DNA of 64,000 nucleotides. Origin: Balanoglossus misakiensis (taxonomy: Eukaryota; Animalia; Hemichordata). Positions 1-64,000 of this stretch are shown one piece after another. The translations under genes were made by a program, and so were the position numbers. The notes below the pieces were generated by a model. The model saw only the letters and a program-made list of their open reading frames with translations, did not search any database and was not told the DNA's origin. Within the stretch, counting starts at the first letter, position 1, and each line of letters begins with the position of its first letter. The stretch covers positions 15,817,903 to 15,881,902 of the forward strand of contig CM082577.2 of assembly GCA_040954595.2 (NCBI GenBank), in the 5' to 3' direction.

Positions 1-790
1 TTGAGAAGAAACTAAGTAATGAAATTGTACTGTAAAAATTGATAGGAAATTATGGTGGCAGACAGCGTGGAGTTGGCAATTGGTGGATGGGAAGAGTGAA
101 ATATTGGGAAGGGGGAAGTATTGCGATAGTTCGGGTGAGAGTTGTGATTAGTGGGAAAATGATGTTACAGTTGAACAAGGGTGGGGTAGTGGACGGGTTT
201 GTGGTCAATATGCACAAATAAATGTAGGGAAATTGGAATAGTGGTGGAAGTCGAGAGATGAAATATTAACAGTAGTATAGATGAATGGATGGGAGAATAT
301 AAAATCTGTCAGGGTAAGGAGCAATTGGGTATTTGTTATTCTGTGATAGACGCACTACTGCTTCAAGGGAGTTGTTTATGAGTGTGGGTAGCGGTGGCCG
401 ATCATTGTTCCAATGTAGTACGGTGTGATGTATAAACAAAGTTGATAAGAGGTGTAATTAGTGACTGGTCAGCCAAATGGAATAAGTATATGTTGCATGT
501 TTGTCTGGTTGAGAATTGTGACGGTGTAATGGAAAATGCAGATAGTTGATGTTTTGTGGGTGTGTGACTGAGCAGGTGATAAGTACCGATTACTGGTATG
601 AGAATTGTAGGGTTTGATGTGAGATTGTGATATATGGAAGGGTGGATGGGGTGGCTTGTTTGCAATGACAAACTGTAACATTAAGCAATATTTTAATTAG
701 TGTGGCCTCAGCCTCGTTGTGAATGAATTAAGAAAGCTTGTCAAGAAAGTTGCTGTCAGTAGAAGTTGTAACACCAAAGTGGTAAGAAAG

Positions 791-1156
791 ATGGAGTCGA
801 TTACCGGATACATAGTGGACGTCAGCCCGATTAAGACGTCGGCCAAGAACAATAAGTACTTAAACGGAGTGATCCAGAGTGATCGAGAGAAATATCAGGA
901 TATCGTTTGTTTTTCTCCGGAGAAATATGACCTTTTTCAGTCCGTATTGAAGGGTCACACGGCCGTGAAATTGGACAAAGTTAATTTCGTACCAGCTAGA
1001 GCTAACGTTGGCGTGAGCGATGTCCAAGTGTCAAGGAGGTCATCCATAAATGCGTGTAGCAAGGCTTTGCCATTTTCAATGAAGATGCGTGACGTTAGAG
1101 GTTCTAGAGTGAGCAGTGTGGTCGATGCGAGTGGTATGGCACCAGGTTTTGGTCCG
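791..1156 (+). CDS. First exon of an RPA70-like OB-fold (ssDNA-binding) protein gene; downstream exons not found
   Basis: ATG at 791, MESITGYIVDVSPIKTSAKNNKYLNGVIQ...IVCFSPEK...AVKLDKV resembles an RPA DBD-A-type OB fold; ends at donor CCG|GTAAGT (1156/1157). Confidence 0.55.
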
Positions 1157-2102
1157 GTAAGTATGCACATCTCTGTGTGGAGCAATAAACGTGGATGTAT
1201 GTGTTGTGGTGGGTGAAGTGATGTGGAATAATGTGCTAAGTGTACAGATGTCACGCAATGGAAGTTTAGGAGAAGAGTAGTAATAGGTGGTGTAGGCCTA
1301 AAGGACATCGTTTTTAGGAAAGGATAGGTAGTATTCAGCATGGACAAAGTCGTAGTCGTGGTGTAGTGTGGGCGGGCGAATAATACAGCAAATCAGGTTA
1401 TGGGAACGGGTGTGTTTATTTCAGCCTAATGGGACCCGTGTGTTAAGTCGTTGCGTTTTATAAGTTTAGTCATGTAGATAAGTAAGAGAGAGATTAGGAA
1501 AGGTGGAGCGTGAAGTTTGATGACGTTGTTTGATGTAGGCCTATTACGAAGATTGTAACCCTGCGTACACGTGTGTGTGTGTTCGCGACATTACACGCCG
1601 GGAGCTCACAAAACTGTATGCAGATGTAGAGCAATTGATGCGAGTGTTGGACTTTATTCGCTTGAGGATGTTTTTTTTGTACTAAGTTGGGTATCTAGTT
1701 TTGTGTACAAGAGTGTGTGTTGCCGAAGTTTCAGGGAGGGAACAGGTTTGCCAGGTTGTACACTATGATACAAATGTGGTGCGTGTATGTGGGGATGGGG
1801 ACTGCTGTTGTTGTTGTGTGTTTTTTATATATATTGTGGGGAAATCTTTTGCTGTGTGGTTCCATCTTGAAAAGTGTTTGTTACACCTAGTTTTATTTCA
1901 TTTGAGTGTTAAAGATTCATTTGTCATAAAATAACCATTTTATCCAAATCAAGAAATTATATTTTGGCTATGGTTTTCTGTAATTAATGATTCATTAATG
2001 AAATCGTTGAAATTCATGGCGCACGTACAGATACCTTGATCCATTTAATAATTACACAGGATATATTCCCAATCGATTTGCATAAAATACTTCAACAATG
2101 AA

Positions 2103-2760
2103 GTCCTAGGACAGTTGTTTCGTTAGCCTTGCATGTGGCACAATTTATATCTGGTAATCACTTTAGTGATATATCCAAATGTTTGGATGTTTCTTTGGGA
2201 ATTAGTGTTTTATCAAGACCACCATTTCAGAATATTCTGAAGATGCTCTATCCAATTGTCAAATAAGTAGTTGATGAAATGTGTCTCAATGCCAAAAAAT
2301 AAATACAAGCACTGCCTGTTAACAAAATTGGTAGTTAGAAGAGAGTGGTTACCACCTCAGATGGCACATGGCTGACAAGAGGGAGTTACAGTAGGAATTT
2401 TACCTTTACAGTTAGAAATTTTCTCAACAACTCTCTATTGTACTACTTACATTTATGTCAGCGAGGTAATGATTATATTAATGAACCATTGTATCCTGGT
2501 ACATCTAAATCTGCAGAGGGATTTGCTGCTGAAAAAAACAGGCTAAAGATGAAAGAATGAATGTTGAAGTAAATTGGCAGGATAATGATTCAAGCAGCAT
2601 AAAATCATCTAGAAGTGTGTATCCTGCCGATAAAAACAAAGTCATGTTTTGTGGTGGTCATGTCACCAGAGCTCATACCAACCAGCTGCAGAAACTTTCT
2701 GCCATGAAGTCTGCTACTTGAGCATTCATTTCCAGACACAGCAAGAAGTACCCTAAAATT
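2103..2760 (+). pseudogene. Kolobok-type (Mutator-like fold) DDE transposase fragment, copy 1
   Basis: Motifs TTSDGTWLTRGSYS, LYPGTSKSAEG, NWQDNDSS, FCGGHVTR with in-frame stops and a frameshift. Confidence 0.7.
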
Positions 2761-2765
2761 GGAAA

Positions 2766-2870
2766 TTAAAGGGACAAAGTCTCTCTCCTGCTGCCCTTTT
2801 TCCATTTATTATGTTTGATACAAGACACCGTGGATATATAGTGAATCAATGTTCGACCACACACAAATTC
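2766..2870 (+). mobile_element. Left terminus of a Kolobok-type non-autonomous element
   Basis: TTAA|AGGGACAAAGTCTCTC...; the same terminus is at ~31870 and, inverted, at 35420-35546 (GACTTTGTCCCT|TTAA). Confidence 0.6.
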
Positions 2871-3297
2871 CAACACTACCCTAACCCTAACTAAAATTCA
2901 TCAGGCAGGCCACAGTCAACCACTCATGTGCAATTATTGAAGGTCACCATGCAAAAGACCCAATGAAATGTCAGCAAATTTACTTCAACTTGGAAAATAC
3001 CATTGTCGTACTGATCATTCTTGGGTAGGGGATAATAGTTCCTTTCACCCATTAGCAGTCTGTTCATGTTCCAAGTGTGAGGACAAAAAATGAACCAAAG
3101 TGCAGTGACTGAGAAGTTGACCGATAAAACAGAAAAAAGAAACCAGAGGCCAATCGAACAACAATGCCCGGCAAGAGATACGAAGAACAAAGTTGACATC
3201 GTTCAATTTTGGAGCATTTATAAACAGAAAAGCAGAACCAGATAAGCTGCTGTATTCTTGTATGTATAAGCCAAGTTTTACAACATATACATTGTAA

Positions 3298-3790
3298 TAT
3301 GGCAGAAACCATGGAGATGATGCTGTGAATGCATACCTGTAATTTAAACATCACAGTGGTAACCTAGGCATTTAGGTGCAAGAGGTCGGCCTTCTTCTTT
3401 GCAAAGAAGACCCCGACTATGCTGCAAGTTTGGATAGGCTGGTCATCGACCCGACTGAAGTGGTCAACCCTCGAGGAGCCTTAGAGGTGAAGTGTCCACC
3501 ATCATTTTGAGGTATGCTTGCCAGGGATGCTGCCAATAAATCAAGCTTCTTTCTAGGTTTTAACAGTGATGGGACAGTTGGGTTGAAGGAAAAACACTAG
3601 TACTAGTACCAGATCCAAGGGCAAATGTACGTAGCAGGGTTGCAGTGGGCCGATTTTGTGGTTTGGTTTGGACCAGATTGTGACATTTTTTCACCAGAGG
3701 ATAAAGTTCAACAGCCGTATGTGGCCTGCACTTGATCATTTTTATTACAGAGCTTTCCTCCCCAAAGTTTTAACAGGTCATGTGAAGAGA
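3298..3790 (+). pseudogene. YqaJ/lambda-exonuclease-like domain remnant (Kolobok-associated type)
   Basis: YGRNHG...AASLDRLV.DP...ALEVKCP...YQIQGQMYVAGLQWADFVVW...FYYRAFLP, with stops. Confidence 0.75.
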
Positions 3791-3889
3791 GGAGTCACAC
3801 CGTATAACCATTGGGGGGGGGGGGATTGGAAGATCTACAGAAAATGAGTGCAAAGTCAGTGTTGGAATGCAATACGAATCAATCAAAAT

Positions 3890-4234
3890 TTACATATTGT
3901 TCAGATTCCGCAATAATTTTCCACTTTGTGACTGAATTTGGGAAGCAATATTTATGCAGTGAAGGAAGAATTTCTCTTTCAACCTCATATTTTTCCACAA
4001 TGTTGTAAGCTTAGAGTTCCAAAAAGGCTTATAACTTTTAGAATACCTTGTACATTTAGGGGGGTCTGAATGATCCAGCAAGGAATCTATTCCTGTAAAA
4101 AAGCACTTACAAAATTTGTCATAGATAACATCCACATTCTTTTGGGTGTTAATGTTACTCTTAAGTAAATCAATAATTTCTAAAGTGGCACATCTTCTAA
4201 TGTCAGAGTTAAGAGAAAGTCTAAACCAAAACAA
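3890..4234 (-). mobile_element. Non-LTR retrotransposon (LINE) ORF2 linker fragment
   Basis: YDKFCKCFF...KSYKPFWNSKLTTLWKNMRLKEKFFL resembles the endonuclease-RT linker of CR1/L2-group LINEs. Confidence 0.5.
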
Positions 4235-4529
4235 ATCAACTGTTTAAGTTTGCACAGTGCCTGGTCAAGAATGATGTATTAGTTGATACTGAATTTGGTA
4301 CAGTGCCAAATGGATCAATTTTAAGTTATCAGACATGCCACACAGAGTGTAGTTATTTGTATATTGTGAAATATCATTAGTACCAAGATTGCCAGCTTAT
4401 GATATGTTAATAGATTTAAATTCTTTTCCTGATTTGCCATACAAAGAAACCCCTATATATGACATTAAAATTAACAATGTATAGAAACATGCATGTTTCA
4501 ATCAATCAAATGTAACAAAGACAGAGCAA

Positions 4530-4870
4530 TTATGATTGAAGCAGAGACAAGAAAGCAGTCTGTCAGTGATAAGTGGTTTCTTTACAGAAAAACAAGGCTG
4601 ACTGCATCAAATTTCCATGATATCTGTATAAGAAAACATCACAATGCCCTGTGTAGTAGGTTATTAATGCTGAATGTTTCACAAGCAGATACACTGAACA
4701 TGGCAAAACATATGAATGTGAGGGGTTGATAAAATATGCCAAATACATAAATGACACTGGTAATTATGTGTATCTACACAAATGTGGTCTAGTCATAAAC
4801 CACTCGTATTGTTTTCTTGGTGGTACACCTGATTCAAAAGTGGTTGATAGAAATTCATCTGAGCCATATT
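4530..4870 (+). pseudogene. Second YqaJ-like exonuclease remnant
   Basis: IEAETRKQSVSDKWFLYRKTRLTASNFHDIC, then after a frameshift HGKTYE...KCGLVINHSYCFLGGTPDSKVVD. Confidence 0.75.
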
Positions 4871-5581
4871 CTGTTGGATGATGTGATGAGCATTCCAATG
4901 AGAATGCGAGATTTACTCGAACATCAACATGAACTGAACAAGCTGAAAGAAGAGTTCAAAAGAAAATCACAAAAAACTGGATTGTGTTAAAGAAAGGCTG
5001 CTCGATGGAAGAAATACAAATAAAAAGCATGCAAGAGGAGATAAAGGATCTGTAGCAGAAGTACGAATTGAACAAGTACAGACACAGCAGGAAGAGATGA
5101 AAGACGAACAGGAGAAAATGAAAGAACAAGTTGCGGACCTACAATAATCTGTCAGAACTGAAAGACTCGAGTACTGAAATAACTGAAATGAAATGTCAGA
5201 AAAGAAAACTGTTGAAGAAAGTGAACATCACAAAAGAAGAGCAGCAAGAAATCAACGTGAAGATGAAATTGAAAGAAATGAACATGAGATAAGCGACTTA
5301 CGAGTGAAAATTAAAAAAACTTGAACAAGGGCACATCTGGACATGCTGCACGCTCTGTAATCCCGTCTCCAATAATTTTGCTATTTTCTCCATTAATGGA
5401 ATAAGGTTTGTATTTTGACCGACTTGGAACCTCTAATAAGGTATTTGAGCACCTGAACGTTTGATTTTGGACCATTTTTCTCATTGGCTTCTATGTGAAA
5501 ACTCTGTTTTTGGTTGCAGTCAGCGATCATTTCACGTGGCACATTGTCGATGTGTGGACAATAGCCTACGCCATTGTCATA

Positions 5582-6110
5582 ATGCAGTGTGTTGACTGTG
5601 GAGGCCTGGAGAACATGTCTTTATGCCAATGTGACCTCGATCTGTGTCCCGGCTGTGAAGAAAATCGTTTTCCTAGTAATGTTGCTCGGAGAAGAGAAAA
5701 ACAAAGTGCTGCTTCTGTTAAGAGTAAAAGACATGAGGTACCGCAAACTCATACAGGTAAATCTATTATTGTGAATGAATTGCTGTTTTGTGTGGAACAA
5801 GATTGACGTTTTGCCATCCGACATGATTGTCAAACTATGTGTCAACTGTTATGATGATAAGGACGTTGAACAAGCCAAGATACTTCTTTTTGACTCATGC
5901 AGGGTGGACAAAAATCAATTTATTCGCCATCAAGGTCAAAACAAGCGAAGTAGTAACATTCAAGATATGTTATCTTTATTACACGAACTTGATGAATGTG
6001 ATGTGCCATGTTTTGTTGCCGCTGATCTCCCGCGTCTGCCACCAGTCGATATTTCCCATGTTGACGTTTCTGTATTGATTAAGGAAATTCGAGGTTTACA
6101 ACATGGTCTC
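5582..6110 (+). pseudogene. LINE ORF1-like protein (CR1/L2-group), frameshifted 5' fragment
   Basis: N-terminal CxxC...CxxC, then IIVNELLF/..NKID....IVKLC...Y...VEQAK.LLF...DMLSLLHE...PCFVAADLPRLPPVD, the typical ORF1 of these LINEs; frameshift near 5790. Confidence 0.65.
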
Positions 6111-6529
6111 TCTTTTGAAGGGAAATAAGCACCCTGATGATCGTCATAATATAGAATGTTTATACCAAGTTTCAAGAATACTTTTTTGTATATTATTTTA
6201 CTAGAGAAGTGCACAAAAGGTTCCACTGTGTTAAAATCCTGATACCTTCAGCATTTCATACGATTCAAAATGGTTGTTCCTTCAGCTATATTCACTTTGG
6301 CTTCTTGTCACAAAGGCCAGGTGCATAACCTTTGCTTGTCTGTGAGGATATAAAACCATAATTGTCGTGTGAGGGCGCTATAATTTGTGCGCATGCGCAG
6401 ACAGTGTTTTTCTTGCTATAGTACATGTACTTACCGTGTAACCCTGTCATTCGATCACTGAATTTCATCTGGCGACATCCACTTTGTGGCCAGCGTTGTT
6501 ACTTTGATAACTACACATACTTGTTTGGT

Positions 6530-7282
6530 AAGATGTTAATCTTTACGGCCCTGATACGGGTTTTGCGGCCCGAGGTCATATGGCGGAAGCGCCCGACCGC
6601 AGGGAGGGCGCGAATCGCCGTATGACCGAGGGCCGCAAAACCCGTATCAGGGCCGTAAAGGTTTTATCATATGCCTTATTGAACGATAATCTACAAGAAA
6701 CTAATAAAATACACATTCTGTAATATTTTGGAATGTAAATTTTACGTGTTTATCTATCGTTTTGAAATGATCTATCCCGTAGCATAGAGGCGCATTCCTC
6801 CAGTTCTTGCGGATTGATATGCACGATGTCATTTGTTTACATTCTATTGCACGTGAGATATAGACGCGCTCGAACTCACAGAGCCGAGCGCGAGCAAAAC
6901 ATTATTTTTTCTTCGCGACGATCGACGCCGACAGTCACACATTAATCAGATCAAATCATCAATTTTACTATTCATATTGCCATATAAAGCTCTACAACAT
7001 GCAGCGATTACGGGAGATGATGGGATTCGGTAGTGGCATAGGACATACACACACTGCAAGTGCACTAGTCACTGACACCGCATCAGAAAAATTTAATTCA
7101 GAACGTAGCAACAACAACTTTCGAATCTCGAGCAATAAACACAAAACTAGATCCGGATATTGAACGCGTCTTCCAAATATGGTCACCGGGCCGGGGCGTG
7201 ATAAGCAAAAAAACTGCACAGATGTGAGGGCGCTTTTCCCCATAGACTTTACATGGGCACGTGAATATAGGCATATGATAAT
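6530..7282. mobile_element. Non-autonomous element with long 5' hairpin and asymmetric inverted repeat (Crypton-like)
   Basis: Hairpin CTTTACGGCCCTGATACGGGTTTTGCGGCCC...GGGCCGCAAAACCCGTATCAGGGCCGTAAAG (6541-6660); TTATCATATGCCT (~6664) pairs with AGGCATATGATAA (~7269). Confidence 0.5.
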
Positions 7283-8349
7283 ATGTTTTTTGTCAAGAGT
7301 ATTTTTGTAATATATTTCTTGTATTTATTTGATATTTGCTACATTTTGGTACAGACAACTTTGTACATATGATATTACACGTGGCGTCCATGTGCGTACA
7401 ATAATTTCAGTGAAAGTCTAATCTATTTTTGTCTATAAGTTTGAATGTTCATAAAAAGTAATTTAGAGTTGTATTACATTGATTGATGAATCCAGCTTCA
7501 TTTAATATCGATATTTGCAGTAAATATGAACAGACTGTTTCTGTATTCCGTGAAATTCATGGTTCTTGCTCAGCCAACTTACACAGCGGTCTATTGTTTG
7601 TACAGGACAGTCGTACGAGCAGATTTGGACTGTTGGTTGATTACTCATTGATTGCTTTACTTACCTGTTAGTCAGGGTGAGTGAATTGTACCTTTTAAAC
7701 AGACTTACCTGGTTTTGTCTAATTTGCTGTTATTTACTGTAATTCTGAATACTTGAAATAGTACTGCACAATGCATATATTATCAGTACAGTGTCATGAT
7801 TTATACTATGATGAAGCCATGTTGACGTTATGTTTACAATTCATCAGTATATTAGCACCTCCCTGATGTTGAGAACTGTATTGCAATTTCATTGATTTAC
7901 CTGAATATTTTTGTGTATTTATTTACTTGTGTCTTAGTCACTGACGCTCAGTCTGACCATGAGTAATGGGGAAATACACTGACACTGCAATCTTTATTTC
8001 TTTGCAGGTTCTTTGTTGTTGCGTAGTTGTTTGTTTGTGGTACTTGTTTTCAAGTCACTTACAGTTTACTATACAAGTCTCGCTCCTGTCAAAACCACTT
8101 ATGGTCTATCATTATCCAAATTGAACCATTGTAATGTGTGACTGCATACGGAAGCTGGAATAAAAGTGCTCATTGGAATTGAACTCTAACCGTGGTGTGC
8201 GTGTCCAATGTTCCTGTGTTACATGTCGGTAAAAGACTATGGGCAAGGCAGAGTGCTGGAGGCATTTGCTGCTGAATGTCCCGAAATCAACCTGCCTTCC
8301 AACCCAAAATCTTTATATTTCAAAACACAAAGCGTGTATAGAAAAGCAA

Positions 8350-8750
8350 CAGAAGATATTTCGATCAGACTATGCCGGAATTGGTGAATTGAGAAGTTTG
8401 CTTCAAAAGTCAAGTATTTTAGCACTAACTGCTACAGCCACCAAACAGATGCAACATGGCATAATCAAAATATTGTGCATGGACAAATGTGAAGTTATTA
8501 CTACTGAGCTTGACCGTGGTAATATCTTTCACCTAGCTATAAGAGTACAATTATCAATAGCTGATACCTTCTGCTGGATTGTAGATGAGTTGAGAATAAT
8601 AAAACTAAACTGTAAGAAGTACATTATTTTATCCTGCAGGAACATCAAGGTGTGTGCAGCCTTGTACAAGTACATGTACTTTTAGTTGAACTGGGTGATG
8701 AGGCATGGCTAGGTCGACCAGGCATTCAACATGCTCTATTTGCCATGTAT
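8350..8750 (+). pseudogene. RecQ-like SF2 helicase fragment (type carried by AcademH-like transposons)
   Basis: FRSDYAGIGELRSLL...ILALTATAT (motif III)...LDRGNIF; motifs I and II absent, stop or frameshift near 8685. Confidence 0.65.
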
Positions 8751-10281
8751 ATGATATCTTCGAACATTATCTTTTTATCAGAAGAACAAACCTCCTAATT
8801 TAGCGACTTGCGTATGCGCAACTACTTTAGTGTTTAGCTCCAACGCGCATGTGCAATATGACGTGATTTCCGGAAGCTGAACAAAGGTCATGTCATCTGA
8901 CCCAGGGTTATGTTATGGAACATCACGTGGCGGTCGACGGTCTATCTTCTGTTGCTTAGTAAATCGACCCAGTCTTTATTCCCGAGTAGGACAATGGATC
9001 AACCATCAACGGTAATACATTTTCATGATAATTTGAATTGGCTGTATTGTGTTTAGAACATGCATTGATTGTGTTTTTTGTATTATCTGGAAGAAATGAA
9101 GTGCCATTGAAATGAAATGCCAGTGTGTACATACACTGTGTTCGCGGAACTTTAACATGCTGTTATATACGAACACCATATCATCACTATCAAGACTTTC
9201 TAGAATACACAGTGATTGGGAGCAACTTTTCACATGTTTCTAAGTCCCGTTTTTTGAACGATTTAAATCGGTTGAATAGCATTACACACACTTTTGGCCA
9301 TAGTTATAGCCTGAAATACCTGGGTGTACTTTGATAAACATTGAAGCATGTGATCAGATAATTACCATGACCATGTCGGCATCGTCTAGTGAGCAAAGTT
9401 GTTTGTCCGTATCATCAGATACTAGTATTTGAACATACATGTAATAACGTTGTTGACGCTGTTTACATATTTATATTTACACCTTATTATTTACTGGATG
9501 TGTGTCATGCGCATTAACAATGTCTTTAAACTTTTCACCTTCAGTCAAATGAAAAGACACCAGACAAGAATAATGAAGTGGGGAACAAAAAGACTTACGG
9601 CAAGAAGAAGGTAAACATAGAGTATTTAGTAAACAAGCGACGCCGCATCAATTATGCAAACAAACATAGAAGAGGGCTAAAGAAAGCGGTGAGTTTTGAT
9701 TTCTTGAGGGTAGTAGGTGTGTTCTTTTGTTTATTAAGTTAGATAATGACAACCATTATTTTTGTTCAAAATTGTTTTTGATACATTTGTGTATAAATGT
9801 ATGTGTATAATGTGGAGAAATATAAATATAAATCATTGTAAAATGTGATTTTTGACTAACACCGCACAACTGACGATGATATCCTATTTACTCAATTCCC
9901 AGGTTTCCCAGTATCATGTATGCACCCGCGAGGATATTTTGCTTTACGTCAGGAGTGAGAAGATTAATCTACGGCAGCCAAAAAGCCATCGAAGATCTAA
10001 AAAATGGTCTGATAATTAAATCTGTGGGAACAGTGGAAACCATTGACAGAGACGGCAAGATTGTGACATCACTTGAACCAACGCCAAACGACAAGGAACC
10101 AGCACAGAGTGCAACACATGCAGCCATGTTTTCACCAAAAACCTTGGAGGCTGAATTTACAGGACAGTGATGAACACGTTTCCATAGTTGTTCTTTTAGT
10201 TATAGTTTGTTCTTATTTATTTATGTTTGATAATATTTGTTGTTAACATCAGATAGATGAGTGCTACCAAATTTACATATA

Positions 10282-11075
10282 CAGACCCACCAATAAGTAT
10301 TTACGCACCCACGTTCTGCAGTGAAAACGTTTATGAAACATGAAATAACACACCTTGCAGACAGTTTTTAGCGAAAATTCAAAAATATTTAATAAATTCA
10401 TGAGAAATAGTTGTACAGCGAAAATCTTTCATGTGCGATTAAATTTGAGCGAGAAATATTGACGTAAATATAGATATGCAACGGAGTCGGCAAAACGTTC
10501 CATTCTCTATGGGAACAACAATGCAAAGAACGTCATGAATATTCATGAGGTGAAATCGAACGTAACAACTGTCAATAATGGGTATGTCCACCCCTTCTCC
10601 TGATGACCTCTCGCAGTCGCTTTGGCATAGTGTCGACGAGTTTCCGACACATATTTTGCTGGAATTGTTCCACAGTTGTTACAATGCGGTCAAACAGGTC
10701 GTCGATGCTGTGAATTGGACGGGAATGAACGTCCAAGTCGATTAACTCCCACAGGTTCTCGATGGGGCTCAAATCTGGAGACTGGGCTGGCCACTCCAAT
10801 GTAGTGAAATTGTCAAACGGATAGCCGTAATCCTGGGGATTTTGTAGAAATGATTTCACATCCAAGGCAGTATGTACAGGGGCATTATCCTGCTGGAACA
10901 CAAAATCGGGCCCGAAGAGTCTCAAAGCCGATGGTAACATTCCGTTTTGTAGAATGTCTAGGTACTTCCAGCAATTTATGGTGTTCTCGACTCGAACGAG
11001 TGAACCAACCCCTGCAGCCGAGAAACACCCCCAAACCATAACACTACCACCACCAAACTTCACTGTGGGACTGAT
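10282..11075 (-). mobile_element. Tc1-like transposon, 3' half (C-terminal catalytic region plus terminal repeat)
   Basis: TA|CAGACCCACCAATAAGTATTTACGCACC terminus at 10282; ORF with PTVKFGGGSVMVWGCF, FQQDNAPVH, WPAQSPDLSPIENLW, RGGHTHY* ending at 10572. Confidence 0.9.
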
Positions 11076-11077
11076 AC

Positions 11078-11915
11078 CCGCCAATAAGTATTTACGCACC
11101 TTGAAAATGTACATTTGACATGAAAAATTATTCACAAAATCGATTGACTGTAACTTATTTCCGAAAATAAATAACCTAGGGAAGGTTTAACCCATTTTAG
11201 TCAACACAGATGTGTTGCCGCGCCGAATTTGACTGTATACGCGGCGAGTTTTCCGGCCAGTAAAAATTCATATGGTTATTGCAATGGCGGTATACTCATT
11301 AACATATCGTTTGCATCTCCTTAACTTTTCGCACCATTGTTTCCGTGGATAATTTCCCTCTATTCATATTTAAATCTCCACCAATCAGAGCTTTTAAATA
11401 TAATTCCGATTAAATTTGGGGGCGGGAAAATCTGCCAGACTTGCTTATGAATATTCTGATCGAGGTTGTCGGAGGTTGCTGCATAATTTTTGTTTGTAAA
11501 CATTGGATCAATGAAACCATGCCCAAAGTTCGCGAACTTCCTGAATTTGTGAAAGGTCAAATTGAGGCACGCATAGGCAAGGTTTGAGAAACCAAGAAAT
11601 CGCAAGGCAGCTTGGAATGACCAAAGGCGGCGTCAGGTACAATATTCGAAAACTTGCTCAAAATGGTAGCACGGACAATTTACACCGATCTGGACGGCCA
11701 AGGCAAACAACAGAACGAGAAGACCGAATGTTAATACGATCAAGCCTGACGGACAGATTTAAGATGGCCCGTGACCTCCGCGCTAAGTTTCACGAGGATA
11801 CCGGGAAACTTTTGAGTATGAGCACAATCAAATCCCGATTGTATAGAGGAGCCAGACTCCGTGGATGTGTGGCCAAGAAAAAGCCGAAATTACAACCACG
11901 GCACATCGCAGCGCA
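11078..11915 (+). mobile_element. Tc1-like transposon, 5' half (terminal repeat plus paired-like HTH N-terminus), frameshifted
   Basis: CCCGCCAATAAGTATTTACGCACC matches the 10282 terminus; ATG at 11519 (MPKVREL...), then QEIARQLG...RSGRPRQTTEREDR...AKKKPKL. Confidence 0.85.
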
Positions 11916-12289
11916 TAATTTCCTTATCTGTTTGTCGTGCATACAAAGATAGGCTTGTACTGTATGTATAGGGAATCTGATTTAATGGGTGCAGCATCCA
12001 TTAAAATATATAATGTCAGTGTTCTAACAAGGCCACAAACCATTCTTGCATATTTTTGGTATGTGTCTTGGATTTCTGAGCTATGTGCAACGATATTAGC
12101 ATGCACTTTGAAATTAGACAGCTCTGTTAGGCTATCCGCCAGCCATAATGTGCTTCACAGCAAGACAAGAGATATATGCAAAATATATTTACAAAATTCA
12201 ACCTGGTGATACCATTATGATATGATGGAAGATTTTACGAGAGTAAACTTTAAACTGTATAATCTTAGGGCCAAAGTTTTGGACGCACA

Positions 12290-12930
12290 GTTGAATCAAA
12301 GTTCCATTTAGGCAAATGATGAAAAGACAAAATTCTATACTTTCATTTCATTTCAAACTTTTTAGAACTGATGCAGATTTTCATTTTATGTGAATCTTAC
12401 ATAAATCATACACATCGATTTGTTTTGGGAAAGTTTGAAAAAATGAGTTTTAGTTTTTATGCATCTTTATTCTCTCTCTGCAAGATTTAGCCTTCAGGTT
12501 TGGCATATCCTTGATGACTGCATCAAGGGATATGGAATATGTATTTCAGGTTGAAATTTCTAATTGAATGGCCAGATAGAGATATACTTAGAGTTGCAAT
12601 GCCCATGGATTTCAGGAAATCATTTGGAAAAGAAGTTTCAGTAATAATCAATTATAAGCACCACAATACTGTTAAATTTTTCACAAGAGGAAAGAAACAG
12701 TTATCCCCATATGAGGTTGAAAAAAACAAGAAAAATAGCAAGCGTTCGCATACACGTAGAAAGAGTGATTGGGTTAGTTTGTAGAAAGTATCATTTGATG
12801 CAGAGTAGAGCATTGCCAATTGAATATTTGTAAAAAAAATGTTGGGAAGTCATTGCGTCTCATAGACAAAATTGGAGTTATATGCTGTGCCGTAACAAAC
12901 CTGTCTGAGTATATTGTACTTTTACAGTAA
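12290..12930 (+). pseudogene. PIF/Harbinger-ISL2EU-type (DDE_Tnp_4) transposase remnant with internal deletions
   Basis: [39 protein letters not shown]..., [23 protein letters not shown]. Confidence 0.7.
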
Positions 12931-13189
12931 CTATTTAACAACAATCATGTGATCAGGCCATGTAACCCACAACATTATCTTTTCCAGGTGACAGGCAAAC
13001 AATATTTCGACATCCAGTAGAGTTTTCTGGGATGTTTATTCTTTTTAACTGCCAGACACATAACATGTATCATATATCATGGTGTCTTATCAGCCTCATG
13101 GTGTTTCATCTATACTGTCTTTAACAATATAACCAGTCATTTTTTTCATTGAATTGAAAATGTATATTGTTCTCCACAGGCCAACAAGG

Positions 13190-13730
13190 ATTCCCCAGGA
13201 ACCAGAAGAAGAGAGGAATTTTATTGTCTTTGAGACTCAGCTCCTGGAACTGTTCCGAAATTGCCCAATGTGTTGTGCAGATACTCAAGAAGTTGTAACC
13301 AACATTTTAGGCACAGCAGTTCACATTGAACAGATATGCACCCTCTGTTCCTTTGTTAGGAAATGGGCAAGTCAGCCATACATTCACCAAATGCCAGCTG
13401 GGAACCTGATGTTGCCTGCCATTATTTTTGTTTTTTGGGGTCCTTACCATCACAGACCCTCAGGCTTTTCCATATTATGAATGTCCCATGCATTGGTTTG
13501 AGTACATTCTTCACGCACCAGCACGATTATCTTACACCAACTATCATCGAGCACTGGAATGCTGAACAGTCTATTTTGTTTGACGTGCTAAGGTTGGAGG
13601 AGGTGGTTCTTGTTCTTGCTGGGGATGGATGTTCAGACAGCTCCTAGGTCACTGCAGTGCTAAAAATGGCAGCTTTAATTCAGTCATTGAGCACCAACTG
13701 AACAAGGTGCTGGATATCCAGTTGGTGCAA
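13190..13730 (+). pseudogene. KolobokP-type transposase remnant
   Basis: NFIVFETQLLELFRNCPMC...CTLC...WASQP...AGNL...TFFTHQHDYLTPTI...LAGDGCSDS...SAKNG...VLDIQLVQ|GT; frameshifts present. Confidence 0.7.
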
Positions 13731-14408
13731 GTAAAGATATTTCAAGTCGATATGGTAGAGTAGAATGAAGTTGGTGACATTTCATATTTGTGAAAACAAT
13801 GAATGTTGTAGCAGTCAATATTGTCTTAAAAGCCTCAGTAACTACCAACATTTCTCAGTATTATTGTTTTTGGGGTAAGTGAGCCACAGGGGTAAGGTAA
13901 GGTTCAAAGGAAAGTCAAAGGGCAAAGCACCACTGAAACGAAGGAAAAATGCAACACCGCTAAAACCAAAGAGAAATACAACGCAGCTGAAAATTGGGCC
14001 AGTGACAGTTGACACATTTCGTCAACAAACACAATGAAACAAGACCAGGGTACAAGTGAGTTGACAAACACTGCAAACAACACAGTCAAAACCAAACGAC
14101 CAGTTCAAGTCACTTTTTCCAAATACCATGTTTGTTTCCAAACTAGCCAACAGCCAATTTGTACACTATTTGACTCCTACTCTACAAACTACCATCTACA
14201 GTGATTAGCATCAAACTCAACTAAGCTACTCTCAATTCAAACTACAATATTCAAATATACATATCCACAATTACAATACTGACAATTGTACACAGCAATT
14301 CTTACACACATATAATGGAATAAACAGAATAAGAAGATACAGAATTCACAGGAAACCTACAAAGGATAGATGATGAGGAAAAGTAAGCACACAATTCACA
14401 AGCCATAC

Positions 14409-14965
14409 TAGACCATGAGCCAGTAGGGGTTTACCTCCCCCCCCCCCCCCCCCCCGGGGGAATTTTTGAGACAATGTTTTTCTGAAAGCCTATCATATAC
14501 TGAGTAAAATTCACTTTGTTTGCCATCTATGCACCAGGGCGTTTTCGAGTTATTGGCTTCTAAATTATATTGGGTAACGTATGTAGGAAAGCCTAAAAGT
14601 GCATATAAATTGACGTAGGGGGGTAAATTAGTCTTGTAAAATACTGTCTCTCTGAATGTATACCTAGAACAACAGGGAAGTATTTGGTATCAATAGAAAG
14701 CTTAATAAACAAGCTTTCCATTAATTACAAAATAAACGTGATATGACAAATCATGACATCATAGTGACGTCATAAGTCAAAATACCCTTACGAAAATGGT
14801 GTCCTGTTCACCCGTAAATGTGAGGTTTTGAAAAACACGTCTCTGTACAATTGTACTGATGAAAACTGTGATGTGTTTGGTATCAACAGAAAGCTGATTA
14901 AGTCAAGTATCCAATTATTACAAAATTGATATGGTAATCAATTACGTCATCATTACGCCATAACT
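14409..14965 (+). repeat. Academ left TIR (~555 bp, contains a C19 tract)
   Basis: Reverse complement of ~22800-23362 with few mismatches. Confidence 0.9.
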
Positions 14966-15357
14966 CAAAAAACTAAATATTATTTTTTTTTCTATTTGTC
15001 AAAGTTAACTTGATATGAACAGCACTCTCATCAGGTAAGTTTTGTTATTTGCACACGATAAATTAATGGTTTCGTTTTGGTACTTTGGCAGCAATTGGAG
15101 TCTGAGAAACACCTAATATGAGTACACATACACATGGTAGGATAGTACAACATCTGAGTTGCAGAGTATATTGCGGGGGCTGTAAAAGCGCTATACGTTA
15201 AACGGAAGTGATAGCTTTATTCAATTTTTCATGTGAAAGACAAATGTATGCAGGCTTGTGTAATGACATCACAGTTTTCCTTGGCAAGCACTACCTTACA
15301 GGAGGAATTTGAATTTACCGAGTTTAAAAAATTATCCCTTCACTTTTTCTGATTTTT

Positions 15358-17285
15358 AAAATCCCTTCAGTTGCTGTAATAAGCAACACTAGTAGTGTCT
15401 TCCCTAGCTGTTTTCAAATCAATAGAGGTAGCTGCAGCATTTGTAACATTCATTGTAAACTGTTGGATTTTGTGCTTGGCCTGTAATTTGTGTTGACTAA
15501 AATCCCTTTAGTTGCCGAGTTTCTATCCTAGCTGTTTCAAATCTATATTGGTAGTGCAGCATTTTGTTCTGCGATTAGTCAACATTCATTGTAAACTGTG
15601 TTGGATGTTGTGCTTGGCTTGTAATTTGTGTTGACTAAAATCCCTTTAGTTGCCGAGTTTCTATCCTACATGTAGCTGTTTCAAATCTATATTGGTAGTG
15701 CAGCATTTTGTTCTGCGATTAGTCAACATTCATTGTAAACTGTGTTGGATGTTGTGCTTGGCTTGTAATTTGTGTTGACTAAAATCCCTTTAGTTGCCGA
15801 GTTTCTATCCTAGCTGTTTCAAATCTATATTGGTAGTGCAGCATTTTGTTCTGCGATTAGTCAACATTCATTGTAAACTGTGTTGGATGTTGAGCTTGGC
15901 CTGTAATTGGGTTGACTAAAATCCCTTTAGTTGCCGAGTTTCTATCCTAGCTGTTTCAAATCTATATTGGTAGTGCAGCATTTTGTTCTGCGATTAGTCA
16001 ACATTCATTGTAAACTGTGTTGGATGTTGAGCTTGGCCTGTAATTGGGTTGACTAAAATCCCTTTAGTTGCCGAGTTTCTATCCTAGCTGGTTCAAATCT
16101 ATATTGGTAGTGTAGCATTTTGTTCTGCGATTAGTCAACATTCATTGTAAACTGTGTTGGATGTTGTGCTTGGCTTGTAATTTGTGTTGACTAAAATCCC
16201 TTTAGTTGCCGAGTTTCTATCCTAGCTGTTTCAAATCTATATTGGTAGTGCAGCATTTTGTTCTGCGATTAGTCAACATTCATTGTAAACTGTGTTGGAT
16301 GTTGTGCTTGGCTTGTAATTTGTGTTGACTAAAATCCCTTTAGTTGCCGAGTTTCTATCCTAGCTGTTTCAAATCTATATTGGTAGTGCAGCATTTTGTT
16401 CTGCGATTAGTCAACATTCATTGTAAACTGTGTTGGATGTTGAGCTTGGCCTGTAATTGGGTTGACTAAAATCCCTTTAGTTGCCGAGTTTCTATCCTAG
16501 CTGTTTCAAATCTATATTGGTAGTGCAGCATTTTGTTCTGCGATTAGTCAACATTCATTGTAAACTGTGTTGGATGTTGAGCTTGGCCTGTAATTGGGTT
16601 GACTAAAATCCCTTTAGTTGCCGAGTTTCTATCCTAGCTGGTTCAAATCTATATTGGTAGTGTAGCATTTTGTTCTGCGATTAGTCAACATTCATTGTAA
16701 ACTGTGTTGGATGTTGTGCTTGGCTTGTAATTGGGTTGACTAAAATCCCTTTAGTTGCCGAGTTTCTATCCTAGCTGTTTCAAATCTATATTGGTAGTGC
16801 AGCATTTTGTTCTGCGATTAGTCAACATTCATTGTAAACTGTGTTGGATGTTGAGCTTGGCCTGTAATTGGGTTGACTAAAATCCCTTTAGTTGCCGAGT
16901 TTCTATCCTAGCTGTTTCAAATCTATATTGGTAGTGTAGCATTTTGTTCTGCGATTAGTCAACATTCATTGTAAACTGTGTTGGATGTTGAGCTTGGCCT
17001 GTAATTGGGTTGACTAAAATCCCTTTAGTTGCCGAGTTTCTATCCTAGCTGTTTCAAATCTATATTGGTAGTGCAGCATTTTGTTCTGCGATTAGTCAAC
17101 ATTCATTGTAAACTGTGTTGGATGTTGAGCTTGGCCTGTAATTGGGTTGACTAAAATCCCTTTAGTTGCCGAGTTTCTATCCTAGCTGTTTCAAATCTAT
17201 ATTGGTAGTGTAGCATTTTGTTCTGCGATTAGTCAACATTCATTGTAAACTGTGTCGGATGCTGTGCTTGGCGTGTAAATTGTGG
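15358..17285. repeat. Tandem satellite inside Academ: 13 full 137/138-bp units plus one degenerate unit
   Basis: GACTAAAATCCC starts at 15495, 15633, 15777, 15914, 16051, 16189, 16327, 16464, 16601, 16738, 16875, 17012, 17149; unit 2 has a 6-bp insertion. Confidence 0.97.
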
Positions 17286-17449
17286 CAAAACTCTGTGGGT
17301 CTTTTCACATGTCAGAATTTGTTTGAACTATCGTTGAACTATAGTTGACATCATTAGGTGTGTGGTGTTGTTTAGGTCGATCTGATTTGACATTTAGTTT
17401 AAGGGTTATTACATAAAACAGTTAAAATTCAAAGTTCCTACCTGGTAAA

Positions 17450-20400
17450 ATGGCAGAGTCAAACGAGAAAGGAAAACTTTCTCGTTCCAAATCGTTACCT
17501 TCAGATACTGGGCCAAGTAGGTTCTGCATCATTCATTTTGAAGGAAACACCACTGAAACAAAGGTGAACCCTCTATATGAAAGAAGCTTCTCAAAGATAC
17601 AGCTAATCGCTAAACAAAGACAAGACAGTAGTGATCCTGCTATAAGACTTAATGACATCTGCAAACATCTACCCGAACAATTAAACCCATCAGTTCATGG
17701 TAGTCACCGTTGGTGTTATCAGAAATTTACAAACATAAAACAGTTGAAGAGAAAATACTCAGACGACACACAGAACGATGACCAGGCAAGCACGTCCAAG
17801 CGAACGCGGCGATCTGTAATCAAATCAGACTCTAAATCTCTTCTGCTACCATCTGACAGGTGTTTGTTTTGCAACAGTAAATACATAAAAGTAAAGGCTA
17901 CCCGACAATATTTGGTTAAATGTGTCACAAAGACTGCAGAAGAATCTATAAAGGCAGCAGCAGAACAAAAGGGGGATGAATCTTTATTGTGCAGAATTCG
18001 TGACACTGATTTAGTTGCACGTGAGGCACATTATCATAACTATTGTCGACGAAATTACACAAGGGATGATAACAGACATCAAACCAGTTGTAATTTTGAG
18101 ACTTTGGAGATGCAGGAGGCACACAAAAATGCATTTGAACATATCTGTAACTATGTTGAAGAAAATATCATACTACTACAGAAAATTGAAAGGATGACCA
18201 TGCTGCGTGAAAGATACTTACTCTTCATATTGCAAAATAGTCCAAACGTGTATAACAAAAATTACAAAACTGACAAACTTAAAGACAAATTAAAACGATA
18301 TTTTGGAAATAGAATTGCATTTTGGCAACCATCATGTCGTGGAGAACTTGTATACTCAGTTGGTGTTTCCACTGGTGAAGCTATAGAAACTGCATTTGAA
18401 CATGCTTCATCTGAGGAAAGAAGGGTTGAAGAGGCAGCTATGATATTGAGGCGCCATATTATTAGTACATGTAAGGTATCGGAAGATATGCCTTGGCCTC
18501 CAACCACTACTTGGCTGCTCTCAGAGGAAAGGAAAGCCCCTCCCTTGCTGCGTGATTTCCTTTCACGTGTTGTTTCCGGAAAGCCACAAGAATCCCTGGC
18601 CAAAAGGGCAGAGAGATTTGTTGATTCTTGTTCCCAAGACATTTGCTATGCTGCAACTAAGGGTCAGTGGGTAGCTGCTAAACACACCCTGCTGGCAATG
18701 ACTCTTCGTCATCTCACTGGTAGTGCTGAGATTGTCACCCTATTAAACCGCTTTGGACATTGTCTGTCTTATTCTCAGACTCTAGAGCTGGAAACTGCAA
18801 TGGGCAATAGTGTCACAGCAAATGATTCTATTCTTCCTGCTAGCATTTCAATAGAGAATAATGCAGTTGTTCATCTTTGTTGGGACAATTTTGATTTAAA
18901 TGAAGAGACTCCATCAGGAGCTGGGACGACTCATGTAGCACATGGCATCATTATCCAAGAAGTTGTGGGTGCAAATGTTCCATCCCTTACTGAAACAAAC
19001 GTAAGGTCGTCTCGTGAAAGGTCTATGCGCATTCAGTTACCAGAGGAGCTTGCACCTTGCTTTGCAAAAGCAAAATCAGAACCTAGATTGGAAGTTGTTA
19101 AAACTTTACCAGAAATTCCTGAGGATTTGACTCGTATTGGTTTGTCAGATTTTCTCTGGATTTATTGCCGGAATTCTCCTTACAATGATGTACCAAATGT
19201 TCCTTCCTGGGCTGGATGGCTATCTGCCACAAGCAAAGTAGATATACAAGAAGTGGAGCATACCGGTACATGCTCAAAGGTTGACTACATGGCTCCTGTC
19301 AATTTTCCAATTACAGATAATGCTACAGTACAGCATGTTATCGAATTATCCCAGAAAGCAACAGAGAGTGTTGGACAAAACTTTACAATTGTCACATTTG
19401 ATTTGGCAGTAGCTAAAAAGGCATTCCATATTGTATGGCAAAATCCCCAATTTAAGAATGTGATTGTAAGAATGGGTGTATTTCACACCATATGTTCTCT
19501 GTTTGCTGTCCTTGGTAAGCGCATGAAATGCAGTGGTCTTGAAGATATCCTGCTTGAGGCAGGTGTGTGTGCCAGTGGCTCTCTTGACAGAGTCATGTCT
19601 GGAAAACACTACAACCGTGCATTACGTGTTCACAGAGTGGCATTAGAAGCACTAGAAAGGCTTTTGCTCAGATTATTCGAAGACAACGAATATGGAACTC
19701 AAGGCCTTGATGAACGAGAGCTGGAAGCAGTTCATCAACTTTCTCAAATGCCAAATTCTGATAATATGCAGAAAGTTATGGAAAGTGAAAATTTCCGCAA
19801 GTTTTACAATAAATATTGTAGCTTCAAAGATGAAGTTAGACAAGGTAGACTGGGGAAAACAGCAGAGTTTTGGATGAGTTACATGGACACAGTTTGGCTT
19901 ATCCTCTCATGCATCAGGGCAACAAAGGAAAACAATCTTGACTTGCATGTACATTCCCTGTACAAGCTCTGCGCTCTCTACTTTGCGTATGACCACCACA
20001 ACTATTCACGGTACATTCCTGTCTATTTGATTACTATGATGAATCTGTCTCAAACACACCCAGGTGCGGAGGATCTTCTAAGGAAAAACGGGTTTAGTGT
20101 TTCCAGGTCTACAGTTCCTTTGTCTAGAAATGCGGTAGATATTACGATTGAACAGACTATCAATCGACATGCCAAGTCCCATGGAGGTATTATTGGCTTC
20201 AGCAGGAACTATGCCGCATACTACCGTTGGTGTGTAACTCGTCATTCAAGAGCCAAATATGTAGAAGCAACAATGAACATGGCTGACATGTTAGCTAATG
20301 ATGATTCGGTGCACAAACAAATGAGACCATCACAAATAAAGAGTAGTGAGGCTGATGTAAAAAAGATGCTAGCAGCTTTTGAAAGTTTTATTAATCCGTT

Positions 20401-22174
20401 TTCAGTCGAAAACAAGGAAGAGTTGTACTGCCTGTCCTCTGGTATGCCGGCCCCTCCAGATGTGAGACACGATCTTCTGCAAGCACAGAGTCTTGGGGGA
20501 GCAATAAGAGATGCATTTGTGAAGGAAAGGTTAGTTGATAAAACAGCAAGCTTCCATGACCCGATCAAAAGACTTAAACTCAAAACCTTTGCTTCTCTGA
20601 GAGCAACCAAGAAGATTAAAAGCTCACAAAACAAGCTTATTCAGTTCAGAGCTGAAAGAAATGCATTTGGTCAACTGGTATTGCTATCAACCCAGCATAA
20701 CATCGATTTACAAATGACATTGTCATTTCCACTTGGGCCAGTACCTTGGGCTCTGGCTACAGCTGATGGATGTCCGGCTAAGACTGACAAAGCAAAGCTT
20801 CTTCACAATCTAGAAGCTACAATCAAGCCATCAGACAAACCCCCACACGAAGATACTATTTATGTTTGTGATGGAAATGCAATGTTGCAAGCAATGACTT
20901 GTATACCAGATACATTTGAAGCTGTGGCCGAGATGGCTTTTGGGTTTTTGCCCAAAACATACAGAGTTGATTTTGTGACTGATTCATACCATCCAGCATC
21001 AATCAAAGCATCAGAGAGGCGACGCCGGGGTACGTCATCAACCTTCTTAATTGCTAGCCCAAAGACGAAGGCACCACGAGATTGGAAGTCATTTATGTCC
21101 AACGACAATAATAAAACACAGCTTTTGGAACTGCTTCTACGAGAATGGCAAACACCAAAGTATGCCCCACAACTTCATGGCCGACGGCTATACTTCGTCT
21201 GTGGTGAAAATTGTTATTGCTTGAGTAGTGATGATGGAAATACAGTGAAGATTGCACCAGAACCAGACCTTGACTCATCGCAAGAAGAGGCAGATACCAG
21301 GATTATTCTACATTGTAACCATATAGCTGGGTCATCTCCAGCATCAACACACATTGTTGTGAGGTCACCTGACACTGATGTTTTGGTGTTACTAGTGAAA
21401 TTTGCTCAGAATATGGAGCAGGTGGTGCTCTTTGACACAGGAACTGGAAATAAAAGACGACTTCTCAACGTCAAAGATATAATTTCTGCAAAGAAATCTG
21501 AGCTATGTTCTGTACTTCCTGCGGTACACTCATTCACTGGAAGTGATACCACAAGTGCCTTTGTAAGACGTGGTAAAGTGGGACCGTTGAGAATAGTTGA
21601 GAAATATCCTGAATTTTTGACCACATTTGCAAACCTTGGAATACACAGTGATGTTTCAGATAAAACTGTCAAAGAATTGGAAAAGTTTGTTTGTTACATG
21701 TATGGGAAAGGTCAGTACACTGATATTGACAAACTTCGTTATGATCTTTTCGCGCAAAAGTATCAAGCAAAGTCGGGATGTGTACTGACAAACTACGATG
21801 GCATTGACCTGAGCCTTCTACCACCATGTAAGACTTCTCTTCAGATGCATATATATAGAGCTAACTATCAAGCGCTGATTTGGAACCATGCCCATGTCAA
21901 CAGTCCTGAGATTCCTAGTCCTTCAGGACATGGGTGGAAACAAGATGAAAGTGGCATTCTATCGTATGAGTGGACAAAAGGTGACATTTTGCCACAAGCA
22001 TTGGTAGACATATTATGCCAGTCCACTCCAGAGGGTGTTTCAGATGACAGTGTAGATGATGGCATGGGTAATAATGATGATAATAATGATGATGATGATG
22101 GGGAGGGTGAGGTTGAGGTGGCAGACAGCATGATGGACATCGTTTTTGAAGACAGCGATGATGGAGATGATTGA
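17450..22174 (+). CDS. Academ transposase fused to an XPG/FEN1-like (PIN plus H3TH) nuclease, 1574 aa
   Basis: DDE-region motifs CWDNFD...GTTH, VTFDLAV, MGVFH, DITIEQTINR; nuclease motifs DGNAMLQ, FVTDSY...SIKASERRRRG, QEEADTRIILH, RSPDTDV, HSFTGSDTTSAF..GK; LPPC...HIYRANYQALIW; acidic tail. Confidence 0.92.
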   Translation: MAESNEKGKLSRSKSLPSDTGPSRFCIIHFEGNTTETKVNPLYERSFSKIQLIAKQRQDSSDPAIRLNDICKHLPEQLNPSVHGSHRWCYQKFTNIKQLKRKYSDDTQNDDQASTSKRTRRSVIKSDSKSLLLPSDRCLFCNSKYIKVKATRQYLVKCVTKTAEESIKAAAEQKGDESLLCRIRDTDLVAREAHYHNYCRRNYTRDDNRHQTSCNFETLEMQEAHKNAFEHICNYVEENIILLQKIERMTMLRERYLLFILQNSPNVYNKNYKTDKLKDKLKRYFGNRIAFWQPSCRGELVYSVGVSTGEAIETAFEHASSEERRVEEAAMILRRHIISTCKVSEDMPWPPTTTWLLSEERKAPPLLRDFLSRVVSGKPQESLAKRAERFVDSCSQDICYAATKGQWVAAKHTLLAMTLRHLTGSAEIVTLLNRFGHCLSYSQTLELETAMGNSVTANDSILPASISIENNAVVHLCWDNFDLNEETPSGAGTTHVAHGIIIQEVVGANVPSLTETNVRSSRERSMRIQLPEELAPCFAKAKSEPRLEVVKTLPEIPEDLTRIGLSDFLWIYCRNSPYNDVPNVPSWAGWLSATSKVDIQEVEHTGTCSKVDYMAPVNFPITDNATVQHVIELSQKATESVGQNFTIVTFDLAVAKKAFHIVWQNPQFKNVIVRMGVFHTICSLFAVLGKRMKCSGLEDILLEAGVCASGSLDRVMSGKHYNRALRVHRVALEALERLLLRLFEDNEYGTQGLDERELEAVHQLSQMPNSDNMQKVMESENFRKFYNKYCSFKDEVRQGRLGKTAEFWMSYMDTVWLILSCIRATKENNLDLHVHSLYKLCALYFAYDHHNYSRYIPVYLITMMNLSQTHPGAEDLLRKNGFSVSRSTVPLSRNAVDITIEQTINRHAKSHGGIIGFSRNYAAYYRWCVTRHSRAKYVEATMNMADMLANDDSVHKQMRPSQIKSSEADVKKMLAAFESFINPFSVENKEELYCLSSGMPAPPDVRHDLLQAQSLGGAIRDAFVKERLVDKTASFHDPIKRLKLKTFASLRATKKIKSSQNKLIQFRAERNAFGQLVLLSTQHNIDLQMTLSFPLGPVPWALATADGCPAKTDKAKLLHNLEATIKPSDKPPHEDTIYVCDGNAMLQAMTCIPDTFEAVAEMAFGFLPKTYRVDFVTDSYHPASIKASERRRRGTSSTFLIASPKTKAPRDWKSFMSNDNNKTQLLELLLREWQTPKYAPQLHGRRLYFVCGENCYCLSSDDGNTVKIAPEPDLDSSQEEADTRIILHCNHIAGSSPASTHIVVRSPDTDVLVLLVKFAQNMEQVVLFDTGTGNKRRLLNVKDIISAKKSELCSVLPAVHSFTGSDTTSAFVRRGKVGPLRIVEKYPEFLTTFANLGIHSDVSDKTVKELEKFVCYMYGKGQYTDIDKLRYDLFAQKYQAKSGCVLTNYDGIDLSLLPPCKTSLQMHIYRANYQALIWNHAHVNSPEIPSPSGHGWKQDESGILSYEWTKGDILPQALVDILCQSTPEGVSDDSVDDGMGNNDDNNDDDDGEGEVEVADSMMDIVFEDSDDGDD

Positions 22175-22244
22175 TAACCTATCATATCGTAATTCTTGTG
22201 TGCATTATTACCAAAACCACCCAAGTATATAAAATATATAAGTT

Positions 22245-22740
22245 TTGAGTGTTTTCTAAAAATGACATTTTTGGGGCAAAAAGTGGCAAAAATGGCAATT
22301 TTGTTTTGATTGGGGTCAAAAAGACTGCTTTATGTTTTTATAGTCACTATTTTACACATAGAATTGACTTTCCATATATCATCAGATCAATCAATATGAA
22401 GAGAACAGTGTGTTTTAAGTTTTGTCTAAAAATGACGTTTTTGGGCAAAAAATGGTCAAAAAGGCAATTTTGTCTCGTTTGGGATCAGTCAGACTGCTTT
22501 TTTCGTAATATCAACCAAATTTTACTTAGAATAGGCATATCATATGTCATCAGATCTTCGAATGTGGCGAAAACTGTGTGTTTTTAGTGTTTTCTAAAAA
22601 TGACCTTTTTGGGGTTAAAACGTGCCAAAATGGCAATTTTGTCTTGGGTGGGGTCAATAAGACTGACTTTTTTGGAATCAGCACCATTTTTTACATAGAA
22701 TGGACTTCACAAACCTTCCTTACCAAAATTTTGTTCAAAG
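22245..22740. repeat. Three degenerate ~170-bp tandem units in the Academ 3' region
   Basis: TTTTCTAAAAATGAC...GGCAATTTTGT...AGACTG recurs at ~22250, ~22420 and ~22590. Confidence 0.7.
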
Positions 22741-22799
22741 GCACCTATCTCCTAGGGTAATAACTTGTCATCATAGTCACTAATTGGTAAGGGTACTTG

Positions 22800-23362
22800 G
22801 AAGTATGACGTAATGATGACGTAATTGATTATTATATCAATTTTTTGCAAAAATTAGATACTTTACTCAATCAGCTTTCTGTTGATACCAAACACATCAC
22901 AGTTTTCATCAGTACACTTGCACAGAGACATGTTTTGCAAAACCTCCCATTTATAGGTGAACAGAACACCATTTTCGTACGGGTATTTTGACTTATGACG
23001 TCACTATGATGTCATGATTTGTCATATCACGTTTATTTTGTAATTATTGGAAAGCTTGTTTATTAAGCTTTCTTTTGATACCAAATACTTCCCTGTTGTT
23101 CTAGGTATACATTCAGAGAGACAGTATTTTACAAGACTAATTTACCCCCCTACGTCAATTTATATGCACTTTTAGGCTTTCCTACATACGTTACCCAATA
23201 TAATTTAGAAGCCAATAACTCGAAAACGCCCCGGTCCCCAGATGGCAAACAAAGTGAATTTTACTCAGTATATGATAGGCTTTCAGAAAAACATTGTCTC
23301 AAAAATTCCCCCGGGGGGGGGGGGGGGGGGGGGGAGGTAAACCCCTACTGGCTCATGGTCTA
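22800..23362 (-). repeat. Academ right TIR (contains a G22 tract)
   Basis: Reverse complement of the left TIR. Confidence 0.9.
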
Positions 23363-25127
23363 TACAGACTAACACACTGAATCTAACCCTACCTAAGGAG
23401 TCTCAGCATTGTCTGATGCTGATTCAAACAGTATAGCTAAGTAAAGATTTCAACCAAATATCTGTCTGCAGAATACATACAATCATGTTAAAAATGTCAT
23501 AAACCAAACAAAATTCTGCTCCAAAAATTGTACTAGTTTTACATTCTGTAAACTATCAACAGTCTAAAAACGTACCACTACCACTGTAAGAATATACTTC
23601 ACAAAATAGCTATAAAATTGGCAGAAAACATAAACAAATTACTCTTCCATTGTAGTGCTGTAATCATTGATGGGAAATACATGAAGTGTCGGGGTGACCC
23701 AACAACAACACTGGGCACATACGACAATAGGACAACTTCCAGTGGAAGTCAACTACAAAACAGGTCACAACCATGTTGAAAAGTGAACAAACATTAATCA
23801 GAAATTAATATTTTTGGCATAACTACTGTAGCCAAACTACAGATTTATTAATGTTAAGCGTTCTGCTCAAACCACAAAGATCTTACGCACATGACTTCCA
23901 CCACTTGCCTCCAATTCCAGTCTCGATTATTTTCAAAGTGACCTACGGCAAAAACTCAATCTGCATAATAAATTGTAAGGGATTGTTTTGTTTTTACGGC
24001 TGGGAGTGGGGATGAGAATTTAGTTTTGTCTCGTAAATATGACCAAAACCACTTACACCTTAAAAACAAACAGCATACCAAAACTCTTTGTCACTTCATG
24101 TTCAACAGTGGGCAAGCATTAATCAGAAATTATTAATTTTTGCACAACTTACTGTGGCCAAATAATAGCTGACCACAAAAACTACATATTTATCTGTACT
24201 TAAACATTCTGCTCAATCTATTATCACCATATGTATTGCTTTAGCTTTTACAGTTTGCCTAGGTTTCTCTGTATTGTAAATGTTCTGGTTTTGTATTTCT
24301 TTTATTATAAAATAATGTGTCCAACTTCATGTACTGTCTTAAATCTTATCCACCTTGATATCACCACTTCAACAATTCATGTAATATAACTAGGCACAAC
24401 TGTTACTCTCTACATCCCAAGATGTCCGATTGTCAATCCTACATGTCATTGTCATTTCTTGACTTAATTACATTACAATCATGTCCCACACATACAATCT
24501 ATACTTTGTCACCTTAAACCTGTCCAAACAGAATCCGGACGTTTCATTACCTTCCACACTTTGTCTTTCACAATTCCACACGCAAAATCCCCATTCAACC
24601 AATCACAATTTTTCTAATAACATGTTCGTACCACTCTTTCTTCTACAGCTCTAACAGCAACAACAGCAACCAACAGTGACACTGAACTGACATCCAGGTT
24701 AACAGGCGCACCAGCATCGAATCAGCTCAAAAATCAACAATGCAATTTAATTACAAACAACCTCCATCCCTCCAACACAACCCATTGCAAGAGATCAAGG
24801 ACTCCTCCCTCCCAGAACAGGCAGGAAGTATAAACCCAATGACATCACACAATCCCCTCAAAGCCACATCTCAACTACTGTGGATAATTTTATTTTTACG
24901 GAAAATTATTTCCACTGAACACATACATTTCCATTTCCAGACCAGTACTACTTGACAATGTCAACACCAGTGCAACAAAATAACAACTATGTCTTTGCAC
25001 TGAAATATTATTTCGCCTGACAACCTAGTCCAACATCATATCAACAACACCAATCGCCCCCCTTTCCCCTCTCTACAACAGTTTCCTTAAATTCCACTTA
25101 ATTATTTCATTTTTTTCTTTCCTCAAG

Positions 25128-25400
25128 GTCACCTTCAAGGCTACAGTAATAACAGAACCCACCTCGGACACCATCACCACCAAGGATGGAACTCACCTCA
25201 TCATAACAAAATTCAACCGCGCGGATCACACAGCTTCGATGCCAGCGTATACTCCTGGGGACACGTCTTATCCAACACAAACACTCATAGCTCTACGAAT
25301 ACGCCAGTCACTAAAGTCTACGACGACATGAAATCGATACAACTGGCCTCCCGCACATCGACCACCGAGATTCCAACATCACACCACTCCATCAACCCAT
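25128..25400 (+). pseudogene. RPA70-like OB-fold exon, frameshifted
   Basis: Acceptor TTTCTTTCCTCAAG|; VTFKATVI...TITTKDG...ADHTASM / SWG...TKVYDDMKSIQLASRTST. Confidence 0.5.
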
Positions 25401-25574
25401 CACTGCAACCATCCAATCCATCAACGCCGCTCTCACCCACCACTGCTCCAATTGCAACAAACAAGTCGTCCACACCACCTCCACATTCGTCCGCTGCTAG
25501 CGAGACCTGCAACATGAAACAGTCTGCCACGTAATAATACTGCGAACTCAGAATACTGTCAGGTAATGATAACA

Positions 25575-25790
25575 ATCCCTTCGATATTTTAATTTTAGGG
25601 GAAACCTTTCTTGGGGAATCTCATGCAAGTCTTGATTTTGCTGTGCCTGGTTTTGATTTATATATAAAGGATAGAATTTCTGGAATGGGTAGGGGTCTCC
25701 TTGCATATATCAATAGTAAGATTCATTGTAATCGGAAACATCAGTTGGAGTATACGGACTTTGAAATCATTGTGTTTGAAAAATGCCACA
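25575..25790 (+). mobile_element. LINE apurinic-like endonuclease fragment
   Basis: FDILILGETFL...PGFDLYIKDR..GMGRGLLAYIN. Confidence 0.7.
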
Positions 25791-27672
25791 AGATGAGGTT
25801 TAGAAATGGGGCCCTGCATATAGACGGACAGATATATCGGGGAGGAGATATTGCACATCGACAAAAGTGAAGTACCATACACCATGTCAGAAGTGTTGAC
25901 CCTGAAACCATGAGTTGTGAAATTCCAGAGGATAACCAAACAACAAATGAAGGACATAGTATATTAAAGGAGAAGATCTCCCTTCCATCAACACTTTCAA
26001 GAAAGTATCAAATATTGCAGTGTCGCTTCTGTTGCAAAACATGGGCCGTCAGAACGGAATGTTAATCCGTAGCAAAACAGATGAAACATTGAAGACCTGA
26101 GATACAATTACTTTCTATTTTACCATTTTGGAATGGTTTGATACTTGGAAACCTGCAACGGTATCAGGATGTGTTTGTGTCACCACAGAAAACTGAAACC
26201 AGGGCAACAAATGAGTTGCAGAAAACTGGATGCCAGAGGTCAAAATCTACATCCTCAACAGGAAAATCCCCAAATTCTGTGCCATCATGTACAAATCAAT
26301 CAAACCGAGACAGGAAGACATCGCCATAGCGGTATTGAAATACAAAAAAAGATACATGTATCAACACAATTTGGTGTCACTGTGGAAGCTGATACAATAA
26401 AACCTGGCACAGAAGGCTGACCAATTCTACAAAACAAGGTACTTACTACAATCCACCGAAAGAGTCATCCAAGCAAGATCCACAAGAAGGAAGGTTAACT
26501 GGACGTACCAACAGAACCACTGGTAGAACAAAAGCAGATGTATAAAATTCAGCAGCTAAAGTCATCAACACTGGTCTCACCCATCAAAGTCTCCCATGTA
26601 ATGGGTCATCAATGGTAAAAAAATGATATACCACTTGAGATTTAGAGAATCATGTACGAAGACCCATAATGGACGAAAACACACATTATGCAACATAATG
26701 TGTGAGTCGAATGCTGAGCACATTATGGAGTACAATGTGTGCTTGAGTCCATTATGGGTCTTTGGGGCGTACATTTTTCTTATTATTTTATAGTTTTGTC
26801 AATGTCAGTGAATTGTTCAAAAATCTTTAAAATACCATAGGTGCGAGCAATTCAGACTCAGACACGGAGATCGAGAACAAAGCAATGGCATACGCGTAAA
26901 CAAAAGGTCAGCTGATCTCGGTGTATCAGTGTACTGTACATTTCTAGTATCATATTCAAACATCAGGAAATAAACAATGAAGGTTTATTAACGCAAGTGA
27001 AAATTCATTTAAGGGCCTGTATATATATATTTTGTGAAATTTTGGTGAGGGAATATAGCATTTGTTTGCGTTCTCAGGAAAGTTCACATATACGGGCGCT
27101 CTGAAGGTTGCCATACATAAACAAACTCGCCCTCGATCAACCATACGTACCGCGTAGACAACCGAAACATGTCCACATGCAACACAGCACTTCTGCGCAA
27201 CATTCAGCCACACCATTTAAAACATCACGTACACCATTTTTATTCAACAAACGGAACCACCCACCCACCTCACTGCCATCTTCCCTTAATTCCAGTTGAT
27301 ACAATACACCATTAACCTCTATGTATATGTTGCAGTTATTAACTACACCCACACGTCCACATACCTTCAATCCCGCTGGTACATTTAAGAGTAACGTCAC
27401 AAATCACTACATCTTAGATACCCCTCAATCATTTCAACCAATTTCTCACTCACGCCTACAACTACACTTTAACGTGTTTGTAATCACATCGATTCTCCAC
27501 ATATCCACATCTACATACACACACACACACACACACACTGCCTTATTTCATATCCCACACACTGCGTATCCCATATACTAGGTATGATGGCACTTTTGAA
27601 ACTTGCCCCTTTTATGCTCTCAAACATTTTATACCTACCAAACCTCCCTCCCATACCATATACGTCTTCCAG

Positions 27673-28772
27673 GTCTACACTGCAGCCAAGGCAATACAGC
27701 TCGCTGACCACAGCACCCACACCAAGACCATATCATCAGGAATAACACTGCAGAAACAAATGATATACATGGCCGACCACACAGCCCTCTGGGGTCAAGA
27801 CATCCGACAAGTTCACATCGGCCACACCTACCTATTTAAGAACCTATCCGTTCTTTTTTTAAACAAAAAACTCTCACTACTACCACAGAAACCGTTATCA
27901 CCCCCACTGTCAACATCGAAAACATCACAAATGACGCAGACCCCGCCACAACACTCACATAACAGATAGAATCGGCACAGTCCACCAAGAAATACATATG
28001 CATCTGCAGGAAAACCCTCCCACCGTTCCCCACAGAAATACAGTGCAGCTTAGGAATAGCTTTCCAATTTGCTAACAACTTGCTGACACGGTGTTTATAA
28101 TGAGCCAACACAGTGTTAGCCTGTGTGTTCCAAGTGTTACAAAGGTGTGAATCTGTTGGCCCTGGCACTTGGCATTGTTCAGTGTTAGCATGTGCTACAA
28201 AGGTGTTAAACCTTGGCACACCCTATTGTTTTGGCACACAGTGTTAGCCTGTGTGTTCCAAGTGTTACAAAGGTGTGAATCTGTTGGCCCTGCCACTTGG
28301 CATTGTTCAGTGTTAGCACCTTGGCGCACCCTATTGTTTTGGAACACCCCAGTTAAACACAAGCCCAATAGGTGCTAATTAGAGCGCCAATAGGGTGCCA
28401 ACCCAGAGTTGACCCAGTGTTTAAACAGAGCTGACCCAGTGTTGGTGCAGTTGGAAAGCTATTCCTAAGCTGCACTGTAACAACAGTAAAATGTCCAAGC
28501 CGCCAGATGAGGCTGAAAACCTCCAGGTTAACACCCTCAGTCACAACCCACATCACCTTTGCCACATCCACCTAACAGATCCACAAACTTTACATCCCCT
28601 CTCACATCCTCTCCGACATGTTTACATGCACCCTCTGACCCTCACTGACATCGACGAGGAACTCCTGCTCGATATGCAGCCCCGCACCTTCAAAGTCATG
28701 GACTACCAGGTCCTTGCACACATACCTGCAACATCCACCTTAACTCCACAAACAACATATGAATATTCATGA
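27673..28772 (+). pseudogene. RPA70-like gene remnant (OB fold, zinc ribbon, C-terminal OB) interrupted by a MITE
   Basis: Acceptor CTTCCAG| at 27672; LQKQMIYMADHTALWGQDIRQVHIGHTYLFKNLSV; KKYICICRKTL...[MITE]...VKCPS.QMRLKTS; DIDEELLLDMQP. Confidence 0.55.
28041..28477. mobile_element. MITE with 27-bp TIRs, TA TSD and an internal direct repeat
   Basis: TA|CAGTGCAGCTTAGGAATAGCTTTCCAA ... TTGGAAAGCTATTCCTAAGCTGCACTG|TA; duplicated internal block at ~28108 and ~28237. Confidence 0.85.
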
Positions 28773-29551
28773 GTTATTTATGAACGAATAAGATTGCTTC
28801 AGACACTCTTCACTCTCAGAATCCAAAAAATATTCAAGACCAGTACAAAAGTAAACCACACCCACAAATCTGTGACAAACTTGTGACAGGACGTGATACA
28901 GAAACTAACCTCACAAGAAGCCAAAACAACAATCTGCAGGAGGGCTATTGTCCACGCCGCTGGAAACAGGCGCGAGGATCCAACATGGCCGACACAATTG
29001 ACAACAACACAGTTGATACTGATCGTTTTCTACAGCAGCTCCTGAACCAGCCAACGAGTAGTCCAACCGCAGCTCCAGCCGGAACACCGCCATTACAAAG
29101 CTTATTGAACTCTTTGTTGGACTCAAAAACACTTAATCTATGTGTCGACTACATGCCTAGATGTTACAATTTTATTTGATGCATTAAAATAAGACATGTA
29201 ATAGTATTAACAGCTACTACTGTACATTTACATTGACTTTTTTATCAGGTAAATAGAAATGTTCGAAAGACAAGGTGACACAGGAAAGAGAAGAGAGAGA
29301 TCTAGAAATGAAAGAAGATGACACCACAGCAACTGGTGAAGCGTCCTTTGTAAGTGACAATTCTAGTAAGTTATACATACGGATAGAGAAAATTATCACA
29401 AACCTATATATCGAAATATAGCAAAAATAGCGTCAAGGACACTGTGGTCCCAGGATTACGCAGAAAAAAGGATACACCAGAATAAAAATTACTGGTGATA
29501 TTGCGAGCAGATATGATCTAATCACATATAAATTTGGAATGTAAAAAAATT

Positions 29552-29851
29552 AACAAGGAACGTGCCCAATAAACTGCCATGTGTCATGGCAGTCTTACAA
29601 GTGGTGCTAGAAAAATTTATTTTTGACCAAAAATTGTCTGTACAAACACATATGACAAGCAACTTCTTTCAGTCAGCCCTGGAACAGACAGACAGACAGA
29701 CACACAGACAGACACACACACTGACCTGCCACTGGTAATTAGAAATTTATTACCTGTTGTGGACGGACATATAGACATACATCCATCCATACATCCATAC
29801 AGACACAACTGATTCCATAAGGTCCCATGGTACATACCAATGGGACGTAAT
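29552..29851 (+). mobile_element. Short Helentron/DINE-1-like non-autonomous element
   Basis: 5' AACAAG, (GACA)n/(CATC)n microsatellite core, 3' stem-loop GTCCCA...TGGGAC followed by A-rich bases. Confidence 0.45.
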
Positions 29852-31020
29852 AAGTGCAGTATAAACTGCTAGATGTTTATGGTGATGATCACGATGTAAA
29901 GGCACACAAAGCATCAGCTTGTAATGTTATACTAAATGCCAGTAAACCAGATAATAACCCTTCAAGTAAGTGGAGGAGAATGAAAGTTAGTGAGACCACC
30001 AACACTGTCATGTAGATATTTGTCTCCCTGATGGATAGGTAGGCCAGAGTGATAGTGGTAATAATAGCCAGCAGTTACGTGAGGACCGTTTCCGGATTTG
30101 TATACGAGACCTGGAGAGTGACAACGGCCGGGGGACTCTGTGGGAGACCAGTAGGCTAACCAACACCCTTGGTCCCCTGGTGTTGTCATACCATCGGTTG
30201 GAAGAAGCGGGAATTCTCTTACGAGGTCAGTGCGCCCTTGCGGTAGCGAAAGACCGGTTGGGTTAGGTCCGTGTGATTCACAAAGAAATTTCTGGGCTTT
30301 CCGCGGCAGTGGGTGGATGCCAATCTGCCCCAACGCAGTAGAGCCAAAATAAAGTGGCCCGACCCCAAGCCAAAGCGAAAGTCTGCGCCAGTGTCCAACA
30401 AGCCGGCTGACGGAATGTATCAGGACTTCCGCCTGCAGTACCCTAAGATCGTGGAGTCTTGGCAGCGGGATTCTAGAAACCTGGAAAGCCCACAGGGGAC
30501 AGCTGCATCCGCAGCAACGACTTCCGGTTGGGCCCTGCACCCCTGTGTATTAAGCTTTTACAGGTTTCCCCGTATTGTAAATGTTATGTTTTCATATGTC
30601 TTTTATTATAAAATAATGTGTCCAACTTCATGCACTGTCTTAAATCTTATCCACCTTGATATCACCACTTCAACAATTCATGTAATACAACTACGCACAA
30701 CTGTTGCTCTCTACATCCCAAGATTTCCAATTGTCAATCCTACATGTCATTGTCATTTCTTGACTTAATTCCATTACAATCATGTCTCACACAACCAATC
30801 TCCGCTAGGTCACTTTAAACCTCTTCAAACACAATCTTGACTTTTTATTACCTTCCAGGCTTTGTGTTTCACAATTCCACACACAAAATTCCCATTCGAC
30901 GAACACGCCAAGATGCGGGGTGCTCTAAATGCGTTCCCGTAAAGATCAATAAACCATTCTGTAATTGTGACAGATAATTGCTTTTTGAAATTAATTGCAT
31001 AAATATTGATTTCTTGCAGG

Positions 31021-31191
31021 TTTTCAATCATGCATATCTCGATGAGACCATCTTGGCGATATCAAGGGCATGGTCTATTGGATGTTGGTGATAGGCGTGT
31101 TATACCCAGCTGTTGTGTGTGGAGGTTCAAGGACAGATACCTTGATCCATTTAGTAATTACACAGGATTTATTCCTAATCGATTTGCATAA
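31021..31191 (+). pseudogene. P2X7 C-terminal-like domain exon (KolobokP accessory-protein type)
   Basis: [34 protein letters not shown]; its last ~55 bp are also at 2027-2085. Confidence 0.7.
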
Positions 31192-31204
31192 AATACTTTA
31201 ACAA

Positions 31205-31865
31205 TGAAGTCCTAGGACAGTTGTTTCGTTAGCCTTGCAAGTGGCACAATTTATATCTGGTAATCACTTTAGTGATATATCCAAATGTTTGGATGTTTCT
31301 TTGGGAATTAGTGTTTTATCAAGACCGCCATTTCAGAATATTCTGAAGATGTTCTATCCAATTGTCAAATAAGTAGTTGATGAAATGTGTCTGAATGCCA
31401 AAAATTAAATAAAAGCACTGCCTGTTAGCAAAATTGGTAGTTAGAAGAGAGTGGTTACCACCTCAGATGGCACATGGCTGACAAGAGGGAGTTACAGTAA
31501 GAATTTTACCTTTACAGTTAGCCTTTTTCTCAACAATTCTCTGTTGTACTATTTACATTTATGTCAGTGAGGTAATGATTATATTAATGAACCATTGTAT
31601 CCTGGTACATCTAAATCTGCAGAGGGATTTGCTGCTGAAAAAAAGGCTAAAGATGAAAGAATGAATTTTGAAGTAAATTGGCAGGATAATGACTCAAGCA
31701 GCATAAAATCATCTAGAAGTGTGTATCCTGCGGATAAAAACAAAGTCATGTTTTGTGGTGGTCATGTCACCAGAGATCATACCAACCAGCTGCAGAAACT
31801 TTCTGCCATGAAGTCTGCTACTTGAGCATTCATTTCCAGACAAAGCAAGAAGTACCCTAAAATTA
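31205..31865 (+). pseudogene. Kolobok-type transposase fragment, copy 2
   Basis: Near-identical to 2103-2760, including shared stop codons; followed by the same TTAA|AGGGAC terminus. Confidence 0.75.
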
Positions 31866-32189
31866 GAAATTAAAGGGACAAAGTATCTCTCTCGCTGCCC
31901 TTTTTCCATTTATTATGTTTGATACAAGACACCGTTCATGTTATTCTACATGTGGATATATAGTGAATCAATGTTCGACCACACACAAATTCCTTCCCAT
32001 TTGTAGAATATGAGTGTAAAGATCTCGCAAAAAATGAATAAATGGTAAGGACTGAATATTCATTTTGGCGAGTTTTTCACTCTCGTGTCTACAATTGCCC
32101 GTGAAGCCTACCAGCATTATCAACCCGATTGAGCTGGCTGAACGTCTTTTGGAAGACCCTCGCGCAGACGATATTGACGTAGCCGATGT

Positions 32190-32645
32190 GCAGTGGTCAG
32201 AAACTTCCGAAGAAGATATACATTTATTTAATTTTAACGGCAGCGAGTCTGGCACGATCTCGACTGTACGGGCGATCAGCTTGATTTCTTTCAGCTGTTC
32301 ATGACCGATGATTTTCTTGACCACCTTGTTCGCGAAACCAACAAGTACGCGCAGTTCAAACAAGATCTGGTACAGAAAGTCGACAATGAATGGAGTCCGG
32401 TAGACAGAAATGAAATGAAGGCGTACATTGGTCTAATTATTTTAATGGGTATTCACCGATTACCTGAGATACGAGACTACTGGTCAACAGATGATTGCCT
32501 TCATGTCGCGGGAGTAGCGAAAGTCATGCCGTGAAACCGGTTTATGAAGCTCAATTAATATTTTCATGTGAACGATCCTTCTGCTGAACCTGACCGTCAA
32601 GACCCCGACAGAGATTGTCTGTACAAAGTTCGACCGATAATCGGA
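32190..32645 (+). pseudogene. piggyBac (PGBD4-like) transposase fragment
   Basis: LDHLVRETNKYA...EMKAYIGLIILMGI.RLPEIRDYWS...VMP*NRF...YFHVND...DCLYKVRPII. Confidence 0.85.
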
Positions 32646-35253
32646 CCAAATTCGTTCCAAGTTGTTGTAATATTCGGAAAAAATAGATTTTCTCATTATG
32701 CTAGGAATACAAGTGGGCACTTATCAGATGTATATGATTGAAGAAATAGAAATTTATAAAAAATATGTGCTAAGAGACAGTTGCGCTTTTTTTGCCCAGG
32801 CTTACATGATACAAAATGCATTTCCGGTCTGTACATATGTGCCGTAATAAAACAGTCCCCGGTAGATTTTTAAATGATGTCACTCTATCAGCAAAGCATG
32901 AGTAAATGTCTTGTCATTCATGAGGCATGTTTCAGCAGGCAGGTTCACCACACGTATGTCTAATTTGCTGGTTAACGAGAATTGAGTTCTGCGCCTGCTC
33001 AAATAAATCAGGGACATGTGTCAGGTAGTTACAGCCTCTCTCGATATGTTCCTAAGGACTTTTAATCAATAAAATGTCAATGAAGTGTCAAAATTGATAT
33101 TATAGTCCTCCTTTTATGAATACTAAAGAGTTTAGCGGGTGGTTTAACCGCAAACGCGCGACAATTGCTTTGTGGCGAGACCACGCAAGCGAGCGCTATG
33201 GCCGGTACCAGCTGTTGTTTACAGGTTTCAGGTCAGATTTGAACAGCAATTTTTCATACTTTCTTGAGTTTGTCAGTTATTTATGTCCAGATAGCGAGGT
33301 AAATTAACTAGTTTAGATGCAGTTGGCACATGGTTTCTTTGAGGCTAATTTTTTAAAAGTGTTTTTCCAAAAAAAATTACGTTGTCGAGGCCCATTTCTC
33401 ATCGTTTATTCAAGGCAACATGCCAACTTGGAAATGTACCCAACCCCACACAAAACAGAACACAGTTGTTTATTTTAAAGTGGCGACACATACGGCAACC
33501 TGCAAACAGCATTGTCGAGAATTTTGAAATCATAGTCCTGCTGCTAATGAATGCGAAAATTGTACGCCATAATGGTACATGTATATAGATTATGACTTCC
33601 TTCTTTACTTTTTATGACATTTAAGATATTTGCGTTTGGTGACTATGAATACCTGTGTTAAAAGTAAGGCATTAGTGGTGCAAGTGGTAGGCACTTTTGT
33701 CTGTGGTGTCTGGTGTCCCAAGAAGAGTCACAGATTCCCTGGCACCTAAGAGAGTGTCGGCCAAGGTCATTGGATGACCTCGCGAAACGGACCATCAACA
33801 ATTCATGACAACTGGCAAGGGAAAGCTGTCTAATGCGAAAAACTTCAACTATGTGATCAATGATGTGATATTTGATATTCCACTATCACAGGTAATTTAA
33901 ATGCATGAATTAGGAATGTACAATAAATGACTGAGTGATTACTTGTAATTGTAAAGACTTCATATTTGTGCTTATTTATGGTTACAGACACAATGTATAT
34001 TATGTCTTGCATTCTGCATTGTTTTCGAACTTACCTTTGCAGTTTGTAAATATTGGTAGTTCCGAAAAAGGCGTGACTTCATGGGCACTACAATCTCTAA
34101 ACAAGTGACGTTGCTATCATCTCGGATTTAATGTTTTAGTTTTCATTTTGAAAAAAGCATAATAATACGCTTGTAATTTGGACAGCATTTGTGAAAAAAA
34201 TTTGGCAATGTGAACCTTAATAATATTTCATTTTCAGGTCATACAGCTGTTCCAGTTTTATGCTGTATACTACAGCAGGACCTACTACATCGGAAAGCTG
34301 ATAGCCATTCTTGATGGGTTTTTCGATTTTACATTTCTCCACAAGAAAGGGGTTAGTGAAGACACTGACAATATCAGCAGGGACAGAATTTGTTTTTTTC
34401 GGGAAGGGGGGACCAATCCCTCTCACTGGTCAGGGATTAAAATTTCACATTCAAGAAAATGTTTAAAGGAACTTCAATGTCAATATCAGAAACTAAAAAA
34501 AACAACTGTAGTAGGGTAAATTGATCGAGTTAGCATTTCAATTATATTGATAGCACATTCAGTGAACAGAGGTATGAAACTTATTGTTGTCATTATTTCC
34601 ATATTTGATGCAAGTATTTCTGCAGACTATATATTGTTTTGGGGCCAGTTTCGTGTAAACGCTATTGCAAGCAATCATATTTTTTCCAGAAGTCTTAATC
34701 AGTTTAAAGCGCCTTTCTTTTTTCTGTTTATTTTAGAAGGATATACTGAGTTCAAAATAAATTGTTGTTCATTGGAATTACATGGGTTTTATTTTTCTGC
34801 TTCTTTGTTGCAGTATTGTATTTGTACAGATATGTATTAAAGAGTGTCCAATGTATTGCTTACATTTCAGCATATGTGATGGCATCTGCCAGAAAGTAGG
34901 ACCTATCAATAAACGAAAAAGAACTAACAAGAATTTTAACAAACAAATGTAGTGGTGCAAAAAGAGCTGTCACCAAGTGCTTGCAAGCAGCAGTTTGACC
35001 GAGCCTTCAAAGATAGAAGCAATAAAATTGTAATATGGTTTTGGGAGTACACCCACTTTTAACTTTGGAGTATCCTACTTGATTGAAATATGCAAATACT
35101 GAATTGAAATTTATAGTGTAAAACTTAGATATTAGATACTAGATAACTCCAATCACTTTCAACTTTAGAGTTTTCTACTTGATAATAGTAAGCAGCAAGT
35201 AATTGAAATTTATATTTTAAAACTTAATAATTGTTTGTATTTAAGACACTATT

Positions 35254-35546
35254 TGTTATTCTACATGTGGATTTATAGTGAATCAACATCCGACCACACA
35301 CAACTTCCAGCCCACTTGTATACACAAGATTGGAAAACTCGCCAGAATGAACAATGTGTCTGTACTGTTTATTCTTTAGGCGAGATTTTTTTACTCTAAC
35401 ATCGTACAAACGGGATGGAGGTTGTGTGTTGTCGAAAATTGATTCACTATATATCAACATGTAGAATAACATAAACAGTGTTTGTATCAAACATAATTAT
35501 TCAATTTGGTAAAAAAGGCAGCGAGGGAGAGACTTTGTCCCTTTAA
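35254..35546. mobile_element. Kolobok-type MITE, left end truncated
   Basis: TGTTATTCTACATGTGGAT..GTGAATCAA pairs with TTGATTCAC...ACATGTAGAATAACA; right end GTCCCT|TTAA. Confidence 0.6.
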
Positions 35547-35605
35547 GCACCAGACTATATATTTCCAAATATTTTTAACTTTAGAGTTTTCTTCTCAATA
35601 GTAAT

Positions 35606-37433
35606 CAGTCAGATCGCACGGTACTCATTAACATATGTAAATGAAGGAAAGGACTTCAAACCATGTAGCCATTAGAGTTGGCCCCGCTGACAGGTCGCGA
35701 AATAGGCCATTTTTTTACCTGATATTATAGAGCTGTTTTCAGGCGATGTGGATTATTTTAAGACAAAACCGTGGATTCACTTGAAGGTAGGTATACTGGA
35801 TTGTTACTGAATGATTTTTTGGCAACTTCTGTCGTGTAGTTTCTTTGTAATCACGAAATTTCTGACGACTGTGAAAAAACACATAGCGTTGACATCCTCT
35901 CGATTATTTTTAAGCTGACCGTTACACATGGATTTTACCACGAAATTTCAAACTTTTATCAAAATATAGACATCAAACTCCCTCTCTTTGAGTTTTCATT
36001 CACTTCCAAGCTTTGATAGTGACGATATGACCAGTTCAATTTTGTTTACCTTTCAACCTGTGAGCGCCATTTTGTTTACTTTTCAACCCGTGAGCGCCAC
36101 TTCTTCTGCAAAATGGCGGGAGAAGACAGCATGCATGTGTACGTATATACGCTGGCGCAGGCTTGATCCTGGGTTGTACCAGCTGCGTAGTTTTCCCTCC
36201 TCACTCGTGCGAAGAAATTTTGATTGCTGATATGTACTCCCGAGTTTTACTAAACTCTAACAATTATTTTATGAAAGTTTGCCCGTCAAGGAAACTCACT
36301 TTTTTAATTTTATTGTTCTTTCAGATTGATGAAGACTGATTTTTGTGGTTGTGGTGTTGCAGTTGACTGTTTTATTTTAGCTGTCTGAGTTGACAATTTA
36401 TTCTGTATTTTGTTGTATTTTTAACTCTTTATCCTGTATTTTGTAGTAGTATTTTGAACACTGTTTAATAAATAAATTACTATTATTATTATTTATCGAC
36501 CCAATGCAATGATGACAAATCGCTCGCCTTCAGACACAAATGTTGTATTTATTGCATATATATCATCAGCGAATAAAGGGAAGTGGTTTCGAAGTTGCAC
36601 TTGGCATTTTCGAAAAGTCTACTTATATCCCACGATGTGGAGAGAAAAAAAATACAAAATACGTCAGCTGAGCTCCTCACGTACAGTAAACCTGGCATTC
36701 TGTGCATGGGTATTAATCAAATATTTGTTTGTAGCCCAATGTAGGCGTACGGCGTGGAGCACCCGGGCGCGGCACTCGTGCGATTGATTGATGTTGTGTT
36801 GAAATCAGGCCAGTAATTGAGTTAAAACTTGGCTGATATGTTACCTTAGAGTGTTATACACTATCCAGTAACTTTCACTTGACAAGTGTCTTTTAGAAAC
36901 TGTTTTCCCCACGATAAACGTGTCGTTTCACGAGCAACGCAACACTTCCGTATTTACAAGCCTAACATGGAGAGGTCAACGTAGGGCCTATACTTCCGGG
37001 TCATATCGTCGAAGTACATTGATTATTTTTAAGCTGACCGTTACACAGGCATTTCGAATTAATTTCTTTTCACGGATGTTGGGACCGATATTAGACCTAT
37101 CTGTCACGAAAACTTGGTTAACTTCCGAGGTCGTCTTCAAATGATTTTTGGCACGTTTGTGGACGTCTCTTCCGAGGTCACCAACATACCACCGAAAACA
37201 CGCTAAAAACTACTACTATTACCGACAGATTCTCATAAAATTTACGTCTGCAGTGCAAAATGGGAATCACTTTCGAAATTTATCGAGCTAGCATGGTATT
37301 TTATTGTACCACGGAGTGTAAAAATCAAGTTGAAAATCACCTTGAAAACTAGCCTATTGCCGTCTGTTTGAAAGTTAACGGTCGCTGGCTTGACGAACTT
37401 TCATATGCAAATGAGCACCGTGCGATCTGACTG
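35606..37433. mobile_element. Non-autonomous TIR transposon with 4-bp TSD TAAT (Academ- or Sola-like)
   Basis: TAAT|CAGTCAGATCGCACGGTACTCATT ... AATGAGCACCGTGCGATCTGACTG|TAAT; it interrupts a local AT-rich repeat that resumes after it. Confidence 0.75.
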
Positions 37434-38502
37434 TAATAGGCGGAAACTGAATTGAAATTTACAGAATAAAACTTATATATTAGATACTAGATATTTCCAA
37501 TTATATTCATCACTCTTTTCTTTTAATATGACCATGTATTTGAAAATTAGAAGTATGGAAAGAGTACTTCAGATAAGGGATAATCTAGGCAGCTTAGTGA
37601 TAGGATAGACTACCAAATAAAATGCTGAACTGAAGCAGGGGCGTAGGAAGCGATTCATGGTTAGGGGGGATATGCTTATAAACATGACAATCAAGGATGC
37701 CCACAACTAATTCTGCAATTGTATAACACTGCATTTTTGCAAGGAATATTGTGCAAAAAGGCATTTCAGAAGCCAAAGAAAGTTACCAAACGAAAGGTGT
37801 TCAGACGGTATTTCCATAACATCACCGTCCATCTACCTGATAAACTTAGATTGGTTTCTCTGCGGGCAACAAATGCTGAAAACATGGAGGAAGTTTTCAA
37901 CCGAATGCAGAGAGTGTCAAGATCAGGCAAAATTACTTGTCCAGTTTCTGTAAACTGAGCGCTACATTTGCTGTTTTAGGGAGACTTCTGAATCAGATAA
38001 TGTGCTAATTTGCCATTTACGTCACACGAAGAATGAGTTAATACCTCATAAGCATCTTGGCATTTCATACACTACTGCAAAAGAGTTTATGAAGGTCGGT
38101 ATACCAAAAATTCGTTGGGGATATTTCTATCTTTGGCACTTAAAGTTTCAGGGCAGGGGGAGCAACTGCAGCAGCCAACTGCAATGTTAATGAGAGATGT
38201 TTGGCCAGGCACAGCGGGTGGAAATCAACCAGTTCTAAAGATAGATATTTTGTTGACTCCTTAAGTATGAAACTTGAAGTACCACGGTCACTTGGCGTAT
38301 AATGGGTTTTATCTGTTTTCACCTGGAACTACTATCTGGCTATTCCACTAGTCTTGTGGGGTATAAGACAACCACCGTATGCTACCGGATTTATTGTGTT
38401 TTGTCTTAATTTCTTAGTATGTTCAAGTTTAGTATAGATTGGATAATTATATGCGTTTCGAAGATTAGCATATAATTACTATATCTATTCATAACGTACG
38501 TT

Positions 38503-39140
38503 CAGTGACACTGAACAATATGGCATCCAGGTTAACAGGCGTACCAACATTGAACCAGCTCAAAAATCAACAATTCAATTCACTTACAAACAACCTTCAT
38601 CCCTCCAACACAAACCATTGCAAGAGATCAAGGACTCCTCCCTCCCAGAACAGACAGGAAGTATACACCCAATGACATCACACAATGCCCTTAAAGCCAC
38701 ATCTCAACTACTGTGGTATATTTTATTTTTACAGAAAATTATTTCCACTGAACACATACATTTCCATTTCCAATACTACTTGTCAACACCTTTGCAACAA
38801 AATAACAACTCTGACTTTGCACTAAAATTTTATTTCGCCTGACAACCCAGTCCAACATCATATCAACAACACCTATTGCCACTGTTTCCCCCTCTACAAC
38901 AAACAGTTTTAGAAGTGGCATCTTCTGTGTCATAGATGGCACTTATCTAGAGTATCCCACTTTACGCCAGACCCTAGGGACGGATGAAGACATACTGCTA
39001 AACCTGCCAGTCCACATACACTATCAAGCAAGACATGGCAAAGTTACAAAGATTGAGGAAGTAAACCAATCTCCAGCTTGCAACTTTCCTGACACTACTA
39101 TCCTACAAGACAAAGTACCAACACTGATCATCAAGCATTA
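38503..39140 (+). repeat. Diverged copy of 24674-25080 followed by a possible OB-protein C-terminal fragment
   Basis: CAGTGACACTGAAC...CATCCAGGTTAACAGGCG...CTCTACAACA shared with the earlier copy; then DEDILLNLPVHIHYQARHGKVTKIEE. Confidence 0.6.
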
Positions 39141-40220
39141 ACATGTACTATATCTACATCCAAGTTGTGAACTTTTAATTATTCATTACAGAAACATTTC
39201 GGTCCTGCATTCTGCCATTCACATGCTTCTTTTTTTCGGCCAACACCAACTTATACAAAATATCATTTAACCATCTTGTTCTCATTTCTGTTAAATGTAC
39301 AAAAAGTAGTATCCTGGATGGATATGAAGGTGGAGTACAAAGCACTAGACTTGATATGGACCTGCACTTCAGTCTGGTTATGGACCTCTTTCAAGTTAAT
39401 TTTTGTGATCTAAACCCAACCCTATATTATTATTTTTGTTAAGAATGACTATCCTTCATATTTTACCATGCTTTAAAATTACCTTTTGTTTTGTACCTTT
39501 AGGCATCCATACATGACCTATGACCTTTTGGCATTATGATTTCACATGTAATATATAATTTTATTCATGTTTTAATGCTCTTTCTTTTAATGCTCTTTCT
39601 ATTACAGGAACTAACAATGGACATTCCGGTTGGAGCAATAAGGATCGCCTTTCATCACCGGGCTGTTATTTTAGCCCATGTGCAAGTCATCAATGGGGAT
39701 CTACAAGAAGAAAATGATGTGATCTACTTCTATGACTAGGAGACATTTTTTCATGTCTTGTCTTTTTATATCTTAACGATATTAATCATTCACTGCATCG
39801 TCTTCCCCAAAAAACATTTTTGCGCTTATTTCGTGTACTCAAAGAGATTAATTGTTAATATACTGTTTTTCCTATTTCAGATTTGAGCAAAAAGCCTTAA
39901 AAGACAGAGCTCTCTTCAACAGAGTATAACAATGGTTAGTAGTTTGTTTTGTTATCTTGCAAATTAATAATGTTATTTCATTGATATTTATTTTTTTTCA
40001 GTGACATCACTGTACTTCAATGAAATATTTCCTTTTAAACTTGCGAATGCTAACCGAATCTCAAACCTTTCTATTTTTAATAACGATCTCGGATGCCGAA
40101 ATCACCAACTCACTTTTTTATCGGACTCCATCATTCTAATACTTTTTGGTACACCTAATTCTAGTACTTCAATATACAAAACATGTCTAAAACAATATCC
40201 ACTCTCAATCTATTTTCCAG

Positions 40221-42066
40221 GTTCAACGGCGTTATGGCATCCCCAGCCCCTCATCTGCAACCAGCCAAGGCGTGGTAGTGAAATTGTGCCTCATTGAGGA
40301 TATGAGATCCGGAATTCAGCCAACGGCAAACTGTTTATCGCGCCAGCTTGTATTCAGCAGGATGGCAACGTTCTGGAACTTAAATTCTGGAAAGAAAATC
40401 CGAAATGGCGGCCCCTCATCTGCAACCAGCCAAGGCCTGGTAGTGAAATTGTGCCTCATTGAGGATACAGAGATCCGGAATTCAGCCAACGGCAAACTGT
40501 TTAGCGCGTCAGCTTGTATTCAGCAGGATGGCAACGTTCTGGAACTTAAATTCTGGAAAGAAAATCCGAAATGGCGGCCCCTCATCTGCAACCAGCCAAG
40601 GCGTGGTAGTGAAATTGTGCCTCATTGAGGATACAGAGATCCGGAATTCAGCCAACGGCAAACTGTTTATCGCGCCAGCTTTGGCAACGTTCTGGAACTT
40701 AAATTCTGGAAAGAAAATCTGAAATGGCTTAACAGATTACAGAAGGGAGAATACGTACAGCTCCGCAACTTTTCCACAGGAAGAGATAATACCATTTGCC
40801 TCTATGATAGAGCAAAGGTACGTAATAATCGCACCCCGAAACATATGGGCCTAATTTGTTTTCGTTTTTTTTGGCGTACTCATTTTGGGTATCTTAACCT
40901 CCCATCTCCTACATTCTTAGAAATTTACTCTACAAAATTGGATAACCCATTACATTTTAGAGACCTTGCCTGAATTCAACCGAAGCCAAATCGGAAGGTC
41001 TTCGGATGTAACCGAAATCAAATATGTCAGCCTCCATGCGATCAAGTACATTTGAAAATCCAGTGATTTTATCGCCGATTACTGATGTTTATCGTCAATA
41101 CCGTTTCAAACATGGCACTCGCTTACAAGTTGCATTTATGTTTGACCGCATTCCAATATTTTAAACAAAGTGATAGTTTCGAGGACTGATTACATGTATT
41201 TTGAAACCAGGTTTGTTCATAATACCATTTTCGTTCAGATATTTCCGTACATATTGCCCGCTATCATTTTTCCCTTTGAATTAAATTTTTAATAGAGTAA
41301 ACATTTCAGCTTGTTCCATTTTGCTGATTATTCATCTTAGGTAATTTTTAGTCAGTCAGCTCTTCAAAAGTAGTGATTTCTGATAGATTACTGACGAAAA
41401 TGTTCAAAATTTTTCCTCCAAAATGCCATCTTTAGGGATTCAGTCAGACAATTTACAGACTACACTCCAAACTCTTTTCCAGGTAATACCTTGTGGGCGA
41501 AAAGCGATGGATATATCTGAAAAAATGGTAACAGAATTTTACCATCCACCACAAATAATGATATCAGAAGTCGAGATATCTCCACAGAAGAAGTGGGTTT
41601 GCATTGTAGGAAAAATCCATGATGTGAGTACTGTGAAACGTTGCGCAAATAGCATCACTTGTTTCTCCCATTTATACTATACAACCATGGCTTGTCAACT
41701 CACCTCACCTCAAAATTACTGCCATCGATTCATCATTTTTCAGTACAATTTAAAAAAGCAACTGAGAACCACTCTTGCACTATTGCTCCACAACATGTAT
41801 TACTCGTAATTATTAACAACCAATGTTTTCAATTTTCTGTCCACCACAAAATGAATCGGTGAGGCATACATCGAATTCAACTAAAAGACGGAAACTAACC
41901 ATAACTGATGGCAACCTAGATGTTTAAGTAAACCTGTGGGGAGAGAAAACAACCCTGCCTAAAGGCACATTGGAAATAGGTGCCACTTTTCAACCTGACC
42001 CACTGGTAGTAAACATATATAAAACCTCCTCAATTTTAAATACTACAGCAATAACCAAAGTGGAGG
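40221..42066 (+). pseudogene. Multi-exon RPA-like OB-fold gene remnant
   Basis: Exon from acceptor at 40220: ...LELKFWKEN.KWLNRLQKGEYVQLRNFS; 41507 on: ISEVEISPQKKWVCIVGKIHD; 41880-42066: KRRKLTITDGNLDV*VNLWGE...LVVNIYK...NTTAITKVE|GT. Confidence 0.5.
40247..40720 (+). repeat. Three tandem ~166-bp units within an OB-fold-like exon
   Basis: CCCCTCATCTGCAACC at 40247, 40412 and 40578. Confidence 0.9.
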
Positions 42067-44357
42067 TGAGACATGATACAATACTCTGACATCTCAAAAT
42101 TGAAATCCTACGTGACTAATTAAAAAAAACCTGCCCTCTGCTAACCTTACCCCCTGTGCGTTCAGTACAGTGCACATTGAAATCAATGATACTAGACAAT
42201 AGTTTGTTCTGGGTGCCAACTGTCTTTTTTCTATAATTTAATGACATACAACTAAACTGCAAATGAATCACTTGCGCCATTGCAAAACTGTTAGACAGTT
42301 ATGTATTCTGCACAAGTAATCTTCTTTGATGGCACATAAATTTAACTTGACATATGTTTAAGTCAAGGAAAACAAATAGTCACGCTTTATTCCATTACAT
42401 TCTGAAAAACAATTTATATATTTATTTCAGCTGACGATTGTCCTAGTCAAGAGACATTTACAGTCATTTCATCTGTAGAGACTCCTAGTGAACAGACATT
42501 TACCTATAGATAACCGAAGTAAAGAAACATTTACATTACATTCACCAGACGCAATTACAAATATCACAGACAATCCCAGTGGTAAGTTTTTTTTCATAAA
42601 GGGTCAAACACTGAATATGTTACATATCTAAAATTTCACAAATGTTAATATATTGGAAGTTGCAACTGATTTGCCAACCATTCAACAAGATCAACGCATT
42701 CCATACATTTTTACGGGCCATTAAGATCACTAAAATCTTTCTGTATTTGTTATTTACTAGATCTTCAACGAGCAATTCTATGATAAGTGAACCTGCCCTG
42801 TCAAACTCAAGACTATCAAATGGTAAGTTCTAGCTCATATATGCAACTATTTTAAATCCAATTATTTGTTCACATGATGATTGTAACATTACAAAGACTC
42901 AATCATTTGCATTTTTGACATGTCATCACAAATATAAATTGGCAACTTTGTCCCTTGATTGCAGTTGAATACTGTTTAGATCATGATCGCTTGTCAGAAA
43001 AAAATTATAATTGATCAGATTCATATACCATCAATAATATCCTGTTAAACATCATCCTTACTGTTTTCCGTAACGCAAGTCGACAACAGATGCTCGGCTC
43101 CAGATATGTGGTAGTCGGTTGGAACCAATGAGATGGGACATTTGAATGCACCATGACAATTCCTAAAATATGATGTACTACCGATTTCAAAATACCTTGG
43201 AAATTCTTTGTGTTCGAGTGTTACAATAAACGTCTCCCATGATAAGAAAAAACGTCTAAGTTCATGAAACTGAATACCGCACTTTGTTTATTTTGCAACA
43301 AAGTAACCGTTTCAAACGTTCGTAATCCCACTGTGAGATTGTCTGTAGTCTACTCTGAACCTTGTATGAGGATGTTTTGCACTGACAACCAAGGAAACTT
43401 CCTAATGATGAAGAGCAATATATCGAGTATTTAAAACGACAAACTCCTTCGATTTCATATGAAGAAATTCAACAAAAATTGGCGGAATTTTTGCAAGCAA
43501 ACGTGTCTATACCCACCGTCTGTCGAACCGTCAGAAATCGTTTGTCCGACAAAACGTGGACTTGAAAAAAAATGGCGTGTTGCAAACGACGAGAGTTGTT
43601 TAGCGTGTCGAGTCACAAGGGCAAACAGGTGTTATTTCACCTACCCTAAGGAAGACCTTTTAACAGAATATGTTTACGACTGTTGTGTTGCAGCAGAGAT
43701 TTGGAGAATAATAATGCTTTATTCCCAATTCAAAAAGAGAAAGATATTTCATTCGAGAGAAGAAAGAGCAAAAGTGTACAAACACACCAAAAATGTATAA
43801 ACACAGGTTTGAGAAAACGAGAGTGAAAAATAGTTGGTTGGTAACTAATCGAGTAGTCTACCCCCATGTTATGACTGTTTTACCATGGGTGGCATGACTC
43901 ACTCAATTTTCAATCAGAATTGCTCAGAAATTTGGCCCAGAGATGATGATTTTAAGTTCATGGCTTACGCCTTAGTTAAGCAAATGAGTCCATATGAAGA
44001 CGATGCACTGTTACTACTAGTAAACAACCAACGAAGCCTGGTTTTTACGTTGCACAAGACCCTGTATTCCATTGCCGCGAACAGAGACAGCCATACTGTC
44101 AGTTGGTGTTGAAAGCGTTCATGGAGAAATTCTCGCTCATACTTGAAGCTGGCCGATTAGCATGTACACAACAAGTTAATTCAACAGGTCCCTATACTCC
44201 TGTGCATGTATCAAGCAGATTCTCACACATTTGTGAAACATTTTTTGAACAAATTGCTTTGAATTCATTACCCTACATCGTCTTGATAAATCTCTCCACC
44301 TACAGAAAGTATTTGCAAGGTAAATGTTCTACAAACTGTTTGACCAAACGTCCCACA

Positions 44358-44986
44358 ATGAAGTACGCTTTATTCAACTTCTTCGAAGAACAAACTATTG
44401 AAGTAGGCAAGACGGCATGGATTGAGGATCTCGATGAACAGGACGCTAGTGAGTTCGATTTGGAAGAAGAATGTCTCGTCTTGTGGCCAACGAAGAAACC
44501 AGGAAGAGGTTCTGTGACTGTGAGATATGCGGCTAGAGTGATCAAGTTCAGCGGTAAGAACTGTTTCCAAATTCTAAACGCTATGAAGGTTTTTCCAGTT
44601 GTAAACTTTTTGAAATACTTAGTCGTGCTGAAGGTGTTTCATTCAAAAGTTTGAATTACCCGCCGTTTCCATTAAGTAAATACAGCACACATCTTGTTTA
44701 CTTCCTGTCCATTGTTTTAAATTTGCATAATAAAAGAGTTGCCACCAGGGACTTGCATTTGTAACAGAGTTGCCCTGGTAATAATTGCGCAGAAGTTGTG
44801 ATATTTTTGTTCTTCTTTCTAGATGACAAACAACAGCTGTTGCGTCTTGCAAATGTATATGCCAAGAAGGGAATTGATGCATCTGTGAAACTGAAGACTC
44901 CAGAATATGGTCGTGGCAAGCGCGAGAAGGCACCAAAGCGAATAATAAGCGACACTGAAGATGAGGAGGACGATGAATGTGTACCG
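44358..44986 (+). CDS. Two N-terminal exons (44358-44553, 44823-44986) of a transposon accessory-type protein (resembles N-termini of DUF4806/BEN proteins)
   Basis: MKYALFNFFEEQTIEVGKTAWI...CLVLWP...RYAARVIKFS splices in frame to DDKQQLL...GRGKR...ISDTEDEEDD; both GT-AG junctions visible. Confidence 0.5.
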
Positions 44987-45359
44987 GTAAGTTGATCTCT
45001 AAGATAGCATGTTAGTGTAGCTGAATTCAATTCCTTTTCAATGCAGGGATTGATTTGTAATGTTATTCCTACACACAATGCACATTGGATTTTGAATCTA
45101 TACCGGCACGTCATCATGTGATTTACCTGGACAAGTGTTTCCTATGCTAATGCTGATGTCCACCTGTATGTACCTACTACAGATTTCAAAATACCTTGGA
45201 AATTCTTTGTCCCCTGGTGATAAAATAAACGTCTTTTGTAACAAAAAGAAATGACTGTACTGCATACCGCAATCGTAAATTTTGCAACAATTTACCAGTA
45301 GTAGACAAAGAGGCGCCTCCCACACGCCTTTATATTCTCTCGCAATCATTCGCTAGCTC

Positions 45360-45740
45360 TAGATAGATTTTTTTCTCGATTTTCTTAGTTCTTAGTTTAG
45401 TTTAGTTATATTGCATTTCCCAGTTCATTTTCATTATCATATTTCATAGTTTAGATCAGTATTAGTTAGATATAGAATTAGTTTTTTTTTTCATTCAGTT
45501 ATCGTTTAGTCGCCTTTCTTTCAAATTTCTTAGTTATTTAGCTCAGATAGATTAGTTTATTATATTAGTTCCGTTTATTATTAGATTTCTTAGTTAGTAA
45601 ATTTTCTTATTTCTGATTAGTATTAGCAGTATAGCATTTTAGTTGGTTAGTAAGTAAGTTAGATAGTTAAGTAAGTTAGACAGTTAGTTACTTAGTATAA
45701 GTAAGTTAGTTAGATAGTAATTTAGTTAGTTAGCTTCTCA
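45360..45740. repeat. Low-complexity (TTAG/AGTT/TAAG)-rich tract
   Basis: Imperfect tetramer repeats, almost no C. Confidence 0.7.
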
Positions 45741-46430
45741 GTTGTAGTGTCAGTATTAGTTTTTCTTCGGTAGTGTTGCTGTCCCTGGGCCAAAGGAATG
45801 AAGTAAGTATTTATATATTGTTAATGATTTTTACTTGTGTTTGCGCACAACTTCCATTGGGTAGCTGCCAGGGCCTTGTATCATATGTTCTGGTTCGCGT
45901 TGTGCATGACACATCTGTCTTGTACCAAGAGAATCCATAAGCAGGTAGGTTGTATAGAAAGAACGAGGTACACTGTACACCATGAAAAGATCCACGTGGA
46001 GGACAACCGCCAACCGAGTATAAATTACAATCTGTACAAGCGCTTTAAATTTGTCTTTTCCCATACGATTGCTAGAAAAACTGTTGCCTCGGTAGTTTTT
46101 TTTTATTATGATTGACTAATCTCACGGCCTTGAAATTCAAAACCAAGCACGTTTTAATTACCAGACACTAATAAACAATCAGTGTTGAAAAACATGTTTT
46201 GAGACATTTCGTCACTCCATGTGTTAGTTACACTTTAGTAGCTTGCGGAATGGTTCTGGAGTTGGACTGCATTTGAAATATTCAAGCTTTGAATTGAATA
46301 TTGTGGGTCTTTCAGGATGTTACCCAACATGCACTGTGAACTGCCATTGTGATTTGGGGGGTTTCTCTAGAAGGGATTTAACTGTTTACAAAGATTCATG
46401 GTGTGTAACTGGTATTGTTTCTTCCACCAG

Positions 46431-47703
46431 GAATGTGTGACAGTGTGGTACAGCCTGTACCCGCAACTGACACCGACGGACCATTATCATAGAGCGATAT
46501 GCGTTGACTGGATGTACGCTGTGTCATCGGAACTCAATTTTGAGCCTGACACAGTATACACAGCTGTGTGGTATTTTGAAAATTTCATCGCAAGGTGCCG
46601 GGCTTTTCATGTGGAATTGAAGCAATTGGTTGCTGCGGCCAGCCTATTTACTGCTAGGTAAGGCATCAGTCTGTAGTAATTTACTTTCATTAATTGGGTG
46701 TGTTTGGTTTTGTTGCGTTATTTCTGTAAGATTGTGTACCTTGGCAGTAATGCGATAATGGGTTTCTTAAATCATTTACCCCAAGGGAGGTTTGCAAAAT
46801 GGAACTGTTGATAATGAAATTATTAGATTTTAAATTATCAAGTTCCAGTGACAACCTTCCTTGGGTGTCTATGAGAATCGTATCCCCAAATAAAACCTGA
46901 AACCAGAGAAGTTGCGCAGGTAAGACATTTGGATTGAAAACATTTAAGTCTGATGTGACAGATATGATTAAAAAATTAGTCAAAATAAAACAAGCAATCT
47001 CGAAAATTATACATGCTTCATGTTTGTGTCAAAATATTATAAACTTGGGCTTTATAACTGTAGTATCAAAATCATTTTCTTTGTTAACTCCAACAACAGC
47101 AAACTGTTTAATCTTATTTTCTTTCTTAGGTGTCAGTAGGTTGGCATAATTGTCTGTATACATGACTTGATTAATTTTTCATTTCGTTGTAGTATCTGGC
47201 AGACGTAACCCTGCTATCAATGGATGTACGCCAGCAGTACCAGCCCCACCACATTGCAAAGGGGTGAGTGCTGCTGGCTGCGAATCTAACGCAGGATCCA
47301 CTAAATGTAAGTTTCTTTGGAACTTCTTGTTGTTATTTTACCTGGCAATTATATACCTTTGTTATTAACTTGCATTGAAAAAAAACGAACACTCAGTTTA
47401 TATCAAGTCTTGTTTTAAAGGATCCAGTGACTGAACATGGAATACTACAAAAGAGATGATAGTGAAAGGGAATATAATTTAAATGCAAGGAGCATGTTAG
47501 TGGTAGATCATTAACACTTTTTGTTATGCAAGATTGAGTATCACTTACATATTGTCATGATTATTTTATTACAGGAAGTTGATTACTTGGCGGAGCCCAT
47601 GGAGGCGAATAGATGCCAAGTGCTTCATCAAACCATTTCAATAATGGAGGTCAATGCTAGGGAGCTCAGTGAGAGAGCGATATCTTCCAAGCATGCTCAG
47701 TAA
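46431..47703 (+). pseudogene. Divergent cyclin (exons 46431-46657, 47193-47306, 47575-47703)
   Basis: Cyclin box HRAICVDWMYAV...DTVYTAVWYFENF...KQLVAAASLFTA; second fold YLADVTLL...YQPHHIAKG*; in-frame TGA and apparently missing middle exon(s). Confidence 0.75.
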
Positions 47704-48744
47704 GTAGAGAGTTTACATACTCCTCACAGACTCCTTTTTGAGTTTGTATTTCAGGCTTAGCCAAAAACCGTGTATCAGATATTGCACGAAATGTGTCGCA
47801 TCCATGCATTCAGTGTGTGTGTGGGGGGGGGGGGGGTCAGTTTCTAAACCTCCCAGTGAACTGGAATTAGTCTATATTAAGTTTTCCTTGCGGGCAATGT
47901 GATGGGCACAAAAAGAATGTCGAAACGAGCATTTGTCTCTTGCCACTGGGCTTCTCGGAGTATGACACCTGGACTCCATGAGAACACTTTCCTTTGATTT
48001 TTAACTTTGCTTGTTGGGCACACATTTTATCTAAAATACAAAAACAATGAGATAGTGAAAATACAATCTGAATGTACGGTAGAAGTCGGGTTTTCAGCTT
48101 AAAGAGTAACTTCCTGCATGGAATTTGATTGCCATTACGTTCCCGATGAATAAATTAGTTGGATCAACATGTTAATGAATGCAGCTGTACAGCTGTTCTA
48201 GATGCATCAGTATTCGTTACTTTATTTTTTTTAACCAACAGATGTCTCCGGTTCATGCCATAAAGAAGATACCACGGATTTAATGAAACCTTGAAGTTTG
48301 CCTACCTAAATCTTTAAAGCCCCATTAGCTTTGCAAACTTAGTATTCTATCTACATTGATTAATGGCACAACAAAGTCACAGTTTTTGACCTTTTCAGTT
48401 CTGCTGCCAGCAATGTGAAGCTTATCAAATTACCTGTTTGTCCAGCATCCATTTGTCAACATTCGCAATTGTCTTTCTCTAAAACTGTTAGTCCGTTGCA
48501 TTGGTATACAATTTCAATTCTGGTGACATTTGCATTATTTTATTTTGCGGCCAAAAACATAAAGCTAAACACCCCTACCAGAAAATAGTTACCAGAAAAT
48601 AGTATGCATTCTTGACAGGTTGACGGACGGAAGTTGACACTGATGCCCCATTCGAAAGTCTCCTCCATGTAAACACTTTAGAGCCAATAACCACATTTCA
48701 CACACAATATTATTGTATTACATTGTATTAGCATAGTAAAATTA

Positions 48745-49312
48745 AGCAGGCGGGTATACACGAGATTTGAGTACAATTCGAGACATATAGCACGAGCCAT
48801 CAGGCAACTGCTATATGGAGCGAATTGTACCCAAATCGAGTGTATACCCGACTGAGGCGGGGGTTATTGCTATTATATTATATCAACAACTGTTTTTGTG
48901 GCATATCAGTGTCATTTTCTTACCGAAACGGCGTCAGAAAGAGAAATTACGATCGTGAACCAACATGGCGACTATGAATGTAAACACGAGCGGCCGCGAT
49001 CCAGCTGGGATCGAGCATTAAACATGAAGCAGACGACAAAAAGTGACAAGACGGGCATCGCGCGTGGCAATGTGACAAATATTTCCACAGAGCAGTTCCA
49101 AAATAAAACGTCCGTTAATTCAACAGTATTTTTGTTTTATTTATTTGGTGTAAACACGCGCGACTGTGGTTTAACCGCACATTTTTGTTGCCGTATGCTA
49201 GTTCAGGGGTCCGTTTTAGCACTGCCAGCAGTGCATTATGAGTATTTTAGCATCGCTGGATTGAGCTCTCATCCAATCAGAATTGCGGACAGTAGCATGA
49301 TATAATATAATA
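48745..49312. mobile_element. Non-autonomous hairpin element (Crypton-like), same layout as 6530-7282
   Basis: Hairpin CGGGTATACACGAGATTTG...CAAATCGAGTGTATACCCG; ATTATATTATATCA (~48872) pairs with TGATATAATATAAT (~49299). Confidence 0.5.
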
Positions 49313-49547
49313 TTTTTTTTCTAATATTTGGTTATTTATTTTATATACCAGAACATGGCTTCGGTTCATAATCATAGTGATGTCATGTCATTCCGAACCT
49401 TGCATGATTTGATTTTTTTTTATTTTCTGTTGTTGTTGTTGTTGTGAAAATTTCATTTTCAACCTCCATGTTTACATACCCTTACAAAATTTAGGGTTTT
49501 CACATGATTAAAATAGAGTCGGTCAGGTTACCTGAACCACACTTTTT

Positions 49548-50814
49548 TAGGGGCACAAGCCTATCGGGCTTGTGCCCCTATTGGTATTGTTGGAATTTTT
49601 CTTTATTATTATTCTTCTTCTTCTTCCGAGAAATTCGGCCAGGTAGATCTGGAAAACCGCAGCACCTAGGGGGCTGAAACTTGGTAGGGTGATAGGGGCC
49701 AATGAGTAGACGTGCAGTGGCCCGTGAATATTTAATTAGTCACGTGACCTGGCGGCCATATTGGATTTCCTGAAAATCGTTAAATGAGTCCTTCTCAAAA
49801 ACCACTGGGCCGATCGAGTTCAAATTTGGTGTGCAGGTAGCTTACCTTCTGTCCATCATTTTACCCCATTGAAATCATGACGTCATACATAAAGTTTTTT
49901 TGCTACAATTGTTTTTCTGAAAAACTACTTAAAACTTTAAAAATCTTCTTCTCCAGAACCAGCGGTTACCGAGTCTCGGGATTTGGGATATGTGTTCACC
50001 TAACCTATGTCTATCAAGTTTGCGAAGCGCACTGTGATTGGTTGATCATTATGGCGGCCATGTTGGATTTTCGGAAAACCATTGAAAAGTGATAATTCCG
50101 TTTTGTAGCCAAAATGTTGACAGCATGGAAATTCTTTTTTTGGATATGAGCCATCATATGACCGGAAGTTGTCACAATTTTTCAGGGCAATTTTCACATG
50201 ACCTTTGACCCAGTTTTAAAACAACTAATTATATATGCATATTCCCCATACCTCCTCTTGTCAAAGCACCACAGTCATGAATTTTGTGGACATGGGTACC
50301 AATGCTGCCAGGACATGACACAAATATTTTGGTAATTTTGACAATGACCTTTGACCTATTTCTGAAACATCATTTTTCTGCATATCTAATTCCATGCTAC
50401 CCAATAGGGCTAGAGGTCTGGTATTGGTTGGACATGGCCCACTCTGGGGTCAAAATTTTATGCCCTAATTTTGGGTGACCTTGGGTGACCTTTGATCTAC
50501 TTTCCCATATCTCAGCATCCAGAGCAGTTAGAGCCCTGGCTTTTATGGGACTTGAGCACATAATGGAGTCTTACACAAGACCTCATTAATTATGTGCATA
50601 CCTAATTGCAGGCGAACCAATAGGGCCAGGGGTCTGGTATTTTGTTGCATCTAGACTAGTATGGGGTCCAATTTTTTTGCCCAAATTTGGGGTGACCTCA
50701 GGTGACCTTTGACCTACTTTCCCATATCTTGGTATCCCCAGCAGATACAGCCGTGGCATTTGCTGGTCACCATGGGAACCGCTTGTGCCCCGCCAACGCT
50801 GCTTGCAGCTTTAA
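49548..50814. mobile_element. Helentron-like non-autonomous element inserted in a T-run
   Basis: Terminal hairpin GGGGCACAAGCC-TATC-GGGCTTGTGCCCC; the other end has GCTTGTGCCCC plus GCTGCTTGCAGC stem; internal ~160-180-bp degenerate repeats (TGACCTTTGACC). Confidence 0.6.
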
Positions 50815-51733
50815 TTTTTCATTTTTCTTACTGTGATATTGAATTAACATGAAAATGGATTGTTTTAAGATACCCAAATGAGTATGAGAGGTTCAAGTCA
50901 GCCGACGATGGTGTCACTACAAAGCTTTCTGAAAAATATGAATCACAAAATGGAAGAAAATGGGAAGAAGATTGACAACTTAATAAAGGACCAAATTGAA
51001 ACAAGACAAATAATAACATCACTGCAATCCATGATCCACAAGCTAAACAGCCTGTACTCATATGTATATTTTTAAGGCTTATACTTGTGTGTAGTTCAAT
51101 AAAAATGTTGTTTATTAAACAGTGTCCTAAGTGAAAATGTATTCTTTGATAAATATAAGTCTATTGACCACTGGTACCGGATAGTCTTCTAAATAAACCT
51201 ATAATAAGCAGTCTTTCTTCCAGTTTTTCTGTGACCAGAATTTTTTTTGACAAGATGTCATAAATTTGACCTAGAATAACCTTTAAAGTCCATACTTAAG
51301 AATGTAACCTTCTATTTTAGGTGTTTTGTTAAAAAGTGGCTAAAACTCAAATTACACTATACAAAATTTAATCTCAATCACCACAAGGAACATGCCTACA
51401 AAAGTTCACAAGCATACCATCAGTTTCAGAGAAAACGATATTTGTTAAAAAGTGGCCAAAACTCAAATATCACCATACAAAATCTTACTTTAAGGTGGCA
51501 CTGCATGAAACCGTCGAGACTTTTTCAGAGGCCTATTTCTCATCAAAGAAAAAGTTAAAACCCCCATAAACCATATATATTCTGGAAGCTGAGTTTTTGA
51601 ACTTTTGTTTGGGTTGCAAATATTATCGATCCCCGGAAATGGTGGCGATTTTGGGTGAAAAAAAAACATTTTTTGATATTATGTCATTAAATTTAAATTA
51701 GGTAAAAAAGTTGACCATGCATCATGCATCTTA

Positions 51734-52787
51734 CAGGGCTCGAAAATTCCCGCCGCCCGACGCCCGTGGCAAGTGAAATTTACGTCCGGGCAAGTAAAAT
51801 CAAAATTCCTGCCGCCCGACGGGCAAGTGTCACGGCGATAGGGAGACCGTGGTCATGTTGTGGCTAATGCCCAGCTATCAGAAATGTCAACTTTCTTTGA
51901 GTTTACCGCTATCACAGCTGGCAATCGGCTTGAATGCAAAACACGAGCCCACTGATTTTTTTTCAAAGTTCTTTTCAATAAAGTCATGATACAGTGTAGC
52001 AATATTGTGATGGGCGACTGTCAGATTTTGTTGCATTGTCAAATTACGCGTAATCGTATTGCTAGATGCAGTTGCTATTTTTATTGGAAAAACCAATGAA
52101 ATGGTCGATCTAACTAGTCAAATTCAAATTAGAATGGTTCAAAATAAATTCAGTTACGACTCTCGTAAGCCGACAGTGGCAGAGATTTGAAAAACAGCCA
52201 TGAGTCTCTTGCGTTATTTTTCATCGAACGCATCTGGGTCAACTGACTCAAAGAAACGACGTGACCTCTCTGAATCTGAGGGCGCTTCTGAAAGTGACGC
52301 ACGGTCAAAGCATCAGCGTTACGATGCAGACAAACGCCAAAGAAACTACCTTCCGAAATGGGAGGAACAGTGGCCATGGCTTACCTACAGCGAAAACAAA
52401 ATGTTCTGTAAAGTTTGCCTAAAGTATCCGACGATCGCAAAATCCATGGGAAAGCGGAATGCGTTCTTCGATGGCTGCGACATATTCCGCGTGGAATCAA
52501 TGAAGTCGCATGATAGTGGTCGTCCGCATCTGGAATGTTTAGCCCGTTATCGACGAGATAGTGCGGATGCTAGTGCTACGATTACACTGGGGGACACTCC
52601 AATAGGATTGGCTTTACGAAAGTTGACAACTGACCAACAACGCAAATACCGGAACCTGTTATTAGTGCGTAAATGTTGTCTTTCATGGTGAAAGGTTGGG
52701 GCAAGTCACTTTTCTTGGGGGGCAAGTGAAATTGAAAATTTGCTTGCCCGATGGCAAGTGGGTTATGAAAAAAATTTTCGAGGCCTG
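51734..52787 (+). mobile_element. Internally deleted hAT element with 5-bp TSD (TCTTA) nested in the Kolobok
   Basis: TCTTA|CAGGGCTCGAAAATT ... AATTTTCGAGGCCTG|TCTTA; subterminal GGGCAAGT repeats. Confidence 0.85.
52200..52691 (+). pseudogene. Truncated hAT transposase N-terminus (ZNF862/TTF-type zinc finger)
   Basis: RNYLPKWEEQWPWLTYSENKMFCKVCLKY...FFDGC..FR.ESMKSHDSGRPHLEC; no catalytic domain. Confidence 0.8.
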
Positions 52788-53877
52788 TCTTAATATGTCA
52801 TTCAAAACTAGAGTACACGTGCAAAAAAACGCTAATTTTGTTTCGCGTTATCTGCTTCCATTGAGGAGTAACAGCGTTTAAAAGTTAGATTTTCAGAAAA
52901 TTTGATCAAATTCACGGTGAGTTGTATTGAATCAGAGTTTATTCCCGCCAGGGACACTTTATCGACAAACAAAACTAGCGTTTTGTTGGATGGGTCATAC
53001 ACAATTCCCTGTCAAAATTTGAGCAAATTCGGCCAACGCAGGGCGAAGCTATTTTAGTCCGAAGTTGTCAAGAGCAGCGAAAATGCAAACTGAGAAAAAC
53101 GGCTATTTGCATTGTTGACACCTATTTGTTAAGCTGTGAACTCATTCAGAAAAGTGCTATTTTGGGGTGATTATGCACCATTTCCGCCAAGACGTATTAG
53201 TCAGGTTGTGGGTCAGTATTAGGCCTACCGATTTATGTAAAAAAGTAAAATTTGGCAAAAATCACAACTTTTCATGCAATGCCACCTTAAGCACCACACC
53301 ATAAGGAAAATGCCTACTGAAGTTCAAAGCAATCTGACAACCATTTTCTAAGTAGATATTTGTCAAAAAGTGGCCAAAACTCAAATATCACTTTACAAAA
53401 TCTTACTTCAATCACCACAAGCAACATCATTTCATGCCTACTGAAGTTCAAAGCAATCAGACCAACAGTTTCAGAGAAAACAACATTTGTAAAAAAGTGG
53501 CCAAAACACAAATATCACAATACAAAAGGATTTTCTCTGTGTATAATGGGATACAAAGCCAAAAATGAGAAGAGACCATACAGGAAAATACAAAGATGTA
53601 CATGATTGTTTTTATGTAAAGACTTTTATCAGAATATTGTGGACAGGACAGCAGTGGAATCATGTGCACTGACATTTTGGTTCAACACAACACTGTGCTC
53701 TAGTAATAAAAAAATAAAAAACACGGGCATTGACAAATAGCCAAATTTAATTACTACTGAGTAGGCTGAACTGAGTAAAAAATAAAAAATAAAACTACAA
53801 ATAGTTTTGGAAAAAGCAGAAAGAAACATGTCCGAGAAGAACCATCAGCAGGCCAGACCATTAATCTGTACAGTAGA

Positions 53878-54603
53878 GGCTAGTTATACTTTGCGAAACA
53901 ACGAAACAGCGAAACGAAACAGCGAAACGACGAAACCATTATTAAAATAGGGGCCAGTCATCAAGACGGTGGCGTATGATTTTTTAAAAAGTTTCCAAAT
54001 AAGTTCCTGGTCTGCGGCCTGGTACTAGTGGTTGCGCGCCAAAAAAGAATCCCGCCCCAAAAGGTCAATGTACGAGTATATTCACAGGGCTAAGGATTAG
54101 TTGAAACAAAGCAGTAGTGTCCGTAAGCTTTCGAGGGTCAAACACTGATGGGGGGTAAGAGTAGTAGTTATATATAGAAACACATGTAACTCACACAACA
54201 CAGTATCATTGTCGAAATTTCTTTATTATCTTAATTGCAATTCATGCCTCCCCGCCTTGTGGTATTTAAGGAAATAGTGACAGTTGCTGCCGCATTTTGA
54301 GGTTTCGATCTTTTGTGGTTTCGTTGTGCGCGCGCGTATATTCACTGTGTATATGTAGCAGTTTGGCATGAATCGTTTGCGCGCACACGACGTCGACTCT
54401 ACCACTACATAGTACCAGGCCGCAGACCAGGAACTGGCGACCCGCCGTTTGTTTCCAACGTCAAATTTGATTCTAATGTTGAATTTCCGAGAAAACAATT
54501 TATCTGACCTGTAGTTTTCTTGGCTCGCTTACGTTTTAATTTGGAAACTTTTAAAAAAATCATACGCCACCGTCTTGATGACTGGCCCCTATTTTAATAA
54601 TGG
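53878..54603. mobile_element. MITE with CGAAAC-repeat end; its right TIR is cut by the Gypsy insertion
   Basis: CCATTATTAAAATAGGGGCCAGTCATCAAGACGGTGGCGTATGATTTTT (~53936) is inverted at ~54540-54603; the expected TTTCG continuation is replaced by the LTR. Confidence 0.7.
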
Positions 54604-54804
54604 TGTTGCGAAAGCCGATATGCTCACCTTAGATAAAGGTAAAAGGATACTGCGTAGTAGGTAGGCTGAATAACTTGTAGAATCTCTCGGAGCTCAGATA
54701 AAAGCGTGTAGCTGAAAGCTGGTCTCGTAGAAGAAGGGTCGAACTATATCCGCCCAAGGGGTGAGTAGGGTCAGTGACGTCATCACGGATGTAGATTCAC
54801 AACA
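54604..54804 (-). repeat. 3' LTR (201 bp)
   Basis: Minus strand TGTTGTGAA...TTCGCAACA (9-bp imperfect terminal inverted repeat); contains TGACGTCA, a TATA-like GATATA and AAG|GTGAGC. Confidence 0.85.
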
Positions 54805-54816
54805 CTCTTCCCCACC
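54805..54816 (-). promoter_or_regulatory. Polypurine tract (plus-strand primer)
   Basis: Minus strand GGTGGGGAAGAG directly abuts the TG of the LTR. Confidence 0.85.
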
Positions 54817-54909
54817 ATATTTTTGAAGGGCGTCGTCTTCTTCCCCCAAAACACCGGGGGATAACACAACATTGAACACAACAATAACAAAAATCGAAAG
54901 ATAGAAAGG

Positions 54910-55110
54910 CCAGCTGGGCTTTACTGGGTATGCCCCACTGGTCGGCCGGTTTGTTTCTTTTGTTTTCCCTCCAGCTGGGCTTTATAAGATATGCCCCACT
55001 GGTCCATTTGCTGGATTTTGTTCCCCTTTTAGACAGAAATTCCCTCCAGCTGGGCTTTATAAGATATGCCCCACTGGTCCATTTGCTGGATTTTGTTCCC
55101 CTTTTTAGAC
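54910..55110. repeat. Tandem ~77-bp duplication plus a partial third copy in the Gypsy 3' UTR
   Basis: CCAGCTGGGCTTTA...ATGCCCCACTGGTC occurs three times. Confidence 0.85.
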
Positions 55111-55236
55111 AAAAATTCCCTCTCGATACAAATTCCCCAGGTGGTCCCCGTCCTTCCCCTATTTTTGGCCCTTCTGGTAAAACCCCGGGTACCCCCATCC
55201 CAAACAGTAGATTCCCCAAAGTCCCCTTGCCTTCCT

Positions 55237-57181
55237 TTAAAGCAGGAATAGGCGTCTCGTGTTGTTGGCCGCGACCTCCAGCAGCTCTTCTGCCGTCACG
55301 CCTCGCACCTGGGCTGCTTCCCGAGCCACTTCACCCAGAAAAACAGGGGAGTTGAAACGCTGACTCCCCCGCAGGGATAGATGTGGGGCATCCGTCTCCA
55401 ACAGGATTCGGTCCTCGGGAACTTCCCTCAGCGCTTGGGCTTGGGTTCTGTCAAAGCAGGCCACGCTGGCAGAAAAACTGAAGTAGCAGTTCTGGAAGGC
55501 CTGGGTCCATCTGTTTAGGGTGCGCCGGTCCCCCCCGAAGTTGTGCAGCTGGATTGGTTGAGTTGCAGGGCAGGTTTCAGACACCAGCATCAGGGCCAGG
55601 GCATGTACATCGCTGGCGTGTGGATCCCTCCTAGCGCCCCTGATGTGTAGTACGATGGGTTTGTCTTCAGGTGCCACTTCCAACAGGCGTTGGAGGGCTT
55701 CCTCCTGCTGGCCCCATTCATGGACTGGTGCGGTCCTGTCCAGGCCTATTTCGCCCATAGCCGCTACCAAAGGATGGGTTACCAGCCCCTTGATCCGCTG
55801 CAACAGCTCCTCTGTCATCTTCTTGGCCTTTTTGGGGTGAAGTCCGACCGCAATTTTCCACCCCGGCTCCCTCAGCAGGACATTTGGATAGTCTTCGGGG
55901 TCGCAATAAATCTCGACCCCTCCCACCACTTCCACTGGCACTTCCGGCTCCCGCCCTGGCGACAATTGCAACAGTTCACGGGAAGTGGTGGCTCCTTCAC
56001 TTCGGGAAGCCTGGGCTCTCATGCGGTCTGGGTGAAAATGGGCGTCTATGGCCTGGGGTAATCCCCCGGCCGGTGACGCCACACGGGGTTGGACGTCTGG
56101 ACTGCCAGCGCTTGCTTGGGGCATTTTTCCTCTGGGCCACTTCTGGATATTCTCCCGTTCCTCCGGCGACAGATCTCCAAGGAGCGTGAGGAGAACCCTC
56201 CAGTGAATAAGCACTGCGGGTGTGTTTGGCGGCGACAACCGTATTTTTCGGGGTACTTCCCATCCCATTCGGTGGCACATTCGTCGCATAATCTCTTCAC
56301 CTTCCGGGAGAATCTTGGATGTTGTCGGAAAACGTCCGAGGCCGTGTGTTAGGAAATATTGGAAAAGGGCGACGATGGGTTGTTCCGTCCCCACAAGAAG
56401 CTGGGTCAAACCCCCTAGCAAGCTGACGATTGCGTCCAGATCGGCTTTGCGGATCTCTCCCCGCATGTATGATGGTAAGTGGCGCCTATAAACGTGCTCC
56501 TTCAGCCACTTTGAAGAATGTCCGCAATCCGGTATGGGGCACACTGATTCTTTTCCGGGAATCGGACAGAAGGAGGTTTTCCCGCGTGATTGTGGTCGCG
56601 GTGCCGCTGGGGCTTCCGCTGCTGGAGGCTTTCCCACTGTCCCCGAGAGACCAGGTGGCCTCTCTGGGCTTGCTTTCTTGGGTTGCCTCCAAGGCTCGTT
56701 CTCCGATGGCCTCTTCTCCGGTCTCTCCACCGATGCCGACACTCGGGAGCGGGAGCTTGCAGATCTCCAGCGCTGGCGCGAACTGTTTTTTTCTTCCTTG
56801 CGCTTGGTGGTGGCTGTCGTGGACTCAGGGTGGCTCGGGCTTGGTATATCCCCCGCTGGTCTTAAGACTAACCGTCTGGGCGGTTCTTCCGTTTCCTCCG
56901 TTACTTCCATCGCCTCGTCAGCCTGCGGATGCCCCGGTTCAGCACCTGGGCTTTCCGTAGTTTGCCGAAACTCGCTGCAGGTGATGGTACGGATGATGAG
57001 CCTCCGTGCCCCGACACTGAGATTATCGCCGAGCTCGTATGGCGCTATGGGCATCTCCACCTCCCTCTCTTCTGATCGGCTCATGACCATGGAAACTTCT
57101 CTCCTATAAGGACTGGAGTCCCTTCCCCGCTCAGTCTGGCCCTGTCCCCGCTCCAGAGAACCTGGGGAAACCCCTGGTCCC
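55237..57181 (-). CDS. Gypsy accessory ORF, 3' segment: low-complexity region, C2H2-like zinc finger and TatD-family nuclease
   Basis: CPIPDCGHSSKWLKEHVYRRH; TatD motifs IDAHFHPD, GLHPK, GEIGLD, VLHIRG, LHNFGG, YFSFS, RILLETDAP, NNTRRLF. Confidence 0.9.
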
Positions 57182-57184
57182 GCA

Positions 57185-60100
57185 CACTGCATGAAAACCC
57201 TATAATACAGACAAATTCACACAAATCAAGTTGCCAGTATTTTAGGCTAATACACGCTAATTCTTGTGAGTCCACATGAATATAGGCTTGCTGAATACAA
57301 GCAATGGATTTTTGTCTGTATTCATCAGTATAAGCACTATTCTAAATCCATGCATAGTACAGAAAAATACAGATTGTACAAGTCTTTAATACATTCTGTA
57401 TTAAGAATAGATAGACGATGTATTCACAAAGACCGGTTTGAAATGGTACTGCAAAATACAATCTGTATTCGCAGAGATTTAAGTTCTATTTGCATATCAT
57501 TACTAGAATGACCCGACCAGTGAGAAGGTCAACCTGATTCAGTCCACAGTCCCTCTTTGGCAGATCTAAAATAGTCCATCGATCCTTGTGATCGAAACAA
57601 GCAACATACACAATACAATTTAATCCATCTATAATATCAGTAGGAAAAACCATGGATGCAATCTTTCCTTATACCTCCATGGAACAACGGAGTAAACTTA
57701 GTTCTTGCCAAAGTGTTAAGACGATTTTAATATCCGTAAATTCAAAGCTTGCAAGTTACATATATATGAAGGCTTTATACTGCCAGCACTTAATTGCGTC
57801 AATTTGGCCATGCACAGAAAAAAACTTGTGCAGGAAAAGACTATACGCTGTAGCCTATTCAATGGCCTGAAGCTGACCGGCGACTGTAGCTGCTCAATCA
57901 TTGTTATTTTTTTAGCGCCTGTGCCTACACGATTGTGAGGTAAAATTAGCGTGTCCGGCTTTGCCTAGCCTGCGCGGCTTCCCCACTGCGGAGGACCAGC
58001 AGCCTAGTCACGCGGCGAGACGGACATACCCTGTGATCTGATATAGAAAAAATGGGCAGTCTGGCGCACCACGTTACAAATCTCGAGCGAATGTGCCGTG
58101 GCCGAACTTTCTCGCCATTCTACATCTAACAATCCAAATATGATCGTTATATCTCAGAAATGTGCTGACTGCGAGCCATAGGCTACAATAACCTGTGCGT
58201 TCAACAACGGTTACTAAAAAAGACGGTTGGGAAACTATATGGCTGTCCATTGTAAGATGCTCGACTCGGTAAACACTGAGAGTACTTTTCTAGTTAACAC
58301 CTCCTTCACACCTTCCGAACAATATAGAGTTTCCCAACAGTCTTTTCTAGTAACGCAGTGTGAACCATGCATGACGGAACGGAACACAACACTGTTCAAC
58401 AACACTGGTGATTCATTTTCCTTTCTGTAAAAATGTTTGGCCTGGTGATACTTTCTCTACCAAAACGAAGTTTCAGGACGTCTGTACCATTGTTACAAGT
58501 GCCCCAGGCGTCTATATGAGTCATCTGGTGGGCCAATAAACTACCGATCAAGGTGAACAAAAGACAGTAATGTTTGTGAAAATGACACGACTGACCGCCA
58601 GTGAAATGATTGACACGTGCAGGTGCTCCCCGCACCTGGCCCGGTCATGTATAGCCCTGCGTACGGGTCTGTGTGTTACCGGCGTTACCATAGTGGTAGA
58701 GGCCGTGTAACGCCGGGAACACACAGACCTGTACGCATAGCTATGCCGATGACTGCCCTTAGATCCCCGAAGACTGCCTGATCGAGATATGCCCTGGAGA
58801 CAGCAGGAGCAAAAAAGGGAGAAAAGGCCACAATGCGCTAATTCAAGCCATATCCCAACAGATTAAACTTAATTTAAGCGCAATCACCCTAAAAATAATT
58901 TGACATCCATTTTGAGCTCTTTGGGGGCACTCCTGTGTGTGTGTGTGTGGGGGGGGGGGTCGCCTGATCTCAGCTTGCGTAGGTTTAAGAACATACCATT
59001 CAGTAAAAGGTGTGACACACTATATACAGACTACGAAGCTGCCAGCATTTTGCAAAGCAATACAAGTTTCGGCGTTTTTAAAAGAGTTAAGAATTGATTA
59101 TTTAGAGTAGCATAGGGGGACTTGTACATCGCCACCATAGGGTATACCGGTATATCTCGAATTTGAAAGGTTAAAGTTCAGCAGTGCAGCCGAGCTGATT
59201 GAACTACAGTGACAACAGTGCGCAGCAGAGAGCAAGAACAGAGATCCACTCCAGTCATATTTTTTATAGAGTTTATAGTACAGAAGATATGAGCTATCGA
59301 TCAAGATCGCGAGTTGCTAGTCGATTAACAGCTGACCAAGTTGCACATGACATTGTGCGGTCAACTCCAATTCGTCCGTCCGCAAGTACGTCACGTTCAA
59401 CTTCAAGCGATGATGATCCTCCAACAAGACCAGTACCAAACTTTTATTCTTTAAGGCAGTCAAGAGAAGATGGGCAAAGCTCGCTGACTGAGATGTCTTC
59501 CTACTTCGACCGAACTCCAACCGTCAGCAGCATCGCCAGTCCAGATGTCCATGCTGCAGGTAATTACTATGTTTTAAATCGTTGACATTAATCTGCACAT
59601 TCATAAATCAGTCTGTTTGAACTGTAGCAGTAACTTCGAATCCAATGGCCGAAAGTGTGTTCTGTAGGCAATAAAAGCGTACTGCCTTTGCTTTTAGACA
59701 TATGATGAACATCACTTAGTCATTTGTGTGTTTTTGAAGGGAGTTGTTTGGTTAGCGGATGCATGATGGAAAATTGCCATGATTATGTTCACTTAACAAA
59801 TGTAATGAGAGTCACTCATTCTTCCACGCTACCCCAAAATACTCATTGTTCTGCAGGAAATGACACATGTGCTTGATAAACTAACTTTAACACATACACA
59901 AGGCATAAACAAACTGCACACAATAAGCTTGCACACTTCATCACTATTGTTTGTGACATCTCTATTGTTCATGACACCTGGAGATAAGCATTTCTTTGTC
60001 ATGTTTTGCATTGTAGTGAAGAGAACAATATAAAACTGGAGAATTGAAGCCTGTGTAAAGGTTGTCATTCAAGAGGCATCTTTCAGCAGGCAGGTTCACC

Positions 60101-61394
60101 ATAATACGAAATGCCATTCAAAGAAAAATTTGACTTAATATGTTAGATTTTAAAAAAATATTAATACAGTTCATTTTTTTTTTATTTTCAGACATTAAAA
60201 AGGAGAGAAAGGGTCGTCAATGCAGATGAGAAAGAATTCTGGGCAAGTAACCAAGGGTAAAGGCGGAACTAATGTCGGACGAGGAAGTTGGTGAATCAGA
60301 GGACATAGTTTTAGTCAAGTCGCCGGCCTGGAGAGCTGCACCCCTTAATGAACTGATCAAAACACTTGACAGGAGACTAGAGGAAAAGGGAATTTTAGGC
60401 AGACTAGTCAAAAAAGGCAACGCTCAGCAACTCCATCATCCCGGTCCCGTCCAATCAATGTTTATTCAGAAAACTATGTACAACCTCAGTTACATTTAAA
60501 TTGACTAAAATTCCCTTTTCCTCTAGTCTCCTGCCGAAGCTTGAAATTGTCACCATTATTTCCAATCTCAGGATATCTTTTATATTCTTCATCTTACATT
60601 TCCTGCCATTTTTATAATATTGCAATATGTAAAAACAAAAACAAAATTGTGGAGTTAATCTCTTATTTAAGTTTGATTTTAACAGCTATCTTTTTTATTG
60701 TAATTTATTTATGAATAATAATAAAAAGTGAATAATGAAAAATTTACCCTCTTCATTATTTTTTATTGTTGGCATGAATGTACTAATAGCATGAGAGGAT
60801 GTGTGGATGGGAGATGTCTTGTCTTGTGTCACAGCGTTGGTCAGTCTGTATTCCCATATGACCCATGATATATTTGAAGACGTTTATACAATACTGATAA
60901 AATTCAACCAGTTAATTTTTCTGCCTGTAGCCTGACATCAGGATTGATTGTGCTGAAAGATTTAATGGAATGCTATCAATTACATGGGGTAATTCTGCAA
61001 ATAAACAGTATGCCCTATATGAAGAAAATCGCAGGATAAATTTAATGAAGAAGCAAAGATCAAAAGTCATTAATTTGATGTAAAATCAGTCATGAATCAA
61101 TATGGAACCCATTACCTGCAATGAAAAAATCACACGAATTCATGTCTGTATTTTTCCTAAAGCACAGATGAATACAGACAAGTCCAAATCTTTATTCTTT
61201 GAAAAATACTGATGAATTCTTGCAGTGTATTAGCTGGTATACAGAATAGTGCTTATACTTGTCTATCCATTATGAATATATCTGTATTCACAGTGAATAC
61301 TTTCTATATTAACAATGGACTAGACTGTATTCAACTAAAATACAGGCGATTGTCCATGCTTATATTGTAAGTATTATTAGGTTTTCATGCAGTG
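57185..61394. mobile_element. Non-autonomous EnSpm/CACTA (CACTG-ended) element, 4210 bp, 3-bp TSD GCA
   Basis: GCA|CACTGCATGAAAACC ... GGTTTTCATGCAGTG|GCA; subterminal GAATAC/GTATTC repeats and a shared AGTATAAGCACTATTCT block. Confidence 0.9.
59289..60420 (+). pseudogene. EnSpm accessory-gene remnant (C14orf93-like C-terminal motif)
   Basis: Exon MSYRSRSR...VHAA|GT ending ~59559; later exon ELMSDEE...LVKSPAWRAAPLNELIKTLDRR. Confidence 0.45.
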
Positions 61395-61855
61395 GCAGAG
61401 CTGGGCGGTGGACCCGATGAGCTGGGTGCACTCCACCCTCCGGATGCGACTTCCTGGGTTCCGCTGTCGGTTTCCAGGGTGCGTCGGACGGGTAAGTCTG
61501 GTTGCGTCAGCAAACGGATGTCCTTACACATACCCCGCTGGGAATACTCCTCCGGCATCGCCACTGCCTTCTTGGGGCGTGGGGGCTGGTGGTCCTTAGC
61601 TGGGTTTATGTGTGGCATGTTTTGTGTGATCCAGGGGATTGGAAACATCACATCCGCTTCTCGTTGGATATTAAACACCCACCCCCAGTTTCCCTTGGAT
61701 TTGGCCACCGCATATTGGGCTAGGAGTGCCTCTTGGGCTTCTCGCTTGGGGGCCATCATAATGCCGTGGATAACCTCTCTGGGGCCTAGGAGACGGCGTG
61801 CCTGAGTGGCCCGCCGGACATCCTCAATGGTGAGCTTGGGCATGGGTCTGGGCAT
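61395..61855 (-). CDS. Gypsy accessory ORF, 5' segment (joins 57181 in frame once the CACTG element is removed)
   Basis: ATG at 61855 (MPRPMPKLTIEDVRR...); junction TCT GC|G GGA CCA gives ...PPPSSAGPGVSPG. Confidence 0.85.
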
Positions 61856-61872
61856 ACTGAATGGGGCTGGGT

Positions 61873-61899
61873 CTGCGGACATAAAAAAGAACATGTTAG
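61873..61899 (-). promoter_or_regulatory. Putative 3' splice site for a subgenomic mRNA
   Basis: Minus strand CTAAC (branch point, includes the pol TAA), ATGTTCTTTTTTATGTCCG, CAG|. Confidence 0.6.
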
Positions 61900-64000
61900 G
61901 CTTGTTGAGTGCACTGGGGGCAGAAGTAGTCCCCCGTGCTTCCCTTTCCTGACTGAATTCCCACACAGGACATATGGAACCAGTCAAAACACTTGTCGCA
62001 TTGGATCATTGGGCTGCCATCGTTCGGTCCCCGACAAATGCAGTACTGGTCATTCCCTGGGCTTTCGGTTTCCCCCGTGTCGTTGGCTATGTTTGCCTGG
62101 TGCCTAACGATCCACTGGGGTAAGACCCGATCCCTACATAGTTTGATCCTGTCATGGTGCACAGTCATCTCTGCCCTTTTCAACCTCACTTTGTACAGGT
62201 ATGGGGAGAATTTCCCAATGATCACGGCTGGGCCCTTCCAGGGGGGACTGAGCTTGCGACATTTCCCTTTTGTGGTGGCGGTATCTAAAATGTATACACA
62301 ATCCCCCACCCCATAAGCTTTGGTGTGTGTTCTCAAATCATAGTCCCTTTTCATCCGTTCCTGGGTGGCCCTTAAGGTATTACGGGCGGTTTCATGGGCC
62401 GTGCTGATTGCTCTCTCCAATTCCCTAACATACCCCTCGGCCCTTTCCCCTTCATTGGAAAACTTGTCAGTGCTGTCTTTCCCCTGCCCTGTGGTCACCC
62501 CAAACACCAGATCTGCTGGCAAGTTAAGTTCCCTTCCCAACATTAAACGGTTTGGCGTGTACCCTGTGCTGCGATTCACTGATGCGCGCATTGCCCCTGC
62601 TATCTGGGGTAGGTGTACATCCCACTCGCGCTGATTTCCGATGAAGCAACGCACTGCGTCCATGAGCGTACGGTTATTTCGTTCTGCCTGGCCATTCGCG
62701 GACGGTCTATAAGGGGTCGTTCTGCATTTGTGAATACGCAACAGCTCGCAAATCGCTACGAAAAGTTGGCTCTCGAAATTACGCCCCTGGTCGGTAAAGA
62801 TCTCGAAAGGGTACCCGAAGCGCGCAAAGAATTCATTCACTGCTGCCTGGGCGGTGACCTCCGCCGTTTGTGACGGTAGTGGGATACACTCCACCCATTT
62901 TGAGAACTGATCGACCATCATCAGGATGTATTCGTTTCCCCCTTGTGTCTTGGGGAGGGGCCCGAGAAAGTCCAGATGGACTCGCTCCATGGGGGAGCCT
63001 GCATGGAAACTTTTCATCTCTGCCCTGCCATACCGGTGGGTTTTCTTGTTCTGACTACACTCTGGGCATGTGGCCACAAAATCCTTCACTTCCTCATGCA
63101 TTTTGTACCAGACGTACTTCTGTTTTATTCTGGACAAGGTCCGTTGGGCACCTTGATGTCCGGCAGATGGGATAGTGTGATTCAAGTCTATGACTTCCTC
63201 CTTCATGTCTCGGGGGACTACAAATAATTTGTGGCCTGAGTCAATTTCCTCCCTCCATAAGACTCCATCAATCACACAGAACAATTCCCGGTTCACCCAA
63301 TAATTCTTGGCGGCTGGGCTTGATAGCATAAGTTTCCCTTCTAGGGGTTCTTTCCCTGTCTCAACCCAATGCAATAAATCGCTAAGGTCTGGGTCTTTTT
63401 GTTGCATTTCCCGGAATTCGGCCATGCTTACCCCGACGATAGCTGTGCCCTCCTGCTTTTCACTGGCACGCGTTACTACATATGCTTTGGGCTTCCCCTG
63501 TTCTCTATCCCAACCCTGTTCGATATCAATGTGGGATTGGGGGGCTTCCAACCAATTTCCCTCATGCACATTTCGGCCCTCGTATGACTCGCCTGGGTCC
63601 CAAGGCCAAGGTGGACAGTCACACCCCTGGGGAATTGGTGTGTCCCGGCCTGGGGATAAGGTTTCCCCCGGCGGAGATTCTGCCCCTGGTGTGTCGCTGA
63701 CCGTCTTCCCCTGCCCTATTGCCCTAGCTAAGGGGACCACATCGTCTACCTCCTCTATGAAAGCACTCCATCTCGAGTGGGCCTTCTCACAGTAGTTACA
63801 ACCCCCACAAGGAAGGTCTTGGGGGCTTATCCCATGGCTGAAATTGGAACATTGCTTGGGGTCTTGCACCCGTGAGAGTGCGTCGGCGTTTACATGTTTC
63901 TTCCCCGGGCGGTGCTCTACCTTCATGTCATATTGACTCAGCTCTTCGAGCCAACGGGCTAACTGTCCCTGGGGTTCCTTGAAACTAAGTAGCCAAGTCA
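61896..64000 (-). CDS. pol: Gypsy pol, C-terminal part: RNase H end, Cys-rich tether, HHCC zinc finger, integrase core, PHD finger
   Basis: GQLARWLEELSQYDMKVEHRPGKKHVNADALSR; H..PSAGH...CPEC; VHLDFLGP, FTDQGRNFES, QAERNNR; YCIC...MIQCDKCFDWFHMSCVG...YFCPQC. The frame is open to the window end. Confidence 0.95.
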   Translation of the reverse strand, partial: TWLLSFKEPQGQLARWLEELSQYDMKVEHRPGKKHVNADALSRVQDPKQCSNFSHGISPQDLPCGGCNYCEKAHSRWSAFIEEVDDVVPLARAIGQGKTVSDTPGAESPPGETLSPGRDTPIPQGCDCPPWPWDPGESYEGRNVHEGNWLEAPQSHIDIEQGWDREQGKPKAYVVTRASEKQEGTAIVGVSMAEFREMQQKDPDLSDLLHWVETGKEPLEGKLMLSSPAAKNYWVNRELFCVIDGVLWREEIDSGHKLFVVPRDMKEEVIDLNHTIPSAGHQGAQRTLSRIKQKYVWYKMHEEVKDFVATCPECSQNKKTHRYGRAEMKSFHAGSPMERVHLDFLGPLPKTQGGNEYILMMVDQFSKWVECIPLPSQTAEVTAQAAVNEFFARFGYPFEIFTDQGRNFESQLFVAICELLRIHKCRTTPYRPSANGQAERNNRTLMDAVRCFIGNQREWDVHLPQIAGAMRASVNRSTGYTPNRLMLGRELNLPADLVFGVTTGQGKDSTDKFSNEGERAEGYVRELERAISTAHETARNTLRATQERMKRDYDLRTHTKAYGVGDCVYILDTATTKGKCRKLSPPWKGPAVIIGKFSPYLYKVRLKRAEMTVHHDRIKLCRDRVLPQWIVRHQANIANDTGETESPGNDQYCICRGPNDGSPMIQCDKCFDWFHMSCVGIQSGKGSTGDYFCPQCTQQA

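Follow-up and report, generated by a model that had tools for sequence, protein, structure and literature searches.

What is a TatD-family gene doing in a Gypsy LTR retrotransposon, in the position usually held by env? The question is raised by the window, a 64,000-nt stretch of the acorn worm Balanoglossus misakiensis (contig CM082577.2, positions 15,817,903 to 15,881,902), whose minus strand from 64000 to 54604 constitutes the 3′ half of such an element. Its features are the following.

61896..64000, minus strand: 3′ part of pol (RNase H end, long linker, integrase), running off the window; open frame 63998-61896
63042..63218, minus strand: integrase H2C2 zinc-binding domain (Integrase_H2C2, PF17921, E 8.5e-18)
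62703..62993, minus strand: integrase core (rve, PF00665, E 9.3e-16)
61911..62042, minus strand: PHD finger at the pol C-terminus (PF00628, E 4.2e-10)
61857..61899, minus strand: predicted ORF3 splice acceptor, in which a branch-like CTAAC overlaps the pol stop and is followed by a pyrimidine tract and three YAG (ending 61873, 61867 and 61857) ahead of the ATG at 61855
61395..61855, minus strand: upstream piece of ORF3, a conserved N-terminal segment; ATG at 61855, alternative in-frame ATG at 61894
57185..61394, no strand assigned: 4,210-bp insertion in ORF3, flanked by a 3-bp target duplication (57182-57184, 61395-61397) and bounded by 30-bp terminal inverted repeats that start CACTG
55237..57184, minus strand: downstream piece of ORF3, with low-complexity linker, finger, helical domain and TatD (open frame and Pfam)
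56479..56541, minus strand: C2H2-like finger C216-C221-H231-H236 (conservation among homologues)
56131..56478, minus strand: conserved helical domain with HWR motif, after the finger (alignment and model)
55240..56060, minus strand: TatD barrel, group II (HxH), ligands H383, H385, E479, H514, H548, D599 and E597 (Pfam, AlphaFold, alignment)
54910..55122, minus strand: tandem repeats of 61-75 bp in the 3′ untranslated region
54805..54816, minus strand: polypurine tract (from sequence, placed against the LTR start)
54604..54804, minus strand: 3′ LTR, 201 bp, TG...CA, 8/9 inverted ends (contigs)
54627, minus strand: donor-like AAG/GTGAGC within the 3′ LTR sequence

That this is a Gypsy element with TatD in the env slot, as a preliminary description had proposed, is borne out by the integrase domains, the polypurine tract, the LTR and a Pfam match to TatD (PF01026, E 2.5e-37) within the downstream piece of ORF3, 57184-55237. 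The polypurine tract and 3′ LTR, placed jointly at 54816-54604 in that description, are both present and can be refined to 54816-54805 and 54804-54604 (201 bp), one contig spanning exactly the latter interval and others exiting at both ends. Pol in the window consists of the RNase H end followed by integrase, RT and the 5′ LTR of this copy lying beyond the window, and the order PR-RT-RNase H-integrase is complete in the relatives L016, L019 and L022. The matching 5′ LTR that had been anticipated was found for the window's family in one contig of run X1, from the same organism, which runs past the LTR end into a putative primer-binding site starting with TGG. The PHD finger, missed in the preliminary description, is common to the clade (present in L009, L016, L019 and L022). 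No dUTPase family was found among the Pfam matches of four pols. RNase H motifs were seen in the pol of 4/4 relatives checked, as partial motif matches, so that ORF3 adds to RNase H and does not replace it; TatD as an RNase H substitute was thereby ruled out.

The copy in the window is broken. The 4,210-bp insertion, which we take to be CACTA/EnSpm-like from its inverted ends and target duplication, and in which no transposase was found, splits ORF3, and this copy is thus unable to make the whole protein from a single open frame. The lengths of 461 and 1945 nt given earlier for two pieces in the same frame fit the ATG at 61855, but the pieces are not contiguous here, being separated by 57185-61394. 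They belong to one gene, since natural homologues without the interruption match the upstream piece (P0005, E 2e-17; P0008, E 8e-16) and one contig of run X1 leads straight from 61395 to 57181, the insertion being absent (depth 75.7; the short side has 87 letters). An intron was considered and ruled out by the inverted ends, the target duplication and the existence of the joined form as DNA.

TatD between pol and the 3′ LTR proved to be a family trait, as had been suspected. Among 30 metagenome loci examined, 16 were too short or without a TatD match, and of the 14 informative ones (TatD preceded by 2.2 kb or more) 13 carry an integrase-bearing pol on the same strand directly upstream of TatD, the exception being L035 with no pol within 4.6 kb upstream. 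Two loci show the whole gag-pol-TatD-LTR layout, gag, full pol and a TatD ORF3 being present in L019 and L009, and contigs joining the pol stop to the ORF3 start are present in two runs. The clade layout, shared across many families, is gag - pol(PR-RT-RH-IN-PHD) - ORF3 - PPT - LTR. At 50% identity the element TatD proteins form 150 clusters or more, and the named hosts are bivalves, acorn worm and sea urchin. Viral contigs yielded only ordinary phage-type TatD (26-32%), with no family-specific patterns and none with pol, and the prokaryote genomes gave only ordinary TatD among the matches listed, which served as outgroup. TatD-bearing Gypsy elements are an old, diverse clade, of which the window holds one broken copy.

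TatD is under purifying selection across families. In the 8 of 15 pairs that are informative, 7 of them with L016 as common reference, dN/dS is 0.07-0.37 with the upper confidence limit under 0.7; six of the other pairs are saturated and one has two changes only. In the window's own family, third codon positions account for 14/22 listed differences (p=0.003). The N-half evolves faster than the barrel, with dN/dS of 0.24-0.32 in most pairs and 0.76 (CI 0.54-1.07) in one. Thus, of the earlier idea of a captured nuclease kept under selection, the selection stands (dN/dS 0.07-0.37), while a recent single capture gives way to an old and diverse clade. High-depth contigs carry deletions inside TatD (55711-55828, 55877-55981), which implies that a copy whose own TatD is damaged can still spread. 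Integrase and TatD distances are correlated (rho 0.40-0.46, p 0.01-0.02, 8-9 elements), a result driven by two near-identical pairs.

The barrel has a complete metal-binding site. Group II TatD proteins are defined by the metal ligands HxH, E, H, H and D (PMC10085689), and the window has the motifs DAHFH, GEIGLD, LHIR, LHNF and LETD. The intact metal site of the preliminary description is therefore upheld, and it is kept across the 155 homologues over which conservation was counted (H 143/147, H 136/146, E 146/155, H 144/154, H 145/154, E 149/152 and D 141/152 of those aligned). The AlphaFold model is a TatD barrel (Z 28.6, rmsd 2.6 Å over 246-248 residues versus S. aureus and E. coli YcfH), with YcfH/TatD DNases as top structural matches, and the enzyme is very probably catalytically active. 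By our reading, E479, E597 and D599 (GExGLD and ETD motifs) would correspond to E593, E705 and D707 of TATDN2, which are required for R-loop activity (PMC10711561).

The N-half had been called disordered, but it is not only that: it holds a conserved N-terminal segment of ~130 aa, matched by 15/155 homologues, and the helical domain with the HWR motif, which is modelled confidently in the AlphaFold structure. This domain matches no known family, its Atlas look-alikes all scoring below 0.9. The finger, which has no Pfam match, keeps C216, C221, H231 and H236 in 91/94, 96/97, 96/100 and 101/109 aligned homologues and would bind zinc. A single-sequence fold of the finger and helical domain reached pLDDT 42, and a wide fold search returned barrel matches. 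ORF3 as an env was ruled out, since hydropathy is low and TatD is the only Pfam match: the window ORF3 shows no env family match or transmembrane segment, its highest 19-residue hydropathy being 1.37 and 0.41 in the two pieces, and the maximum is under 1.6 in 7/9 proteins and 1.7 in two.

The env genes nonetheless offer a comparison for expression, their messages using a donor in the leader and an acceptor before ORF3. The acceptor pattern precedes the ORF3 ATG in 9/13 elements, versus 51/457 other ATGs (11% background), and in 7/10 after merging near relatives (p=2e-5); in one of the nine, L033, the ATG concerned is not homologous, and the first ATG lacks the pattern both in the window and in L008. 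Donor-like sites occur near the LTR end in 3/3 LTRs examined. From these signals, the ORF3 message is likely to be spliced in the env manner, from a donor near the 5′ LTR end to the acceptor just before the ORF3 ATG. Errantiviruses and other env-bearing Gypsy elements are thus alike in having a third gene between pol and the 3′ LTR and in the predicted donor/acceptor layout, but differ in that here a soluble enzyme replaces the membrane glycoprotein.

In a tree rooted on group I TatD, drawn without eukaryotic TATDN1/TATDN3, the element TatD (100/96) falls outside animal TATDN2 (100/99) as a separate clade, and the two are joined at 100/99, with bacterial group II TatD outside their branch in the best tree. 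In an earlier tree of only three groups, the sister relation depended on the root. A grouping of bacterial group II enzymes and the element TatD apart from TATDN2 was not rejected by the AU test (p=0.073); nesting the element TatD with mollusc/annelid/brachiopod TATDN2, the sole nesting tried, was rejected (p=0.02). Two motifs common with TATDN2-like proteins are near-absent in bacteria (174/200, 57/95 and 1/30; 139/200, 58/95 and 0/30). By tree and motifs, TATDN2 appears to be the nearest host paralogue, and a TATDN2-related origin is probable. Animal TATDN2 is alike in its group II HxH barrel behind a long N-terminal extension (PMC10711561, PMC12709183), in FCDP-type and FP motifs and in forming the sister clade in the best tree, whereas the element TatD has a single open frame within a retrotransposon and its own N-domain, finger and helical domain. 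TATDN2 is reported to degrade RNA in R-loops and to be more active on RNA than on DNA (PMC10711561), and in medaka it is expressed in germ cells and limits R-loops (PMC12709183); for TATDN1/3 and the paralogues of E. coli, the activities are those of DNA exonucleases/AP endonucleases (PMC10085689). Since identity to TATDN2 is only about 30%, substrate choice need not have been inherited.

Because the apparent nearest host paralogue is reported to degrade R-loop RNA, DNA-centred roles are treated here as rivals and not as the leading idea. We tentatively propose, at somewhat less than even chances, that the window holds an insertion-broken Gypsy copy whose family would have taken a TATDN2-like host gene into the env slot as third gene, would make ORF3 from a spliced subgenomic message, and would use the nuclease to strip RNA from RNA-DNA hybrids on the element's behalf. 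The odds are even that the protein works in the nucleus, separately from the Gag-Pol polyprotein, with its finger/helical and basic segments providing the targeting. It is possible, if a shade less probable than the proposal as a whole, that the protein serves mainly to resolve R-loops, or RNA-DNA hybrids left over, wherever copies of the element are transcribed or have newly integrated in germ cells, making their expression and insertion tolerable. The host already has TATDN2, which counts against a need for the element's own copy. Doubtful, but still conceivable, is the fullest version: that an ancient Gypsy lineage of molluscs, echinoderms and hemichordates captured a TATDN2-like germline R-loop nuclease once, in the env slot, before the TATDN2 of these phyla diverged; that it dissolves, from a spliced message, the hybrids at its own loci and escapes R-loop-linked damage or silencing, with the integrase PHD finger reading chromatin; and that this would be the first R-loop resolvase encoded by a retroelement, concealed in public annotations among host genes labelled 'uncharacterized', in the hundreds.

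A DNA-processing aid, a 3′-5′ ssDNA exonuclease/AP endonuclease trimming cDNA ends or flaps or helping to repair integration gaps, would suit the YcfH/TatD DNases as top structural matches, the intact ligands and the activities shown for TATDN1, TATDN3 and E. coli paralogues (PMC10085689). We consider it rather unlikely, as the nearest paralogue by tree and motifs favours RNA over DNA (PMC10711561) and ORF3 is a separate gene, unfused to integrase in the elements seen. A counter-defence protein, which would act with the integrase PHD finger at chromatin and destroy what sets off silencing or innate sensing (guide small RNAs, scaffolds of nascent RNA, or excess cDNA or hybrids), is unlikely: no positive selection was seen and the barrel is under plain purifying selection, although the env-like separate expression signals and the long, variable, faster-evolving N-half speak for it, and a silencing link was raised for the DEDDy ORF3 of bdelloids (PMC5408684). 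Elements that splice a message need to export their unspliced RNA too, as an accessory protein of Cer1 is reported to do (PMC10309623), and the barrel might be mainly an RNA-binding scaffold for export, packaging or 3′-end handling of genomic RNA, with catalysis secondary; retention of each metal ligand in over 90% of aligned homologues makes this improbable. The broken copy and the pol-less L035 could point to a host retrocopy captured just once or neutrally, or to a gene that happens to lie nearby in the assembly, a reading rendered extremely improbable by pol upstream in nearly every informative locus, the number of clusters, monophyly apart from host TATDN2, dN/dS far below 1 and the contigs from two runs that link the pol stop with the start of ORF3.

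The closest parallel to the proposed hybrid-clearing element is Juno/Vesta of bdelloid rotifers (Rodriguez, Kenefick, Arkhipova 2017, PMC5408684), also of Gypsy type, in which the ORF3 that follows pol encodes an enzyme and not env, its catalytic residues are intact and it is a published 3′-5′ exonuclease of predicted function; this lowers the novelty of a TatD ORF3. Juno/Vesta have a DEDDy fold instead of a TatD barrel and a dUTPase in pol, and they are rotifer-restricted recent branches in near-neutral within-genome evolution. The present clade is, in contrast, old, multi-phylum and under purifying selection, with no dUTPase, a PHD-tipped integrase and an ORF3 with extra finger and helical domains. 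Bacterial group II TatD (YcfH, YjjV) and human TATDN3/TATDN1 are alike in fold (Z 25-29) and metal ligands but are stand-alone enzymes of ~260 aa (PMC10085689). No paper linking TatD/TATDN2 to LTR elements was found in the open literature, Repbase, Dfam, GyDB and subscription journals lying outside the search; 'TatD' is absent from the main text of PMC6238403, PMC8556966, PMC6338049 and PMC13524379, and PMC5840709 and PMC6962438, in the parts cited, treat host TATDN2.

The env slot of LTR retrotransposons thereby gains a second, independent nuclease class, and unlike in the rotifer case the TatD ORF3 stays intact under purifying selection across phyla. This suggests that the life cycle of LTR elements has a need that recurs and goes unmet, be it hybrid clearance, end repair or counter-defence, which is now testable with a compact and well-modelled enzyme domain. 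Probably, many TatD 'genes' annotated in the genomes of bivalves, urchins and acorn worms, and also in symbiont MAGs, are ORF3s of retrotransposons.

The minus-strand Gypsy element of the window carries a third gene (ORF3) between pol and its 3′ LTR, and its parts are laid out as follows.

Window edge to stop at 61896, minus strand: 3′ part of pol, an open frame encoding the RNase H end, integrase and a PHD finger
Between pol and the downstream ORF3 frame, minus strand: upstream piece of ORF3, 166 codons
57185–61394: insertion, 4,210 bp, flanked by a 3-bp duplication; its inverted ends of 30 bp (87%) begin with CACTG
57186–55240, minus strand: downstream ORF3 frame, 649 codons, C2H2-like finger and TatD domain
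54816–54805, minus strand: purine tract preceding the LTR
54604–54804, minus strand: 3′ LTR, 201 bp, TG...CA

Pfam recognizes the integrase H2C2 (E 8.5e-18), integrase core (E 9.3e-16) and PHD finger (E 4.2e-10) in pol, and the TatD domain in the downstream ORF3 frame (PF01026, E 2.5e-37). The inverted CACTG ends and 3-bp duplication of the insertion are marks of CACTA/EnSpm elements; a Pfam search of its 4,210 bp found no transposase, and a very high-copy hairpin element (58651–58744) is nested within it. The lengths of the two ORF3 pieces in the preliminary description (461 + 1945 nt) agree with coordinate arithmetic. That the pieces form one gene follows not from this arithmetic, but from naturally uninterrupted homologues that align to the upstream piece (P0005 at 33% across 129 aa with E 2e-17, P0008 with E 8e-16, and 15 among the 155 homologues with E <= 1e-3) and from a contig of sequencing run X1 which joins 61395 to 57181 and lacks the insertion. 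The matching contigs come from three runs of one sample, possibly the window's own source, and are thus not independent of the window. Contigs in two runs bridge the junction from pol stop to ORF3 start (61814–62159, 61814–62132). One contig spans exactly 54604–54804, others diverge from the window at 54804, and one extends beyond 54604 into a TGG-starting stretch, as expected of a primer-binding site; these ends define the LTR as 201 bp. Since high-depth contigs (about 450–590) skip the TatD parts 55711–55828 and 55877–55981, deleted derivatives of the window's family also exist, one of them successful.

Directly adjoining the LTR end is a high-copy element of 670 bp (53935–54604) whose inverted arms measure 66 bp, its inner arms 26 bp; the retrotransposon apparently inserted at the border of this MITE. 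Elsewhere in the window, 21-bp inverted ends at 51490–53290 surround a zf-C17orf113 fragment (PF25431, 52191–52688), likely a decayed DNA transposon; a DDE_3 transposase fragment lies at 10575–11186 (minus strand, E 1.2e-8); and a 1,582-codon open frame without Pfam match (17426–22171, plus strand), probably another mobile element, adjoins 13 tandem copies of a 137-bp unit (15445–17278).

A TatD ORF3 is a real and clade-wide feature of these Gypsy elements. Family-specific patterns retrieved 30 metagenome loci. In 14 of them the TatD domain is preceded by 2.2 kb or more, and the placement of TatD behind pol in the preliminary description was borne out in 13 of these 14, which have a same-strand pol relative upstream, usually ending in a PHD finger. 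The sole exception (L035, 3863–5154) is a decayed ORF3 with flanking direct repeats and no pol within 4.6 kb upstream. Locus L019 shows gag (611–3985), pol with PR-RT-RH-IN-PHD (3925–8463) and TatD ORF3 (8546–10990); the same three genes are present in L009, on a circularly permuted contig. There, gag of the clade (5649–7175) has a PNMA-like capsid region, ahead of which a helix-hairpin-helix motif (PF12836, E 2.3e-6) opens the protein. Between families, integrases differ by 36–52% and TatD domains by 56–71%, so the pol–TatD pairing is old. Exonucleases are already known from the env slot, because ORF3 of the bdelloid Juno/Vesta elements is described as a DEDDy 3′–5′ exonuclease of untested function (PMC5408684), whereas that of the window clade is TatD. 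Targeted searches of the open literature, and the main text of surveys covering LTR clades of molluscs and annelids, yielded no TatD/TATDN2-type ORF3, which may nevertheless be catalogued in Repbase, Dfam or subscription journals.

A sequence search gave eight relatives (top, Ptychodera flava, 49%). With a profile run against 1.84 billion representatives, 1,218 matches reached E <= 1e-30, and the top 150 of these were analysed. Among 155 homologues, the metal ligands are conserved in 136–149 of 146–155 aligned rows; for the four residues of the finger the counts are 91/94, 96/97, 96/100 and 101/109. A Pfam scan of 49 long members detected TatD in all, RT or integrase in none and a CCHC knuckle in two; such knuckles in the N-half of P0112, P0140 and P0188 hint at RNA binding. 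Named hosts are P. flava, Argopecten irradians (five near-paralogues), Dreissena polymorpha, Ruditapes philippinarum, Pecten maximus and Lytechinus variegatus, whose proteins, judging from the tree, would be element-borne. Members in Sedimenticola MAGs are likely host contamination; P0006, P0012 and P0185, labelled bacterial 'TatD family hydrolase' there or merged with a scallop cytochrome P450 in a predicted gene, likely reflect contamination and mis-annotation.

The captured nuclease was proposed to be under selection, and dN/dS is indeed not near 1: it is 0.07–0.37 for the TatD domain in 8 of 15 pairs (Nei-Gojobori, upper confidence limits < 0.7), seven of the eight sharing one reference, the others being saturated (six) or having two changes (one). 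The ORF3 N-half gives 0.24–0.32, with one pair at 0.76. The 22 differences listed for the downstream piece within the window's own family are a best-supported subset, and 14 of them fall at third positions (p=0.003).

Comparison with TATDN1/2/3 and bacterial TatD had been suggested; our tree, without TATDN1 and TATDN3, sampled 20 element domains from 200, 20 TATDN2-like domains from 95 (obtained via a barnacle TATDN2-like protein) and 32 bacterial TatD, with group I TatD as the root. In this tree, element TatD (100/96) and TATDN2 (100/99) group as sister clades with joint support of 100/99, and two motifs of element TatD side with TATDN2, while bacterial group II affinity is not rejected (p=0.073). 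Nesting with spiralian TATDN2 was rejected (p=0.02). P0278, P0280–P0285 and P0287, from short contigs, form a separate branch within the TATDN2-like clade with extra domains (PF02902, PF02008, PF04326, PF00643), possibly a second mobile TatD lineage.

Splice signals are predicted before ORF3. A fixed acceptor rule (YAG <=12 nt from the first ATG opening 60 codons; >= 60% pyrimidines in the preceding 20 nt) is satisfied in 9 of 13 elements versus 51 of 457 other ATGs, and, once near relatives are merged, in 7 of 10; one pass is at the wrong ATG and two failures are narrow, at 55%. The window and locus L008 fail at the first ATG, but an acceptor-like site precedes the ATG corresponding to the start of the homologues. 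A donor-like site lies near the 3′ end in all three LTRs examined.

As for function, repair of cDNA or at integration, to which the description of TATDN1/3 as DNA exonucleases and AP endonucleases (PMC10085689) would lend itself, is rather unlikely; counter-defence is somewhat less likely again, and a scaffold role improbable. We tentatively favour, short of calling it probable, clearance of RNA–DNA hybrids, because the predicted ORF3 structure is a complete TatD barrel (pLDDT 84, Z 28.6 to YcfH), the window protein has no membrane anchor, and human TATDN2 is reported to strip the RNA strand from R-loops, requiring E593 and E705 (PMC10711561), and medaka tatdn2 to shield primordial germ cells against R-loop damage (PMC12709183). 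ORF3 would then be made separately from the rest of the element, as an accessory nuclease, and may clear RNA–DNA hybrids at the element's own loci.
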